Shown here one piece after another: positions 1-64,000 of a DNA stretch of 64,000 bases. Numbering within the stretch: the first letter of the stretch is position 1; each line of letters starts with the position of its first letter. A program made the translations under genes and the position numbers. This DNA is from Candidatus Cloacimonadales bacterium. GTDB taxonomy: Bacteria; Cloacimonadota; Cloacimonadia; Cloacimonadales; JAIOQZ01. The DNA is taken from positions 1,120,001 to 1,184,000 of the forward strand of contig CAXXTU010000002.1 in the NCBI GenBank assembly GCA_963662655.2. The letters are read 5' to 3'. The notes under the pieces were generated by a model. It was not told the origin of the DNA and did no database searches. It worked only from the letters and a program-made list of their open reading frames with translations.

Positions 1-2773
1 CGTCATCAACGAGATCATGTACAACTCCCTCAGCTACGACAACGAGTGGATTGAGCTGTACAACGACAACGATTCCGCCGTGGATATCTCCGGCTGGTAC
101 ATGCTGGACGACAGCGACGAACATACGCCGCTTACCTTCCCGGCAAACACCACAATCGAAGCAAACGGATACTTCACCATCGCGATCTATCACGATCCTG
201 AAGCCTCCGAATTCCCGTTCACTCCGGACTACGATGCAACCGAAACCAACGACTGGAACCTCAACAATGGAGCGGACAACGTCAGGCTCTTCAATCCCGA
301 TGGAAACCTGGAAGATTACGTTCCTTACGAAGATACGAACGGCTGGCCTACATTGCCGGACGGTCAGGGACCTTCTCTTGAATTGATTTCACCCGACATG
401 GACAATACCCTTGCCGAAAGCTGGCAGGCAAGCGCCGTCGAAGGCGGATCTCCCGGTGAACAAAACAGCGGCGGCGGCCAATTCATCGATGTTGCAACAA
501 TCGCTGAACTCCGTGCGCAGGAAACTGGTTCCAATATCTACCGTCTTACCGGTGAAGCGATCATCACGTTCCAGCAGGACTGGCGTGGACAGAAATGGGT
601 GCAGGATGAAACCGGCGGCGTTCTCATCGACGACGACCCGGGTAACATCACGACAGAATACAACGTTTACGACGGTATCACCAATATTACCGGGACCATC
701 ACCGAATACGGCGGCCTGATCGAGTTCCAGCCAACGGAAGATCCGGGCGCTGCAACCTCGACGAACAACGTCATTACACCGGAAGTGGTAACACTTGCCC
801 AACTCACCAGCAACTTCGACGATTACGAATCGGAACTGGTGCAGGTTATCGATATGCAGTTCGAGGATGAAGGCAACTTCGAGAACGGTGCAGTCTATGC
901 CGTTACCGATGGAAGTGGAACCTACAATTTCCGTTCAACATTCTACGATGCCGATTACATCGGTTCGGCAATCCCGACCTCTGCCCTCAACGTGACGGGT
1001 ATCCCGAATTCACGTACCGACGGTGACTACTTCACCGCGCGTTACCTGAGCGACTTCGGTGCAACCGGACCGTCCCTCAACGTATCGCCGTCGTCGATCG
1101 ATTTCGGTGCCGTGATGCTCAACGAAACCGAGATGGATTCGTTCAACATGACCAACAACGGTACCGAGGATGTCTCCATCACTTCGATGACGACGCTGAG
1201 CGCAAACTTTGTGTTGTCAATCGACGAAGAGGGAAATCCTCCAAGCTTCCCGATCACCGTTCAGGTTGGAAGCACGCAGACGATGTATGTCTGGTTCACC
1301 CCTGAAGAGGTTACGGCCTACAACGACCAGATCACGATCGTCAGCAACGTTGATGACATCGTAGTGACGCTTACCGGGACCGGAAGCGCCGGCCTTGCGG
1401 ATATCGTGATCAACGAAATCATGTACAATCCGTCCGGCGAGCAGGGCGACGACGACTTCTACGAATTCCTCGAGCTCTACAACAACGAAGACTACGCGGT
1501 TGACCTATCCGGCTGGAATTTCCCGGCAGGAATCGAGTATACCTTTGAAAACGGCGTCACGCTCGAAGCTGGCGCCTACCTCGTACTTGCAAAGGATCCA
1601 ACCTCTATCGAGACATACTACAGCATTACCGGAGTCTTCGGACCATTTAGCGGTAATCTTGGTAACAGCGGTGAATTGGTTCAGCTTGCCGACGCCGATG
1701 GAACCGTTGCCGATTTCGTCGAGTATCTGGACGTAGCGCCTTGGCCTACCAGTCCTGACGGATACGGCCCATCCCTCGAGCTGAGCGAACCATCCGCGGA
1801 CAACAGCGTTGCCGAGAACTGGCACGGAAGCTCCGAGCTCGGTGGAACCCCGGGAGCAGAAAACAGCGACGGCGGGCAGATTATTCAGGTTGCGACGCTC
1901 GCAGAACTCCGTGAGCAGCCTACCGGCTCGAACATCTACACCATTACTGGTGAAGTATATTTCACCTTCATCCAGACCTACCGTAACCAGAAATACATCC
2001 AGGACGAAACCGCCGCGGTCATGATCGACGACGATCCTGGCATCATCACCACCGAATACGCGCTGTATGACGGTATCACAGGTCTTACCGGCACCATCAC
2101 CGAGTACGGCGGAATGCTCGAATTCCAGCCAATCGCCGACCCCGGCGCTGCGACTTCCTCAGGTAACGAGATTGAACCCGAAGTCGTTACGCTTGCTCAA
2201 TATAATGCCGATGTCGACGCGTACGAATGCGAATTGATTACCATCATGGACGTTTCCTTCGCAAATTCAGGCACGTTCGAGAACGGAACGGTGTATGAGA
2301 TTTCCGATCCGAGTCGCGCAACGGCAAACTTCCGCACCACATTCTATGATGTGGACTACATCGGATCCGAGATTCCACTTGAGACAAGAAACATATACGT
2401 TATCGCCAACGAGCGCTCCGAAGGAGCTTTCCTCACCTCTCGCTTGCTTGACGATCTCGATGTCCTTGGAAACAATGAAACCACGGTTCCCGCGAACCAG
2501 ACCATTCTGGTTGGCAACTACCCCAACCCGTTCAACCCGACAACCACCGTTCGTTTTGCCCTCAAGGAAAAAGCGAACGTGACCCTGAAGGTTTACAACA
2601 TCAAGGGACAGCTGGTGAAAACACTTACGAACGGCAAAATGGAAGCAGGCGTTCATGAAATCGTGTGGGATGGAAAAGACGACAACAACCACAGCGTTGG
2701 TTCAGGCGTCTACATGTTCCGCATGGTTACCCCGGACTACGAAAAAACCAACAAAGCTCTACTTCTGAAGTAA
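1..2773 (+). CDS. 5'-truncated secreted protein: two lamin-tail-domain + OB-fold-like modules, central Ig-like domain, C-terminal T9SS type A/FlgD-Ig-like sorting domain
   Basis: Frame is open from base 2 (VINEIMYN), so the true start lies upstream of the window. The module INEIMYN...E(W/F)xELYN...GPSLEL...GG(S/T)PG...VAT(I/L)AELR occurs twice. Ends with NYPNPFNPTTT...SGVY...KALLLK. Confidence 0.8.
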   Translation, partial: VINEIMYNSLSYDNEWIELYNDNDSAVDISGWYMLDDSDEHTPLTFPANTTIEANGYFTIAIYHDPEASEFPFTPDYDATETNDWNLNNGADNVRLFNPDGNLEDYVPYEDTNGWPTLPDGQGPSLELISPDMDNTLAESWQASAVEGGSPGEQNSGGGQFIDVATIAELRAQETGSNIYRLTGEAIITFQQDWRGQKWVQDETGGVLIDDDPGNITTEYNVYDGITNITGTITEYGGLIEFQPTEDPGAATSTNNVITPEVVTLAQLTSNFDDYESELVQVIDMQFEDEGNFENGAVYAVTDGSGTYNFRSTFYDADYIGSAIPTSALNVTGIPNSRTDGDYFTARYLSDFGATGPSLNVSPSSIDFGAVMLNETEMDSFNMTNNGTEDVSITSMTTLSANFVLSIDEEGNPPSFPITVQVGSTQTMYVWFTPEEVTAYNDQITIVSNVDDIVVTLTGTGSAGLADIVINEIMYNPSGEQGDDDFYEFLELYNNEDYAVDLSGWNFPAGIEYTFENGVTLEAGAYLVLAKDPTSIETYYSITGVFGPFSGNLGNSGELVQLADADGTVADFVEYLDVAPWPTSPDGYGPSLELSEPSADNSVAENWHGSSELGGTPGAENSDGGQIIQVATLAELREQPTGSNIYTITGEVYFTFIQTYRNQKYIQDETAAVMIDDDPGIITTEYALYDGITGLTGTITEYGGMLEFQPIADPGAATSSGNEIEPEVVTLAQYNADVDAYECELITIMDVSFANSGTFENGTVYEISDPSRATANFRTTFYDVDYIGSEIPLETRNIYVIANERSEGAFLTSRLLDDLDVLGNNETTVPANQTILVGNYPNPFNPTTTVRFALKEKANVTLKVYNIKGQLVKTLTNGKMEAGVHEIVWDGKDDNNHSVGSGVYMFRMVTPDYEKTNKALLLK

Positions 2774-2790
2774 GCTTGTAAACGATACTG

Positions 2791-2822
2791 AAACGCCCGT
2801 TGTAATGACGGGCGTTTTTTTT
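2791..2822 (+). terminator. Intrinsic terminator
   Basis: AAACGCCCGT-tgtaatg-ACGGGCGTTT followed by a T run, just after the stop codon. Confidence 0.85.
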
Positions 2823-2903
2823 ACTCGCTTTCCGGCAGCGCCATGCCTACCTGGTAACCACCGGCTGAACGAATCACCTAACTCGAGGCTGCCGGCAATC
2901 CAA

Positions 2904-3067
2904 CGCGGCGGGGCGGCGTTGTGCGCTCCGCGCACTAACAGGGCCTTCGGCTCTGTGGAATCACACAGAAAAGCCCGATACGTATTTACGCACATTCAAA
3001 GGTAGTTCCTTCGATTCTTTGTAGATATGTATCGGGCAGATGTGTGATTCAACGCCGCCCCGCCGCG
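2904..3067. repeat. Family-1 structured intergenic element, copy A (inverted relative to B and C)
   Basis: Terminal inverted repeat CGCGGCGGGGCGGCGTT / AACGCCGCCCCGCCGCG encloses three hairpins (2921-2935, 2938-2956, 2958-3050). Confidence 0.85.
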
Positions 3068-3092
3068 CGGTCAGCAACAACTCGCCGATTGC

Positions 3093-3518
3093 TCAGCGCA
3101 ACAGGTATCCGGCCACTTTCCATACGCCGCCGGAAAGCTGCATGGTAATCGTCTCCACGACCTCTTCGTTTCCCGATTCGCCTCTGAATTCGATAATACG
3201 ATAATCTCCTTCTGGAGCGGCCTCCAGAAACGACGTTAGTGTGACTTCCTTGAGCGTGCGATTCTCGATAGCCGGATTCGACTTTCTCAGGCTCTCCATG
3301 ATCATGATCCACTCGGTGCACGTAACCGCATTCTGAAGTAATTCAGACGCCTGTTCCCAACTCTCGGCAAAATCCGCGTTGTCTATTCGTAGAAGCCACT
3401 CTTGCGCGGCCATCACTTCCGGCAAATCGGACAGCGATTCCGAGCTTTCAGGATATTTTTCCTTGCAGCCGGATAGAAGGATTGTTGTCAGCAGCAGAAT
3501 AATCAAGAACCGTCTCAT
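3093..3518 (-). CDS. DUF4019-like lipoprotein
   Basis: Lipobox LLSGC; AAQEWLLRID...SW and ETIT...WKVAGY motifs. Confidence 0.7.
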   Translation of the reverse strand: MRRFLIILLLTTILLSGCKEKYPESSESLSDLPEVMAAQEWLLRIDNADFAESWEQASELLQNAVTCTEWIMIMESLRKSNPAIENRTLKEVTLTSFLEAAPEGDYRIIEFRGESGNEEVVETITMQLSGGVWKVAGYLLR

Positions 3519-4192
3519 ATCTTACCCAGCGCCTTTTCGAGCACCAACCTCTTCCGTTGGTTATGGCAGGTATCATTCCGGCTTCTTGCATACGCTCGTT
3601 CTATTGAACTTCCTGCGTAACGCAGCTCATCGATCGCCTGAGGAATTTCCATCTCGATCAGGCTCAGAATTGTATAGTAAAACGGGTAGCGTTTCCAGCG
3701 ACCTTTACCGTCACGTACCGCGGTGAGTTTCGACAAGCCATTGGCCAACCGCCTCTCCTGCTGATCGCCTCCCCCGGAAGCCAGATGTCGCCATAGCGAA
3801 ACCGAACAGATTCCACAGCACCAGCTTCCCCAGGGAGCTCCCGGCTTGTCATGCCCACTCAACATCCCGAGGAGGGTCTCTCGAACCGCCTTATGTATGC
3901 CGAGCCGCTTCCCGGGATCAAGAAGCAGTAAAGCCCGACCGGCCTCTTCGCTCAAGATGTGCGCTGTTCCAGCACCAGAAGTAATCTTTTCGCCCGTAAA
4001 GACCATGAATCCCTGCTCAAAATCCCTTTGGGTTGGAGCGAACAATCCCCTATACGCTCGGGGCTTGTTAAAACGACTGCTAATCCATGTTATAGCCTCT
4101 TCTACATCTCCATCAGGTATCCTCTCGCCACTGAAGAATACCTCATTAACACGGTCGATCGTCACTCCAAGGCTATCTCGATCTACTAACAT
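3515..4192 (-). CDS. Hypothetical protein
   Basis: 225 aa ORF with GGAGGT SD; overlaps the next gene by 4 nt (ATGA). Confidence 0.7.
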   Translation of the reverse strand: MLVDRDSLGVTIDRVNEVFFSGERIPDGDVEEAITWISSRFNKPRAYRGLFAPTQRDFEQGFMVFTGEKITSGAGTAHILSEEAGRALLLLDPGKRLGIHKAVRETLLGMLSGHDKPGAPWGSWCCGICSVSLWRHLASGGGDQQERRLANGLSKLTAVRDGKGRWKRYPFYYTILSLIEMEIPQAIDELRYAGSSIERAYARSRNDTCHNQRKRLVLEKALGKI

Positions 4193-4311
4193 AACACCTC
4201 CGATATGATGTAAATGATGCAGTTAGATTTTTCAGTCAAGCGTTTCGTACGGATTCATCCATATTTTTTATTGACACAGTAAACGCGCTTGAGAATGCTG
4301 TCATTCGTCGT

Positions 4312-4390
<79 letters not shown>

Positions 4391-4454
4391 TTTCAAGATG
4401 CCTCTGGATTTCCTTGACAGGAAATCTTCCATAAGGAATATGGAAAAACCTTGT

Positions 4455-4530
4455 GGGTGCTTAGCTCAGTTGGGAGAGCGCCTGCCTTACAAGCAGGTGG
4501 TCAGCGGTTCAAGTCCGTTAGCACCCACCA
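4455..4530 (+). tRNA. tRNA-Val(TAC)
   Basis: GGGTGCT/AGCACCC acceptor stem, CCTGC-ct-TAC-aa-GCAGG anticodon arm, GTTCAAGTC, encoded CCA. Confidence 0.97.
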
Positions 4531-4683
4531 TTTTTTTACCCAAACCCACAATATTATCCAATCTTAATATATTTGAGCAAACAAATGACATCCCCTGCTA
4601 CATCAATGGACTTGTTTACTAAATAGCCAAAATTGACCTGCACTGCACGCTGCAGCGGTTCATCGCTGGCGCTTCGTAATCTT

Positions 4684-5847
4684 CTATCTCACCGTTTTCC
4701 ACATGGGATTGGCTTTGCCTCGCAGATAGGAGACAAAAGCCATCAGGGAGGCGTAGAACATCGTAAAGAAGTACGCGGCAGGCTTGAAGATTTTCACGCC
4801 GTTTCCGCGATTCTCCAGATGGAACTCGAAACTGCCCGTGAGAAGAATGATGTCCAGCCCAACCGCAAACAACGAGTAGAACCACTGCCACAAGCTGGAG
4901 AATCCATTCATGAGCGAGGACACGAAGACAACGTTAAGGGAAATCGTCATGCCGATGACGTATAAGAAAAAGAGCCAGCGAATAACCTTGTGCGAGATCA
5001 GAATCCAGGATACCGCCGGAAACTTGAAGGGGTTGAGCAAGGATGGATGGCGGAAGAGCGATTTCCACTCTCTGGAGATGATACGGACTTTCCGGCTGAA
5101 CTCTTCCCGTGGCTTGGTAGTGGTTTTCTCCGTAACCCGGGCGCGATCGTTGAACTTACCGATATACCCGGCTTTAAGCGCCATCAGCGTTCGCTCGAAA
5201 TCGTCTATGGCGCTCACGGGCAACTGCTTGAAGAGGTTGCGGCGGATCATGAAGATCGAGCCATTGGCGCAGTTGATCGTGTACACTTTGCTGCTTATCT
5301 TCTTGAGGAACGATTCGTACTCCCAGTAAACGCCCTCGCCGGAATCGGCCTGGTTGTTCTTCTCGAGCGTGAGCTTACCGCCCACGACGCCGATGCGGTC
5401 GGAGGCAAGCATGGAAGAAAGGAGCTCTTTCATTGCCTGGGGATGGAAGATGGAATTGGCATCGGTGGAAACCACAAAATCGCATTTCAGCGTCGGTTCC
5501 ACGAGATTGTGCCCTGCAACCTTTCCCTGCCGGGGTTTCTGCACAACCAGACTCACATTGGTTCCCGTGTATCTCTCGACGATCTCGTTCGTCCCGTCGG
5601 TGGAGTCGTCGGAAATGACGATCATATCGATACGATCCTTCGGATAATCGAGTTCATGGAAGGACTTAATCTTGCGCTCGATAACGTCCGCTTCGTTGTA
5701 AGCGGGGCACAGCACCGTAATACGTGGATATTGAGTCACTTCCACCCGTTTCTCGCGTTTGCCTATCGAGAGGAGCGCAAGAATCATCGGGTAGCCGATC
5801 AAGTGATATACAAGGATCCCAAAGCTAATCCAGAAAAGCCAAATCAT
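4684..5847 (-). CDS. GT2 family glycosyltransferase (membrane-bound)
   Basis: ITVLCPAYNE, SDDSTDGT, STDAN and IDDF motifs, C-terminal TM helices. Start moved to ATG 5847 (TGATG overlap with upstream gene). Confidence 0.9.
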   Translation of the reverse strand: MIWLFWISFGILVYHLIGYPMILALLSIGKREKRVEVTQYPRITVLCPAYNEADVIERKIKSFHELDYPKDRIDMIVISDDSTDGTNEIVERYTGTNVSLVVQKPRQGKVAGHNLVEPTLKCDFVVSTDANSIFHPQAMKELLSSMLASDRIGVVGGKLTLEKNNQADSGEGVYWEYESFLKKISSKVYTINCANGSIFMIRRNLFKQLPVSAIDDFERTLMALKAGYIGKFNDRARVTEKTTTKPREEFSRKVRIISREWKSLFRHPSLLNPFKFPAVSWILISHKVIRWLFFLYVIGMTISLNVVFVSSLMNGFSSLWQWFYSLFAVGLDIILLTGSFEFHLENRGNGVKIFKPAAYFFTMFYASLMAFVSYLRGKANPMWKTVR

Positions 5848-6863
5848 CAATTCAATTCCTTTATCTTTATATCTTCCAGCACAGCGTCCAGCACCATCTG
5901 AGGCTTCAGATGCAGCAAACACTCGCGATTGCACGTTCGTTCTTTCAGGCTCAAGCAAGGCTTGCAAGCCGGAGCAGGTTCAAGCTCAATAATTAATTTA
6001 TTCCCGGTGAAGGGACCGGTTACCCTCGCATTCGCAGGACCGAAGATCGTGTAGATTCTCGTTCCGAAGCAGCTCGCGATATGCCCCATGCCCGAGTCGG
6101 AATTCAGCAAGTACTGAGTCCGGGACAGAAGCGCTGCGACCTGGCTGAGCTTGATCCCGGATACGAGCGGGATGTCTGTCTCGCGGCAAATCCGCTTGCT
6201 GACGTCCATCTCATCCGGTCCGCTAATGACATAAGGTACATGTTCAGGCAATCTTTTTTTCATGATTTTCACAAATTCAACGAAATACTCGGCATGCCAT
6301 CGACGGAAATCGTTCTCCTTGTTGCTTCCGGCATGGATCGCGAACAGCGTCTTTCCCGTCCACCCATTGTCCTGGATCATGCGATCGGCAAACCCGTAAT
6401 CGCTTGGCTCGACCATGAAGAACGGCTTCCCCAGTTCGAGCTTGCCCAGCACCGATTCTGCCAGCTTCTGATTCCCGATGGTCCGGTGCTGTGCAGGATC
6501 GTACTGCACCTGATCCGTATAATTCTTCATTCTGCACTTGCGATACTCGCCCACTCGGCGTTTTGCTCCGACTAACCGGGAAAACAACGATCCCTTTTCG
6601 GGCGTCACTCCGGATGTCACGATCGAGATATCGTATTTTACGCTTCTGAGCTGAAGTGCCTTGAGCAACAAGCTGAACTTGCGGTTGGGGGCAGTGTGGA
6701 TCGTTCCGCACTCCGGGGCATTCTCCAACGGCAACATGGCCGCTTTCTGCGTTATCAGAAAATCCACCCACGCATCGGGATGCTTTGTCTTGATCGCCTT
6801 CAGCACGGGAGTGAACATGATCATGTCCCCCATGCCCCATGTGTGAATGACAAGGATTTTCAC
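5847..6863 (-). CDS. GT9 family (heptosyltransferase-like) glycosyltransferase
   Basis: MKILVIH...GMGDMIMFTP, HAGS...RRW and NSDSGMGHIA...IFGP motifs. Confidence 0.9.
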   Translation of the reverse strand: MKILVIHTWGMGDMIMFTPVLKAIKTKHPDAWVDFLITQKAAMLPLENAPECGTIHTAPNRKFSLLLKALQLRSVKYDISIVTSGVTPEKGSLFSRLVGAKRRVGEYRKCRMKNYTDQVQYDPAQHRTIGNQKLAESVLGKLELGKPFFMVEPSDYGFADRMIQDNGWTGKTLFAIHAGSNKENDFRRWHAEYFVEFVKIMKKRLPEHVPYVISGPDEMDVSKRICRETDIPLVSGIKLSQVAALLSRTQYLLNSDSGMGHIASCFGTRIYTIFGPANARVTGPFTGNKLIIELEPAPACKPCLSLKERTCNRECLLHLKPQMVLDAVLEDIKIKELN

Positions 6864-8143
6864 AGAACTTCCTTTATCAACGACGCCATTTGGCCGCTCA
6901 GATGGATCGCGTTGTATTGGTCGATACCATCCAACCGTATCCCCTTGCGGAACTCCTCACGATCCAGGCTTGCCGCCTTCGTCAGGAGGTTCACCATTTC
7001 CTGGACATCGTCGTTGTCGCAAACGAAGCCGATATTGAGTTGCCGGATGAGCTCCGCGGCCGCTCCGGTGTGCGAACTGAAGCTGACCATGGGAATCCCC
7101 ATGAAGGCGTATTCGTACATCTTGCTGCTTCGCGCCTGTTCGGCGGTCTGAGGATAATAGAAATGCAGCAGCACGTCGGCGCGTTGAAGCTTTCCGAGCA
7201 ATTGGTCGCGCGGCACGAAGCCGGGCGTCACGATATCGTCACGAGAATACTGGTCGATAAGCTTCTGCGTATCATCGTTGAGCCCCCAGTATATTTCCAG
7301 AACCGGTTTCTTTCCCTGCCACGTTGCCCGGAACCGTTCCCAGGCCTTCAGGAGCATGACCGGATTGTACTTGGTGTCGTGTACGTCCATCTTACCCGCG
7401 TAAGCAATCAGGAGACGCGAGTCGTCCTTATCGATTTCGTTCTGCTCCGTAAAATCAGCGGGGTCGAATCCGTTCGGGATCAATCTCACCGGGATATTCG
7501 TTCCTCTGACGTCATTCCGCAGCTCTTCCGCGTGGCTCTCCGTCAGACTGACCAGGGCGTCGCTGTGCTTGTAGCAATATTGGGAGATATGCTTGTTGAG
7601 GAACTTGCGAACAAACGAGAAGCTGCCTTCCAGGCTGTACGACCCCCAGGGATCGCGGAACTCTGATATAACCTTCACGCCGGTGAGGATTCTGATCAGC
7701 ACCGAAGCGACGATCAGCGAGAAGGGGCCGCCCGTCACGAGTATCGCCTTGATCTTGTGTTTTCTAATAATCTTGAGCATGGAGGGGACGCACCCGAGCG
7801 CCCAGAAAATATGGATGTCGGGCGAAGCGATCAAATCCTTGATAATGACCAGTAGTTTCAGAATAATCTTTTTGAGCGGAGACTTCTTGCCGGTGTAAAT
7901 GTTAACCGATTTCCGATACTGGTGATCGGGGAACCGGGTTGGGCTTCGATAGATCACCGCATTCTTCGGAACGCTCCCCATCAGCTTCTTGTTGATAGGA
8001 TATCCGGGATTGGATGCCGTGAGGATAACGGGCTTGATTCCGTACTGGCTGATGTATTTTACTGTGCGGATAATGCGAAAGGCGCCGGTTGTGTTGAGTG
8101 GCGCATAGCAAAAGGTGAAAACAAGAATAGGTATTTCGTTCAT
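6860..8143 (-). CDS. GT4-like glycosyltransferase
   Basis: EFRDPW, IPNGFD, YAG and SSKMYEY motifs. Start taken as ATG 8143 because the longer ORF runs through the gdhA terminator. Confidence 0.85.
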   Translation of the reverse strand: MNEIPILVFTFCYAPLNTTGAFRIIRTVKYISQYGIKPVILTASNPGYPINKKLMGSVPKNAVIYRSPTRFPDHQYRKSVNIYTGKKSPLKKIILKLLVIIKDLIASPDIHIFWALGCVPSMLKIIRKHKIKAILVTGGPFSLIVASVLIRILTGVKVISEFRDPWGSYSLEGSFSFVRKFLNKHISQYCYKHSDALVSLTESHAEELRNDVRGTNIPVRLIPNGFDPADFTEQNEIDKDDSRLLIAYAGKMDVHDTKYNPVMLLKAWERFRATWQGKKPVLEIYWGLNDDTQKLIDQYSRDDIVTPGFVPRDQLLGKLQRADVLLHFYYPQTAEQARSSKMYEYAFMGIPMVSFSSHTGAAAELIRQLNIGFVCDNDDVQEMVNLLTKAASLDREEFRKGIRLDGIDQYNAIHLSGQMASLIKEVL

Positions 8144-8188
8144 ATCGTACTCAGTTGACGACGGGTTTATTACCTGGCACAATTCAGG

Positions 8189-8221
8189 AAAAAACCGCCC
8201 CCGTAGAGACGGGAGCGGTTT
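8189..8221 (-). terminator. Intrinsic terminator of gdhA
   Basis: Minus strand AAACCGCTCCCGT-ctct-ACGGGGGCGGTTTTTT. Confidence 0.8.
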
Positions 8222-8240
8222 AAAGAATGTATCATGTGTC

Positions 8241-9611
<1,371 letters not shown>

Positions 9612-10119
9612 TTAGTTTTTTTTGTCAATACAAAAAACAAATTTAGATTCCACGTTTTCTAATCTCCTTTATTTCCAGCATGTTAGCATATAGCGAGTCG
9701 TTGAATATTTGTTAAATCCATCTTTTACGAAGTTAGCCACCCAAATGAATCATCCTCATACACTTTTTACCATGGAGAGAATGCCCTAATCGATTCATTT
9801 GAAATTATTTCCTTAGTGATCCATTCACATCATTCTTGTGCCTGATTCCTTGACACTCGTGCTATTTTACGATAACGACAAACCGAACAACGTAACAAAA
9901 CAACAATCAGCAGCAATCCTATAACGTCAACCCCATAAAAATGCTGTTCGGCAACGTTTTCATGGAGTAATCATACTCAGTCTCTGAAAATGCAGCGTAT
10001 GAAACAGGTCGATAGAGCACGTCCCAATCTCTTGTAATCAGCTTCGACTCGCTTCCACCTTGACAGGAATCCTCTTTCCTCTATCTTATTGACAGCACAA
10101 TAATTGATGAGGATTTACC

Positions 10120-13119
10120 ATGAAAAAGCTCATTATCATGACTCTCCTGGCGCTGATCACTACCCTCAGCGCCACGCCGATATACATCGCGTTCCTCTGG
10201 CACATGCACCAGCCGATCTACTGGCCCTACGAGAACGTGAACGAGACACAAAACCACGGCTACTACAGCTATTCGCTGTACGATATCTTCAATCAACGTT
10301 ACGGCCCCTATACCACGTGGCCCAAAGACGCGGTGCAATCCGGAATGAACGCCGGATTCCAGCACTTCGGCGCGCAGGTGAGTTTCTCCGGTTCGCTCGT
10401 GGAGAACCTCAACAATCTCGAATCGAACGGGAACGGGAATTTCCAGAACTGGAAATCGAACTGGCAGTACATCGCGAACCAGCAAACCTCGCTGGGAAAT
10501 CCGCGCATGGACATGGTAGGATTCGGCTACCATCACCCGCTCATGGGGCTCATCGATTACGACGACATCCGCCGCCAGATTCAGGGGCACCGCGAGATGC
10601 TTTCCAGCAACGGCATGGGCGGAAACTCCAGCGGCATATTCCCTCCCGAGTGCGCATTCTCCCTCAAGATGATTCCAGCACTCACCGATGAAAATCTCGA
10701 TTGGGTGCTCATAGACAACATCCACCTGGAGCGCACCTGCGAGGGCTATCCGTTCAATACGGGAGGCAACATATACGAACCCAATCAGGCGGACATCCTC
10801 AACCCGAATCCAGGCGACTGGCTTCAGCTCAACGGGCTGTGGGCTCCGACGCAGGTTTCGCTGCAATGGGCGCATGTGCCGCACTATGTTCGGTACATCG
10901 ATCCCGTTACTGGTGACGAGAGCTCCATGATCGCGGTACCGGCGTCGCGATATTTGGGAACGGAGGACGCCCGTGGCGGGTTCGGAGCGCTCAACTACGA
11001 CGATGTCATGAGTCAATTCGAGGATGCCAACACCGATTCCGATCATCCCATCCTGATCGTCCTTCACCACGACGGCGACAACTACGGTGGCGGCACCGAT
11101 TCCTACTATCACAGCAATTTCTCGCAATTCGTGAGTTGGCTTCAAAGCAATCCGGATCGCTTCGTCTGCACGACAATCCAGGACTATCTGGAGATGTTCC
11201 CGCCCGAGACCGGCGACGTCGTCCACGTGGAATCGGGAAGCTGGAGCGGGGCAGACAACGGCGACCCTGAGTTCAAGAAGTGGAATGGCGATCCTTATAG
11301 CGGCTACAGTCCCGACCGCAACAGTTGGGGCGTTATCACCGCAGCGAAGAACATCGTTCAAACCGCTCAACATGTCAATCCCAGCCACAGCGGAACAATC
11401 GCCGGCTGGCGTTTTCTGCTCAACGCTGAAACAAGCTGCTACTGGTACTGGGACGGATCCCAGAACGGCATTTGGGATTCGCATCCCACGCGCGGATCGA
11501 ACCTGGCCGTAGCCTCCGCGCTTACGGTGGCGCAGTCTGGCGAGGACAACACACCGCCCACGATTTACCAGCCGCAGCGCGAGCCTTACAATCCCGGCGG
11601 AAACGAGTGGAATCAGCCGCAGCCGTCCGATTTCACCGTCTGGAGCTACGTCTTCGACATGAGCGGACTCTCGTCTGTCACCCTCAAGTACCGCACGGAC
11701 ATTGATGGGATCAATTCCACGTCCACCAACCACAACGAGACCTTCGCGGGAGGAGCGGACGTAAACGCATGGCAATCGATCGCCATGGACGAGTCATGGA
11801 TCGATTCGCAGACAAACCCCGCGCCAACGTACAAGGCACATGAATACTCAGCCCAAATCACGAGTCAGAATAATGTCCTGATCGACTACTATATAGAAGC
11901 GGTAGATGAGGAAGGAAATATCGCCCGTTCCACCATCGAGCACGTTTTCGTCGGCTCATCGTCAGGTGGCTCGAACCTGAGCTGGGAGCCTGTCAATCCT
12001 ACGGAGGACGACGCAGTAACCATCACCATCACCGGAGTGTCGCAAGGAGCGATGCTGCATTGGGGCGTCAATCCGCAGGGAAGCACATGGCAAACCCCAA
12101 ACGAAGTGTACTGGCCCGATAACTCCAGTCTGTTCAACGGAACGGGCCCGGCCGTGGAAACTCCGTTCAGCGGTCCCGACGAGAACAACGAACTCACGCT
12201 CACCATCGGCCCGTTCAACAACGACGCGCAATCGATTTCCTCCGTATCTTTTGTGCTGCACTATGACGACGACAGCTGGGACAACAACAGCGGTAACGAC
12301 TATAACATTACCATCTCCGGTGGTGGCGGAAGCGAAACATACGTGATGGACGGGCAACTCGATCCCGGTGCGCAAGTGCTGGCGCAAGACGGTTCATACA
12401 CGCTCTACTACGCCTTCAACGGCATCGAATTGTATCTGGCAACCTCCTCGGCCCAAACAACCGGCAACGATACGTTCATCTTTGTCAGCTCATCACCCGG
12501 CGCAATGGTCGACGCACCCTGGGCGAAGGCAGGGCAGGTCGCACAGTGGGACGCTTTCATCGCCAACGAAAGTGCCAATAACTACAGCACCTGGGCCGAT
12601 CAGGACGCGCTTACCTCAATCGCTTGCGGAAGCTACCTGGAAGGCGTCATCAACGTAGATGGAGAGTGGGGATCGTCGGTTACACAACTCTATGCTGCAC
12701 TTGGGCTGTACCACTCCAACGACGACGGCGAACTGGTTTATCAGGCGCCGGCTGGAGACGGAAACGGCGATCTCGAAGCAAACGAATATCAGATGTTCGA
12801 GCTCGACATCACATCCACGGATTCCCCGGATGTCACTCCCGCATCTCTCGTACTCGAGCAAAACGCACCCAATCCCTTCAATCCGGAAACGAGAATACGA
12901 TTCTCCCTGCCGGACGGAAACATGACTAGGCTGGAAATTTACAACATCCGAGGACAGAAGGTAAAAACTCTTGTTAGCCAGTTCATGAGTCAGGGGAATC
13001 ATTCAATTGTCTGGAATGGAAAAGATGATTCAGGGAAACCTGCCGCCAGCGGTATCTATTTGTACAAACTCACCAGCGGTCGCAGCGCTTTGGCAAGGAA
13101 GATGCTGCTGCTGAAATAA
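10120..13119 (+). CDS. Secreted GH57/GH119-like alpha-glucan hydrolase with CBM-like and DOMON-like domains and T9SS-type CTD
   Basis: Signal peptide; FLWHMHQP, FPPECAFS, HDGDN and AETSCYWYW motifs; LHWGVN...WDNNSGNDY starch-binding-like domain; QNAPNPFNP...MLLLK. Confidence 0.8.
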   Translation: MKKLIIMTLLALITTLSATPIYIAFLWHMHQPIYWPYENVNETQNHGYYSYSLYDIFNQRYGPYTTWPKDAVQSGMNAGFQHFGAQVSFSGSLVENLNNLESNGNGNFQNWKSNWQYIANQQTSLGNPRMDMVGFGYHHPLMGLIDYDDIRRQIQGHREMLSSNGMGGNSSGIFPPECAFSLKMIPALTDENLDWVLIDNIHLERTCEGYPFNTGGNIYEPNQADILNPNPGDWLQLNGLWAPTQVSLQWAHVPHYVRYIDPVTGDESSMIAVPASRYLGTEDARGGFGALNYDDVMSQFEDANTDSDHPILIVLHHDGDNYGGGTDSYYHSNFSQFVSWLQSNPDRFVCTTIQDYLEMFPPETGDVVHVESGSWSGADNGDPEFKKWNGDPYSGYSPDRNSWGVITAAKNIVQTAQHVNPSHSGTIAGWRFLLNAETSCYWYWDGSQNGIWDSHPTRGSNLAVASALTVAQSGEDNTPPTIYQPQREPYNPGGNEWNQPQPSDFTVWSYVFDMSGLSSVTLKYRTDIDGINSTSTNHNETFAGGADVNAWQSIAMDESWIDSQTNPAPTYKAHEYSAQITSQNNVLIDYYIEAVDEEGNIARSTIEHVFVGSSSGGSNLSWEPVNPTEDDAVTITITGVSQGAMLHWGVNPQGSTWQTPNEVYWPDNSSLFNGTGPAVETPFSGPDENNELTLTIGPFNNDAQSISSVSFVLHYDDDSWDNNSGNDYNITISGGGGSETYVMDGQLDPGAQVLAQDGSYTLYYAFNGIELYLATSSAQTTGNDTFIFVSSSPGAMVDAPWAKAGQVAQWDAFIANESANNYSTWADQDALTSIACGSYLEGVINVDGEWGSSVTQLYAALGLYHSNDDGELVYQAPAGDGNGDLEANEYQMFELDITSTDSPDVTPASLVLEQNAPNPFNPETRIRFSLPDGNMTRLEIYNIRGQKVKTLVSQFMSQGNHSIVWNGKDDSGKPAASGIYLYKLTSGRSALARKMLLLK

Positions 13120-13133
13120 TACCAATAAGCCAA

Positions 13134-13288
13134 GGCGTGAGAGAATTCGTTCGATCAGACAGTGAAGACGTGGTGTTACACGATGCAATGCGTGCGGAAA
13201 GATTTGATTTTGCCGATTATCGCCATCCACGCATGGAATCGTGTTATATCCACGGCGGAACGGGCTGATCGGGCGAAGGCTCCACGCC
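13134..13288 (+). repeat. Family-2 long-hairpin element, copy 1
   Basis: ATTCGTTCGATC...GGTGTTACAC...GTGTTATATCC...GATCGGGCGAAG; boxes shared with 33444-33571. Confidence 0.8.
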
Positions 13289-13295
13289 GACACGA

Positions 13296-13325
13296 ATAAA
13301 TAAAGGGCGCAAACTCGTTGCGCCC
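13296..13325 (-). terminator. Intrinsic terminator between convergent genes
   Basis: GGGCGCAA-actcg-TTGCGCCC with a T-rich tail on the minus strand. Confidence 0.7.
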
Positions 13326-13348
13326 CCTAACTATATTTTTCCGTTCCG

Positions 13349-16342
13349 CTATTTCAATAACAGCGCTTTGTGGATTTGCGTCGTGTTTCCGGCCTTGAAC
13401 TTGATAAGGTAAACGCCGGAAGCGACCTTCTTGTTCGTATTGTCAATTCCGTTCCAAACAACGTGGTGGGTACCTGCTGGCATCGTCTCATCGAGCACGG
13501 TACGAACCTTTTGCCCACGTACGTTGAAGACTTCAATGCTCGTTTTCTCAGGCTGCTTCAACGAGAAGCTGATGTTCGCCTCGGGATTGAACGGATTCGG
13601 GTAAATCGCGTTTACGCCCGTGTAGGCCGGAACCCCATCTCCGCCTGCTCCTTCCGACCAGATGTATTGGGCCGTAGCAGACGGATCCGATTCCAGCCCG
13701 GAGTTATCCACCGTCACCACGTAGAATTCGTAGGTTCCCGGATCGTCGAGCATATAGAAGAACTGGAGCCCATGCGAGGTTCCGATCAGTGCATCTTCTT
13801 CGCCATTGTTCATATAGACGTTCATGTATGCGAAGTCGTTGATATCCTCCATCTCCCACGAGAGGACAATATCGCCTTCGTTTCCGGTCACATTGAGGTT
13901 CACGGCAGCCGGCGGAATGGTATTTTCTGCGCCGAAATGGATTTCCCCGTAAAACTGTGGCTTGAAGATGTTCATCATCGTCGCTGGCCACCAGGCATTG
14001 AAGGTGGACGGATCGTCGAGTACGAACAGACCGATCCCGGAGACGTTTCCTTCGCCGGGCTGGATGTAATTGTACTGATTTCCGATCGGAATCGCGAATT
14101 CGTAGTCGATCATTGTTCCATTCTCCACGACCGCGACTTGCCAGTCGGTATATTCTTCGACGGTCCCCACACCGCTTGGATCAAAGCAGGGACGATACCG
14201 CATGACATCTCCCGAAGCATAATGCACGGCCCAGAAGTTTCCTTCCGAAAGATCCTCGGAGCCATTTGCCGGGAATACGCCATCGTTGTTGTCATCGATG
14301 TAAACACCAACCTCGTCATGATCTTCGAACACGCCATCCACGCCATTCGAGACGGCGATGTAGAGATTCTCCATTGTACTATCGACTTTGAATCTTGCGG
14401 TAACGCCCATGAGATTATATGGAAGATTATCGCTCTGGCCGAGAACATCGCCGCAGTAGAGCAGGAAAGCGTCCGCCCACTCGGCCTCGTCGATCGAACC
14501 GTCAATCGTGGGAACCGTTCCGACATAAGCGTCGATCCGGTTCGTGATGTGACTCGTCGAGCACCATCCGGTAGCGAGACTCGAGTACGGCGTTTCGACA
14601 CCGTCGATGATGGCCGTCACCACGTAATGATATTCCTCGAGAGGCGTAACATCATAGTCGTCAAAGGTCGGGCTTGTAGCTGAGCCGATTGGCTCTGCCG
14701 GGAATGGTTCGCTGAGGTAGTCCTTGCGATAGATGTTGTAAGAATCCACTTCCACATCTTCCGGTGGATCCCAGTCGAGACGAATCCACGGTGCGTACGA
14801 CTGGCTGGCGACCAGATCGGTCGGAGGCATGCCGTTCGGCGTGAGGGTGAAATCGGCGTTCGCAATCTCGCCTTCGTTGAACGAAACAGCCACCGTCACC
14901 GGCTGGAAACCGGTCTTGGAAGCTTTCACCATATAGGTTTGCGCCGGGACGTAGCGGATCAGGTAATCGCCGGTCTCATCCGTGTAGGCCATGTAGTCGT
15001 CAACATCCAGAACCTCGACCACGGCTTGGGAGTGATCTTCGAAACCATCGAGCGTGACATTCCCCATGAGGAAGCCGCCTTCCGGCGTGGCGTTGAGGCT
15101 GTAAAGCAAGCCACCGCTGCCCATTACGCGAGCGTGAACGGCCTTTCCTCCAACCATGCACATGCCTGCATCGTCGGAGAGCTCCACCGAGCTGATCGAG
15201 CCGGGCGTATTGAGTGTATAGATCGGTTCGCTGCTTCCGCGACGGAACAGATAGAAGTCCGGTCCCGAGTGATCCAGCGGACCGTATCCGCCGGCGGCGA
15301 TCACGGAACCGTCGTATGAGATATCTACATCAACTACATAGTCGCCGCAGTTCTGGTAAATCCACAATGGCTCAGGGATGTTCACATCGAAGACATAGAC
15401 TTCCCCGTCGTAACCCTCGCTGAGAAACATCAGCGTACCAACGGCAATCGTGGATCCGTCGCCGGAAACCGCCATGCCGCCAACCCACGCGCTGGAGCCG
15501 TTGACATGATAGTTCCAGAGCTCCTCGTACGTTGCGCCGGTTCTGCCGTACACATGAATGTAACCCGAATAGTCGCCGTTTACGATGATCGAGCCGTCAT
15601 ATGAGATCGCCGGAGGATTCTGGTTGTATTCCGTGTCGGTGAAGAGGACATTGCCGTCCTCGGCGTTGAGAACGATCATGTTGCTGTTATCGCCACCGTA
15701 CTGCGTGAAAACCAACGTCTGGTTGTCCCCGCTCAACGAAAGCGTTCCCGAGCTGCCTTCAACGGACATGCTCCAGATTTCCCCCTCGCTGATGGAAATC
15801 GCCTTGATTTCGGCATGATCGCCGACTGCGCCGGAGCAATAAACGATGGCCCCGTCGTTGGTGATAAAAACATTGTTGATCGACGCTCCCACGATCTGGT
15901 GTTCCCAGACCGGCGTTCCCATCGAGGCGTTGAAGCCCCAAATGTAGCTTCCCGCCCCGAGAACCGCGTAACCTTCAGGCGTCATGTCGAGCGGATAATC
16001 GAATCCCGGATCTTCAAAAGTATAATCCCAGAGCGCGGCATTGCTATCCTGATACATGCTCATCCGGACGTTGTTCAGATACCACCCGGCAGCCACGTAT
16101 CCCGTTTCTTCAGCCAGCGCCAGGTTGCCGCAGATTGCTGCTTCGTCCGTTGTATACCATAACTCCTGAATCCGGTTGTCGCGATCGTATATAATCGATT
16201 CCGCCACCGGTTGGGATACGGCGTCGCCATACTCGAACCTGGCTCCACTCTCAGGGTCCGTCACCACCTTAGTCCCGACAGCCGCATACGCTATCGAGAA
16301 CACCCACAGGAAAACCGCAACGCATACAATTGCTCTTTTCAT
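13349..16342 (-). CDS. Secreted multidomain protein: beta-propeller, carboxypeptidase-regulatory-like Ig, Fn3, DOMON/CBM9-like, Fn3, T9SS-type CTD
   Basis: Signal peptide; repeated S(G/Y)DGSxI...LW blades; PPTDL...LDW...YNIYR; PTIDGSIDEAEW; IYPNPFNP...ALLLK. Confidence 0.75.
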   Translation of the reverse strand: MKRAIVCVAVFLWVFSIAYAAVGTKVVTDPESGARFEYGDAVSQPVAESIIYDRDNRIQELWYTTDEAAICGNLALAEETGYVAAGWYLNNVRMSMYQDSNAALWDYTFEDPGFDYPLDMTPEGYAVLGAGSYIWGFNASMGTPVWEHQIVGASINNVFITNDGAIVYCSGAVGDHAEIKAISISEGEIWSMSVEGSSGTLSLSGDNQTLVFTQYGGDNSNMIVLNAEDGNVLFTDTEYNQNPPAISYDGSIIVNGDYSGYIHVYGRTGATYEELWNYHVNGSSAWVGGMAVSGDGSTIAVGTLMFLSEGYDGEVYVFDVNIPEPLWIYQNCGDYVVDVDISYDGSVIAAGGYGPLDHSGPDFYLFRRGSSEPIYTLNTPGSISSVELSDDAGMCMVGGKAVHARVMGSGGLLYSLNATPEGGFLMGNVTLDGFEDHSQAVVEVLDVDDYMAYTDETGDYLIRYVPAQTYMVKASKTGFQPVTVAVSFNEGEIANADFTLTPNGMPPTDLVASQSYAPWIRLDWDPPEDVEVDSYNIYRKDYLSEPFPAEPIGSATSPTFDDYDVTPLEEYHYVVTAIIDGVETPYSSLATGWCSTSHITNRIDAYVGTVPTIDGSIDEAEWADAFLLYCGDVLGQSDNLPYNLMGVTARFKVDSTMENLYIAVSNGVDGVFEDHDEVGVYIDDNNDGVFPANGSEDLSEGNFWAVHYASGDVMRYRPCFDPSGVGTVEEYTDWQVAVVENGTMIDYEFAIPIGNQYNYIQPGEGNVSGIGLFVLDDPSTFNAWWPATMMNIFKPQFYGEIHFGAENTIPPAAVNLNVTGNEGDIVLSWEMEDINDFAYMNVYMNNGEEDALIGTSHGLQFFYMLDDPGTYEFYVVTVDNSGLESDPSATAQYIWSEGAGGDGVPAYTGVNAIYPNPFNPEANISFSLKQPEKTSIEVFNVRGQKVRTVLDETMPAGTHHVVWNGIDNTNKKVASGVYLIKFKAGNTTQIHKALLLK

Positions 16343-16369
16343 TGTTCCTCCTCGAAGTGAAAGATTTTT

Positions 16370-16741
16370 TTATTTGCCACCTAATATCTCAATAATATTA
16401 CCCGAAGGATCGTAAAATTGAAACCAGTAATCGCCCTGCCCCATATCCATAGGTTCACTTTGTATTATTTTCGTGTGGTTCTGTCGTAAATGATCAAATG
16501 TCTTCCACGCGGATTTCACGGAAAGCGCAAACGTGGCTCGTGTTCTGTCCTGCTTGAGATTCTGCGCCTTATTGCCTCCTTGAAGGTAAAGTCCCGGATT
16601 CTCGCCGATCGCGAGAAACGCGGCATCATTTCCCATCTCGGTCAATTTCTCGAGGCCGAGGACATCTTTGTAGAACGAGAGAGATTTATCGAAATCATCA
16701 ACATAAACCGAAACAAATGCAATCCCTTTGACGTGAATCAT
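16370..16741 (-). CDS. VOC/glyoxalase family protein
   Basis: VSVYVDDFDKSLSFYKDVLGL and FYDPSGNIIEI; GGGAGG SD before ATG 16741. Confidence 0.88.
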   Translation of the reverse strand: MIHVKGIAFVSVYVDDFDKSLSFYKDVLGLEKLTEMGNDAAFLAIGENPGLYLQGGNKAQNLKQDRTRATFALSVKSAWKTFDHLRQNHTKIIQSEPMDMGQGDYWFQFYDPSGNIIEILGGK

Positions 16742-16852
16742 GAAGCCTCCCTGTATGTTAAGCATTCGTGCATTGAATATTCCAATCTTAATAAAAAAGC
16801 GAACCGGTGTCAACCGATTCGCTTAAATATTTCAACGGGTCCCGAAAGAGGA

Positions 16853-17341
16853 TCAATATTCTTCTTTGTGATGGAACTCCGCATCCTCCACCCATTGATT
16901 GGGGCGGCTTACATGCTCGATGATGTTCTCCAGAATCCGGCGATGTTTTTCCTCTTCGGCGATAATCTTTCTTATAAGGGCTTTCTCGTCTTCGTTCTCC
17001 ATATCTGCCAGCGCTTTGACATAGAGATCGATCGAGTTCTCTTCCATTTCCAGCGCCTGGTTGTACAGATTGAGCTGATCCTGCCCACAATCGATCTCGA
17101 CATTCTCTTTCCGCATTTTCGCGAAGATATTATCCGCCTCCGTCAGCACGGTAGTCGAGGCCATCGTGCCCGGATTGGACTGCTGTATCGACATAAAAAC
17201 TCTGCGGTGCTTGCTCTCATCGTCGGCAAGCATGTTCAGGATATAGCTCATCCCGCTGCCTTGCTCACAGTTGTTCGAGAGCATACGATAGAAAATCTCA
17301 CCGTCTTTCTCCATCTGGATCGCAAAATCGAGACTTTGCAT
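16853..17341 (-). CDS. Ferritin-like/rubrerythrin family protein
   Basis: Duplicated A..ME...Y / ExxH diiron pattern (DESKH, EEKH). Confidence 0.88.
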   Translation of the reverse strand: MQSLDFAIQMEKDGEIFYRMLSNNCEQGSGMSYILNMLADDESKHRRVFMSIQQSNPGTMASTTVLTEADNIFAKMRKENVEIDCGQDQLNLYNQALEMEENSIDLYVKALADMENEDEKALIRKIIAEEEKHRRILENIIEHVSRPNQWVEDAEFHHKEEY

Positions 17342-17361
17342 GAAACCTCCCGCCTGGTTGG

Positions 17362-20300
17362 CTATTTTAGTATCGCTCCTGTCTGGCCTTCCAGTGAGAG
17401 CGTAACCTTGCCGCCGTCGACCTTGTATGTCTTACCGGTCATGAGGTCGGTTAGTTGAGCGCTTTTCACGGGGACATCCACGGTGATGTTACGAGGTGAG
17501 GTCTCGTTGTTGATTACTACGACGATTTCCTCGCCCTTGTACTCGCGCAGGAAGGAGTAGATTTTCTCCTTGGCTAGAAGCGTGTGGAAGTCACCCTTGG
17601 TGAGGGCCTTGTTTTCCTTACGAATCTTGATAAGCTTCTTGTAGTACTCGCGAAGCGCAACGCGATCTTGATTTTCCGTGTAGTTCCATTCGAACGGTCT
17701 GCGGCAATCCGGATCGTGCGCGCCCATCATTCCGATCTCGTCTCCGTACCATATATGCGGAGCGCCGACGTAGGTCATCTGGAAGAATGCGGCCATCTTG
17801 AGCTTGTTCACGTCGCCGCCGGCTGTCTCGAGATAGCGGTGCGTGTCGTGGCTGTCGATGAGATTCATCATCGCCTGGGTGGATTGGGTCGGATAGGTTA
17901 GCAATCCGGGCTTGAGATCGCGATCGAATGTCTTCGCGCTGCAGTTGCGCTGGTTGAAGAAGCGCTGCACCGGATCCTTGAAATAGGCATAGTTCATCAC
18001 GGCGTCGAAGTAGTCGTTGTTAACCCAGTCAACAGCGTTGCTCCAGATTTCACCAACGAGGTATGCGTCCGGTTTGACCTCTTTCACGCGTTCGCGGAAG
18101 AGTCTCCAGAACCAGAAAGGAACCTCGTTGGGGACATCAAGACGGAATCCGTCGAAACCGACATCGCCGATCCAGTAATCGACGAGGCCGAGAATGTAGT
18201 CCACCACCGGCTTGTTCGGCTGCGCCTGCGTGATATCCTTCACCGAATTCTCCGATGCGCTTGGGCGACTCTTGTCGTAATCGAGGTCGGGCATTTCGCC
18301 GAATCCCCACCAGCACTCGTAGTAATCGGCAGGCTTGTAGTTGCTTTCGGGAAGCGGCCATTTTTTCCACTCGTACCATTCGTAGTACTCGGAAGCGGGA
18401 CCATTCTTCTTACCGTCCTGGAATGCCCAGAACGTATCGCCCGTATGGTTGAACGCGACATCGAGGATCACGTGGATTCCCAGATCGTGCGCGTCTTTGA
18501 TGAAATCTTTGAGCTGCTGCTCGGTACCGAAGTGCGGGTCCATCTTCATGTAATCGGCTGCGTCGTACTTGTGATTTGAACGAGCCTGGAAGATCGGATT
18601 GAAGTAAATAATGGTGATGCCGAGATCGTGCAGGTAATCCAGCTTCTGGTGGATGCCGACGATATCTCCTCCGTAGAATGCCCACCAGTCCGGCTTTCCT
18701 TCCGGATGATACGGATTGCTGGTGAGCGGAGCGACGTCGTACCAGTCCTCGATCAAGCGATAATATACCTGATCCTTTTTCAGCTTCTTGCCTTTGGGCG
18801 GAGGGGTACGCATTCCGTCGTAATACCACTCGGAAAAGTCGGGATCGTTGTACTTGCTTCCATTGTAGAAACGTTCCGGGAATATCTGATAGATCACGCC
18901 CTCTTTAACCCAATTCGGGGTGATGAAGGGTTCCAAACCTGCTACCGGGTAGTGGAACAGCTTCGCATTGTTCAGGGTCTCGGCGATCTCGCCTTCGAGA
19001 AGGTAGAACTTCTTCGGACCATCGTGATAGACAAAGCAGTAATCGAAGGCTTCATCCGGATTCTTCAGTTCGACGAAAATCCGGTAGTATTCAAAGCTTC
19101 CATCTTCGGAAACGAGCTTCATCGGGAGTTCCTTACCGTCTTTCCAGAAGGTCACGTTCTCCACGTCGCCAAGGTGAGCCTTCGTCTTGAACTCAACGGT
19201 TTTTTCCGAGAGCGGATTCACCGTTTCGATCGACTGATCGGTCGAGATGCCGTAGGTGAGCATCTGGCCGTCGGCGACTTCCAGCGTGACCATCGGGAAG
19301 GTCTCGTCCACGAGCACCACAGAATTCTTTCCGCCGAAACCGTCATCGGCAAAGCGCTGCGCATTGGAATCGTGCAGCCATTCGATGCCGTCGACCACGA
19401 ACTTGTAATGGTATTCGTCCGGCTTGAGCAGCATGACGATCTCGAAGGTTCCGTCGCCGTTGTCGAGCATCCTGTCTTCTTTCTGGTTCCAGGCGTTGAA
19501 TGAGCCGGCGAGGTAGACTTCCTTGACCGGTTTGCCCGGAGTGTAGCGGAATTTCACCTTGCGAAGCGCATTCAGTTCCTTGGGATCGCCGGCGTAAACG
19601 ACAGAGTTCTGTCCGCCGTAACCGTCTCCGACGAACTCTTCCGCGCTCTCGTCCGCAAGCCAGTTGTCGTCCACAACAAACTTGTAGGCGTACTTGCCGG
19701 GCTGGAGATCGATGGTCGTGGAATACTCGCCACTCACTTCCTTCATTTTGTTCGCGGTTGGCGACCAGTTATTGAAATCGCCGGCCACATAGATATCATG
19801 CTTACCACCGATAAGAGGCTGGTAGGTGAATGTGACGGGTATAGCGCCCTGCGGAGATTTTTCCTGCGTCTTCGTTGCCACTTTCTTCACTCCTGTATCT
19901 TTACCCTCTCCGACAACCAGCACCGAATTCTGGCCGCCATAGCCATCGTCCATAACGTTGGAGTTGTTGGGATCGGGTTTCCAATCGGAACCGTTTACTA
20001 CGAATTTATACTGATATTCGCCCGGTGTCAAATCCAAAGTTACCGACCAGGTATCTCCGTCTTGCATCATCGGGGTTGCGGCCATGTCCCAGTTGTTGAA
20101 ATCGCCGGCAATGTTCACGGATGACGCGCCGGCGTCCGAATAAGTAACAACGGTTCCTTTACCTGAAACCGGTTTCTTTGCCGGGGCTTTTTTCTCAGCT
20201 TTCTTCGCTTCGCCTCCGACATTAACCACGGAATTCTTTCCGCCGTAGCCGTCGTCTGCCGTGTTGGGATTGTCGGGATCGGCAACCCAGTCAGAGCCGT

Positions 20301-21234
20301 TGACAACGAACTTGTACATGTATTCGCCCGGTGCCAAATCCAAAGTTACCGACCAGGTATCTCCGTCTTGCATCATCGGGGTTGCGGACATATCCCAGTT
20401 GTTGAAATCACCCGCGATATTCATGGATGACGCACCGGGATTATCATAGGTGAAGGTCACGTTTCCGGCTTGCGCGGTTTTCTTGGGGGCCTTCTTGGGA
20501 GCTGGTTTCTCCACTTTCTTCGCTTCACCACCGACGTTAACCACGGAATTCTGTCCGCCGTAGCCATCGTCTGCCGTGTTGGGATTGTCGGGATCGGCAA
20601 CCCAGTCGGAGCCGTTAACCACAAACTTGTACATGTATTCGCCCGGTGCGAGGTCCATGGAGATCGTCCAGGTGTTTCCGTCCTTCTCCATCGGTGTCGC
20701 GGCCATGTCCCAGTTATTGAAATCACCCGCGACATTCACAGATGACGCGCCTGGTTTATTGTATGTGAAGGTCACGTTTCCGGCTTGCGCGGCTTTCTTG
20801 GGGGCCTTCTTTGGGGCTTCCTTCACAACCTTGGACGCTTCGCCGCCGGTAACGGTCAGAACGGAGTTCGCTCCGCCGTAGCCGTCGTCTGCCGTGTTGG
20901 GATTGTCGGGATCGGCAACCCAGTCCGCGCCGTTGATAACGAACTTGTACATGTATTCGCCAGGTTTAAGATCCAGCGCGACCTGCCAGGTGTTCCCCAC
21001 CTTCTCCATAGGCGTCGCGGAGGAATTCCAGTCGTTGAAATCCCCTGCTACATGCACGCTGTTCGCGCTTGAATTCTTGTATGTTACAAGGACCCCAGAA
21101 GCCGGGATTTCCGGTCCGGAAGCCTTTTCCGCCTTCTGCTGTGTCTTTCCGTCAAAATCACCGAAGCCGAGTGTGGTACATCCGGCCAGAATGATCAGGA
21201 CCAAACAGCACAATGCTATGATTATACGTTTCAT
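17362..21234 (-). CDS. Lipoprotein GH13 alpha-glucan hydrolase (neopullulanase/cyclomaltodextrinase-like) with six N-terminal CBM48-like repeats
   Basis: Lipobox LAGC; six AG(D/S)FNxW...YKFV...DG(Y/F)GGxNS domains; IYQIFPERF, LDVAFNH, GFRLDVPNE, VGEIW and NLIDSHD, so the catalytic triad is present. Confidence 0.92.
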   Translation of the reverse strand: MKRIIIALCCLVLIILAGCTTLGFGDFDGKTQQKAEKASGPEIPASGVLVTYKNSSANSVHVAGDFNDWNSSATPMEKVGNTWQVALDLKPGEYMYKFVINGADWVADPDNPNTADDGYGGANSVLTVTGGEASKVVKEAPKKAPKKAAQAGNVTFTYNKPGASSVNVAGDFNNWDMAATPMEKDGNTWTISMDLAPGEYMYKFVVNGSDWVADPDNPNTADDGYGGQNSVVNVGGEAKKVEKPAPKKAPKKTAQAGNVTFTYDNPGASSMNIAGDFNNWDMSATPMMQDGDTWSVTLDLAPGEYMYKFVVNGSDWVADPDNPNTADDGYGGKNSVVNVGGEAKKAEKKAPAKKPVSGKGTVVTYSDAGASSVNIAGDFNNWDMAATPMMQDGDTWSVTLDLTPGEYQYKFVVNGSDWKPDPNNSNVMDDGYGGQNSVLVVGEGKDTGVKKVATKTQEKSPQGAIPVTFTYQPLIGGKHDIYVAGDFNNWSPTANKMKEVSGEYSTTIDLQPGKYAYKFVVDDNWLADESAEEFVGDGYGGQNSVVYAGDPKELNALRKVKFRYTPGKPVKEVYLAGSFNAWNQKEDRMLDNGDGTFEIVMLLKPDEYHYKFVVDGIEWLHDSNAQRFADDGFGGKNSVVLVDETFPMVTLEVADGQMLTYGISTDQSIETVNPLSEKTVEFKTKAHLGDVENVTFWKDGKELPMKLVSEDGSFEYYRIFVELKNPDEAFDYCFVYHDGPKKFYLLEGEIAETLNNAKLFHYPVAGLEPFITPNWVKEGVIYQIFPERFYNGSKYNDPDFSEWYYDGMRTPPPKGKKLKKDQVYYRLIEDWYDVAPLTSNPYHPEGKPDWWAFYGGDIVGIHQKLDYLHDLGITIIYFNPIFQARSNHKYDAADYMKMDPHFGTEQQLKDFIKDAHDLGIHVILDVAFNHTGDTFWAFQDGKKNGPASEYYEWYEWKKWPLPESNYKPADYYECWWGFGEMPDLDYDKSRPSASENSVKDITQAQPNKPVVDYILGLVDYWIGDVGFDGFRLDVPNEVPFWFWRLFRERVKEVKPDAYLVGEIWSNAVDWVNNDYFDAVMNYAYFKDPVQRFFNQRNCSAKTFDRDLKPGLLTYPTQSTQAMMNLIDSHDTHRYLETAGGDVNKLKMAAFFQMTYVGAPHIWYGDEIGMMGAHDPDCRRPFEWNYTENQDRVALREYYKKLIKIRKENKALTKGDFHTLLAKEKIYSFLREYKGEEIVVVINNETSPRNITVDVPVKSAQLTDLMTGKTYKVDGGKVTLSLEGQTGAILK

Positions 21235-21259
21235 GCGTAACTCCTGTATTCTCGATTAT

Positions 21260-22219
21260 TTAATTTGCCAGCATCGCTTCGATGACTGTCGTGAAGCTTC
21301 CTGCCGAATCCCACTGCGGGATCGAATCGTTGGCGAAATACTGATCGCCGCCGCCGCCGATGAGGGCAACAAGGCCGATCGATTGGCCGGCCGGAGCGTT
21401 TTCAGCGCCGTAGATTTGCTCGAAAGGAATCGCGATCTCGATGCAGCTTGCGGTCATGGCGACCTCAATCTCGAGCGGATTTGTGTCGATCGCGGCAGGA
21501 TCGGAGAAGCTCGCGCAGAACGCGTCGGCTAGCGCCCAATTACAGATGCCGATATCAGCGCCGAAGAAATCAGGTGCCGTAACGGTTTTGCGCAGACGAT
21601 TACCCGGGTCTCCCCCACTGAGCGTAGAGAAGTCATTCACACCGGTCTCGTCACCGAAGTCGGTATCGATGTAGAAGTTCACAGTGTTGTCCGAGGACGA
21701 GAATTGTCCGGTCACGCAGATAAACAAATGCGTAGCGTTCTGTGCCATGTAGAAGCAGTTGAAATCGTTCGGACCCCAGTCGGAGGCGTTGTTGTTGATG
21801 TAGAACGGCTCTCCCCAATCGGTCGAATCCGCATCGACGGTGATTTCTCTGAATTCCATAGGCTCGGAATACTCGAAGACAACCGTGCTGGTTGTTTCAG
21901 TTTTATTAGGCTCCAGCGCTATCGTGAGGCTCTTGCTTCCATAGCTTTCGGAGAAGAAATAAATCGAATACTCTCCCGCCGAGAGACCGTCAAGATGCCA
22001 GTAACCATCTGAATCGGTCGTGGTTTGAGCAGCTTTGATCATCTCGCCGTCGGAATTGAGATAGAGCTCCACGGTCGCCGACAGCGTATCGGTTGAAGCC
22101 TCCTCGAACTCGACATAGCCTTCCACGGAGGCGTTGTGGTAGAAGGGGCTGTCGGTGGGTGAATCTTCACATGCGATAAAAATCAGCATGATGGCGATAA
22201 TGCTTGTTATCCATTTCAT
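21260..22219 (-). CDS. Lipoprotein with Ig-like and DOMON/CBM9-like domains
   Basis: Lipobox FIAC; TTTDSDGYWHLDGLSAGEY; ITVDADSTDW...FYIDTD...IEIAIPF. Confidence 0.65.
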   Translation of the reverse strand: MKWITSIIAIMLIFIACEDSPTDSPFYHNASVEGYVEFEEASTDTLSATVELYLNSDGEMIKAAQTTTDSDGYWHLDGLSAGEYSIYFFSESYGSKSLTIALEPNKTETTSTVVFEYSEPMEFREITVDADSTDWGEPFYINNNASDWGPNDFNCFYMAQNATHLFICVTGQFSSSDNTVNFYIDTDFGDETGVNDFSTLSGGDPGNRLRKTVTAPDFFGADIGICNWALADAFCASFSDPAAIDTNPLEIEVAMTASCIEIAIPFEQIYGAENAPAGQSIGLVALIGGGGDQYFANDSIPQWDSAGSFTTVIEAMLAN

Positions 22220-22236
22220 ATATCGTACCTCGTATT

Positions 22237-22653
22237 CTATTCGATCGTCAGCACGGAATTCTTTCCGCCGTAACCATCGTCCGTATAGTCGAGCGCGTTG
22301 GGGTCCGTGAACCAGGAGTTGCGATCGACAACATATTTGTAGGTGTATCGTCCGGGAGGCAGATCCTTGACCAGTGTCCAGATTCCGTCGTCCGCTTCCA
22401 GGTCGCCATGCGTACCGTCGTCATACATCTTATCGATATTGGGGTCGTACTGCGCGCTCGTCGACGCGGTTCCTCCCCAGAGGTTGTCCGGGAAGTCTCC
22501 TGCCAGCGTCACCAGCCGAGCAGATGGCGCTTCGTACTGGAACACCACCCCTTTTTTCGACTTGTACGGGGGCGGAAGTCTCTTCTTGATGAAGTTGAGC
22601 TCGCAACCCGCAAGTAGCATCAGAGCCACGGCAATCACAATATATCTCTTCAT
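22237..22653 (-). CDS. Small CBM48-like (glycogen-binding) lipoprotein
   Basis: Lipobox LAGC; LAGDF, PGRYTYKYVVD...DDGYGGKNS; MYDDGTHGD...DDGIWT insert. Confidence 0.8.
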   Translation of the reverse strand: MKRYIVIAVALMLLAGCELNFIKKRLPPPYKSKKGVVFQYEAPSARLVTLAGDFPDNLWGGTASTSAQYDPNIDKMYDDGTHGDLEADDGIWTLVKDLPPGRYTYKYVVDRNSWFTDPNALDYTDDGYGGKNSVLTIE

Positions 22654-22668
22654 GATTCGCGCTCCTTG

Positions 22669-24738
22669 TTAGAATTTCAGCGTCGCTTCGAGCATGAAGC
22701 GTTTCTCGTCTTTCAGCGCTTCTTCCGCAGTGCGGATTTTCTCGCCGGTTCCGAGATACGCGTTCTCGGTGTATTCTTCATAATCGGCGGCTTCGCTCAG
22801 GTACTCGTCACGTCCACCGTAGTAGAACTCGTCCGTCACGTTGTTGAGCGTTCTCGGATTAACACCCCAGCCGAAGGAGAGTCGCACGTCGTCGGAGAGC
22901 TGGTATGCCAGCTCGGAGTAGTTGCTGACGAACACATCCTCGTCGTTACCGAAATCGGTCTCGAGACCCTGATATGGATCGTTGTAATACGGAATACGCG
23001 TGCTCGACCAGATCATCCACTCTTTGTTCAGATGGATTCCCACCGCAATCACGTTCTCGATATATTTGGCTTCCTTCATGAATCCCTGGTGCGCAAAGGT
23101 AGCGTCCCAGTCGATATCGACCGGGAAGTATACCTTGAACTTGTATCCCACCGAGAGATTCCAGGTAAGGGCTTCCTCGTATCCGAGTATGGTATAACGA
23201 TCGAATGGAACGTCCGAGTAGCGCTGGAACCAGCGACCGTTGCCGTCCGTCTTTTCCATGTACTTGTAGTAGTTGTTCCAGTCGACCAGCGAATCCGGGA
23301 ACTCGTAGGTCCAGTACTTCATCCCGATGCTCGCGGTGAAATCTCCCGCCTCGAAGTCGGCGTTCAGGCCGATGCGGTTGCGGGTGATTTCCTCGGTTGT
23401 CGTCTCGGGATTCGGGGTCAGTCCGTTCGGGTTCGCACCCGTCTCAAGGATGTACTCGATCTTGTTGGTTTGCAGATTCGCGTTCAACTTCAGAGCCGCC
23501 GGGAAATTCACTCGGAGGCCCAACCACGCGGAGTTGCCTTCCATCCAGGTGAATTCCTCTTCCGTGATGTATTCGTAGCCTTCTTCGCCGTAACGCTTGT
23601 GGTTGTTGCGGTTCTCGAAGCTGTAGTATTCCGCGTCGAGCGCCAGAAGCATCGGATTTTGCCAGCCGATTCCCATCATGTTGTGCTCGTAGGTCATATC
23701 GAAGGCATAGCTGTCGTGCTTCTGGAGGAGCTCATCCGATGCCGAGACTCTCACGCCGTACAGGGTTCCACCCAGGCGAAGGGTTTTCTGATTGCCCTCG
23801 CGCTCGGAGAAAAGCCAGCTCGTGGTAAGCCTTCCGGCTCCGGTGTCGGTTTCGGAATCGGTCGCGTCGTCGGAGTACAAGCCTTCGAAAGCCACCCGTA
23901 TTGGGGTTCCTGCAAGCAGGTCATTGAAGAACTGATCCGCCGTGTCCAGGTATACACCGCGCTGGTCGTAACCGAACGCGTAGTTGTACCTTCCGATGTC
24001 GCCCACGATGTGCATGGGATCGTCGAAAGTGATAAAGCCGTATTTATCGAACGCGGTAAGCTTGAAGTACTCAGTTTTGAGCTTCAGGTACGTTCTTTTA
24101 TATACGAGATGCGTACGCCACATGTCGCTGCCTTCATCGGTGTTGTTGATGCTCATCATCGTGAAGCCTTCGAAGTACTGATTGAACCGGACTTTGATAC
24201 CGAGATTGATATTGTGTTCCGGTTTATCGAGCATGTAGCGCGATTCTTCTTCGTCTTTACTGAAGATGTATTTGGTATAATAACGGCCCGTAAAATAGAC
24301 CTTGGGATTAATCATGCTGGCGATGCCTTCGCGCTCGGTTTTCTCCTCGGCGACGAGCTTGCCTTTGCCGTCGATCTCCACCAGCGAATTGGATCCGCCG
24401 TAGCCGTCATCCATCAGGTTGCTGTGGTCGGGATCGAAGAACCAGTTGCCGTCCACCACAAACTTGTATTGGTGTTTCCCGGGCGGCAACAGCACGGTCG
24501 TTGTCCACATGCCGTCACTGTCTTTTTGCATCGGTGTCGCACTCGAGTTCCATTCGTTGAACGAACCCGCTACGGAAACCGACTGGGCGTCGGGGGCATC
24601 GTAGGTGAACGCAACGCCATCCGAGACCACTTTGACCGCTGCGCCGAGCCACACTATCGGCAGGCTCAGAAGCACAAGCAAGATCAGTTTGTACATTCGT
24701 GTTGTATTACAAAGCCGACGTATTAAAGGCGCTTTCAT
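22669..24738 (-). CDS. Predicted outer-membrane beta-barrel protein with N-terminal CBM48-like domain
   Basis: AGGAG SD before ATG 24738 (alternative start 24696); signal peptide; VAGSFNEWN...YKFVVDG...DDGYGGSNS; then amphipathic aromatic-rich strands ending LEATLKF. Confidence 0.7.
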   Translation of the reverse strand: MKAPLIRRLCNTTRMYKLILLVLLSLPIVWLGAAVKVVSDGVAFTYDAPDAQSVSVAGSFNEWNSSATPMQKDSDGMWTTTVLLPPGKHQYKFVVDGNWFFDPDHSNLMDDGYGGSNSLVEIDGKGKLVAEEKTEREGIASMINPKVYFTGRYYTKYIFSKDEEESRYMLDKPEHNINLGIKVRFNQYFEGFTMMSINNTDEGSDMWRTHLVYKRTYLKLKTEYFKLTAFDKYGFITFDDPMHIVGDIGRYNYAFGYDQRGVYLDTADQFFNDLLAGTPIRVAFEGLYSDDATDSETDTGAGRLTTSWLFSEREGNQKTLRLGGTLYGVRVSASDELLQKHDSYAFDMTYEHNMMGIGWQNPMLLALDAEYYSFENRNNHKRYGEEGYEYITEEEFTWMEGNSAWLGLRVNFPAALKLNANLQTNKIEYILETGANPNGLTPNPETTTEEITRNRIGLNADFEAGDFTASIGMKYWTYEFPDSLVDWNNYYKYMEKTDGNGRWFQRYSDVPFDRYTILGYEEALTWNLSVGYKFKVYFPVDIDWDATFAHQGFMKEAKYIENVIAVGIHLNKEWMIWSSTRIPYYNDPYQGLETDFGNDEDVFVSNYSELAYQLSDDVRLSFGWGVNPRTLNNVTDEFYYGGRDEYLSEAADYEEYTENAYLGTGEKIRTAEEALKDEKRFMLEATLKF

Positions 24739-24821
24739 TCTATCTCCTGTTCCATCGATTTTCATGAACGATTGATTGCGTTGCAGGCGTGTACCCTGCG
24801 TCTTGTTATCTAACGTTTTCA

Positions 24822-26330
24822 TCAGAACCACCCCTTGAGGATCAGCTTAACTTCCTTCTCCATATCGCCACCGGAAGAAAATCCATCGTCGTTGACAAGC
24901 CCGTACTGTCCCCACCAACTCGGTCCGTATTGCAGGTAGAGCTCGGTGTTGCCGCTGAGCCTGTACTGGATCTCTCCAAAGATGCTGTGACGCGATCCTT
25001 CTTCATCGTTAGCGATCATACCGCGCATGAAGAATTTCCATTCGTCGGTAAGGTTGACGCTGACCTCTACGCCGGTAAGCTGTACCTCCGAGTCCTCGCC
25101 CATGTCCTTGATCTTGAACTGCGTAAGCAGCTTGGCCAGGCGATTCTCAACGGAAAGCTCCGCAAAGAAGTCGTAGTGTTTGTACTTCGTGTTGTTGTAG
25201 TCTTCGTCTTTTTTATTGTAGTATATCTTGCCCTTGAAGCCCTTCACGAATTCGATGTACATCTCCGTGTAGAGATTCGTGGTGGGGTTGTAGACTTCCT
25301 TCTTCTGGGTGTCGAACGTTCCGTCGGGAGCGATCCTGGTAACATAAACCGTATCGGGGACATGGTTCTGCCATGCCGAGTAGTTCACCGTAAGCGTTAT
25401 GGCGCGGTTGGGAACCAGGTATTTGGTGTCCAGCCAGTAGCCGTATTCGTTGTACTTGTTCTCTCCCATATAATTCCGGTAGGTGTCGCCGTACGACCAT
25501 CCACCGGGTTTCAACAAGATGTAGCCTAATTTTGCCGTTCCGACGCGGATACCCATGAATTCCCCTTTCAACGCGATGTTGGATTTCAGGATATCTTCGT
25601 CTTCGTATTCATCGTTACGTTGCTGGATGTCTTCTTCAGCGGGGACATCGCTCCAGGCGAATTCCGTGTTGAGGTAGTACCGTCCCATGCCGGCGTGGAA
25701 ATCCACTGCCGCCACTTCGTTGTACTCCTTCTCCTGTCCCGTGGAGTAATTCTTACGCTGATAGAACACGCCGAAACGGAGCCGTTCCGAGAGATTCTGG
25801 CGATACCGCATCAGGTGAACGTCGTCGCCCTCGCCGGACGAGAAATCGCTCACAACGTACGTAAAGCTTCCGCCGAACGGATACCAGAGATCCCAGCGAG
25901 CGCCCTGTCCGTTGCCGTCGTTGTTCACCGAGCCGGTATTCACGATTCCCAGCATGGAGCCGTCCGTCCAGTAGTGGCCGCTTTCACGGGTGAAAAGGAC
26001 GCCCTGTCCTCCCCATCCGCTTCTTTCGTAGCGATACTGAACATGGCCCTCGCCGAATATCGATTCCGTGTTACCGGTGTTCTTGTAAGAATCCTGTCCC
26101 TTGTCGTTATCCGCGTAAATTTTGAAGAATACTTCCGCGTTCTTCAGAGGGCTGGAGAAGAAGCGCGTCTCGATGTAGTAGTTCGGGTCCCACATGTTCC
26201 ACTTGTATTCCTCGGAATCGTAGGTTCTGCCGAACTGTCCTTCGAGGTAACCCTCCATCTTGATGGGGCCAGCCTTCAGAAGCGCAGCAAAAAGCAAAAT
26301 CAGGATCAATGCGATGGTATGTTTTTTCAT
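24822..26330 (-). CDS. Predicted outer-membrane beta-barrel protein, unknown family
   Basis: Signal peptide, alternating aromatic/polar strands, C-terminal LILKGWF. Confidence 0.65.
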   Translation of the reverse strand: MKKHTIALILILLFAALLKAGPIKMEGYLEGQFGRTYDSEEYKWNMWDPNYYIETRFFSSPLKNAEVFFKIYADNDKGQDSYKNTGNTESIFGEGHVQYRYERSGWGGQGVLFTRESGHYWTDGSMLGIVNTGSVNNDGNGQGARWDLWYPFGGSFTYVVSDFSSGEGDDVHLMRYRQNLSERLRFGVFYQRKNYSTGQEKEYNEVAAVDFHAGMGRYYLNTEFAWSDVPAEEDIQQRNDEYEDEDILKSNIALKGEFMGIRVGTAKLGYILLKPGGWSYGDTYRNYMGENKYNEYGYWLDTKYLVPNRAITLTVNYSAWQNHVPDTVYVTRIAPDGTFDTQKKEVYNPTTNLYTEMYIEFVKGFKGKIYYNKKDEDYNNTKYKHYDFFAELSVENRLAKLLTQFKIKDMGEDSEVQLTGVEVSVNLTDEWKFFMRGMIANDEEGSRHSIFGEIQYRLSGNTELYLQYGPSWWGQYGLVNDDGFSSGGDMEKEVKLILKGWF

Positions 26331-26341
26331 CTACGTAATCC

Positions 26342-27241
26342 TTATATTTCAAAGTCGTCCATTGCGAACCGAACCCCGAAGGTCAAGCGGTATGTGCTAC
26401 CCAGTTCGTCGTGCTGAAAAACAGCAGCGTCAAGTGTCCACCAGCTCGATTTCAATCCGAAACCGGCGGTGAGGTTCTCTCCACTCAAACCGATGCGCGG
26501 CGCGAATACGTCGTAAAACCACATCTCGCAACCGAGGTTCAACTGGCTATCGCTGCCTTCCCATTTATAATCCGCCAGGAAGTTAACGATACCTCTCCAA
26601 CTGTAACACGCTCCCGCCACATATTGACGATCGAGCTTGTCGCCTTCCTCCACCAGCTTGAACTCGGGCTGGAAGATATTGCGCGTCACAAAACTGATCG
26701 TGAGCGGCTTCATCGGCTGAACCTGCATCCCGAGGTCCATGTCGAAATTACCGACTTCATCCGCGTCCGAGTAGCCCGGAACGCTTACGCGCATGTATTT
26801 CAGCGTCGCACCAAACCGTAGCGGCACATTCCTGAGCCACACGATCGATGCGCCACCCAGCGATAAGACATCCTCGTAGTACTCGCCTTCCAGGCCGACC
26901 TGCGTCCAGGCGAAACCGGTGCGGATGTACGGAAACGGCATCGAGAACGCGATCATTTCGCTGTTCAAGCCGGAGATTCCGTACAGATTCTGGTGCGACA
27001 TCGAGAAGGAGTATTTCTCCACACGAGTCAATCCGGCCGGATTCCAGAAGAGCGCGGTGGGATCGTCGCTGAGCGCGGTGTAGGCGTTTCCGAGAGCGTA
27101 CGCACGCGCACCGTGATTCATACCCTTGAAATCGGCGTGAGCCAATGCAGGTAGGAGAATCAGGATGGTCAGCGTAAGCAGTTGGATGGTAACGGTCACT
27201 TTTTTCCGGGATTTCCCGGAATCAATCAATGTTTCTTTCAT
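26342..27241 (-). CDS. PorV/PorP-like (FadL-fold) outer-membrane barrel
   Basis: GARAYALGNAYTALSDDPTALFWNPAGL N-terminal motif; LRFGATLK, DLG and LG.TYR strands. Confidence 0.75.
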   Translation of the reverse strand: MKETLIDSGKSRKKVTVTIQLLTLTILILLPALAHADFKGMNHGARAYALGNAYTALSDDPTALFWNPAGLTRVEKYSFSMSHQNLYGISGLNSEMIAFSMPFPYIRTGFAWTQVGLEGEYYEDVLSLGGASIVWLRNVPLRFGATLKYMRVSVPGYSDADEVGNFDMDLGMQVQPMKPLTISFVTRNIFQPEFKLVEEGDKLDRQYVAGACYSWRGIVNFLADYKWEGSDSQLNLGCEMWFYDVFAPRIGLSGENLTAGFGLKSSWWTLDAAVFQHDELGSTYRLTFGVRFAMDDFEI

Positions 27242-27282
27242 AAAAAAAACAAACCTTATCTCTTTGTATTAACGGTCATTGG

Positions 27283-28392
27283 TCACTTGATCAATACGAC
27301 CGCCTCCTTGTGACTGACTTCTTTGGAATCGGCGATGAATCGTAGGATGTACACGCCGAAATTCACCAAATTCCCATCTTGATCCCGTCCGGTCCATTCC
27401 CACTCGAGATTGCCGGTCGATGCAGCCGTCCCGACCTTTTTGCCGTCGAGGTTGAATATCTCGACACTGAAGATCGAACCGCGATTGGTTTCGAGCGAGA
27501 AGGTCAGCTTTTCGCCACGCGTCGGCGCGAAAACCTTACCGTCGTCGAAGATAACGCGTTCCACCTTCAGGGATTGGGCTTCGAACGGCGGACGCTTGAA
27601 GAACGAAGTGTGGTAGTTGGGAAGAACGCCCATATCCGGTTCTCCGTCACCGTTCTGGTCAATCGGGACTTCCACATAGTTGTCCAGGACAACGGTTTCC
27701 GTCTGATCGGGCATTCCGCTGAGGTTGTCTGGCGCTGAGTCCGGCCCTGCGGTATGGTCGCCGCCGCCGGTGATCACAGCCAGAAACTTGATCGTAGGGT
27801 AGTTCAGCATCGAGCGTTCATCGCTGTAATAGATGCCGGCCCAGGGGATTTTCGCCTCCAGGGCGCGATCGCTCGAACCGGTGTTGAACGTGGCGAAGTC
27901 CTCGTATCCGAGGTATCCGTCGCCCCATTCGTCGGCGGTGTCCGAAAGACCTTCGCGTACTTCCCAGAACTGCGGATTGTTGTTGGTATCCCAGGTCGCC
28001 AGGAAGAAATCAGGATAGACGTTGTAAAAACGGAATTCGCGGTTCCAGGTGTTCAGCTCTTCCATGTCGTCGATGCCGTAGTCGTCGTACACATCGATGA
28101 ACAGGATCACATTGTTGTCCCAGCTCGTGGCGTCAACCGCAACGTAGAGGTAGGTTTGGTCCCAGGTCACGCGAATCTGACGGATATCGTTGTTCTCGCC
28201 CCAGCGGGAGTCGTTGGGATATTCCAGCGGAATGCCAGTGGAATCGCTGAGAACGTATTCGTCCGTCGTGAAATCGCTGCTGTAACCGTCGATGATGATT
28301 CGTCCGGAGAGATCAGCGGCGGTAACAGCGGATAGAGTAATTGCAATGACAAGAACTGTCAGGGTAATAAACCACTTCATAGATTTGTCCAT
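27283..28392 (-). CDS. Secreted DOMON/CBM9-like protein with variant FlgD-Ig/T9SS-like CTD
   Basis: Signal peptide (start 28392 or 28380); IIIDG...VTWDQTYLYVAV; VFAP...VEIFNLDGKKV...WTGRDQDG...GVYIL...VLIK. Confidence 0.65.
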   Translation of the reverse strand: MDKSMKWFITLTVLVIAITLSAVTAADLSGRIIIDGYSSDFTTDEYVLSDSTGIPLEYPNDSRWGENNDIRQIRVTWDQTYLYVAVDATSWDNNVILFIDVYDDYGIDDMEELNTWNREFRFYNVYPDFFLATWDTNNNPQFWEVREGLSDTADEWGDGYLGYEDFATFNTGSSDRALEAKIPWAGIYYSDERSMLNYPTIKFLAVITGGGDHTAGPDSAPDNLSGMPDQTETVVLDNYVEVPIDQNGDGEPDMGVLPNYHTSFFKRPPFEAQSLKVERVIFDDGKVFAPTRGEKLTFSLETNRGSIFSVEIFNLDGKKVGTAASTGNLEWEWTGRDQDGNLVNFGVYILRFIADSKEVSHKEAVVLIK

Positions 28393-28400
28393 TTTAAAGA

Positions 28401-28430
28401 GGAAAGGGGAACCGCAACCAGCGATTCCCC
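28401..28430 (-). terminator. Stem-loop (terminator or mRNA stabiliser) inside the locus
   Basis: Minus strand GGGGAATCGC-tggtt-GCGGTTCCCC-TTT. Confidence 0.6.
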
Positions 28431-28439
28431 AAACCGGAA

Positions 28440-29822
28440 TTATTTGATCAGTATTATTTTGCCTGAAGACGTGATGATACCGCGTTTCAATTTCATCAGA
28501 TAGACGCCGGAGGTAACGTTTCTGCCGTTATCGTCGGTTCCGTCCCACACGATCTTGTTCTCGCCGACAGGTTGAATGTCGTTGATCAGCGTACGGACTT
28601 TCTGGCCGCGCACGTTGTAGATTGCGAGCTCGACCTTTTGCTCTTTATCGAGCGTGAACGCGATGGTTGTTTCCGGATTGAACGGGTTCGGGTAGTTGTA
28701 AAGGTTCGCATCACTGTACTCGGGAACCGTTTCGTCCACGAAATCGTTGGTCATTTGGCCGTACTGGACGTCAACAGTCTGCGTAGCGCTTGCGTCGTCA
28801 ATGGTGATAACATGGTTGGTGAAAGCGGGTGCTTCCACGTCCATGCTGTTGCGAGCAAACTTGAACTCAATCGCTTTCCAGGAACCTGCCGGGAAGAGAA
28901 CGTCGATCGACCAGACGTTGTCGCCCTGATCGGTAAGAGGGTTGTTGTTCGCGGTGAATTCCCAATCGAGCGGTGAAACGCTGCCGCAGATTGCAAGCGT
29001 GGTGAAATCGACACCCGCATTAACCGAGTCCGCAACGTCGCAGTTGAAGGTAACGGTTACGTCCTGGGTGGTGTAGTTGGCCGGATCGTCGTCGTTGAAA
29101 TATACGACATCGAGAACCATGGTGGCGTTGGTGTCGTCGATTTCGAGCGTACGGTTGCCAATCGCGTCTTCCCAGTTGCCGCCGTTGACGAACTTGTACT
29201 CGATCATCGGGGTGGTGCCTGCTACGAAAAGAACGTCGCCGGCGTAGATGTCGTCGCCCTGGTCGGTAAGAAGGTTCGTTCCGGCAGACCAGTTATTGAA
29301 GGAGCCAGCGACGGAGACGTCACCCTGGACGCCGACAAGGCTCAGATCGACCCTAAAGGTTACCGTAACGTCCTGCTGAAGGGGTGAACCGAAGGTGTAT
29401 TCGCCCGGGACATTGAGGTTGAATGGTCCTTCACCTGCCTGGTCTGTACCGTAAGAATAGGTCTCATCCGTTGCGTCATAGCCTTCGCAGAAGAAGTTGA
29501 TAACATCCCCCGTAGAGAAAGTTCCAGCCGCGATGGTTACGCTGTATTCGTCGTTGTTTCCGACTTCACCGAGATACGCCATGTCCACGGCCGTGTACTC
29601 GGTTGCGCTGGTGAGTTTGTAGTAGAAAGTCGCGGAAAGATCTGCGCCCTGGCCTTCACCCGGGGTCACGCCGTCTTTCCAGATTTGATAGTAAACGGTC
29701 AAGTCTTCTGTCGGGACATGGAATGTACCCGAATTCGGCCAGATGTTTCCGCTCCAGCCAATCTCTGCATTCAATACGAGTGCGCACGAAACAAGTATCA
29801 TTAAGATAGCGATTCGTCTCAT
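28440..29822 (-). CDS. Secreted protein with two CBM20/CBM48-like starch-binding domains and T9SS-type CTD; no catalytic domain recognised
   Basis: AGGAGG SD; signal peptide; two QDVTVTF..D...GS...W...LTDQGD...IE(Y/F)KF repeats; NYPNPFNPETT...ILIK. Confidence 0.75.
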   Translation of the reverse strand: MRRIAILMILVSCALVLNAEIGWSGNIWPNSGTFHVPTEDLTVYYQIWKDGVTPGEGQGADLSATFYYKLTSATEYTAVDMAYLGEVGNNDEYSVTIAAGTFSTGDVINFFCEGYDATDETYSYGTDQAGEGPFNLNVPGEYTFGSPLQQDVTVTFRVDLSLVGVQGDVSVAGSFNNWSAGTNLLTDQGDDIYAGDVLFVAGTTPMIEYKFVNGGNWEDAIGNRTLEIDDTNATMVLDVVYFNDDDPANYTTQDVTVTFNCDVADSVNAGVDFTTLAICGSVSPLDWEFTANNNPLTDQGDNVWSIDVLFPAGSWKAIEFKFARNSMDVEAPAFTNHVITIDDASATQTVDVQYGQMTNDFVDETVPEYSDANLYNYPNPFNPETTIAFTLDKEQKVELAIYNVRGQKVRTLINDIQPVGENKIVWDGTDDNGRNVTSGVYLMKLKRGIITSSGKIILIK

Positions 29823-29964
29823 GTTGAACCTCCTGTTTTTTATTTCTACTGTTTGTATCAATATTCATAGAAGAATGCATCAAGCCTTTCGATACGCTTT
29901 CAATGCCATCTTCTATAAAAAATACACGTTATAACTCTATCGTCAAGAATACTTTACTGGTTCT

Positions 29965-30801
29965 TCAACCTTTTACGCTTCCAAGCGTCAGGCCGGAAAC
30001 CAGCCACCGGCTCAGGAAGAGGAACAGCGCCACGACCGGAACGCTTATCAGCAGCGATCCCGCAGCGTACATGCCCCACTCTGTCGTCATGTTGCCTTGC
30101 AGACTCTTGAGCCCGAGCGGGATAGTGAACATCTCTTCGTACCAGAGCACCTGCGCGGCTACGATGTACTCATTCCAGGCAGCCATGAAGGAGAAGAGCG
30201 CGGTAATCACCAGCGCCGGAGCCGCCAGAGGTAGAATGATCTTCCAGAACGTGTAAAATCTCCCCGCGCCGTCAACCATCGCGGATTCCTCCAGGCTGAA
30301 CGGGATGGTATCGTAGTAACCCTTCATCAGCCAGATGCAGAACGGTAATGCAGTCGCGCTGTACATGATGATCAAGCCGAGGAAACTGTTGATCAATCCC
30401 AGCTTCGAAAGCATGATGAACAGCGGTAGAAGCAGCATCGTCGCCGGAAACATCTGCGTAATGAGCAGACTAAGGAGCCCCGCCTTACGACCGGGGAAGC
30501 GATATCGCGAAAAGGCGTATCCCGCAAGGGATGCGAAAGCGACGCCCACGATGGTAACCGTGATGGAGACCATCAGGCTGTTGCGAATCCACAGAAGGAA
30601 GGGCTTCTCCGTGAAGAGCCGCACGTAGTTGTCGAATGTCGCGTCTGCGGGAACGATCGCCAGCGAGCGATTGAGAAGGTTGTCGCCGGGACGAAGCGAG
30701 ATCGTGAAGATACGCAACACCGGATAGACCGATATGGCTACGAACAGCAGCACGATGGCGTAGATGATCGTTGTTGTCGTGATCTTTTTAAACTTGTTCA
30801 T
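29965..30801 (-). CDS. malG: Carbohydrate ABC permease (MalG-like)
   Basis: WIRNSL, AGYAFSRYRFPG and EAA loop IPFSLEESAMVDGA; GGAGG SD before ATG 30801. Confidence 0.88.
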   Translation of the reverse strand: MNKFKKITTTTIIYAIVLLFVAISVYPVLRIFTISLRPGDNLLNRSLAIVPADATFDNYVRLFTEKPFLLWIRNSLMVSITVTIVGVAFASLAGYAFSRYRFPGRKAGLLSLLITQMFPATMLLLPLFIMLSKLGLINSFLGLIIMYSATALPFCIWLMKGYYDTIPFSLEESAMVDGAGRFYTFWKIILPLAAPALVITALFSFMAAWNEYIVAAQVLWYEEMFTIPLGLKSLQGNMTTEWGMYAAGSLLISVPVVALFLFLSRWLVSGLTLGSVKG

Positions 30802-30812
30802 GCGTCCCTCCC

Positions 30813-33170
30813 CTATGCCTTTTCCGCAACCTGGCTGCGGTTCATGAACGTCAATCCGAAGAACGCGAGGAACAGGAAGATCAGCACGGAGAATGCCGCC
30901 GCGTACCCGTAGCGGTAAAGGTTGAACGCGGCCCGATAGACGTATGTCACCAGGATATGCGAGTGGTCCGCAGGTTGTCCGCCGTTGGTTACCAGCCAGA
31001 GCACGTTCAGGTTGTTGAAGGTCCACACCGTTCCGAGCGTGATCGCGGGAACCATCACCGGTTTCAGGAGCGGAACGGTCACGTTCCAGAATTGCTTCCA
31101 CGATGACGCGCCGTCGATTTTCGCCGCCTCATACAGCTCTTTGGGTATCGATTGCAGACCGCCCAGCGCGATGACCATCATGAAAGAGAATCCCAACCAG
31201 ATGTTGGTGATGATCGCGGCGATGAACGCCATCGTCGGCTCGGAGAGCCAGTTCACTCCGGCAATACCCAGATGATTGAGCATCAGGTTGATCGCTCCGG
31301 TATCGGAGATGAACATCCCGCGCCAGGTAAGCGCGACAATGTACTGCGGAACCGCCCACGGCAGGATCAGCAGCACCCGGAAGATCGGTTTGCCGGGAAG
31401 CTTCCTGTTCATCAACAGCGCAAGCATCACGCCGAGCGTAACGTGGAAGAACACGTTGACGATCGTCCAGATGAGCGTTTTGATGAATACCGCAACAAAT
31501 TTATGATGCGTAATAAAGTACTTTAGGTAATCCCACGTGACGAATCCGCCTTCGCTACCGATCGAGTTGCGGTAGTCCGCGAAGCTCATATCGAAGTCCC
31601 ACAGCACCTTCCCGTATTGCTCCACGCCGATGACTTCCCACGAATTCACGTTGGTCATGTTCATATTGGAAAACGAAAGGACGATGTTGTAGAAGAAGGG
31701 ATAGATCACCACGCCGAACATCACGATGGCTGCCGGTATGGAGATCAGGATTGCGAACCGCGCGTTACGGGCTTCCATCGTATATGGATTGCGAAGCAGC
31801 GCCAGGACGAATTTGAAGATCAGCAAGTACGTGAGATAAAGACCCAGCGCGATGCCGATGATGTAAATAATGTATTTCGTGATATGCTGGCTGCTCCCAG
31901 CTCCGGCGACCTCGTACATGTCGTTGATCTTCTCGATACACAGCTTCTGCTGGTAGGTTGCCCCCTCTTCCGGGGTCATATTCCCGCCCACAACGCTTTG
32001 CAGCGCCGGGCGCATGGCGTCCCAGGCAGCGCGCATCTCGGGGATGATCGGCATGAGCTGCCCCGCTTCGATCTGCGCGGCGGAAGTTTTCACTGTGGGG
32101 TCGTTTGCAAACTCGGGATCGTTGTACAGCGTTTTGATCGACGGGATCGACTTGAACTCGGTCGCGAAACGTTTCTGAACAGTCTCGGACGTCAGCCAGG
32201 TCAGAACCTTCTTCGTGGCTTCCATCACTTCGGGCTTGGTGTTGGAGTTGATCGAGTAGCCGGTGGCAGATACCATTGGGCTGCACCACAATCCCGATTC
32301 TTCCACGTAAGGGATCTTCGCAAGGCCGAAATCGACCTCCGGGGACCCCATGTATTTCTGCCACGACCAGTCGCCGTTGATGATCATACCGGCGTTACCC
32401 TGGTTGAACATGTTGTCCGCGATGTCGTAATCGCACTCGGGTGGCATAATCTTATAGACGTCGCGCATGTCCTTGATGAGCTTGAACGCCTTCGCCGCCG
32501 CAGGTGAATCGAGCTGAGGCTTGTTGTTCTCGTCGAAAACCCTACCGCCGTAACCACCGAAGAACGGAACATACCAGAAAGGTTCCGTGTAATTCCATAC
32601 GAGTCCCCACTGGTCGATCACGCCATCGCCGTCGACATCTTTCGTCAGCTTCTGGCCGTACTCGATGAGCTGCTCGATCGTCTCGGGAGGACCGGGTAGT
32701 CCCGCCTCGTCAAAAAGTCGTTTATTATAAGGCAAAGCGAGGTGGTTGCCGATGCGGTCGGCGATCTGATAGAGATGCCCTTTATAATGAATCAGGCCGT
32801 TGGCCGTGAATTTCTTGAAAAACTCTTCCGGGAAAACCTCTTCAAGGGGCATGATAATACTTCGGTCGCTGTTTTTCAGCTTCATCACCTCAAACGGTCC
32901 GATCTGGTCCATGGGACCATACACCAGTTCGGGACCGCCGCCGGTAAATGCCGCCGCCGCCTGATACCCCGTCCTGAGTTCTTCCACGTTCTTGGATAAT
33001 AGTATGACTTCGATATCGGGATTGTCCCTCATGAACTCGTCGACAACATCTTTGAGGAGCGGTCGCTTGTTCGGCTCCATCGTGTGCCAGAGATGGACTT
33101 TGTCTATCGAAACCAGAATTTGCGCTGTAACAAATAGAAATAATAACGTTAATGCTAATGTCTTTCTCAT
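30813..33170 (-). CDS. Fused sugar-binding protein (MalE-like) and MalF-like permease
   Basis: N-terminal ~420 aa SBP (YNKRLF, FNQGNAGMIINGDW, PIIPEMRAAW), then TM helices with LILPWAVP and IPKELYEAAKIDGA, all in one frame. Confidence 0.88.
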   Translation of the reverse strand: MRKTLALTLLFLFVTAQILVSIDKVHLWHTMEPNKRPLLKDVVDEFMRDNPDIEVILLSKNVEELRTGYQAAAAFTGGGPELVYGPMDQIGPFEVMKLKNSDRSIIMPLEEVFPEEFFKKFTANGLIHYKGHLYQIADRIGNHLALPYNKRLFDEAGLPGPPETIEQLIEYGQKLTKDVDGDGVIDQWGLVWNYTEPFWYVPFFGGYGGRVFDENNKPQLDSPAAAKAFKLIKDMRDVYKIMPPECDYDIADNMFNQGNAGMIINGDWSWQKYMGSPEVDFGLAKIPYVEESGLWCSPMVSATGYSINSNTKPEVMEATKKVLTWLTSETVQKRFATEFKSIPSIKTLYNDPEFANDPTVKTSAAQIEAGQLMPIIPEMRAAWDAMRPALQSVVGGNMTPEEGATYQQKLCIEKINDMYEVAGAGSSQHITKYIIYIIGIALGLYLTYLLIFKFVLALLRNPYTMEARNARFAILISIPAAIVMFGVVIYPFFYNIVLSFSNMNMTNVNSWEVIGVEQYGKVLWDFDMSFADYRNSIGSEGGFVTWDYLKYFITHHKFVAVFIKTLIWTIVNVFFHVTLGVMLALLMNRKLPGKPIFRVLLILPWAVPQYIVALTWRGMFISDTGAINLMLNHLGIAGVNWLSEPTMAFIAAIITNIWLGFSFMMVIALGGLQSIPKELYEAAKIDGASSWKQFWNVTVPLLKPVMVPAITLGTVWTFNNLNVLWLVTNGGQPADHSHILVTYVYRAAFNLYRYGYAAAFSVLIFLFLAFFGLTFMNRSQVAEKA

Positions 33171-33443
33171 CCTGAACCACCGTCGATTCGTTTTTTGAAT
33201 TCTTATACCTCAAACAAATCCTAATTTATGGAATCGCGTAAATTCGCTGTCAATTTATTTATTTTTCAGCCTGATCGACAATGAACCAGTATAAGTGATT
33301 CAAATGAAAGCAGGATGCCACTATTTAACCTTATGCCAATGCTTTGCAAGTTGACAGGATTGAAGTCTACCACAACACGCTTCGTAAGGATTTGATGAAA
33401 AATAGTCGTGAATTCTTTATTAACAAGCTTCAAGCCGATTCCA

Positions 33444-33571
33444 GCGCGCGAGCAGATTCGTTCGATCCGTTTCCACCGGGGTGTTTCACAGCCTTACCTC
33501 GATACTTACCTTGATTTATAAGGCTGTGGTATATCCCCGGTGGAAACGGATCGGGCGAAGATGCCGTGCGC
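33444..33571 (+). repeat. Family-2 long-hairpin element, copy 2
   Basis: CGATCCGTTTCCACCGGGG / CCCCGGTGGAAACGGATCG arms plus the boxes shared with 13134-13288. Confidence 0.85.
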
Positions 33572-33579
33572 GTCCCGCG

Positions 33580-34485
33580 TTAACCCCGCGGATGATAGAG
33601 CCGGTGCTGCTCGATGATGTGCTGCATGTCGATATTGGTGTAGATTTGCGTTGTGTTGATGCTGACATGCCCCAATAAAAGTTGAACGGTACGGAGATTC
33701 GCACCACCCTCGAGCAAATGCGTCGCAAAGGAGTGCCGGATAATATGCGGATGCAGCTTCTCCCACCAGGCAAAGCCCAGCTTCTTCGCCTCCTCGCGCA
33801 ATATCTTCCAGACTCCCATCCTGCTCAATCCCTTACCGGAGCGATTCAGAAACAGCACGTCCGTTTGCTTCTCTCGCTTGAGCCGGAATCGATACTTGTT
33901 CACATATAATTCAAGATACTTCAGGGACTCCCCTGCTATCGGCACGATGCGCTGCTTGTTCCCTTTTCCGGTTACGCGAAGCACGTGCGATTCCCATATA
34001 ACATCGTGTACGGAAGCTCCAATCACTTCCGATATCCGCAAACCCGTGGCGTACATGAGCTCGAGCATCGCTTTGTTGCGGAGCTGCAAGGGGGTTTCCA
34101 GCGGAAGCGCGTCGAGATACTCGAGAATCTCTTCCTTGGACAGCACTTCGGGGAGTCGTTTGGGCGACTTTATGGGTGGAATGCTCTCGATGTGAAAAGA
34201 TAACGGGACGTCCTCTTCCGCGAGAAACTTGTAAAAGGATACAATCGTGCTTCGCTTTCTGGCAATGCTGGTGAAGGCAAGCCCGATTTCCTGCAAGTAC
34301 ACGAGATGGTTGACAATATGATCGATCGTAGCGTTTTCCACCGGTCGATCCATGTCCTCAAAAAACTGGACGAGATCGTTCGTGTAGCTTTCCAGCGTGT
34401 TGTCGGCAAGCCCCTTCTCGAGCTTCAAGTAGCTCCGAAACTGGTTCAACAGCGCTCTGTTGTGCTTTGACTCGATTCGCTCCAA
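33580..34485 (-). CDS. xerD: Tyrosine recombinase XerD-like
   Basis: LELMYATGLRISE, GKGNKQR, HIIRHSFATHLLEGGA and LLGH...TTQIY; TTG start. Confidence 0.88.
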   Translation of the reverse strand: MERIESKHNRALLNQFRSYLKLEKGLADNTLESYTNDLVQFFEDMDRPVENATIDHIVNHLVYLQEIGLAFTSIARKRSTIVSFYKFLAEEDVPLSFHIESIPPIKSPKRLPEVLSKEEILEYLDALPLETPLQLRNKAMLELMYATGLRISEVIGASVHDVIWESHVLRVTGKGNKQRIVPIAGESLKYLELYVNKYRFRLKREKQTDVLFLNRSGKGLSRMGVWKILREEAKKLGFAWWEKLHPHIIRHSFATHLLEGGANLRTVQLLLGHVSINTTQIYTNIDMQHIIEQHRLYHPRG

Positions 34486-34548
34486 AACGCACTCCCAATC
34501 TCTATCCTGAAAATCCTGACCTATCCCGGGAATCCTGCTTCAGATAAT

Positions 34549-36090
<1,542 letters not shown>

Positions 36091-36195
36091 TTATGGGATT
36101 TTTGTCAAGACGGAAATATTGGCAGTTCGCTAATTTTATCTTTCGCCAGTAAATAGAGCGCTAAAGCTCTCCTCCGGCGATCCGTACGATTGGTT

Positions 36196-38367
36196 TTAAA
36201 GAGGCATGTCAACTTCGTAGAAAAAACCGGCTTCCCAGTTTCTGCCCGGCTCCGGCTGCCCGGAATCGATCTCATAAACCGCATCCAGAAGGTTGTTGAG
36301 CTTTCCATAGAAAACGGGCTGAAGCCATTGGCTACCCGACAGCTTCAAGCAATACTTCGCATCGATATCGAGCACCTCGTACGGATCGAGCGCGCCCATC
36401 ATGTTGTCCAGCGTCGTGTAGCGTTCGCCGATCCTGTTCCAGGATGCGCCAATCGATGCGCCCCAGCTTTCCAGATTCAGCTTGAGGCTTGTCACCGAGA
36501 CCGGTATGCCCGGAACGGTTTTGCCGTAGTGATCCGCATGCGAACCGTCTTCATCGGTGCTTCGATCTTCCGCGAAAGTGCGCTGCCAGCTCCCCGAGAA
36601 ATGCGCAAACGGCACCGGACTCAACATCAGCTCCATCTTGAAATTTCTGACAATCGTCGCGCCAATGTTATCCGGCTTCCAGCCATATACTGATTTATGC
36701 CAGAAAATCAGATCGTCAACCTGCTGATCGCTCCATGTAATCCCAAGATCGATCATTTCCTTGTACCAGCTTGACAGCATAACCTGATACCCGAAACTCT
36801 TTTCAGGCTCGAGATCGGGATTCCCCATCGCCTGTCCCCCGCCTTTCCAGTAGAGGTCGTACAGCGACGGCAAGGAGTATCCGGTCCCGCAATCTGCACC
36901 GACTTTCAAACCGATCGTGTCCTCGCTCTCCAGTTCCAAACCCGCCTTCCAACTGGAGAAGTTCTGGTCGTCCTGCATGTCGGAGTGAACATAGTCGTGC
37001 CGGTAATCCAGGTTGACAGTGGTGAGAAACCAGCGCATATCGATTTCGGATGATATCCGCAAATGGGGTGAAAGGTTCGTTTGTTTGATCGGTTCAACGT
37101 CGCTCCAGTAGGTAATCCGATCCTTGTATTCATATTGTTGGGTTCTCCAGGTAAAGGTCGGCTCCACCTCGAGAAATTCATTAAAGTATATCATCGTCTC
37201 CTGATCCGCGCCATAAGATTCGTAGAAGTTTTCACCTTTCGCAACGGCGGTGAACGCGGTCGATCCCGTGTTGTCGTACAGCGTGTATTCCTTACTGTAG
37301 TGAGGCACCAGGCGGAAATGTGCGACGTCGAAGCGCTTGTCCATATCAAGGGACATCCGCAAGGATCGCCCTTGCAGATTCGCGTCGTCGTACGCCGCGA
37401 TTTGCGTGTATCGACCGATCATCTGCTTGGAGAACTCGCGATATAGAACGCTCAGGCGGTTGCCGAACGGCACGACGGGAATCTCTTGATTCAGCGAGAA
37501 ATCCCAGCTCGAAACGGCATTGTTGATATTCTTCTGGGTTTCACCCTGTTGATCCTTGTACTCGAAGTCCGCCCGATTGTACAGGTGGCTGACGCTGATG
37601 TCCGTCTTGCATATCCAGCTCCAGAGCGAGGCATCCAGCCGGTTCTTTTGTAGGTCGTACGAGCCAGCGCTCTGACTGGTGAGCAGTTTGAGATTGGTCG
37701 TGGACGATTCCATCTCGTCACGCCGGGTTACGATATTCACAATGCCGCCGATGGCGCCGCTTCCGGCAATCGCGCCCGATCCGCCTTCGATGATCTCCAC
37801 CCGTTCGATGATCGAAGCGGGAATGCTGGAGAGGTCGAACGAATTCCCGGAGCTGTTGACGACAACACCGTCGATCATAACTACCGTGTGTTTGGACTTC
37901 TGGCCCTGCAGCGAGACATAACGGCTTTCGCCCGGGAGGCTGCCTCCCGTCATGTACAAGCCTGTCTCTTTTCGGATGATATCCGCGACGTCGGCCGCTT
38001 CGAGCTGCGCCTCTTCCACGACGATGGTTTTCTTTCCGCTGTAATTGGGAAGACGCGGAGAATATCGCATCTCCCGTATCCTCATACCGTCTATTCGAAC
38101 AGCTTCTACGCTCAACACAACCGTTGAATTCTCGGTAAGCTCTTTTATCGTGACACTTTGCGAGAGAAAACCAATTTTTGCGAAAGAAAGGGAATCGGCA
38201 GCAGCGTTGATGGTGAAGTTTCCGTGCATATCCGTATAGACGCCCCTCTCACCGCATGTGACGATGACATTCTCAACAGGTGCCCCGGATTCATTCACCA
38301 CACGGCCGGAGATGGCCGAAACCGTCGTGAAGATTAGCAGTAATATGGAGATGGATAACGCGCGCAT
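36196..38367 (-). CDS. TonB-dependent receptor (BtuB-like) with N-terminal carboxypeptidase-regulatory-like domain
   Basis: Signal peptide; plug motif IERVEIIEGG...GAIGGIVNIVT; PSLYDLY...GNPDLEPE; NLLD.VY...PGR. Confidence 0.88.
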   Translation of the reverse strand: MRALSISILLLIFTTVSAISGRVVNESGAPVENVIVTCGERGVYTDMHGNFTINAAADSLSFAKIGFLSQSVTIKELTENSTVVLSVEAVRIDGMRIREMRYSPRLPNYSGKKTIVVEEAQLEAADVADIIRKETGLYMTGGSLPGESRYVSLQGQKSKHTVVMIDGVVVNSSGNSFDLSSIPASIIERVEIIEGGSGAIAGSGAIGGIVNIVTRRDEMESSTTNLKLLTSQSAGSYDLQKNRLDASLWSWICKTDISVSHLYNRADFEYKDQQGETQKNINNAVSSWDFSLNQEIPVVPFGNRLSVLYREFSKQMIGRYTQIAAYDDANLQGRSLRMSLDMDKRFDVAHFRLVPHYSKEYTLYDNTGSTAFTAVAKGENFYESYGADQETMIYFNEFLEVEPTFTWRTQQYEYKDRITYWSDVEPIKQTNLSPHLRISSEIDMRWFLTTVNLDYRHDYVHSDMQDDQNFSSWKAGLELESEDTIGLKVGADCGTGYSLPSLYDLYWKGGGQAMGNPDLEPEKSFGYQVMLSSWYKEMIDLGITWSDQQVDDLIFWHKSVYGWKPDNIGATIVRNFKMELMLSPVPFAHFSGSWQRTFAEDRSTDEDGSHADHYGKTVPGIPVSVTSLKLNLESWGASIGASWNRIGERYTTLDNMMGALDPYEVLDIDAKYCLKLSGSQWLQPVFYGKLNNLLDAVYEIDSGQPEPGRNWEAGFFYEVDMPL

Positions 38368-39143
38368 CAATCGATCGGATAGGAAAGCATGGGGTGTCCA
38401 GTGGCGGGATTGCGAACTAGGGGTACTGTTATGCCGAAAACTTCGCGAAGGTTGCTTTCCGTGACAACATCCGCAGGAGAACCGTCCGCAACAAGTTTTC
38501 CTGCTTTCATCAGGAGAATGCGTGGGCAGTAACTGATGGCCAGGTTAATGTTGTGCGAGACAAGAATCACCAGCTTGCCTTCCTCGCGGTTGATCGTGCG
38601 GATCAGTTGCATAATCTCCAACTGGTGGTTGATATCCAGATGGGAGAAACTCTCGTCCATCAGAATGGCGTTCGTGTCCTGCGCCAGGGCTCTCGCGATG
38701 GATACGCGCTGCTGCTCACCACCGCTGAGCTGAGAAAACGGCTGCTTTCGCAGCCCGAGCAGATCGAGTTTCTCGAGGATGGAGTCAACCATCTCCCGAT
38801 CGGCTTTCGTGTAGTCCCGCCAGGTATCCAGGTATGGAAAACGTCCCATCATGACGACATCCTCCACGAGGTAGTCGAATTGCAGATGGAAGTCCTGCGG
38901 AATCAGGGCGAGCTCTCTTGAGAGTTCGTTGCGAGACATCGCGTGGGTGTCTTTACCGTGAAGATAGGCCTTCCCTGCGATGGGATGAATGTGCCGAATG
39001 AGCGTTTTGAGGAGAGTCGATTTGCCGCATCCGTTCGGCCCGATCAGGGCACAGAAGTCGTTTCCATCGAATCCGACGCTGAGCCTGTCGATAACATTTT
39101 TCTCTCCGTATCCTGATGTCAACTCTTCTATTTTCAAATACAT
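38367..39143 (-). CDS. Iron-chelate/cobalamin ABC ATPase
   Basis: GPNGCGKST, LSGGEQQR, ILMDE...HLD.NHQ and SH motifs. Confidence 0.9.
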   Translation of the reverse strand: MYLKIEELTSGYGEKNVIDRLSVGFDGNDFCALIGPNGCGKSTLLKTLIRHIHPIAGKAYLHGKDTHAMSRNELSRELALIPQDFHLQFDYLVEDVVMMGRFPYLDTWRDYTKADREMVDSILEKLDLLGLRKQPFSQLSGGEQQRVSIARALAQDTNAILMDESFSHLDINHQLEIMQLIRTINREEGKLVILVSHNINLAISYCPRILLMKAGKLVADGSPADVVTESNLREVFGITVPLVRNPATGHPMLSYPID

Positions 39144-39160
39144 GTTGATATCGATTTACC

Positions 39161-40135
39161 CTAAAGGGTGATATTATTGTGTTTCAGGTACCATTGACAG
39201 GTCTTTGCGATCTCTTCTTCGATCGTGTACCGCTGAACATAGCCGGCTTCGCGGATTTTCTCGCTGTAATAAAACGTTGCCGTGTTCAGTTTGTACATTC
39301 TCTCGCTGTTGATGGGAAGATCCTTGTTGAGGATTTTGCCCAGGACATCGAATATCTTGCCGACACTGTAGGCGAGTCCGTATGGAATTTTGAAAGCAGG
39401 GTAGCGGAATCCCTTGTTCGAAGCGATGAGCTGCATCAACTGACGGACAGTGATGTATGGCTTGTCGATGCAGTTATAGATTTCGAGGCCCGGCTTGAGC
39501 CTGTCGATGGCGAAGATTATCATATCGATGAAATTCGAGAGCGAAACCATCGATTTCACGTGGCTGCCCTCGTCGATCGTAGCCCAGGGACGCCTGTGGA
39601 GCATGTCGATCAGGTTGTACATGTTCGCGCTGTTATAGGGGCCATAAATGATGGACGGCCTCAGGAAAATGACTTCACGTCCAGGAACTTTCTCCATCCA
39701 TTCCTTCACCGCGTTTTCACCTTCCAGCTTGGATGCGCCGTAATAGTGGTTCGGCCGCAGTTCGCCATCCTCATCACAAGGCTTCACCTGATGGCCGTAT
39801 ACGCCGACGGTGCTTACGTAGATCATCCGGTTAACATTCGTGGCCCAATCGCAAAGCTCTACGGTCGCTTGCAGGTTATTGAGGTAGTACTCTTCCCTCG
39901 TCAACCCGAAATCATGCTTTTCTGCGGCGCAGTGGATGATCAAGTCAAGACTCGATTGATCGATACGACACAAATCTTCCCGGCTGAGCAGATTGCCGAA
40001 AACCGTAGCAGGATGCGATTTAATCGCGCACTCTTTCTTCTTATCTATCCCAACGACCTGATGGCCGAGTTGCTCCAGTTCCCACATGAGTCGGGAACCG
40101 ACGAAGCCGGTAGAGCCAGTTATCAAAACCTTCAT
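39161..40135 (-). CDS. NAD-dependent epimerase/dehydratase
   Basis: ITGSTGFVG, STVGVYG and YGASK motifs; AAGGA SD before ATG 40135. Confidence 0.9.
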   Translation of the reverse strand: MKVLITGSTGFVGSRLMWELEQLGHQVVGIDKKKECAIKSHPATVFGNLLSREDLCRIDQSSLDLIIHCAAEKHDFGLTREEYYLNNLQATVELCDWATNVNRMIYVSTVGVYGHQVKPCDEDGELRPNHYYGASKLEGENAVKEWMEKVPGREVIFLRPSIIYGPYNSANMYNLIDMLHRRPWATIDEGSHVKSMVSLSNFIDMIIFAIDRLKPGLEIYNCIDKPYITVRQLMQLIASNKGFRYPAFKIPYGLAYSVGKIFDVLGKILNKDLPINSERMYKLNTATFYYSEKIREAGYVQRYTIEEEIAKTCQWYLKHNNITL

Positions 40136-40271
40136 TAACGTATCCTTGCCTGCGATCTGCATGAGTCATGTTTACACACGAATTCAACTCGAACCATTGG
40201 CTGATTTTTGTAATTTTTGTCAACTCTCGATCAATGCAATCTCGCGACAAACATGCATTCGTCCACTCGCC

Positions 40272-40458
40272 GCGCGGCGGGGCGGCGTTGAAAAGCCCTC
40301 ATTCCATTTTCAATCCCGCTCTCAGAATCGGCACCAAGTTCACCCCCGGTCATGCGCTGAAGACTGTTAGGCTTTTCTGAATGCAAGAGTTGTCGCTTGC
40401 GCAACAAGCGACAACTCTTGCATTCGGTGCGCGAAGCGCACACGCCGCCCCGCCGCGC
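40272..40458. repeat. Family-1 structured intergenic element, copy B
   Basis: 17-bp terminal IR (40272-40288 / 40442-40458) enclosing a GAAAAGCC/GGCTTTTC stem, a perfect 21-bp-arm hairpin (40379-40425) and GTGCGC-GAA-GCGCAC. Confidence 0.88.
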
Positions 40459-40508
40459 TGGTGGGCAACATCTTCGAGTCGGTGCCTCGTTTGCTACCGG
40501 AAAACCCG

Positions 40509-41969
40509 TTATTGCTCGACTTCCGAAAACTTATCGACTTGAAAAATGTAGATCTCCGTATCGGGGTCCTTGAATGCGTCGGGTGAAATCCCCGCCTTGT
40601 GCGCGCACAGACTTCCGAGGAAAGTCGGCAAATCCCAACCCGTTTCCGTTGCGACCTGCGGCAGGTATACACCGCTCGCATAGCCTTTACGCACCCACAC
40701 CCCATCGGTTCCCAGGCGTATCGACTGCCAGTCGGAAATCCGCTGCATGGGACTCAGCACCGATATCTCGATGGTTATCCTGTCCAGCTCGGCGGAAGTA
40801 ACCTGCGAGAACCTCGGATCGTGGAACGCTGCGGAGAAAGCCATGTTGTTAACCGCCTGATAAAGGGGTTCTCTGGCAATCATTTGCCCGATACACCCCC
40901 GCAGATTCTGACCCTTGTTCAGCGTAACAAAGACAGCCCGTTCCGCGCACAACTCCTGGTCGTCCGGTCGCTCCGGGTTATGCTTCTTGCCTGTTTTCAT
41001 GTAGGTTTCGATGCTGGTTCGAGCGAGCTTGAGAAGGTATTCCCTCTGCTTGTCGTTCATTGAATGCTCCTCCTGCTTTTTCTGATAAAATACAATCGAG
41101 CTGTAGCCGACTACCCGGCTCGACGAGGTATCACCCACGGCGTCTCCTGAATTCGCGTACTTGAGAAGAGCGCTCTCCTCCGCGCCGTAGTACTTCATGA
41201 TGTCGATGAAGACCATGAGAGAGCTATAACCGCAAAGCTCGCAATCGCCGTTCTCGATCGCGCGCCCCAATTGTTCCCAATCCTTTCCGGTAATCAAATC
41301 GATTGTCCGCCTGTCCATGTTCATCGCGGTTCGATAATCGTGGTAGTGTGACATATCCGAACTCTCGACGATCAATACTCGCTTACCGCTTTGTCGGATC
41401 GCTTCGATAATGGCCGAGGAAAGCTTCTTCAACAGCTTTTTGTCGCGCGTGGAGGTGATGACGGGAACGATCCTGAAATCGTTCAATCGATGCTGCAAGA
41501 ACGGCAACTGCGCATCGTTACTGTGCTCCTTTAGATGCAGCTTTGGCTGACTGACAAAGCGTTTATCGGCGCTTATTATACTTTTAAAGATATCGTTATC
41601 GATAGGTACTTCACCTAAAGGTGTAGAATATGAATCGCAATCATATATGCTTACAATGTCTTCGAGATAATGATGGCTGGATCCAAGTAGAATGACCGTA
41701 TCGAAATCGCCCGGAGAAACCAGCGAATATCCATACGCCGCTACCTGCCCGGAATACACGTATCCCGCATGCGGAGAAAGAATCCCACAGAGCTTTATCG
41801 ATCGAAGCGAATCCGGCAGGTCAGCGTTCGCGAAAAAGCCATCGAGCATATTCGTCAGTTCATCGGGATTATCAGGATACCACATTCCTGCAACCGCTGG
41901 CTTTCGTACCTGGCACGAGAGCAATATAGTGCTCAGTAAAAATGCGATGGCGAGGATTCGATGCTTCAT
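40509..41969 (-). CDS. amrB/amrA: AmmeMemoRadiSam protein B (MEMO1-like) fused to protein A (AMMECR1-like)
   Basis: RKPAVAGMWYP, SPHAGYVYSG, EHS and SSDMSHY; then VFVTL...LRGCIG, DPRF and YLPQVA. Start ATG 41969 with AGGAG SD. Confidence 0.9.
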   Translation of the reverse strand: MKHRILAIAFLLSTILLSCQVRKPAVAGMWYPDNPDELTNMLDGFFANADLPDSLRSIKLCGILSPHAGYVYSGQVAAYGYSLVSPGDFDTVILLGSSHHYLEDIVSIYDCDSYSTPLGEVPIDNDIFKSIISADKRFVSQPKLHLKEHSNDAQLPFLQHRLNDFRIVPVITSTRDKKLLKKLSSAIIEAIRQSGKRVLIVESSDMSHYHDYRTAMNMDRRTIDLITGKDWEQLGRAIENGDCELCGYSSLMVFIDIMKYYGAEESALLKYANSGDAVGDTSSSRVVGYSSIVFYQKKQEEHSMNDKQREYLLKLARTSIETYMKTGKKHNPERPDDQELCAERAVFVTLNKGQNLRGCIGQMIAREPLYQAVNNMAFSAAFHDPRFSQVTSAELDRITIEISVLSPMQRISDWQSIRLGTDGVWVRKGYASGVYLPQVATETGWDLPTFLGSLCAHKAGISPDAFKDPDTEIYIFQVDKFSEVEQ

Positions 41970-42021
41970 GGTTACTCCTGATTTGATTTGCGACCAGTAC
42001 AATACGATTGCAAGCTTTTTC

Positions 42022-44118
42022 TCATATTTTCCTCGAGATGACTCCAGAAACAAGCATTGCAACGGTGATCACCAGGCAAAAGACAATTGTCAATCTGATC
42101 CCACCAACCGGAATGAGGAAAAGTCCGGCGCCAAGGCCACCGACCATCGCCCCAAGGCTGTCCAGGTGATAGAACACAGCCGCCGTTTGTTCAACGGAAT
42201 CCATTCGATCGAGGAGGAGCTTGAGATTCGCTCCTTCACAGAACGCGATCGCGAAATTCATGATCAGCAACACAATCACAGGGATAACAGAAGAGGACGT
42301 TAGCAGAATCGACGCTTGCACGATCATGCTCAGGAGCAGCAGACGACGATAGGCTCCCCTGCCAATCGAGACGAGAAAACCCGCGCTGAGTCCAGCCATG
42401 AAAAACGTGGCGAACAACGCGACATACAGATATATCGTTCCATAGCGAGCCTGCAACAGATAGATGAGACAAAGCTGCAAGATGAATGTAATGAAGCTGA
42501 CAAGGAACAGATTGTAGCCAACAAGGTTCTTCCCGGCCCTGCGGAATGCAAAGGCAGGTATCACACTCAACAGCAAGAAAACTGCCAAGAGGAGATATTT
42601 GTATCGTTTACTCCCGCTCGTACCCCATTTTACGCCCAGCTTCTCCAGCCAGATCCCGATGCTCTGGAGATACACCTGAGGATTTGTGATCGAGTTGATG
42701 ATCTTTACCTCTTCAAACTGCGCCATTTGCCCGATTCGCAAATAATTACAACGAGAAAAGATCAGCGCTTCGTTGAAAATCTCCCACTGGGGCGGCAAGC
42801 TCACGCTCCGCGAGACCAGCGTGTCAATCTCACAGGAGATGTAGCGCCCCGGCGAGCCGACGAACAGATTCCTTAATGCCGGGATGATGACATAGTTCGG
42901 GAAAACCTCCGAGAAGGTTTTTTCGAAAATCCGATTCATCTTCGTCTGCGACTCCGTCATCGCGTTTTCGCCATTATCCAGCGCGATAACAATAACTGAA
43001 AGGTTATCTTCCAGCGCATATCTAAATGATTCAATGAATTCGATCGTGTAATATCGATTCAAAGCAAGCGTTTGCGGATCGGACTCATCGACAATTACCA
43101 TGTCGTAGCGCTGCTTTGTATTCCTGATGTATTGCATAGGATCCGCCTGCTGGACGTTGAGCTTGCGGTCATCCATGATCCCTTTCTGGAATCGCTGGGC
43201 AAGCAGCGGATTAACCTCTAAGACATCGATCCGGCCAACGCTTTCGCATAGGGACAATTGATGCGGCAGGCCATTGAACAAATTTCCGATGTAAAGGATC
43301 CTTCCAGGGTTGGGATGCTGCAACAAGCAGAATCCCGCGATTTCCTCCGGATAGCGCTTCTCCCCACTGCTTCCTATGATCTGCCCGTTCAGGTAAATAT
43401 TCTCCTGCCCATTATACCGCGTAACATCCAGTCTTCCGTATGGGGAATCGTCCGTATCCACAATACATTCTGGCTGATATCGATTGGCGTTGATTCGTTG
43501 ATACCCAAAGAACGAAACGCTCGCCACCAGTAAGGCGAAAAGTGCAACCGCCCACCGATAGCGATGAAACGAAGCAAACGCAACGTACAGCCCAACGGCT
43601 AACGTTATTCCAATAAGCAGCAACTGCTGAGTAACAATCTGAATCCCTGCAATAAACAGTATACCCCCCGTGGCAAATCCAAGGCTTTCAAGCAGATATC
43701 CCCGGCGAATGACACGTTTGAGATCGCTCTCGCTGATGGCTTGCTTACGGCAGAGTAGCGGAAACAGTATTCCACTCAAGATACAAGTTGGCAGCATGAC
43801 GATCGTTACAAGCAGGAAAATCGCAGGAATATCCAGTAATTCACCCGTGACGGGTTGCATCAGGGTAGAGATCGGGCGAATGAGAATAAACGTCCCCTGC
43901 ACAGCAAGCATGAGCAGAAGGAAAACCGGGCCGGTATATCGTTGGGTCTTGCCGAAGATACGCACACGTGACAACACGGATCCAGCGGCCACAAAGCCGA
44001 GCCACAGGGACAGCATCACCGTCAGGATCATCTCATTGCCACCTGTGCAGCTCATCAATTCACGAATGAATACCGTTTGAGCAAGGAAGGTAATCAGGCC
44101 AAGCTGGAAAAAGGGCAT
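42022..44118 (-). CDS. Membrane protein with spermidine-synthase-like domain between two TM bundles
   Basis: RELM...GNE, YLLESLG, DSPYGRL, LLQHPNP.RIL, YDMVIVD..DP...NRYYT.EF and YHLDSLGA; start ATG 44118. Confidence 0.8.
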   Translation of the reverse strand: MPFFQLGLITFLAQTVFIRELMSCTGGNEMILTVMLSLWLGFVAAGSVLSRVRIFGKTQRYTGPVFLLLMLAVQGTFILIRPISTLMQPVTGELLDIPAIFLLVTIVMLPTCILSGILFPLLCRKQAISESDLKRVIRRGYLLESLGFATGGILFIAGIQIVTQQLLLIGITLAVGLYVAFASFHRYRWAVALFALLVASVSFFGYQRINANRYQPECIVDTDDSPYGRLDVTRYNGQENIYLNGQIIGSSGEKRYPEEIAGFCLLQHPNPGRILYIGNLFNGLPHQLSLCESVGRIDVLEVNPLLAQRFQKGIMDDRKLNVQQADPMQYIRNTKQRYDMVIVDESDPQTLALNRYYTIEFIESFRYALEDNLSVIVIALDNGENAMTESQTKMNRIFEKTFSEVFPNYVIIPALRNLFVGSPGRYISCEIDTLVSRSVSLPPQWEIFNEALIFSRCNYLRIGQMAQFEEVKIINSITNPQVYLQSIGIWLEKLGVKWGTSGSKRYKYLLLAVFLLLSVIPAFAFRRAGKNLVGYNLFLVSFITFILQLCLIYLLQARYGTIYLYVALFATFFMAGLSAGFLVSIGRGAYRRLLLLSMIVQASILLTSSSVIPVIVLLIMNFAIAFCEGANLKLLLDRMDSVEQTAAVFYHLDSLGAMVGGLGAGLFLIPVGGIRLTIVFCLVITVAMLVSGVISRKI

Positions 44119-44123
44119 CTCAC

Positions 44124-45215
44124 CTACTCTTCGGGCGCATTGAAGCGACCGTATATCTTGTAATCGCAATACTTGCAGCAGCCATTCACAATGTCCACGC
44201 GATTGATCCGGTATCCGCTGCGATCGATAAGAAGGCGCCCACAATTGGGGCAATACGTGTCCTCTTTGTCCGTCTGCAAATTACCGAGATAGACATAGTG
44301 CAATCCCTCTTCCTTAGCGATCGTATAGGCCATCTCGAGTGTATTGACCGGAGTTGCGGGACGATTCATCAAGCGGTAGTTGGGAAAGAACCGGCTTAAG
44401 TGCAGCGGGAACTCGGGCCCAACCTCCTCGATCATCCACCTACACATCTCCCGGATCGTCTCGGGATCGTCGTTCGCAGTCGGAATGATCAGATTTGTGA
44501 TCTCCATTTCGATTCCAGATTGCGCGCATTGTATTATTGTTCTGAGAACCGGCTGAAGGCTTCCCGTGGTATAGGTCGTATAAAAATCTTCGGAGAAGCC
44601 CTTTAGATCGATGTTGGCGGCGTCCAGATAGGGCAGCAGCATTTTCAGCGGCTCCTCGTTGATATATCCGCAAGATACCCACACAGTCTTCAGGCCGGCT
44701 TCCTTTGCAAGCTTTGCAATATCGAGCATGTACTCGTAGTAGACCGTTGGTTCCGTGTAGGTAAATGCAATGCTTCGGCAATCGTTCTCTCTTGCCAACT
44801 CGATAATCTCGCAAGGCTGCGCGGGACGGTCACGGAGCTCGTCAGGAGCTGATTGCGATATTTCCCAATTCTGGCAGAAATTGCAGCGCAGGTTGCATCC
44901 TGCCGTGGCCAGCGAAAGAATCTTTGTCCCCGGCAGGAAATGGAAGAGCGGTTTCTTCTCGATGGGATCCACGTGGATGGCTACCGGTCGGGCATAGTTG
45001 GTTGCATACAGTTTGCCGTCGATGTTTTTGCGTACCCGACATGTTCCCGATTTCCCTTTGGCAATCGTGCATCGCAATGGACACAGGTTGCATCGAACCT
45101 GCCTGCCATCGAGCTTTTCGTAAAACATCGCTTCACGGACGGGAACACTCTTGGCTCCAATGAGTAGCGTGAGAAGTAAACTCATGATCAGCCAGATTCT
45201 TACGCGAGCTTTCAT
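44124..45215 (-). CDS. amrS: AmmeMemoRadiSam radical SAM enzyme
   Basis: CNLCPLRC, DPIEKKPLFHF.PG, CNLRCNFCQNWEISQ, FTYTEP and DAANIDLK. Confidence 0.93.
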   Translation of the reverse strand: MKARVRIWLIMSLLLTLLIGAKSVPVREAMFYEKLDGRQVRCNLCPLRCTIAKGKSGTCRVRKNIDGKLYATNYARPVAIHVDPIEKKPLFHFLPGTKILSLATAGCNLRCNFCQNWEISQSAPDELRDRPAQPCEIIELARENDCRSIAFTYTEPTVYYEYMLDIAKLAKEAGLKTVWVSCGYINEEPLKMLLPYLDAANIDLKGFSEDFYTTYTTGSLQPVLRTIIQCAQSGIEMEITNLIIPTANDDPETIREMCRWMIEEVGPEFPLHLSRFFPNYRLMNRPATPVNTLEMAYTIAKEEGLHYVYLGNLQTDKEDTYCPNCGRLLIDRSGYRINRVDIVNGCCKYCDYKIYGRFNAPEE

Positions 45216-45275
45216 ATCGGCCTCCCGTCATGATAATGATCGTCCGCAGTTCCATGTCAAGGTTTTGCCTTTCAG

Positions 45276-45439
45276 TCTTTTCCAGCGAGGGGAACTGCCG
45301 CTCGTTCAAGAATATCATCCAAGCCCCTGGATGCATACGTATGCATCCAGGGGCTTCGTGCGCGAAGCGCACGCGCCGCCCCGCCGCGCGAGCGTGCTCA
45401 GCAGACTCCAGGTTTCGTGGCTTCCCTCGCTGGAAAAGA
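45276..45439. repeat. Family-1 structured intergenic element, copy C (lacks the left GC arm)
   Basis: 36-bp perfect palindrome 45321-45356, then GTGCGC-GAA-GCGCAC-g-CGCCGCCCCGCCGCG, inside a 16-bp IR (45276-45291 / 45424-45439). Confidence 0.8.
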
Positions 45440-45465
45440 AAAAGAGCGCCCGAGATGGACGCTCT
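45434..45465 (-). terminator. Intrinsic terminator
   Basis: Minus strand AGAGCGTCC-atctc-GGGCGCTCT-TTTTCTTTT. Confidence 0.7.
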
Positions 45466-45512
45466 CCTAGTGCTTTAGCAAGCCGTGCGTTCAACAAGCA
45501 CTCCAACGCGAT

Positions 45513-48500
45513 TTATTTCAATAACAGCATCTTCTTTGTAGATGTGTAACGTCCGGCTTTCATCCGGTATAAATAAACGCCCGACGCGCATTGACTTCCT
45601 TTCTCGTCCAGGCCGTTCCATACGATCCGGTAATTACCTTCCGCCATCACTTCATTACAGAGGGTTTGTACCTTCTGACCGCGGGTGTTGAATATCTCCA
45701 GCGCTACTTTCTCCGACTGCGCGATCGAGAAACGAATCTCTGTCTCGGGTTGAAGGGATTTGGAGAATTCTGCATCAGCATCGACGTCGTTGGCACTGGG
45801 ATATCTTCCTCGGAAGTGCCCATGACCACGCCAAACCAGTCCAGCACATCCTCGATCATCTCCTCGCGCACATCGTCCGAAGTGACCTGCGACAAATCGA
45901 AGGAGAAGTAGAATCCCTTGTAAATGAAGTTATCGATCCACGTTGCACACACGCCGTGATAGAGGTACGCCTGACCGTTAATCGGGCCGTCCTCGAACAT
46001 GTACGCGTTATGCGAACCGATCTCGGGATTCTGAACAACATCCTCGTACCAGCTCGGGCACGCATCCTTCTCGAAGAGACAGTCGGGAGTATTTGCGTAA
46101 ACCGATATCTCGTCCCCCTCGTTGCCAACCGGCGAATCGTCGAGGCAGACAATCGATCCGTTGGCGTAACCAATGTAGTCCGGACCGGCCAGACCGTTTG
46201 TTCCGCCACCGATTCCCGTTCCGATGTAGGATGTGCGGAAATACGCCGTCAGGAGAAGTTTGCGCGGATCGCTGTTCGGAGTTCCGCTTTGTGAATAGGC
46301 AAAGTTGTCGGAAGCAAAATATACGTTCTTCGGCTCATTGGCCGTTCCCGAATCCATAAACTCAACCAGCGCGGTTGAAAGCGTGTCGCTGTCCTCTCCG
46401 GGAGAACCGGAATTCGCGAAAGCGATAATGCTGGTGTATTGTGCCGGGAAGCGGTATGACTCGTATTCCTGCCAGTCGTAGATATCGTAATCGACCTCGA
46501 GGTTGTCCAGGATATCGATGTAAACCGGCAGCTCGACATGCTCGTAATCCTGCGATCCCGAATACGCCAGCAGCACCTTTGTTTCTGAGGTTGGCAATGT
46601 TGTGAGCGAGAACACATCATCCGGAGCGCCGCAAGGAAGCGTCGAAGCATTGCCCAGTTCGTCTGTAGCGCTGAAGTAGTACTCGAAGGTCAATCCCGAA
46701 CCAATCTCCTGCACCGTGAAATGATGAAGATTGCCCTGTACGTCGTCCGGCGAAACCGTTTCCCATTCGCCGTCGTAGCGATAGTGCAGGTTCGCTGAAT
46801 CGATCGCGGACATATCGACGATGTTCGCTTCGAACTCGATTGTCGAATTGAATGTGTTGCTCAATTCCTCATGAACGATAACCGGTGGCTGGACATCTTC
46901 TCCCGGGTAGAAGCGTATCGCCAGTTCGTTGTGCGGAAGGTTCCCTTCCGGCTCGAACCCCTGCCAGACGCTTCCCGAGACCAGCTCTCGCAGATAGCAC
47001 AAGCCAATATCGGCTGTCTCATTCTGGATCGCGATGGTCGAGCTCTGTCCGTAATTATGGGGAGCGTTTGTTCCTGTCTGGCCGGTTGCTACATTTTGGT
47101 ATTGCATCAGGATATCGCCACTCTCGTAAAGGATCACTTCGAAATTCAGATAGTCTTGCAAGCCCGTTCCCGAATGAAAACGGAAATCGTGCCACTGAAT
47201 CACGCAGTAACGATTGGGAGCGACGCCAAAGGTCTCGTAGTAGATGTCTCCCACTCCTTCATCCGCTTCCAAGTCATCCCAGTAAACGGAGATAAGGGCC
47301 GGCATCTGCGAATACCCGGGGATTGGGTAGGTCCAATTGAACACGTTGCCGTCGTTGCCCCAGCCATTGTTCGGATAATCCTGATACCATGTGTTGTCGG
47401 CAAGGAGCATTTCACCGTTGGTGTCCACGTAAAACGTTTCGTACGTCGATCCGTAAAACGGAAATCCGAAGCCGAACTCGATGGGAGCGGACATGTTGTC
47501 GTCGCCATAAAAGGCGTTCACACCATACATTATCGCGGAAGACCCAGTCGAAGAGATATCGATCCAGTTGTACTCGGGCCCGTCTTCCGTTTCGCTATCG
47601 ATCCAAGAATAACCAAAATCGTCCGGTCCGCCTTCCCCGTAATGCTGGGCAACGATGAATTCCGCAGAAATTTCGTTATTGCTCTCGTCGCCGTCCTCGA
47701 GATCGATCGTGAACGTTATCTCGTAATTGCCTTCCATATCCGGCGTACAGGCAACCGGGAAAGTGTACTCGATCGCCTCTCCCGCTCCGATCGTTTGCTC
47801 GCAAGTAGCCGTCTCTTCATAGAAGACTTCCTCTTGTGAATCGATTATCTGGCAGCTTACGTCGAATGAACTCGACATAGCGCCCGTGCCGTCATTGTAT
47901 ATGGAAAACGTGGGATTGATCTCAAGATCGAGATAGGTCATGACCATTGGGACAACCGTGCCCTGGGCTATCAGATCGATTTCCGGAGCTTGCTCCACGA
48001 TCACTTGCACTTCGTCGCTTGCAGACGAATTCTCATTCGTGATCGTGAATGTCAGCGTCTCCGTTCCAAACCAGTCAGGCGAAGAAAACGCGACATCGTA
48101 ATCTTCAATGGATACGCCGATATTGTTGTTCCCGGAAACGGTGAGTTCCGCATTATCGGGTTGCGCATTGTTTACATAAGGAAGAAAATCGACCGTCAAT
48201 CCTTCTCCCTGTACAAAGGCAAAGTTTTCCGGTAAATCGATCTCCGGCTCCACATTGCCGATCGATCCCACGAACACGTCGTCAATCACGATTCCGTACG
48301 TGTCGCACTCCCACATAAAAGCGAGGTATACGTCCTGATTGACGTAATCCTCCAGGGAAATGCTGTATCGCTGGTATGTCGGATCCAGCTCGTCCGTATC
48401 CAGCAATGTGTAATCAAAATCGTTTATTTGCGGATCTTCGTTGGAAAGAAGAACCTGCAAGTTTTCCGAACTGAACCAGGATCGCGCGTAGAAATGTAAC

Positions 48501-48769
48501 GAATCCCCCTCTTCAACCGTGAATTGGGTGGTAATCAACCAGTCTACGCTCTCGTTCGGGAAGTAATTCTCACAGAACATCGCATGCGAACCGCCATGAG
48601 CGTAAGGCTCGTTATCGATAACATGCCACTCGCGTCCATCGCCATCATCGTCGATGACGATCCATCCTGTCGGCGTCGTTCCCGATTCGAAATCCTCATG
48701 GATCTCCCAATCTGCAAACGCCATTCCTGTCAATGCGATCAGAAACATCGCAAATAAAATCTTCTTCAT
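45513..48769 (-). CDS. Large secreted protein (cleaved-adhesin/choice-of-anchor-J-like, Ig/CARDB-like domains) with T9SS-type CTD interrupted by a 1-nt frameshift near 45747
   Basis: Signal peptide; EDFE...GWIVIDDDGDG...DWLIT; GGPDDFGYSWIDS. After NSPNPFNP the CTD continues in another frame (ETEIRFSIAQSEKVALEIFNTRGQKV...SGVYLYRMKAG...KKMLLLK) to TAA at 45513-45515. Confidence 0.8.
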
Positions 48770-48787
48770 CTCAGCCTCCTGCGTAAT

Positions 48788-50152
48788 CTACTCCAGTGTT
48801 ATGGTCGGTGAATCAAAATTGACCGTCCATTCCAGATCACCCTTCACCGAACCTCCAAAAGAAACGTTCTCACCCCAATAAATCGAAAAAGCGCTTGGCG
48901 CTTTATGCTGAAGCGACGAATCGATCGCTCCGCCTCCCAAGCTGTAATTGGTGTTGATACAAATCAACGCAACTTCGCCACCCTGGGGGCCTCCCGCTGC
49001 AATCGCCTTTTCGATTAACTCTCTGTTGTCCGCATCGTAATCAACGACCCTGTTGTCCCGAATCGTCATCCTCAGGTTGTGAATATGCTCGCCGAACGCC
49101 TGGCCGACCTTTGCCTGAATCGTCCCGTTCAGGGTCCCGGGACGAGGGAGCACAAGCACCTTGCCACCCGGAAGGTTGATGATCGGGCTCTGGCGAGGAC
49201 TGTCTCCGAACGACCCGTACTCGCACACGACCCTGTCGATCTCGAAATCCAGCGTCGAGCCGTTCTCTTTGATCCTCATGACATTGTGATCGAGCAAGTT
49301 GCTTCCGACAGCGTCCGTCGCCTCGTAGAGCTGAGCATAGTCGATATCGAGCGCTTTCCAGAAGCGGATTTCGGAGATGATATCGCTCTCGTGAAGCGTC
49401 TCCTTCATCAGCCCCGGCATGATGGCCACCCGGATTTTGTTGCGCGCAATGATTTCGCGACTCTTCTCGAATCCACGGGCTCGGATCGCCATGCGCTCCT
49501 CGCCCTCCATCGGGATGTAACGCGCCTCGCCGTTGAGGTTCAGGAACACGTTGTGATTCTGGAGAAGCGAGTTGAATCGCTCGTAATCATGCGTGAGTGC
49601 GGACAATGAAAATTCGCTGTTTTTCGTTTTGATAAATTCAGCATGCTGGTAGATTACCGTTGTGTCGATCTGTCGCCGCCCCGCTTCCACTAGTAGTTTC
49701 TCCACCAGCGGCATGTTGTACTTTCCGGTGGTGACAAGCAGGCTCTCTCTCGGGCGAAGACGCAGGCAGTCGTTCAGAAGCTTCACAGCGAGGAAATCGA
49801 GATTGATACCGTAATTCTCCTTCAGAATCGCGTTGAGGAGCTCGCGGCTGTTCATCGGACCCGATACGGTATTCTTTCCTAGCGAGAAATCGATCACGTA
49901 GTTCAATGCACACGCGCGATAGTATTTTTCCTTGTTGTTGGCGGCGGTGTCGTCCTCGATGCGTATGAGCCCCTCGTTCTGCAATCCCTTAAGATTGTAA
50001 TGAACCTTTTGCTTGCTAACGCCGAGGATGTCGGCCAATTGCTGGCATGTAGCCGGATTCAGGATCAGTTCATTCAGGATTCGAAACTTGATGTCCGATC
50101 CCAGTTCCTTGATCTGCGTGTGCTTGTTGATGATGAAAACGTTCTCAATCAT
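48788..50152 (-). CDS. ArsR-like winged-HTH fused to M29 aminopeptidase-like domain
   Basis: ATCQQLADILGVSKQKVHYNLKGLQNEGLI...EKYY; then CLRLRPRESLLV, NLPGGKV...GTLNG and EVAL.INTN. Confidence 0.7.
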   Translation of the reverse strand: MIENVFIINKHTQIKELGSDIKFRILNELILNPATCQQLADILGVSKQKVHYNLKGLQNEGLIRIEDDTAANNKEKYYRACALNYVIDFSLGKNTVSGPMNSRELLNAILKENYGINLDFLAVKLLNDCLRLRPRESLLVTTGKYNMPLVEKLLVEAGRRQIDTTVIYQHAEFIKTKNSEFSLSALTHDYERFNSLLQNHNVFLNLNGEARYIPMEGEERMAIRARGFEKSREIIARNKIRVAIMPGLMKETLHESDIISEIRFWKALDIDYAQLYEATDAVGSNLLDHNVMRIKENGSTLDFEIDRVVCEYGSFGDSPRQSPIINLPGGKVLVLPRPGTLNGTIQAKVGQAFGEHIHNLRMTIRDNRVVDYDADNRELIEKAIAAGGPQGGEVALICINTNYSLGGGAIDSSLQHKAPSAFSIYWGENVSFGGSVKGDLEWTVNFDSPTITLE

Positions 50153-50255
50153 TCCCGCTCCTTCACTTTACGAATTATTCAAAACGAATATACGAGCAGA
50201 CGATTCGCAAGTCAAACGAATAATCTGTGTTCATTTTCACAATCGCCACCAAATA

Positions 50256-50478
50256 AGTCAAGAAATTTTTGACTAATCATCTCCAAATATGATACCAATT
50301 ATCCCGTCGCAAGAAGCCGGGATACGCTCCGGATAAAGCATTATATAATATAATGCTATATGCCCATCAGTAAAAAGTTCTCATCAAGCACCTTTTCTTG
50401 TCAATTTTTACTTTACCGAAAATCGCATGTCGACGAGTCCGCACAAATTCTTTTATGTTGGTCAAAAAAATATTGACA
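50256..50478. promoter_or_regulatory. Three GTCAA-N7-TTGAC palindromic operator-like sites
   Basis: 50257-50273 (perfect), 50400-50416 (TTTAC, one mismatch), 50461-50477 (perfect, overlaps TTGACA 50473-50478). Confidence 0.65.
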
Positions 50479-50538
50479 GAATTTTTGCAGCAAGTACCAA
50501 TCGGGCTCATGAAGATTATTCCATAAAGGAGGTTCATA

Positions 50539-53500
50539 ATGCGGAACGTAATCATAGGTATTTTCTTGTTCATCGCAATCAGCGCGTGGGCATCATCCTC
50601 AGACTACGTATTCTCTGTCGATTCAGCAACTTATACGGAGATCGCCGGCACGCATCTCGTTGGTGAGGGCGTTACCAGCACAACCGCCTCAGGCATCAAT
50701 ATCGGCTTCGACTTCATGTACAACGGTGAGGTTTTCACGCAGTTCGGAGCTTGCTCCAACGGATTCCTGATCATGGGAGACGGAACGACCAGCTCTCGAA
50801 GCAACGACCTCTCCAGCACCTTCATTTATCCGCTCATCTGCCCACTTTGGGACTATCAGAGGGTCGGATACGACACCGGAGAGATTTCATACGTCCTGGA
50901 GGGCGCAGCGCCCAATCGCATCCTCAAGGTTCAGTTCTACAACATGTACTGGTACAAAAGCATGGAACCGTACAACATCGTGAACTACCAGGTATGGCTC
51001 TACGAGACATCCAACAACATCGAATTTCACTATGGCTCCTTCGGCACAGCGCCGGGTGGAACCGCCAGCGCGTCCATCGGCATGAACATGCGCCAGAACG
51101 GCGAAACGCAGTTCGTCAGTATAACACCTGGCGATCCGGCCACGGCAAGCACGACAACCGACAACGACAACATCGGAGCAAGTGAAGCCGGCTACTTCTT
51201 CAACGGCATGGTTTACCGTTTCGCCTACAATCCGGCGAACCAGGTCATCAACTCCGCGGTTGTCACGCAAGCCAGTTCGGCTGGAGTTGAACTCGGAGCG
51301 GACAATCAACAGCTTCTTCGCATCGACGTCAACACGACCAACTCCGGCAATCCATACAGCGTAAACGGACTCACCTTCACAAACAGCGGAACCCTCACCA
51401 ATGGAACCGCGCGCATCTATTACACCGGCTCATCGAGCTCATTCTCGTCAGCCAATGCGCTGGGCGATTCCTACACGTTTACCTCGACAGGCGAAAGCCT
51501 CGCGTTCACCTTCTCTCAGGAGCTCATCGACGGCAGCAACTACTTCTGGCTGGCGTACGATATCCGGGGGGATTACGCATACCTGAACATGACTGCCGAC
51601 GCGATCGCCACCGCGATCGACATCCCCGGTGACGCGACTGTGCTCACGACCCCCGATCCCGAAGGATCGAGGCTCGTGGACGACACAACCGCTCCCGCGA
51701 TTAGCTACAGCAATCTCTCATCTCCCTACAACACAGACGACCGCACGCTGTCCGGCGTAACCATCACCGAGGCGGTCAGCATGAACGTCACGCCGCGCAT
51801 GTATTACAAGAAAAGCGCTAACGCAGACGCATTCGGCTCCTACCCCGAAGACAACGCTGCCACATTCGACGGATGGAAATTCGCTGAGGGCTCATATATC
51901 GGCAGCGCCTGGAGCTTCGATCTGGATGTCGATTTGATATTCGGCGGACTCACCGACGGCGACGTCGTTCAATACTTCGTCGTGGCGCAGGACGACAAAC
52001 CGGGTTCTCCGAACGTGGCTTCGCGCCCCGAAGGTTTTGAAGGAACGGTTACCGCGCCAACGACAGCGCCTTATTTCAGCTCGACATACAACATCATCCT
52101 TCCGCTCGCGGGTGACTATTACGTTGGGCCAGCCGAAGCCATAACCAGCCTTTTCGATTTCTTCGCCTACGCAGAAGCGCGCGGCATCGGCGGAGACGCC
52201 ACCATCTGGTTCACCGGCGACATTGAAGAGCCGGACAACGCCGAGCTCGATACGCTCGACGAGTACGGCGCAGGTGGCTGGACCATCTCGATCAAGCCGG
52301 TTCCGGGAACACCCGTCACCATTACAGGTGACTTCTCGGGATCGATGGTTGTAATCGACGCTGTGGACAACGTCGTGATCGACGGCGGAGAGAACATGGA
52401 GCTCACATTCGCTCCCTTGTACTACCGCGCACGCTGCCTCGAATTGAAAGACAGGACATCCAACACCGTTATCAAGAATTGTAACTTCTTCATCCAGAAC
52501 GAGTCGATCAACTCAAGCGCTTACGGCATCTACAACAGCAATGGAGGACTCACCGATATCCTGATCGACAACGTCAATATCCATTCCTGCGGTTACGGCA
52601 TCTACTTCGCCGGCAGCTCGCTCGATTACAGCCATAACATAACGATCCGCAACAGCCGCATCGGGAGCGACACCGAAGCCGAGTACTTCCTCGTCGAACC
52701 GGTCTACGTTCGTTATGTGGACAATCTGACCATTACCGGAAACGACATCGGAGGCTCTCTCTCGGACTCCTGGGCTCCGCGCGGCGTTGACCTCTACTTC
52801 GTCACCAACGCCGATGTGACATCGAACATGGTCCACGACATCATCTATTCAGGCTCGATGGGCATGGCTGCAAATGGAATCTTCGTCAGCAACCTCACCG
52901 GATCGAATCCGAACATCAACATCCACAACAACATGATCTGGCATTTCGGCGGCGATTGCGACCGGCCAACGTACGCTCCTGCCGGCATCCGCATCAACGG
53001 CGACTCCGTTGGCGGCATTTCGATCTGCTACAACACCGTTTACCTGCCGGCCGACGACGTCTACGGAATGGGAGATTACGACGACGACTTCACATTCAGC
53101 ACAGGCATCATGATCGATAACGGCTCCGGCATCTGCCCCACCGGAATCACCATGAAGAACAACATCTTCGATAACCGGCTCGGCGAGCGCACCGGCATCG
53201 ATCTCCCGACATACGCGACAGCCGTCTACGTTCGCAGCACGGGAACATTTGCCAATCCGTTCAGCGATATCTCGAACAACCTCTATTACACCGCCAATGC
53301 GGACAACAACGTCATCGCACTGCACTTCGATAACGACGCGACCTACAACTGGTACGCAACGCTCGCAGAATGGACGACCGCAACCGGTGAGACCGGAGCA
53401 GTTAACGCCGACCCGCTCTACGACGAAGCCAGCATACCGCACCTGCTCAACACCTCACCGGCCATCGGAGCCGGCGTTGCGATCCCGGAAATCACCACCG

Positions 53501-53775
53501 ACATCGATGGCGACCTCCGCAGCGATCCGCCATGTATCGGCGCAGACGAGCGTGGCGGTTTCGTTCTGCTCGCTCCGACAAACATCACAATGACTCAAAC
53601 AGGCGAATTGTTCACGATATCCTGGAACGAAGTTCCCGGCGCCCTCGGATACAATATCTATTGGTCCGACGCACCGGATGGGGAATATTCGCACTTCTGG
53701 TACACGACCGGAACCTGGATCAGCACATCTCCAGATAGTTCGATGAAGTATTTCAGGGTAACTGCTACACAATAG
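50539..53775 (+). CDS. Large secreted protein with Ig-like domains and right-handed parallel beta-helix; short Fn3-like C-terminal domain
   Basis: AAGGAGG SD; signal peptide; GSNYFWLAYDI; repeated NITIRN/ITGNDI/IHNNMI/YNTV coils; SPAIGAG...TTDIDGDLR...IGADE; ends KYFRVTATQ. Confidence 0.75.
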   Translation: MRNVIIGIFLFIAISAWASSSDYVFSVDSATYTEIAGTHLVGEGVTSTTASGINIGFDFMYNGEVFTQFGACSNGFLIMGDGTTSSRSNDLSSTFIYPLICPLWDYQRVGYDTGEISYVLEGAAPNRILKVQFYNMYWYKSMEPYNIVNYQVWLYETSNNIEFHYGSFGTAPGGTASASIGMNMRQNGETQFVSITPGDPATASTTTDNDNIGASEAGYFFNGMVYRFAYNPANQVINSAVVTQASSAGVELGADNQQLLRIDVNTTNSGNPYSVNGLTFTNSGTLTNGTARIYYTGSSSSFSSANALGDSYTFTSTGESLAFTFSQELIDGSNYFWLAYDIRGDYAYLNMTADAIATAIDIPGDATVLTTPDPEGSRLVDDTTAPAISYSNLSSPYNTDDRTLSGVTITEAVSMNVTPRMYYKKSANADAFGSYPEDNAATFDGWKFAEGSYIGSAWSFDLDVDLIFGGLTDGDVVQYFVVAQDDKPGSPNVASRPEGFEGTVTAPTTAPYFSSTYNIILPLAGDYYVGPAEAITSLFDFFAYAEARGIGGDATIWFTGDIEEPDNAELDTLDEYGAGGWTISIKPVPGTPVTITGDFSGSMVVIDAVDNVVIDGGENMELTFAPLYYRARCLELKDRTSNTVIKNCNFFIQNESINSSAYGIYNSNGGLTDILIDNVNIHSCGYGIYFAGSSLDYSHNITIRNSRIGSDTEAEYFLVEPVYVRYVDNLTITGNDIGGSLSDSWAPRGVDLYFVTNADVTSNMVHDIIYSGSMGMAANGIFVSNLTGSNPNINIHNNMIWHFGGDCDRPTYAPAGIRINGDSVGGISICYNTVYLPADDVYGMGDYDDDFTFSTGIMIDNGSGICPTGITMKNNIFDNRLGERTGIDLPTYATAVYVRSTGTFANPFSDISNNLYYTANADNNVIALHFDNDATYNWYATLAEWTTATGETGAVNADPLYDEASIPHLLNTSPAIGAGVAIPEITTDIDGDLRSDPPCIGADERGGFVLLAPTNITMTQTGELFTISWNEVPGALGYNIYWSDAPDGEYSHFWYTTGTWISTSPDSSMKYFRVTATQ

Positions 53776-53820
53776 TATGCCAAAAAGAAGTCAGTATTAA
53801 ATTCCCCGTGTAGTTGACCC

Positions 53821-53860
53821 AAAAATAAATCCCCCGGAGAACCTTCTCCGGGGGATTTTC
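53821..53860. terminator. Bidirectional intrinsic terminator
   Basis: AAATCCCCCGGAGAA-cc-TTCTCCGGGGGATTT between convergent genes. Confidence 0.85.
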
Positions 53861-53873
53861 CTTATTGAAAAAA

Positions 53874-55202
53874 CTATTCCCCTGCGATTAGCTTGATGAA
53901 GTTGGTGGATACACTTACGAACCATCCAACGGATGTTTCCTTTTCAGTGAGATCCCCTTCGGCCAGCGATCCCTTCTCGATCAACTCACCCTCGGAGTAA
54001 CGTTGCTTCAGCACATCCGTCTGCCCAATCGCCACACCGCCACTGAGCGCGAGGATATCCTTGGGTCCCCAGATAAAACCAACGCCGGCAAAGACGCGAC
54101 TTTTATCGATCTGCCCCTCTTCAAATCCGAAGCCGAAGTTCAGGTTGAATTTCCAATACCAGTCGGTGCGGCACGTATAGTGGAACATCGCTCCGTAGGT
54201 GAGTTTCTGCTTCTTGTTATCGCGATTGCGCCTGATAACCATAAGCGTATCGTTCTCCGTCTTGTCCAGCCGGTAGGATTTGTCGTATAAATCTCCCACG
54301 AAAAAGAAACCGGCAGTTACAAACTGCTGGCTCCCGCCCCGCGTCTCAATCTGAAACTCGATCGGAATGGGCGTTTGCTTCACCCTGTCCTTAAACTCCT
54401 CACGCACGACCGGCTGCACCTTGATCGCCACGACATCGCAGTCAGCCTTGATGAGATTCGATGAATAGGTGAAATCATTCTCGCTGATCTTCTTGTATCG
54501 ATTAAAGGCCAATTCTGTTTTTATAACATCAATGCTATCAAGCTCCTTTTTCATTTTCTCTAGGTTCTCTATAATCTTATTTGAATGATCGTTATTTATT
54601 GATTGTAGTTCAATTACTTGATTCGATATATCTGATCTTAATGTTCCAATTGTTGACACATTTTCATTAGCAAGGCTATCCATCGTCGTTCTAATAATTG
54701 CCAGGATTTTTTTTGGATCTTCACCTGAAATCAATTGTTCTCTGCACATATTTATCGCATTAATTATATCATTGATCTTCTCATATCTTGAACGCAGAAT
54801 ATCAACCTGTTCAATTACCCCTACTACATCACGCTCATTAACTTTATCCTGTTTCAACGCTTTTAGTTCATCCGCAAAACCATTTATGTTAAAATCGAGA
54901 CTCGCAGACTTCCCTTTTAAAAAACTTCCCGCAGGATCTAATGCGGTTGAATAGTTCAAGCCTTCGCTAGTAATTTCATAGTTATACACAAATGGGTTCG
55001 CGTTCTTGAGCTTCAAGGTGAACTGCTTATTGTAACTTGCGACCATTTCACCAGGATTGTTTTCTCCGTTTATTGTGTACTCGATGGGTGTTTTACTGCC
55101 CCTTGCTTTGAAACATGCACAGGACATACAAGAACAAATCAGCAGCAGCACAAGAAACCTGAGGACGATTTTTACAAGTAAACTAGCCTTACCAAAGCGC
55201 AT
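53874..55202 (-). CDS. Hypothetical exported/lipoprotein: coiled-coil middle, beta-strand-rich C-terminus
   Basis: AGGGGG SD before ATG 55202; hydrophobic N-terminus with Cys cluster (ICSCMSCAC). Confidence 0.6.
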   Translation of the reverse strand: MRFGKASLLVKIVLRFLVLLLICSCMSCACFKARGSKTPIEYTINGENNPGEMVASYNKQFTLKLKNANPFVYNYEITSEGLNYSTALDPAGSFLKGKSASLDFNINGFADELKALKQDKVNERDVVGVIEQVDILRSRYEKINDIINAINMCREQLISGEDPKKILAIIRTTMDSLANENVSTIGTLRSDISNQVIELQSINNDHSNKIIENLEKMKKELDSIDVIKTELAFNRYKKISENDFTYSSNLIKADCDVVAIKVQPVVREEFKDRVKQTPIPIEFQIETRGGSQQFVTAGFFFVGDLYDKSYRLDKTENDTLMVIRRNRDNKKQKLTYGAMFHYTCRTDWYWKFNLNFGFGFEEGQIDKSRVFAGVGFIWGPKDILALSGGVAIGQTDVLKQRYSEGELIEKGSLAEGDLTEKETSVGWFVSVSTNFIKLIAGE

Positions 55203-55571
55203 AATTCCCCCTTGAGTAGTCAGTATATACATAAAATTCAAGAATATTGCATTCTCCTATTTACCATCTGATACAATGAGGCCAAAGAAATAATCACAAT
55301 GTCAATAAATATAATTTTTGTTACCAGAGAGTGCCTTACAAGAAACATGGTTCCAATTACTTACACACCCACATTAATTTCATGAGTCTTCCTCATTCTT
55401 AATTTTTCCGCGCAAGTTGCGGTGATTCGGATCGATCGGCGAGTATTACGTGCAAATCGAGCGCTGATCGCTTGAGCGGAAAAAAGTTCGCACCTTGGGG
55501 AAATATTTTCTCCCTGCTGGGCGCAACATCACGGAAACAGGCTTATAATCACCCATTTCCATGCGCTTCGA

Positions 55572-55588
55572 TTGGCATCGCGATTGCA
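55572..55588 (+). promoter_or_regulatory. Sigma54 (-24/-12) promoter of fliD-fliS
   Basis: TTGGCATCGCGATTGCA, exact GG-N10-GC, about 100 bp before the fliD start. Confidence 0.75.
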
Positions 55589-55688
55589 AAATTAAAGGCG
55601 GCGGGGTCTGACATGGCTCCGCGAAAGAAAGTGCGGATTTTTCTAAAGAATGGATGTCTCACGTACGATATATTACTGGAGGTAGAAG

Positions 55689-58031
55689 ATGTCTGGAACC
55701 ATAACTTTTTCAGGACTCTCATCGGGTATCGATTTTGATTCGATGATCGATGAGCTTGTCGAAGCTGAAAAATACCAGGCTCGCCAGCTTGAAGACTGGA
55801 AGGGAGAGTGGGAGGAGAAGATCGATCTCCTCGCGGAGTTGCGCACGAAGTTTGCCAGCCTCGACACCACCATGACAAAACTCAGTTCACCGTCATCATT
55901 CTGGAAGCGGCTTGCGAACACCACGAACGATAACATCGCCACGATCGCGGTGGATAGCAGTGCGCAGCCGGGAACGTATTCAATCGAAGTGGGAAGCAAC
56001 ATCCAGCACATCTACTCCAGCAGGGGTTACTCCGCAGCTTCCGACATTGCGCTCAACGATGTCACGGAGTTTTTCACCGTATCGGTCGGTGGTACGGATA
56101 TTGGTACCATCGATGGCACCGGCGGCAAGACACTGGACGACATTGCCGCTGAAATCGACGCAATGGACGGTGTTAGCGCTGAGGTTATCAACGACGGCTC
56201 CTCCAGCAACGCGTATCGCCTCCAGATTACCGCGGACGATGGCGGAAGCGCGAATGAAATCACCGTAACGCAGACCAATACCGATGTATTCAGCGTTGGC
56301 ATCGACGATGTTGAAGTTATCGATGACAAAGGTGGCGACACATTCAACGTCAATTCCGGTGCAGGAAACTATTCAGGCTATGTGAATAAACGATTCAATT
56401 TCGAAGTCGTCGAAGGCGGGGAAATCGGAACCGACGAAATCAAGATCAAATGGACCGACGATGTTGAAGGCAGGTCGGGAACCATGACCATCGACGGCGC
56501 AGGAACTTATGCCGTAACGCAGGGTATCGAGCTGACATTCGCTGCCGGCGAGACCTACGAGGAAGACGCGCTGTTCGCCGTGGATGTGTTCCATCAGGAT
56601 TTCCAGAAGGCTCAGGATAGCGGCCTGGCATCCGCCGAGAAGGAAGTACACTCCGGCATGGCCGACCGCGATACTACGCCCGTTACGACCACCGATGCAA
56701 CATTCAGCTACACTTATGCCGGCCGATCCGGCGGTTCCGTCACCGTTGAGGCGGGAACGACGCTGGAAGAGCTTGCGGAAAAGATCAATAGCGACCCCAA
56801 GAATCCGGGCGTAAAGGCAACCATCGTCAACGACGGAACAGGCGCGCCTAACGCGTACCACCTCGTCCTGACCTCCACCAAAACCGGCGCGGCCAACAAG
56901 ATCGATAACATCGATTTCTCGTCGTTCACCGGAAGCGGCTTCGCATCGGGATCATTCACCGAGACCCAGAGCGCTACCAACGCGATGGTCAAGCTCGACG
57001 GATACCCCTCCGGAAGCGTGTACCTGCAGAATAACACCAACCTTTATAGCGATCTGATCGACGGTGCGTCCGTCACGATAAAATCCGTCGGTACAACCGA
57101 GCTCTCCATCGAAAACGACGTCGACTCCATGGTCTCCCTTGTTAAGGATTTCGTGGACGGCTACAACGAAGTGATGGGCTACATCAACGAAATCACCGAA
57201 GTGAATCCGAAGGAAGAGATTTCTGTCTACTCATCGGACGATGAAGAGGCCGACACATCGAGCCAGAATCAATCGGCCGCCCTCGCGGGTAACTATACAT
57301 TGTTCCTCATGGAGAGCAACCTGAAGAACTTCCTCGTTACCCGTGCCGAAGGCTACGAGGATGGCGAAGATCCCTACCTCCTTCTCTCGCAGCTCGGGAT
57401 ATCCACCAGTGACGACGACCTGCTCGAGTTCGACGAAGACGAGCTCCGCGATGCCATCAACGAAGACCCGGAATCCGTGGTCAGCTATTTCTCCGACAAC
57501 AAGGTCGGCGTTGTGGACAGCTCCGATGTCGCATACTATGGGGGAACCAGCAGCACCCAGCCGGGATCTTACCACTATAAAATCGTTGTTGACGCCAGTG
57601 GAACCCCGACAAGCGGCCTGCTCTGGAAAGACGGCGAAACGGAAGCAGATGCGATTACTCTGGCAATCAGCGGAAACAAGCTTACTGCAATGTCCGGCGA
57701 CGCCAAAGGTATGGCGTTGGAAATGTTGAGTTTAGACGAAGGAACTTATGATGGAACCGTCCGTGTTAAATATGGAAAATCACATGAATTCGACGACCTC
57801 ATGGACGATATTCTCAACGAAGAAGACGGAATGATTAAAGTTCTCGAGAGAAGCTACGAGAATATAATAGATAACATTGACACGAAGATCGCAAGGGAAT
57901 TGGATCGAGTGGCGCTGGTCGAGAACCGGTACCGCACACGATTTGCCAATCTGGAAACTACGCTGACGAACTATAACGGACAGCTCGACGAGCTCCAGCA
58001 GCAGATAGCTTCCATCCCGTCGATAGGATAA
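55689..58031 (+). CDS. fliD: Flagellar filament cap protein FliD
   Basis: ITFSGLSSGIDFDSMIDELVEAE N-terminus; VKDFVDGYNEV, LSQLGIS and RYRTRFANLE C-terminus. Confidence 0.93.
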   Translation: MSGTITFSGLSSGIDFDSMIDELVEAEKYQARQLEDWKGEWEEKIDLLAELRTKFASLDTTMTKLSSPSSFWKRLANTTNDNIATIAVDSSAQPGTYSIEVGSNIQHIYSSRGYSAASDIALNDVTEFFTVSVGGTDIGTIDGTGGKTLDDIAAEIDAMDGVSAEVINDGSSSNAYRLQITADDGGSANEITVTQTNTDVFSVGIDDVEVIDDKGGDTFNVNSGAGNYSGYVNKRFNFEVVEGGEIGTDEIKIKWTDDVEGRSGTMTIDGAGTYAVTQGIELTFAAGETYEEDALFAVDVFHQDFQKAQDSGLASAEKEVHSGMADRDTTPVTTTDATFSYTYAGRSGGSVTVEAGTTLEELAEKINSDPKNPGVKATIVNDGTGAPNAYHLVLTSTKTGAANKIDNIDFSSFTGSGFASGSFTETQSATNAMVKLDGYPSGSVYLQNNTNLYSDLIDGASVTIKSVGTTELSIENDVDSMVSLVKDFVDGYNEVMGYINEITEVNPKEEISVYSSDDEEADTSSQNQSAALAGNYTLFLMESNLKNFLVTRAEGYEDGEDPYLLLSQLGISTSDDDLLEFDEDELRDAINEDPESVVSYFSDNKVGVVDSSDVAYYGGTSSTQPGSYHYKIVVDASGTPTSGLLWKDGETEADAITLAISGNKLTAMSGDAKGMALEMLSLDEGTYDGTVRVKYGKSHEFDDLMDDILNEEDGMIKVLERSYENIIDNIDTKIARELDRVALVENRYRTRFANLETTLTNYNGQLDELQQQIASIPSIG

Positions 58032-58052
58032 CCGAAAGTCACAGGGGGAAAA

Positions 58053-58487
58053 ATGGATCAACGGCTTCAGACATACAAGCAGGTCAACGTCAACACGATG
58101 AATCGCGGAAAAATAGTTGTCATGCTGTTCTCAGGAGCCATCACGTTTCTCGGCAAGGCCAAGTTCTACGCCGAGAAGAATGATTTCTTCAACAAGGGTA
58201 AGTACATCACCAAGGCTCAGAACATTATCGACGAGCTGAACTACTCTCTGGATATGGACAAGGGTCAGGAGATTTCGAAGAACCTCCGTTCGATCTATGT
58301 ATTTCTATCCAGATACCTTACCCAGGCAAACGCGAAGAACGATCCGCAAATGCTCACGCGTTCCATCGGGATTCTCCAGAATCTCAAGGATGCGTTCAGC
58401 GAGATCGTCAACAATCCGGATTACGCGGAAGCGCAAACCGTTAACAAGAGAGAGATGGTGCAAAATGCGATCCGGCGTTGGGTATAA
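58053..58487 (+). CDS. fliS: Flagellin chaperone FliS
   Basis: YKQ...VVMLFSGAI.FL; KAQNIIDEL..SLDMDKG.EISKNLRSIY. Confidence 0.93.
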   Translation: MDQRLQTYKQVNVNTMNRGKIVVMLFSGAITFLGKAKFYAEKNDFFNKGKYITKAQNIIDELNYSLDMDKGQEISKNLRSIYVFLSRYLTQANAKNDPQMLTRSIGILQNLKDAFSEIVNNPDYAEAQTVNKREMVQNAIRRWV

Positions 58488-58492
58488 TTTAC

Positions 58493-58521
58493 TTGACCGA
58501 TTGCAGGTTGCATAGTACTCT
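58493..58521 (+). promoter_or_regulatory. Sigma70-type promoter
   Basis: TTGACC-N17-TACTCT upstream of GGAGG SD and ATG 58540. Confidence 0.55.
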
Positions 58522-58539
58522 GTTCTTGTGGAGGTCGTT

Positions 58540-59067
58540 ATGACTGTCGATAAGGTGATTAATCATATCGGTACACAATCCGTGGCGCAGGAACGCCTGA
58601 AAGAGGCCGCGGAAAAAAGCAGCTTAAAGAAACAAGATAAAGTTAGCCAGTCGGAGATTACCTCCGAGCAGGATCGTGCGGAATTCTCGGACCAAGCCAA
58701 ACAACTGCAGGAGACTGAGAAGATATTGCAGTTCGCGCTCGAGAAACTCGAGAAATACGACGAGGTTCGCAACGACAAGCTTGTCGATGTTCAAGACAGG
58801 CTCGACAGCGATTATTATTTTGGCGATGACATCGACGAGCAAATCTCCGAGAAGATCATTTCTCCCCGGGAACTTCTGAACACCGTGCGTAACAACATGG
58901 AAGTTCGGGAGTACATGGATCGCTTCAAGGAGATGGATTCCATCGAAGAAGATATCGATCAGGAGAAACTGATCGAGATCCGTAATCGCGTCGCCCAAGG
59001 TTATTACGACGATCCTGAAGTCCTGAATCAGACCGCTGACCGCATCCTTGAATTGCTGCGCGGATAA
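58540..59067 (+). CDS. flgM: FlgM-like anti-sigma28 factor with two FlgM C-terminal motifs
   Basis: DRAEFSDQAKQL; EVRNDKL.DVQDRLDSDYY and DIDQEKLIEIRNRVAQGYY...TADRIL. Confidence 0.65.
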   Translation: MTVDKVINHIGTQSVAQERLKEAAEKSSLKKQDKVSQSEITSEQDRAEFSDQAKQLQETEKILQFALEKLEKYDEVRNDKLVDVQDRLDSDYYFGDDIDEQISEKIISPRELLNTVRNNMEVREYMDRFKEMDSIEEDIDQEKLIEIRNRVAQGYYDDPEVLNQTADRILELLRG

Positions 59068-59078
59068 GATGGCGTAAC

Positions 59079-59528
59079 TTGAAAGAAGTTCACTTCAAGC
59101 TATTGAAGCGCTATATTGACGAGCTGATCGTCAAACAAGGGATTCTTCACGTGGAGAATCCCGACGTTATTGTGGAAAAGGTCAAGATCGACTTCCTCGT
59201 CAAGCTCGCTTTTCGATTCTACGGTAAACTCTATCGCGGCGACGTGCCCCACATCTACCTGAATCAGTGGGAATGGTTTCGCTGCACAGCATGCGAAACA
59301 CCCTGCGAGGCGTTCAAGCATTTTACCGGAAGCAATGACGAAAATCGTGAAATCCCCCGACATTGCCCATTGGGCAGAAATTCGGAAGCAACCATCCACT
59401 GTTGTAACTGCGGAAACGAGTTTGTAAGCCTCAAACCGGAGAACAAACAACTCTACATGCCGCTGTGTGACGAATGTGTTGACGTGATCGGCGAAGAGAT
59501 GGAAATCTGGGGACGCCTTTTCGATTAG
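59079..59528 (+). CDS. Hypothetical Cys-rich (probable zinc-binding) protein
   Basis: CTAC...C, HCP, CCNCG and CDEC motifs; TTG start uncertain. Confidence 0.6.
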   Translation: MKEVHFKLLKRYIDELIVKQGILHVENPDVIVEKVKIDFLVKLAFRFYGKLYRGDVPHIYLNQWEWFRCTACETPCEAFKHFTGSNDENREIPRHCPLGRNSEATIHCCNCGNEFVSLKPENKQLYMPLCDECVDVIGEEMEIWGRLFD

Positions 59529-59839
59529 GCCGTTTCCGTTTCAGCACACTTTTTATCTTGTTTGATCCGATAAACATCGGGAACGACTCTACGATTAGCC
59601 TGCCTCACACAGATAACTTCCAAGAACAGGTATATCCCAATAGAAAAGCACTCCATCAAACTTGGAGGTTGAATCCATCCTCAATCCTTCCTTCGTGACA
59701 CCTGAGCCTACATCAATCTGTCACTCTGATGCTGTGTGTTTTGCAAAGCAAAACACGGATTCTTCAAAGAGTCGAAGGGGCATTCAATGATGAATCCATC
59801 CGTCGATCCTGTTGAGAGATTCAATAAATCTCGCTTCGA

Positions 59840-61510
59840 CTAAAACAATCCCTTTATCTCTCCGTTATCATCCACATCGATGCTTAGCGCCGAAGGCTTC
59901 TTGGGAAGCCCGGGCATTCGCATGATGTCGCCGGTGATCGGAATCAAGAATCCCGCCCCAGAAGCCACAAGTATCTCCCGAACAGTCACCAGGAAATCCT
60001 TGGGCCTGCCCAGCAACTTCGGGTTGTCGGATAGTGACTTCTGCGTCTTCGCGATGCAGATGGGCAGGTGCTCCAGACCGTACTTCTGTATCTTCTTCAA
60101 GTCCTGTTTTGCCTGCGGTGTGAGATCGATGCTCTCCGCTCCGTAAATCTCGCTGGCCACCTTGAACATCTTCTTCTCGAAGGGGAGATTCCAGTCGTAC
60201 AGCGGGTTGAGCCGGCAGTAGTCGTTATCTACGAGATCGATGACCTTCTCGGCCAGCTCGATTCCGCCCTTGCCGCCCTGTCCCCAGAAATCGACGACGC
60301 TCGCTCCGAAATCCTGCCCGGCGGCATAGCTTCTCACCATCTCGAGCTCCTCCTCGGTATCCGTGGCAAAGCGGTTAATGGCCACCACTGATTTCATACC
60401 GAACTTGCGGATGTTCTCCAGGTGCTTGCCGAGATTCTCGAGCCCGGCCTCGAGCGCTTCCATGTCAGGCTCGTTCAGATTTTTCAGCGACGCCCCGCCG
60501 TGGTGTTTCAGCGCTCGCACCGTCGCCACAAGTACGACGGCATTTGTGCAAAACTGGCCGTACGGACACACGATGTCGAAGAACTTCTCCGCACCAAGGT
60601 CGAATCCGAATCCCGCCTCTGTCACAACGTAATCCGCCAGCCTGAGCGCGGTCTTGGTCGCGATGATGCTGTTGGTTCCCTGCGCGATGTTCGCGAACGG
60701 GCCTCCGTGAACGAAAGCCGGCGTGTTCTCGATCGTTTGCACGAGGTTGGGCTTGAGCGCATCCTTGAGCAGCGCGGTGATCGATCCCTCGAACCCAAGC
60801 TCCCTCACCAGAACCGGCTTCCCGTCGTATGTGTAGCCGACAGTGATATTGCCGATGCGCTCCTTGAGCTGCCTGAGGTTGTTCGAGAGGCACAGGATCG
60901 CCATGATCTCCGAGGCCGGCGTGATATCAAAGCCGTCCTCGCGCGGGATTCCCTGGCTCTTGCCGCCCAGGCCGATCACAACGTCGCGCAGCGAACGGTC
61001 GTTCACATCCAGCACCCTCTTCCAGGTGATGCGGCGCGGATCGAGCCCAAGTTCGTTATCGTTGTATACGTAGTTGTCGATGAGCGCGGCGAGAGTGTTG
61101 TTCGCCGCCGTGATGGCGTGCATGTCGCCGGTGAAGTGCAGGTTGATATCCTCCATGGGCAGCACCTGTGAGTAGCCGCCACCGGCTGCCCCGCCCTTGA
61201 TCCCGAAAACCGGTCCCAGGGATGGCTCCCTGATCGCGACGATGGTCTTCTTCCCCACCTGATTCAGCGCCTGGGCGAGTCCGATCGAGTTGGTAGTCTT
61301 GCCCTCACCGGCAGGCGTGGGCGTAATCGCGGAAACCAGAATGAGCTTCCCGAACGGCTTGTCTCTAATGCGGTCAAGCGCTTCATACTTGATCTTCGCT
61401 TTGTAGTCGCCGTAAAGTTCCAAATCCTCTGGCTGAAGGCCGATCTGCTGGGCAATCTCGGTAATGGGCTTAAGTTTCGCCTTTTGAGCGATATCGATAT
61501 CGGAGAGCAT
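59840..61510 (-). CDS. fhs: Formate--tetrahydrofolate ligase
   Basis: TPTPAGEGKTT, REPSLGP.FG.KGGAAGGGYSQV.PMEDINLHFTGD, HGGPFANIA and VTEAGFG.DLGAEKF. Confidence 0.97.
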   Translation of the reverse strand: MLSDIDIAQKAKLKPITEIAQQIGLQPEDLELYGDYKAKIKYEALDRIRDKPFGKLILVSAITPTPAGEGKTTNSIGLAQALNQVGKKTIVAIREPSLGPVFGIKGGAAGGGYSQVLPMEDINLHFTGDMHAITAANNTLAALIDNYVYNDNELGLDPRRITWKRVLDVNDRSLRDVVIGLGGKSQGIPREDGFDITPASEIMAILCLSNNLRQLKERIGNITVGYTYDGKPVLVRELGFEGSITALLKDALKPNLVQTIENTPAFVHGGPFANIAQGTNSIIATKTALRLADYVVTEAGFGFDLGAEKFFDIVCPYGQFCTNAVVLVATVRALKHHGGASLKNLNEPDMEALEAGLENLGKHLENIRKFGMKSVVAINRFATDTEEELEMVRSYAAGQDFGASVVDFWGQGGKGGIELAEKVIDLVDNDYCRLNPLYDWNLPFEKKMFKVASEIYGAESIDLTPQAKQDLKKIQKYGLEHLPICIAKTQKSLSDNPKLLGRPKDFLVTVREILVASGAGFLIPITGDIMRMPGLPKKPSALSIDVDDNGEIKGLF

Positions 61511-61901
61511 AGAACCTCCTTGCTCTAATTTTCTCTGTTATGAACAAACACAATTTCCGCTCTGACAGACCATAGAAGGAAAATCAGAAGAGGCGGAAAT
61601 TTTTCTCAGAGAGGCATCTCCGTTTGAACAGCCAGAGAAATTATGGCTTTTCAAACGGAAAACGTATTACACCTTTTCAAGAATTCGTATAAATAGGATA
61701 ATCAAATACTTGACCCTAACAAATTTTTTACATTCCGCATGCCCCTGATTTATCCTGAGGCCCGTTCAGGCACCCTGACGCATTCAATATTATGAATCTC
61801 GATATTGATTTTCTCAATATCTTTCTTGATTTATTTTATTTTCTCCTTGACATATTCAATCCACCATACACTTTTGCCTCAGATATCTAATGGAGGTTCT
61901 C

Positions 61902-62261
61902 ATGAACAAGAGACTCAGACAGTGTCCGGTATGCAATCAAGCGCTCGATATTGTAGAATACCACTGCCCGTCATGCGACATCACCATCCGCGGAAAATTC
62001 GGTATTGGCGAGCTCGCAGCTCTTTCGCAAGCGCAGCAGGAATTCGTTAAGGTATTCATCTGCTGCGGAGGAAACATCAAGGAAGTTGAAAAACGTCTGA
62101 AAATATCCTACCCTACCGTAAAGAACCGTCTGGCCGAGGTCGCATCATTCTTGTGCGACGACAGCCCTGAAGAAGATTACAGCGACGTCTTGAACGAAAT
62201 CAGCGAAGGAAACATCAGCGTGGACGACGCGCTGAAACGACTCGAGAAAACCCGGAGGTAA
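61902..62261 (+). CDS. DUF2089 family zinc-ribbon/HTH protein with SHOCT-like tail
   Basis: CPVC...CPSC...I.GKF; GNIKEVEKRLKISYPTVKNRL; ISVDDALKRL. Confidence 0.9.
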   Translation: MNKRLRQCPVCNQALDIVEYHCPSCDITIRGKFGIGELAALSQAQQEFVKVFICCGGNIKEVEKRLKISYPTVKNRLAEVASFLCDDSPEEDYSDVLNEISEGNISVDDALKRLEKTRR

Positions 62262-62263
62262 CA

Positions 62264-63682
62264 ATGCAAAAGTTGGAACACAAGCAAAATATAAGCGTAA
62301 AAGCGGAACCCACGATCAACATCGAATCGGAAAACCTCGGTGTGAAAATTACCCAGAGCGACGAACAGGAAGTCGTGCTGAAGGCGGAACTGGAATTCAT
62401 CCCGCGGCACACCGATACCGAGATTACCATCGAGGATTTTATCACAATGAAATACGATTGCGAGTCGAACGAGGTATCGGTAGAAATCGAGCACCCGGAG
62501 GTGCGCAAACTCACTGGCAAGATCGAGCTTTCCATCCCCGCGAGCTCGAAGCTGAACGTCGAAATGGAGAACGGCTCCGTTCATTTGAGAGAGCTCATCG
62601 TCACCGGCACGGTCGAGACGGAGAACGGCTCAATCCGCTTCGATAAAATCGATGGCGACATCAAGCTTATGACCGAGAACGGCCAGATTGTCGGCGAGAA
62701 GCTCAAGGGAAATCTGGAAATCGAAACCGAGAACGGCTCCTGCAAGATCGGCGAATGCGAGGGCGGCACAATCAAGATGGTTACCGAGAATGGATCCATC
62801 TCAGCCGCGCGCATGCTGTACGGTTCCGCGACCGTCGAAACGGAAAACGGAAAGATTTTCTACGACTTCATTCCGGTGGAGTCGGGCGAGTTCGACTTCA
62901 AATCGGAGAACGGTAAAATCCAGCTCATCATTCCGGAGGAGATCGAATACGACATCCGCGCATCCACCTGCAACGGCAGATTCTACGTGGGCGTCGAAGG
63001 CGACTACCGCATCAACAATACGGACTTCGGCAAGGAAATCAACAAGGTCAAGGGAAGCGGCAAGGTGAAAATCGACGCCGAAACGAACAACGGCTCCATC
63101 ATCCTGATGAACCAGTATCAGAAGCAGGACGAGTGGCAGAAGATCAACTGGTCGCACCACGTGAACAAGAACATGAAGAACGCGCTCGGGGTTGTCTCGA
63201 AAGTCATCGGAAGGATCGGAAGCGAACTGGAAAACGTCGACATCAACATCTCCCCCGAAGATCAGCAGAAAGTGATCCAGAAAATCCATATCGTTGGTGA
63301 AAAAATCAATCAGGCCGCCGAGAACATCCAGAGAAAGGCGCAGATCAGCTCCGAGAAGCTCGAAGGGCTCGACGAATTGGGCGCCGACCTCGAGAAGCTT
63401 GGCGCAGAGCTGAAAATCAAGCTCTCCGGCCTGGGCAAGGACATTTCCGAGTCTGTCCAAAAGGAGTTCAGCGATCTCCAGGATTCACCCGAATGGCAGA
63501 CCATCGTCAAGCGAGTGAAGCGCGTAAAGCGGCACGAACACCACGCGCATCACGACCATCAAAGGCGCCACGAGCACAAGGTCGAGGATGTTCAGCAGAG
63601 TCGCCTGCAGATACTCCAGATGCTGCAGGAAGGCAAGCTGTCTGTCGAAGAGGCCGAAAAGCTCCTCAAGGCTATCGATTAA
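62264..63682 (+). CDS. DUF4097 (toastrack) beta-repeat protein with coiled coil and C-terminal SHOCT-like domain
   Basis: Repeated (T/S/M)ENGxI strands; SRLQILQMLQEGKLSVEEAEKLL. Confidence 0.85.
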   Translation: MQKLEHKQNISVKAEPTINIESENLGVKITQSDEQEVVLKAELEFIPRHTDTEITIEDFITMKYDCESNEVSVEIEHPEVRKLTGKIELSIPASSKLNVEMENGSVHLRELIVTGTVETENGSIRFDKIDGDIKLMTENGQIVGEKLKGNLEIETENGSCKIGECEGGTIKMVTENGSISAARMLYGSATVETENGKIFYDFIPVESGEFDFKSENGKIQLIIPEEIEYDIRASTCNGRFYVGVEGDYRINNTDFGKEINKVKGSGKVKIDAETNNGSIILMNQYQKQDEWQKINWSHHVNKNMKNALGVVSKVIGRIGSELENVDINISPEDQQKVIQKIHIVGEKINQAAENIQRKAQISSEKLEGLDELGADLEKLGAELKIKLSGLGKDISESVQKEFSDLQDSPEWQTIVKRVKRVKRHEHHAHHDHQRRHEHKVEDVQQSRLQILQMLQEGKLSVEEAEKLLKAID

Positions 63683-63695
63683 CGCAAGGGAGAAC

Positions 63696-64000
63696 ATGAT
63701 GGAAGGTCGCAAAAGAATCCTGCAACTGGTCGCGGAGAACAAAATATCTCCCGCGGAAGCCTCCAGGCTCATCCACGCGCTGATCGAGAAGCAAATGATG
63801 GCGGAAAAGGCCCGTCAGTTTGTAATCAGCGTATGGAAGGAGAACGAAGAAAAACCCTCGATGCTGCTCAAGATTCCCATCAAGATGATCCAGCTCGGAG
63901 CGCGGTTCATCCCGCTGAAGGCCCACGTGGGTCTCACTGTGGACTGCAACGAGTTCGATTTCAGCGCCGTGAACTGGACGGAGATTTTCGAGATCGCCGC
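63696..64000 (+). CDS. 3'-truncated SHOCT-like domain protein
   Basis: Not in the ORF track because it runs off the window. AAGGGAG SD, then MMEGRKRILQLVAENKISPAEASRLIHAL... Confidence 0.75.
   Translation, partial: MMEGRKRILQLVAENKISPAEASRLIHALIEKQMMAEKARQFVISVWKENEEKPSMLLKIPIKMIQLGARFIPLKAHVGLTVDCNEFDFSAVNWTEIFEIA

Follow-up and report, generated by a model that had tools for sequence, protein, structure and literature searches.

The window considered here, i.e., the whole 64,000-nucleotide stretch of DNA that was analyzed, comes from an uncultured member of the Cloacimonadota and harbors a block of ten genes encoding ABC importer components, CTD proteins, outer-membrane barrels, and lipoproteins (Table 1). 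Checking of ORFs and starts showed that the ten co-oriented genes reported by the initial annotation are real, and as it had claimed, none of the encoded proteins matches a TonB-dependent receptor, SusD, or LamB. The only TonB-dependent receptor of the genome detectable with Pfam (PF00593) is encoded upstream of the block and lies outside the conserved cassette. On the other side, a secreted GH57 enzyme is encoded, whose activity probably feeds the same pathway. A published description of this cassette was not found in the literature.

Table 1. Features of the ten-gene block and of its surroundings within the window.
Feature	Position	Strand	Description
GH57 enzyme	10120-13119	+	secreted, carries a CTD; 4 kb away from the block, on the other strand
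Whole block	17362-33170	-	ten genes
GH13 lipoprotein	17362-21234	-	six CBM48; neopullulanase/cyclomaltodextrinase-type domain
Ig lipoprotein	21260-22219	-	prealbumin/Ig-like domain and domain homologous to the cargo core
CBM48 lipoprotein (core gene 5)	22237-22653	-	138 aa; single CBM48
Barrel B2 (core gene 4)	22669-24696	-	675 aa; N-terminal CBM48, predicted 22 strands, C-terminal Phe
Barrel B1 (core gene 3)	24822-26330	-	502 aa; predicted 24 strands, C-terminal Phe
PorV-like barrel (core gene 2)	26342-27241	-	PorV/PorQ/PorP superfamily; PorV-family
Cargo (core gene 1)	27283-28392	-	secreted; conserved unclassified N-terminal domain and divergent CTD
CBM-CTD protein	28440-29822	-	secreted; CBM-like repeats (X25 over cut-off) and standard type A-like CTD
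MalG-like ABC permease	29965-30801	-	278 aa; best NCBIfam match MalG, below equivalog cut-off
SBP-MalF fusion	30813-33170	-	785 aa; SBP_bac_1 and BPD_transp_1
TonB-dependent receptor	36196-38370		3 kb upstream of the block

Among the inner-membrane components, the SBP-MalF fusion has MalF and MalE as its top NCBIfam matches, both under the equivalog cut-offs. The two typically occur fused in loci of Cloacimonadota and in marine loci, while two separate genes are found in high-GC loci. No ABC ATPase is encoded in the block; a MalK orthologue is located at G000:C2:2931243 and shares 62% identity with a MalK encoded inside a related locus. A MalE/MalF/MalG/MalK-type ABC importer with a distal MalK is present.

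The GH13 lipoprotein retains the catalytic Asp/Glu/Asp motifs. In the Ig lipoprotein, acidic residues follow the lipidated Cys, and on this basis it is more likely surface-exposed than periplasmic; in the marine loci its slot is occupied by a CBM lipoprotein of ~230 aa. A conserved basic, proline-rich segment follows the lipidated Cys of the small CBM48 lipoprotein, which is a candidate for a plug acting in trans.

Two of the secreted proteins carry a CTD. The “double-CBM” label given to the first one, an accessory protein absent from many related loci, holds for one X25 repeat exceeding the Pfam cut-off (28.9 bits), the second repeat scoring below. The CTD of the cargo is devoid of the PNP motif and type B-like: the window protein reaches 15.2 bits against CHU_C (cut-off 27), 10 of 21 cargo orthologues match this model weakly, and the orthologues of L145 and L149 exceed the Pfam cut-off of this type B CTD. 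The core domain of the cargo is homologous to the C-terminal domain of the Ig lipoprotein (HHalign 96.1%, E 3.6e-9). Both had been described as DOMON-like, which could not be corroborated, as Pfam and PDB sequence searches gave no DOMON, CBM9, or glucodextranase-C match and a comparison with one Glucodextran_C protein yielded no alignment. By analogy, the cargo is likely a surface binder; since its N-terminal domain has no library match, sugar binding is an assumption.

The downstream PorV-like barrel scores nearer to PorV/PorQ than to PorP, below every cut-off. TIGR03519 (PorP/SprF) is weakly matched by 16 of 24 shuttle orthologues and not by the window protein. Within the genome, the genes of three of eight CTD proteins without PNP motif lie directly upstream of a PorV-like gene, compared with one of 188 with it, and a CTD-type gene, in one of the cases judged by eye, precedes five of the seven PorV-like genes. 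In Bacteroidota, type B CTD cargo is paired with a cognate PorP-SprF shuttle, as described in two articles (PMC12618676, PMC9143113). The gene order seen here, with a divergent-CTD cargo gene directly 5' of a PorV/PorP-superfamily barrel gene, resembles that of SprB-SprF and PG1035-PorP-PorE, and the barrel is best read, by analogy, as a dedicated shuttle or anchor for the upstream cargo. In contrast to the Bacteroidota pairs, the host is placed outside this phylum, and cargo and shuttle genes are constant members of an operon that also encodes two large barrels and sugar import.

These two barrels are paralogues (HHalign 96%). Neither could be assigned to a Pfam or NCBIfam family or to a close solved structural relative. 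The structural model of B1 (pLDDT 93.2) consists of a barrel of 24 DSSP strands only, with no plug domain, and that of B2 (pLDDT 89.4) shows 22 strands in the DSSP string and no plug fold. The N-terminal domain of B2 is a CBM48 (AMPK1_CBM 63 bits; fold Z 13.3), replaced on the barrel by a CBM20 in L149. This module and the homology of both barrels had been overlooked in the initial annotation. With lumen and lipid sides assigned by alternation along the DSSP strands, without coordinates, B1 is more conserved on the lumen side (0.56) than on the lipid side (0.39), many of the conserved lumen residues being acidic, in contrast to the basic segment conserved in the small CBM48 lipoprotein; no difference between the sides is seen for B2 (0.53 each). 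According to the initial annotation, a match of the barrels to known porins or T9SS core parts would have spoken against its proposal. Beyond partial or weak signals from large porins, no such match emerged from Pfam, NCBIfam, or fold comparison: PF02264 (LamB) matches neither barrel, and SprA (TIGR04189) has its matches elsewhere in the genome. The nearest folds of B1 are pilus ushers (FimD: Z 17.3, rmsd 5.8, 365 aligned residues, 9% identity), and maltoporin aligns in part (Z 12.9, 279 residues). An identity of B1 as fimbrial usher, with which its strand number agrees, was rejected: plug and periplasmic NTD/CTD are missing, the neighbors are sugar genes rather than chaperone and pilin genes, and no usher Pfam model is matched among 77 B1 family members.

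Synteny beyond this genome, the second point on which the initial proposal depended, was found in related loci. In 105 partly redundant loci the order of the five core genes, i.e., CTD cargo, PorV/PorP-like barrel, B1, CBM48-B2, and CBM48 lipoprotein, is near-invariant down to ~26% identity. Counting for each gene only the loci with sufficient flank in this redundant set, a PorV-like gene is located upstream of B1 in 76/76 loci, the cargo gene is directly followed by the shuttle gene in 55/56, B2 stands beside B1 in 69/72, and the small CBM48 lipoprotein, GH13, and MalG occur in 49/50, 28/32, and 28/34, respectively. Among 201 Cloacimonadota genomes, 25 encode B1, and B2 is encoded in precisely these 25. 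Further relatives are labeled Eisenbacteria and Krumholzibacteriota, in addition to marine loci. Neighboring genes in related loci encode GH77, phosphorylase, MalK, GH57 amylase/branching enzyme, amylo-1,6-glucosidase, and X25/CBM20 proteins. LamB (PF02264) is absent from all 26 carrier genomes (control positive). SusD (PF07980) is absent from the genome under study, which is 98.95% complete, and was detected in one of 26 carriers on a contig apart from its cassette (control positive). Of the long ORFs in related loci that lacked an assignment, 41 were scanned, and none matched a TonB-dependent receptor or plug.

Based on these data, we favor, with a probability of roughly 60%, the interpretation that the locus imports alpha-glucan fragments through an outer-membrane complex of its own, built from two paralogous wide barrels and CBM48 modules. 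Outside the cell, secreted GH57 and CBM proteins together with the lipoprotein of acidic N-terminus would bind and cut starch or glycogen. The CTD proteins would leave via SprA, for which a full-length gene is present, and the divergent-CTD cargo may be held at the surface by its own PorV/PorP-like barrel beside the channel, in a role resembling SusD/E/F by analogy. CBM48 modules, of which B2 carries one as a fusion and a separate lipoprotein provides the other, would constrict the wide pores of B1 and B2 and confer specificity. Maltodextrins may pass via B1/B2 and be captured by CBM48 at or in the inner mouth. In the periplasm, the presumed location of the multi-CBM48 lipoprotein of family GH13, this enzyme would shorten the maltodextrins; such shortening would keep up the gradient and thus make TonB unnecessary. 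The products could then be taken up by the MalE-F fusion, MalG, and the distal MalK, MalEFGK import being well established, and be used by GH77 and phosphorylase, which are encoded adjacently in many relatives. The equal lumen and lipid conservation of B2 counts against import, as do two cases: in G068, B1 is interrupted and the cassette spread over two contigs, and L100 contains the core with GH13 and MalG absent within 10 kb.

TonB itself occurs in 26/26 carriers, which counts against a TonB-independent reading. B2, with or without B1, might be a TonB-energised transporter of non-canonical type, its plug replaced by CBM48, implying Sus-like energetics with unrelated lids. The layout of B2, 22 strands after an N-terminal globular domain, is that of TonB-dependent transporters (TBDTs), and the FhuA barrel spans the whole B2 barrel (383 residues, rmsd 4.8, Z 9.7), as does FoxA, likewise aligned from first to last strand. 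However, B2 shows no Pfam TBDT or plug match, its CBM48 follows the signal peptide directly and no additional stretch is readable as a TonB box, 16-stranded porins outscore TBDTs (Z 15.5 over part of the barrel), and B1 with its 24 strands has no N-terminal domain at all; we consider this explanation unlikely. Rather improbable, too, is a function of the barrels as display scaffold or export pore for cargo, shuttle, or surface lipoproteins, with sugars entering via general porins. The best structural matches of B1 are 24-stranded ushers, i.e., protein-secretion pores, the PorV-like gene is tied to B1 more tightly than any sugar gene, and PorV of Bacteroidota binds the SprA barrel according to PMC12618676. 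Yet the usher likeness stands at 9-10% identity and an rmsd of ~6, SprA is already present (SprA_N in 26/26 carriers), the other cargo/shuttle pairs of the genome have no B1/B2-type barrels alongside, and B2 carries a fused glycogen-binding module.

An inner-side CBM48 would also suit an exporter, and barrels exporting or remodeling a capsular or periplasmic alpha-glucan in the manner of AlgE/PelB-type pores would agree with AlgE among the fold matches of B1 (Z 14.4) and with related loci that encode a GH57 branching enzyme, GH77, and phosphorylase. This is very unlikely in respect to the linked ABC system, which has a solute-binding protein and is of importer type, the dominance of hydrolases, and the lack of any glycosyltransferase in 41 of the 55 unassigned related-locus ORFs of at least 400 aa. 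Least likely of all is that B1 and B2 are distant members of a described large-porin group (Deinococcus SlpA/OmpM-type, DUF6029, Treponema Msp) serving with MalEFGK and extra binders, as suggested by a B1 profile match to SlpA over ~100 residues (E 0.01) and by the language-model neighbors DUF6029 (0.95, 0.94) and Msp (0.93). At E 0.01, the 77 B1 family members give no match to DUF6029, to Msp, or to any porin family, and OmpM1 aligns with B1 only in part (Z 13.8, rmsd 9.4).

The proposed import complex can be compared with known systems. Barrels of 22-26 or more strands require an occluding domain, as in LptD/LptE, FimD/PapC, MtrAB, and SprA/Plug. To these the barrels have no sequence relation (6-10% identity), and the putative plugs here are carbohydrate-binding modules. 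With Bacteroides SusCDEFG, the block shares one locus with surface glycan binders, a barrel, starch-module lipoproteins, and a neopullulanase-type GH13, presumably in a SusA-like role; as in Sus-type PULs, genes for glycoside hydrolases lie together with those for lipoproteins binding the same glycan. In contrast to SusCDEFG, there is neither a plugged TBDT of SusC type nor SusD but two paralogous barrels with CBM48, the presumed surface binder is a CTD protein with a PorV/PorP-like barrel, and the inner-membrane step is ABC import. The enterobacterial LamB and MalEFGK system (MalM/MalS, MalQ, MalP) likewise has MalE/F/G/K homologues, a periplasmic amylase-like enzyme, and GH77 and phosphorylase, the latter two encoded here in related loci, whereas in our case LamB is missing, MalE is fused to MalF, and T9SS-type surface parts are added. 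LamB has 18 strands, compared with 24 and 22 predicted for B1 and B2. Of the “third architecture” proposed initially, the synteny, the alpha-glucan link, and the lack of SusC/SusD or LamB stand, while the CTD protein with its PorV-like gene is an arrangement known in kind from Bacteroidota. The full picture, a heteromeric 24-/22-stranded pair gated by CBM48 in cis and in trans, with a binder tethered by a T9SS shuttle and a TonB-free pull by periplasmic amylase, occurring across Cloacimonadota, Eisenbacteria, Krumholzibacteriota, and lineages from the sea, is tentative, with odds short of even.

Glycan uptake across the outer membrane is described by two models, TonB-driven SusCD and diffusion via LamB-type porins. 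The present loci tie two unclassified barrel families to starch and glycogen genes in anaerobic and marine lineages having neither of them, and place a probable T9SS shuttle-cargo pairing outside Bacteroidota within a nutrient-uptake operon. They name the parts for testing and offer a set of marker genes for alpha-glucan utilization among uncultured phyla, which present-day CAZyme/PUL annotation overlooks. If CBM48 gates wide barrels, this would represent a new route to channel substrate specificity.

The initial annotation described ten co-oriented genes, and ten minus-strand open reading frames indeed occupy 17362-33170 of the window, which itself spans G000:C2:1120001-1184000 in a 3.8 Mb host genome of 98.95% completeness. 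The second of the two barrels, B2, additionally bears an N-terminal CBM48 domain absent from that description. The GH13 domain of the last lipoprotein is nearest to the Thermoactinomyces alpha-amylase II/neopullulanase (E 3e-114), its catalytic motifs being retained in the alignment. The label "DOMON-like", given to domains of the cargo protein and the Ig lipoprotein, found no support in Pfam and PDB sequence searches; the two domains are homologous to each other (96.1%).

Genes of the block in transcription order (CTD, C-terminal T9SS-type secretion domain)
Gene	Product	Coordinates	Strand
1	Solute-binding protein-MalF fusion		minus
2	MalG		minus
3	CBM-repeat protein with standard CTD (CBM-CTD gene)	28440-29822	minus
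4	Cargo protein, 369 aa, divergent CTD	27283-28392	minus
5	PorV-family barrel (PorV-like)	26342-27241	minus
6	Barrel B1, 502 aa	24822-26330	minus
7	Barrel B2, 675 aa	22669-24696	minus
8	Small CBM48 lipoprotein, 138 aa		minus
9	Ig lipoprotein, 319 aa		minus
10	GH13 lipoprotein bearing six CBM48 domains, 1290 aa	17362-21234	minus

Between the CBM-CTD gene and the cargo gene, positions 28406-28430 (minus strand) form a strong hairpin followed by a T-run, by which the ABC half may be transcriptionally split from the outer-membrane core; a second one lies past the block end (16797-16824). Within the whole window, Rfam returned two tRNAs and none inside the block, and a promoter scan gave no more hits than chance would (12 vs. 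13.3). A MalK orthologue (62%) sits outside the block at C2:2931243. The GH13 gene is immediately followed by a rubrerythrin-like gene (16853-17341, minus strand) and, past it, by a gene for a beta-propeller CTD protein (13349-16342, minus strand), neither of which is kept with the cassette outside the genus.

The cassette is a real, conserved module. Synteny elsewhere, on which the initial proposal depended, was recovered. The surroundings of B1 were compared in 105 partly redundant loci, 25 of them genomic and 80 metagenomic; several are identical or closely similar in sequence and hence not independent. Among loci with sufficient flank, the PorV-like gene is found upstream of B1 in 76/76 and B2 downstream in 69/72, with genes for the cargo (55/56), the small CBM48 lipoprotein (49/50), GH13 (28/32) and MalG (28/34) nearby. 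Since this order is kept in related loci, we define a core of five genes, namely cargo, PorV-like, B1, B2 and small CBM48 lipoprotein. Gene order is maintained in high-GC loci despite 26-31% identity. The variable parts are the CBM-CTD gene, the number of CBM48 domains in the GH13 lipoprotein, and the Ig lipoprotein, in whose place marine loci have a CBM lipoprotein. Accessory neighbours in related loci encode GH77, phosphorylase, MalK, GH57 enzymes, amylo-1,6-glucosidase and X25/CBM20 proteins, and pin the substrate class down to alpha-glucan. Downstream of GH13 in marine loci, a family of ~1134-aa secreted proteins (L079:17075-20479 and orthologues) shows a weak GH57 match, X25 repeats and a dockerin-like end.

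There are exceptions to this arrangement. The genes missed in L147 and L148 (B2) and L149 (cargo) were recovered at looser thresholds, unlike L049, which represents a genuine break. In its genome, G068, the cassette is distributed over two contigs (L049, L152); B1 is interrupted there and a DUF3160 gene comes after it, reflecting rearrangement, decay or assembly error. L049 was also considered as a second cassette type without CBM48 and rejected, the open reading frame in question being DUF3160. At L100, both GH13 and MalG are absent within 10 kb.

In terms of distribution, B1 is present in 25 of 201 sampled Cloacimonadota genomes (22/151 of high quality), and exactly these 25 also have the B2 barrel. 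The largest family sampled, with 88 genomes, yielded neither. The closest relatives (B1 identity 75-83%) are Candidatus Cloacimonadales; named relatives are labelled Krumholzibacteriota and Eisenbacteria, and one locus bacterium TMED198. That genome holds the only strong B1 match among 251 of its phylum; 14 further matches there are weak (E 1e-7 to 6e-4), and one inspected is a different, 1037-aa protein. Weak B1 relatives are also labelled Elusimicrobiota and Lindowbacteria. Genomes from the phylum of G201 (L058-L068) encode a conserved protein family of ~1038 aa whose C-terminal half looks barrel-like and which weakly matches the B1 profile (E ~1e-7).

The AlphaFold2 model of B1 (pLDDT 93.2, pTM 0.85) is all-beta, with 24 membrane strands counted on its DSSP string and no plug domain. 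The B2 model (pLDDT 89.4, pTM 0.80), folded from an alignment of 82 rows including one unrelated (the DUF3160 frame of L049), combines 22 strands with an N-terminal domain of CBM48 fold (Z 13.3) rather than a plug. We infer closure of the barrels from first-to-last alignments of the models with closed barrels. By profile comparison B1 and B2 are paralogues: the HHalign value was 39.8% with the first alignments and rose to 96.3% (E 1.7e-9, 397 columns) once these had been deepened. Inter-protein covariation in paired alignments did not exceed background in its top scores (10 pairs, shallow at an effective depth of 30-47).

Lipoprotein sorting was considered from the residues following the lipidated Cys. 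Most orthologues of the Ig lipoprotein carry acidic residues immediately past it; the GH13 lipoprotein does not, and in the small CBM48 lipoprotein this stretch is strongly basic. An acidic motif is reported to direct lipoproteins to the surface in Bacteroidetes (PMC5080379). By analogy, this suggests a surface location for the Ig lipoprotein, with a motif not identical to the Bacteroidetes one and in host phyla that may not use it, and a periplasmic one for the GH13 and small CBM48 lipoproteins.

A bare 24-stranded pore would need an occluding part, as in ushers, LptD and TonB-dependent transporters (TBDTs). B2 has its own CBM48 in cis; for B1, which has none, the travelling CBM48 lipoprotein would be the counterpart, with a conserved basic arm that complements the acidic lumen side conserved in B1. 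Periplasmic GH13 and the ABC importer would sustain a maltodextrin gradient across the barrels. We favour, at a probability of roughly 0.6, a CBM48-gated B1/B2 pair passing maltodextrins down this gradient.

A TonB-driven variant appears unlikely. TBDT barrels align end to end with B2 at lower Z (9.7-10.8) than 16-stranded porins reach on part of it, and TonB_C occurs in 26/26 genomes carrying the cassette, so TonB independence is not arguable from absence of TonB. The sole Pfam-detectable TBDT of the host genome is encoded 3 kb upstream of the block. Together with the ABC ATPase-like gene that follows it (36196-39143, minus strand), it looks by eye like a B12/iron uptake unit; it is absent from related loci and is not part of the cassette.

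That the barrels form a pore for protein display or export is improbable. Structurally, B1 comes closest to two usher pores, FimD (Z 17.3) and PapC (Z 17.0), at rmsd 5.8-6.4 and 9-10% identity; MtrB, SusC-type and Occ barrels rank next. SprA_N was detected in 26/26 carriers, including a 2056-aa SprA frame in the host genome, and B1 and B2 are therefore not substitutes for a missing translocon. 

In the host genome, 196 CTD proteins and seven PorV-like genes (custom HMMs), together with SprA, point to a heavily used T9SS-like route. The PNP motif is found in 188/196 CTDs, the cargo being among the eight without it; a CTD gene directly precedes a PorV-like gene in 3/8 of these vs. 1/188 with the motif, and one more PorV-like gene, the fifth, comes after a protein whose end was judged CTD-like by eye. 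Cargo orthologues at L145 and L149 exceed the Pfam cut-off for CHU_C (type B signal) and additionally bear glucodextranase C-terminal binding domains. Type B cargo of Bacteroidota reportedly depend on a PorP/SprF shuttle of their own, whose gene lies directly downstream (PMC12618676), and remain shuttle-bound on the cell surface (PMC9143113). Based on this precedent and the gene pairing, we read the cargo and PorV-like genes as a putative cargo-shuttle pair in which the surface binder is held by an anchor of its own; as their family scores in the window lie under the cut-offs, the pair would work like type B rather than being a member.

Elsewhere in the genome, a TonB gene, a gene for a 1011-aa divergent-CTD protein and a PorV-like gene follow in succession (C2:1854777-1859558, minus strand), being another cargo-shuttle pair, adjoining TonB. 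A 7014-aa secreted protein with type B-like CTD (C2:3169815-3190859, minus strand) is followed by an unknown 563-aa protein not recognisable as PorV/PorP. Three other secreted CBM-repeat proteins (C2:963267-966707, plus; 1624382-1625737, minus; 1370478-1374107, plus), two of them paralogous to that of the window, are likely additional alpha-glucan binders or enzymes beyond the locus.

Glucan export through the barrels we regard as very improbable. Least credible is a distant known porin. Porins of 16 strands match part of B2 (Z 15.5) and maltoporin aligns partially with B1 (Z 12.9). B1 matched no Pfam or NCBIfam family, its sequence leads (Deinococcus SlpA, E 0.01 over about 100 residues; DUF6029; Msp) are weak and not full-length, and Foldseek gave only generic barrels among the matches listed (TM up to 0.56 for B1 and 0.40 for B2).

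LamB was detected in 0/26 carriers and SusD in 1/26 (controls matched in E. coli and B. thetaiotaomicron). The cassette and its barrels fail the defining tests of SusCD, LamB, TBDT, usher and SprA, although in outline of working the cassette is alike to the Sus and Mal systems. No description of it was found in the literature covered, which is mainly open-access; passages from genome papers note starch use and no such barrels (PMC8542988, bioRxiv 10.1101/2021.10.08.463351, PMC5317091, PMC4454575). The cassette is apparently an undescribed outer-membrane module for alpha-glucan uptake, in which the barrels would act as channels and the CBM48 domains as gates.
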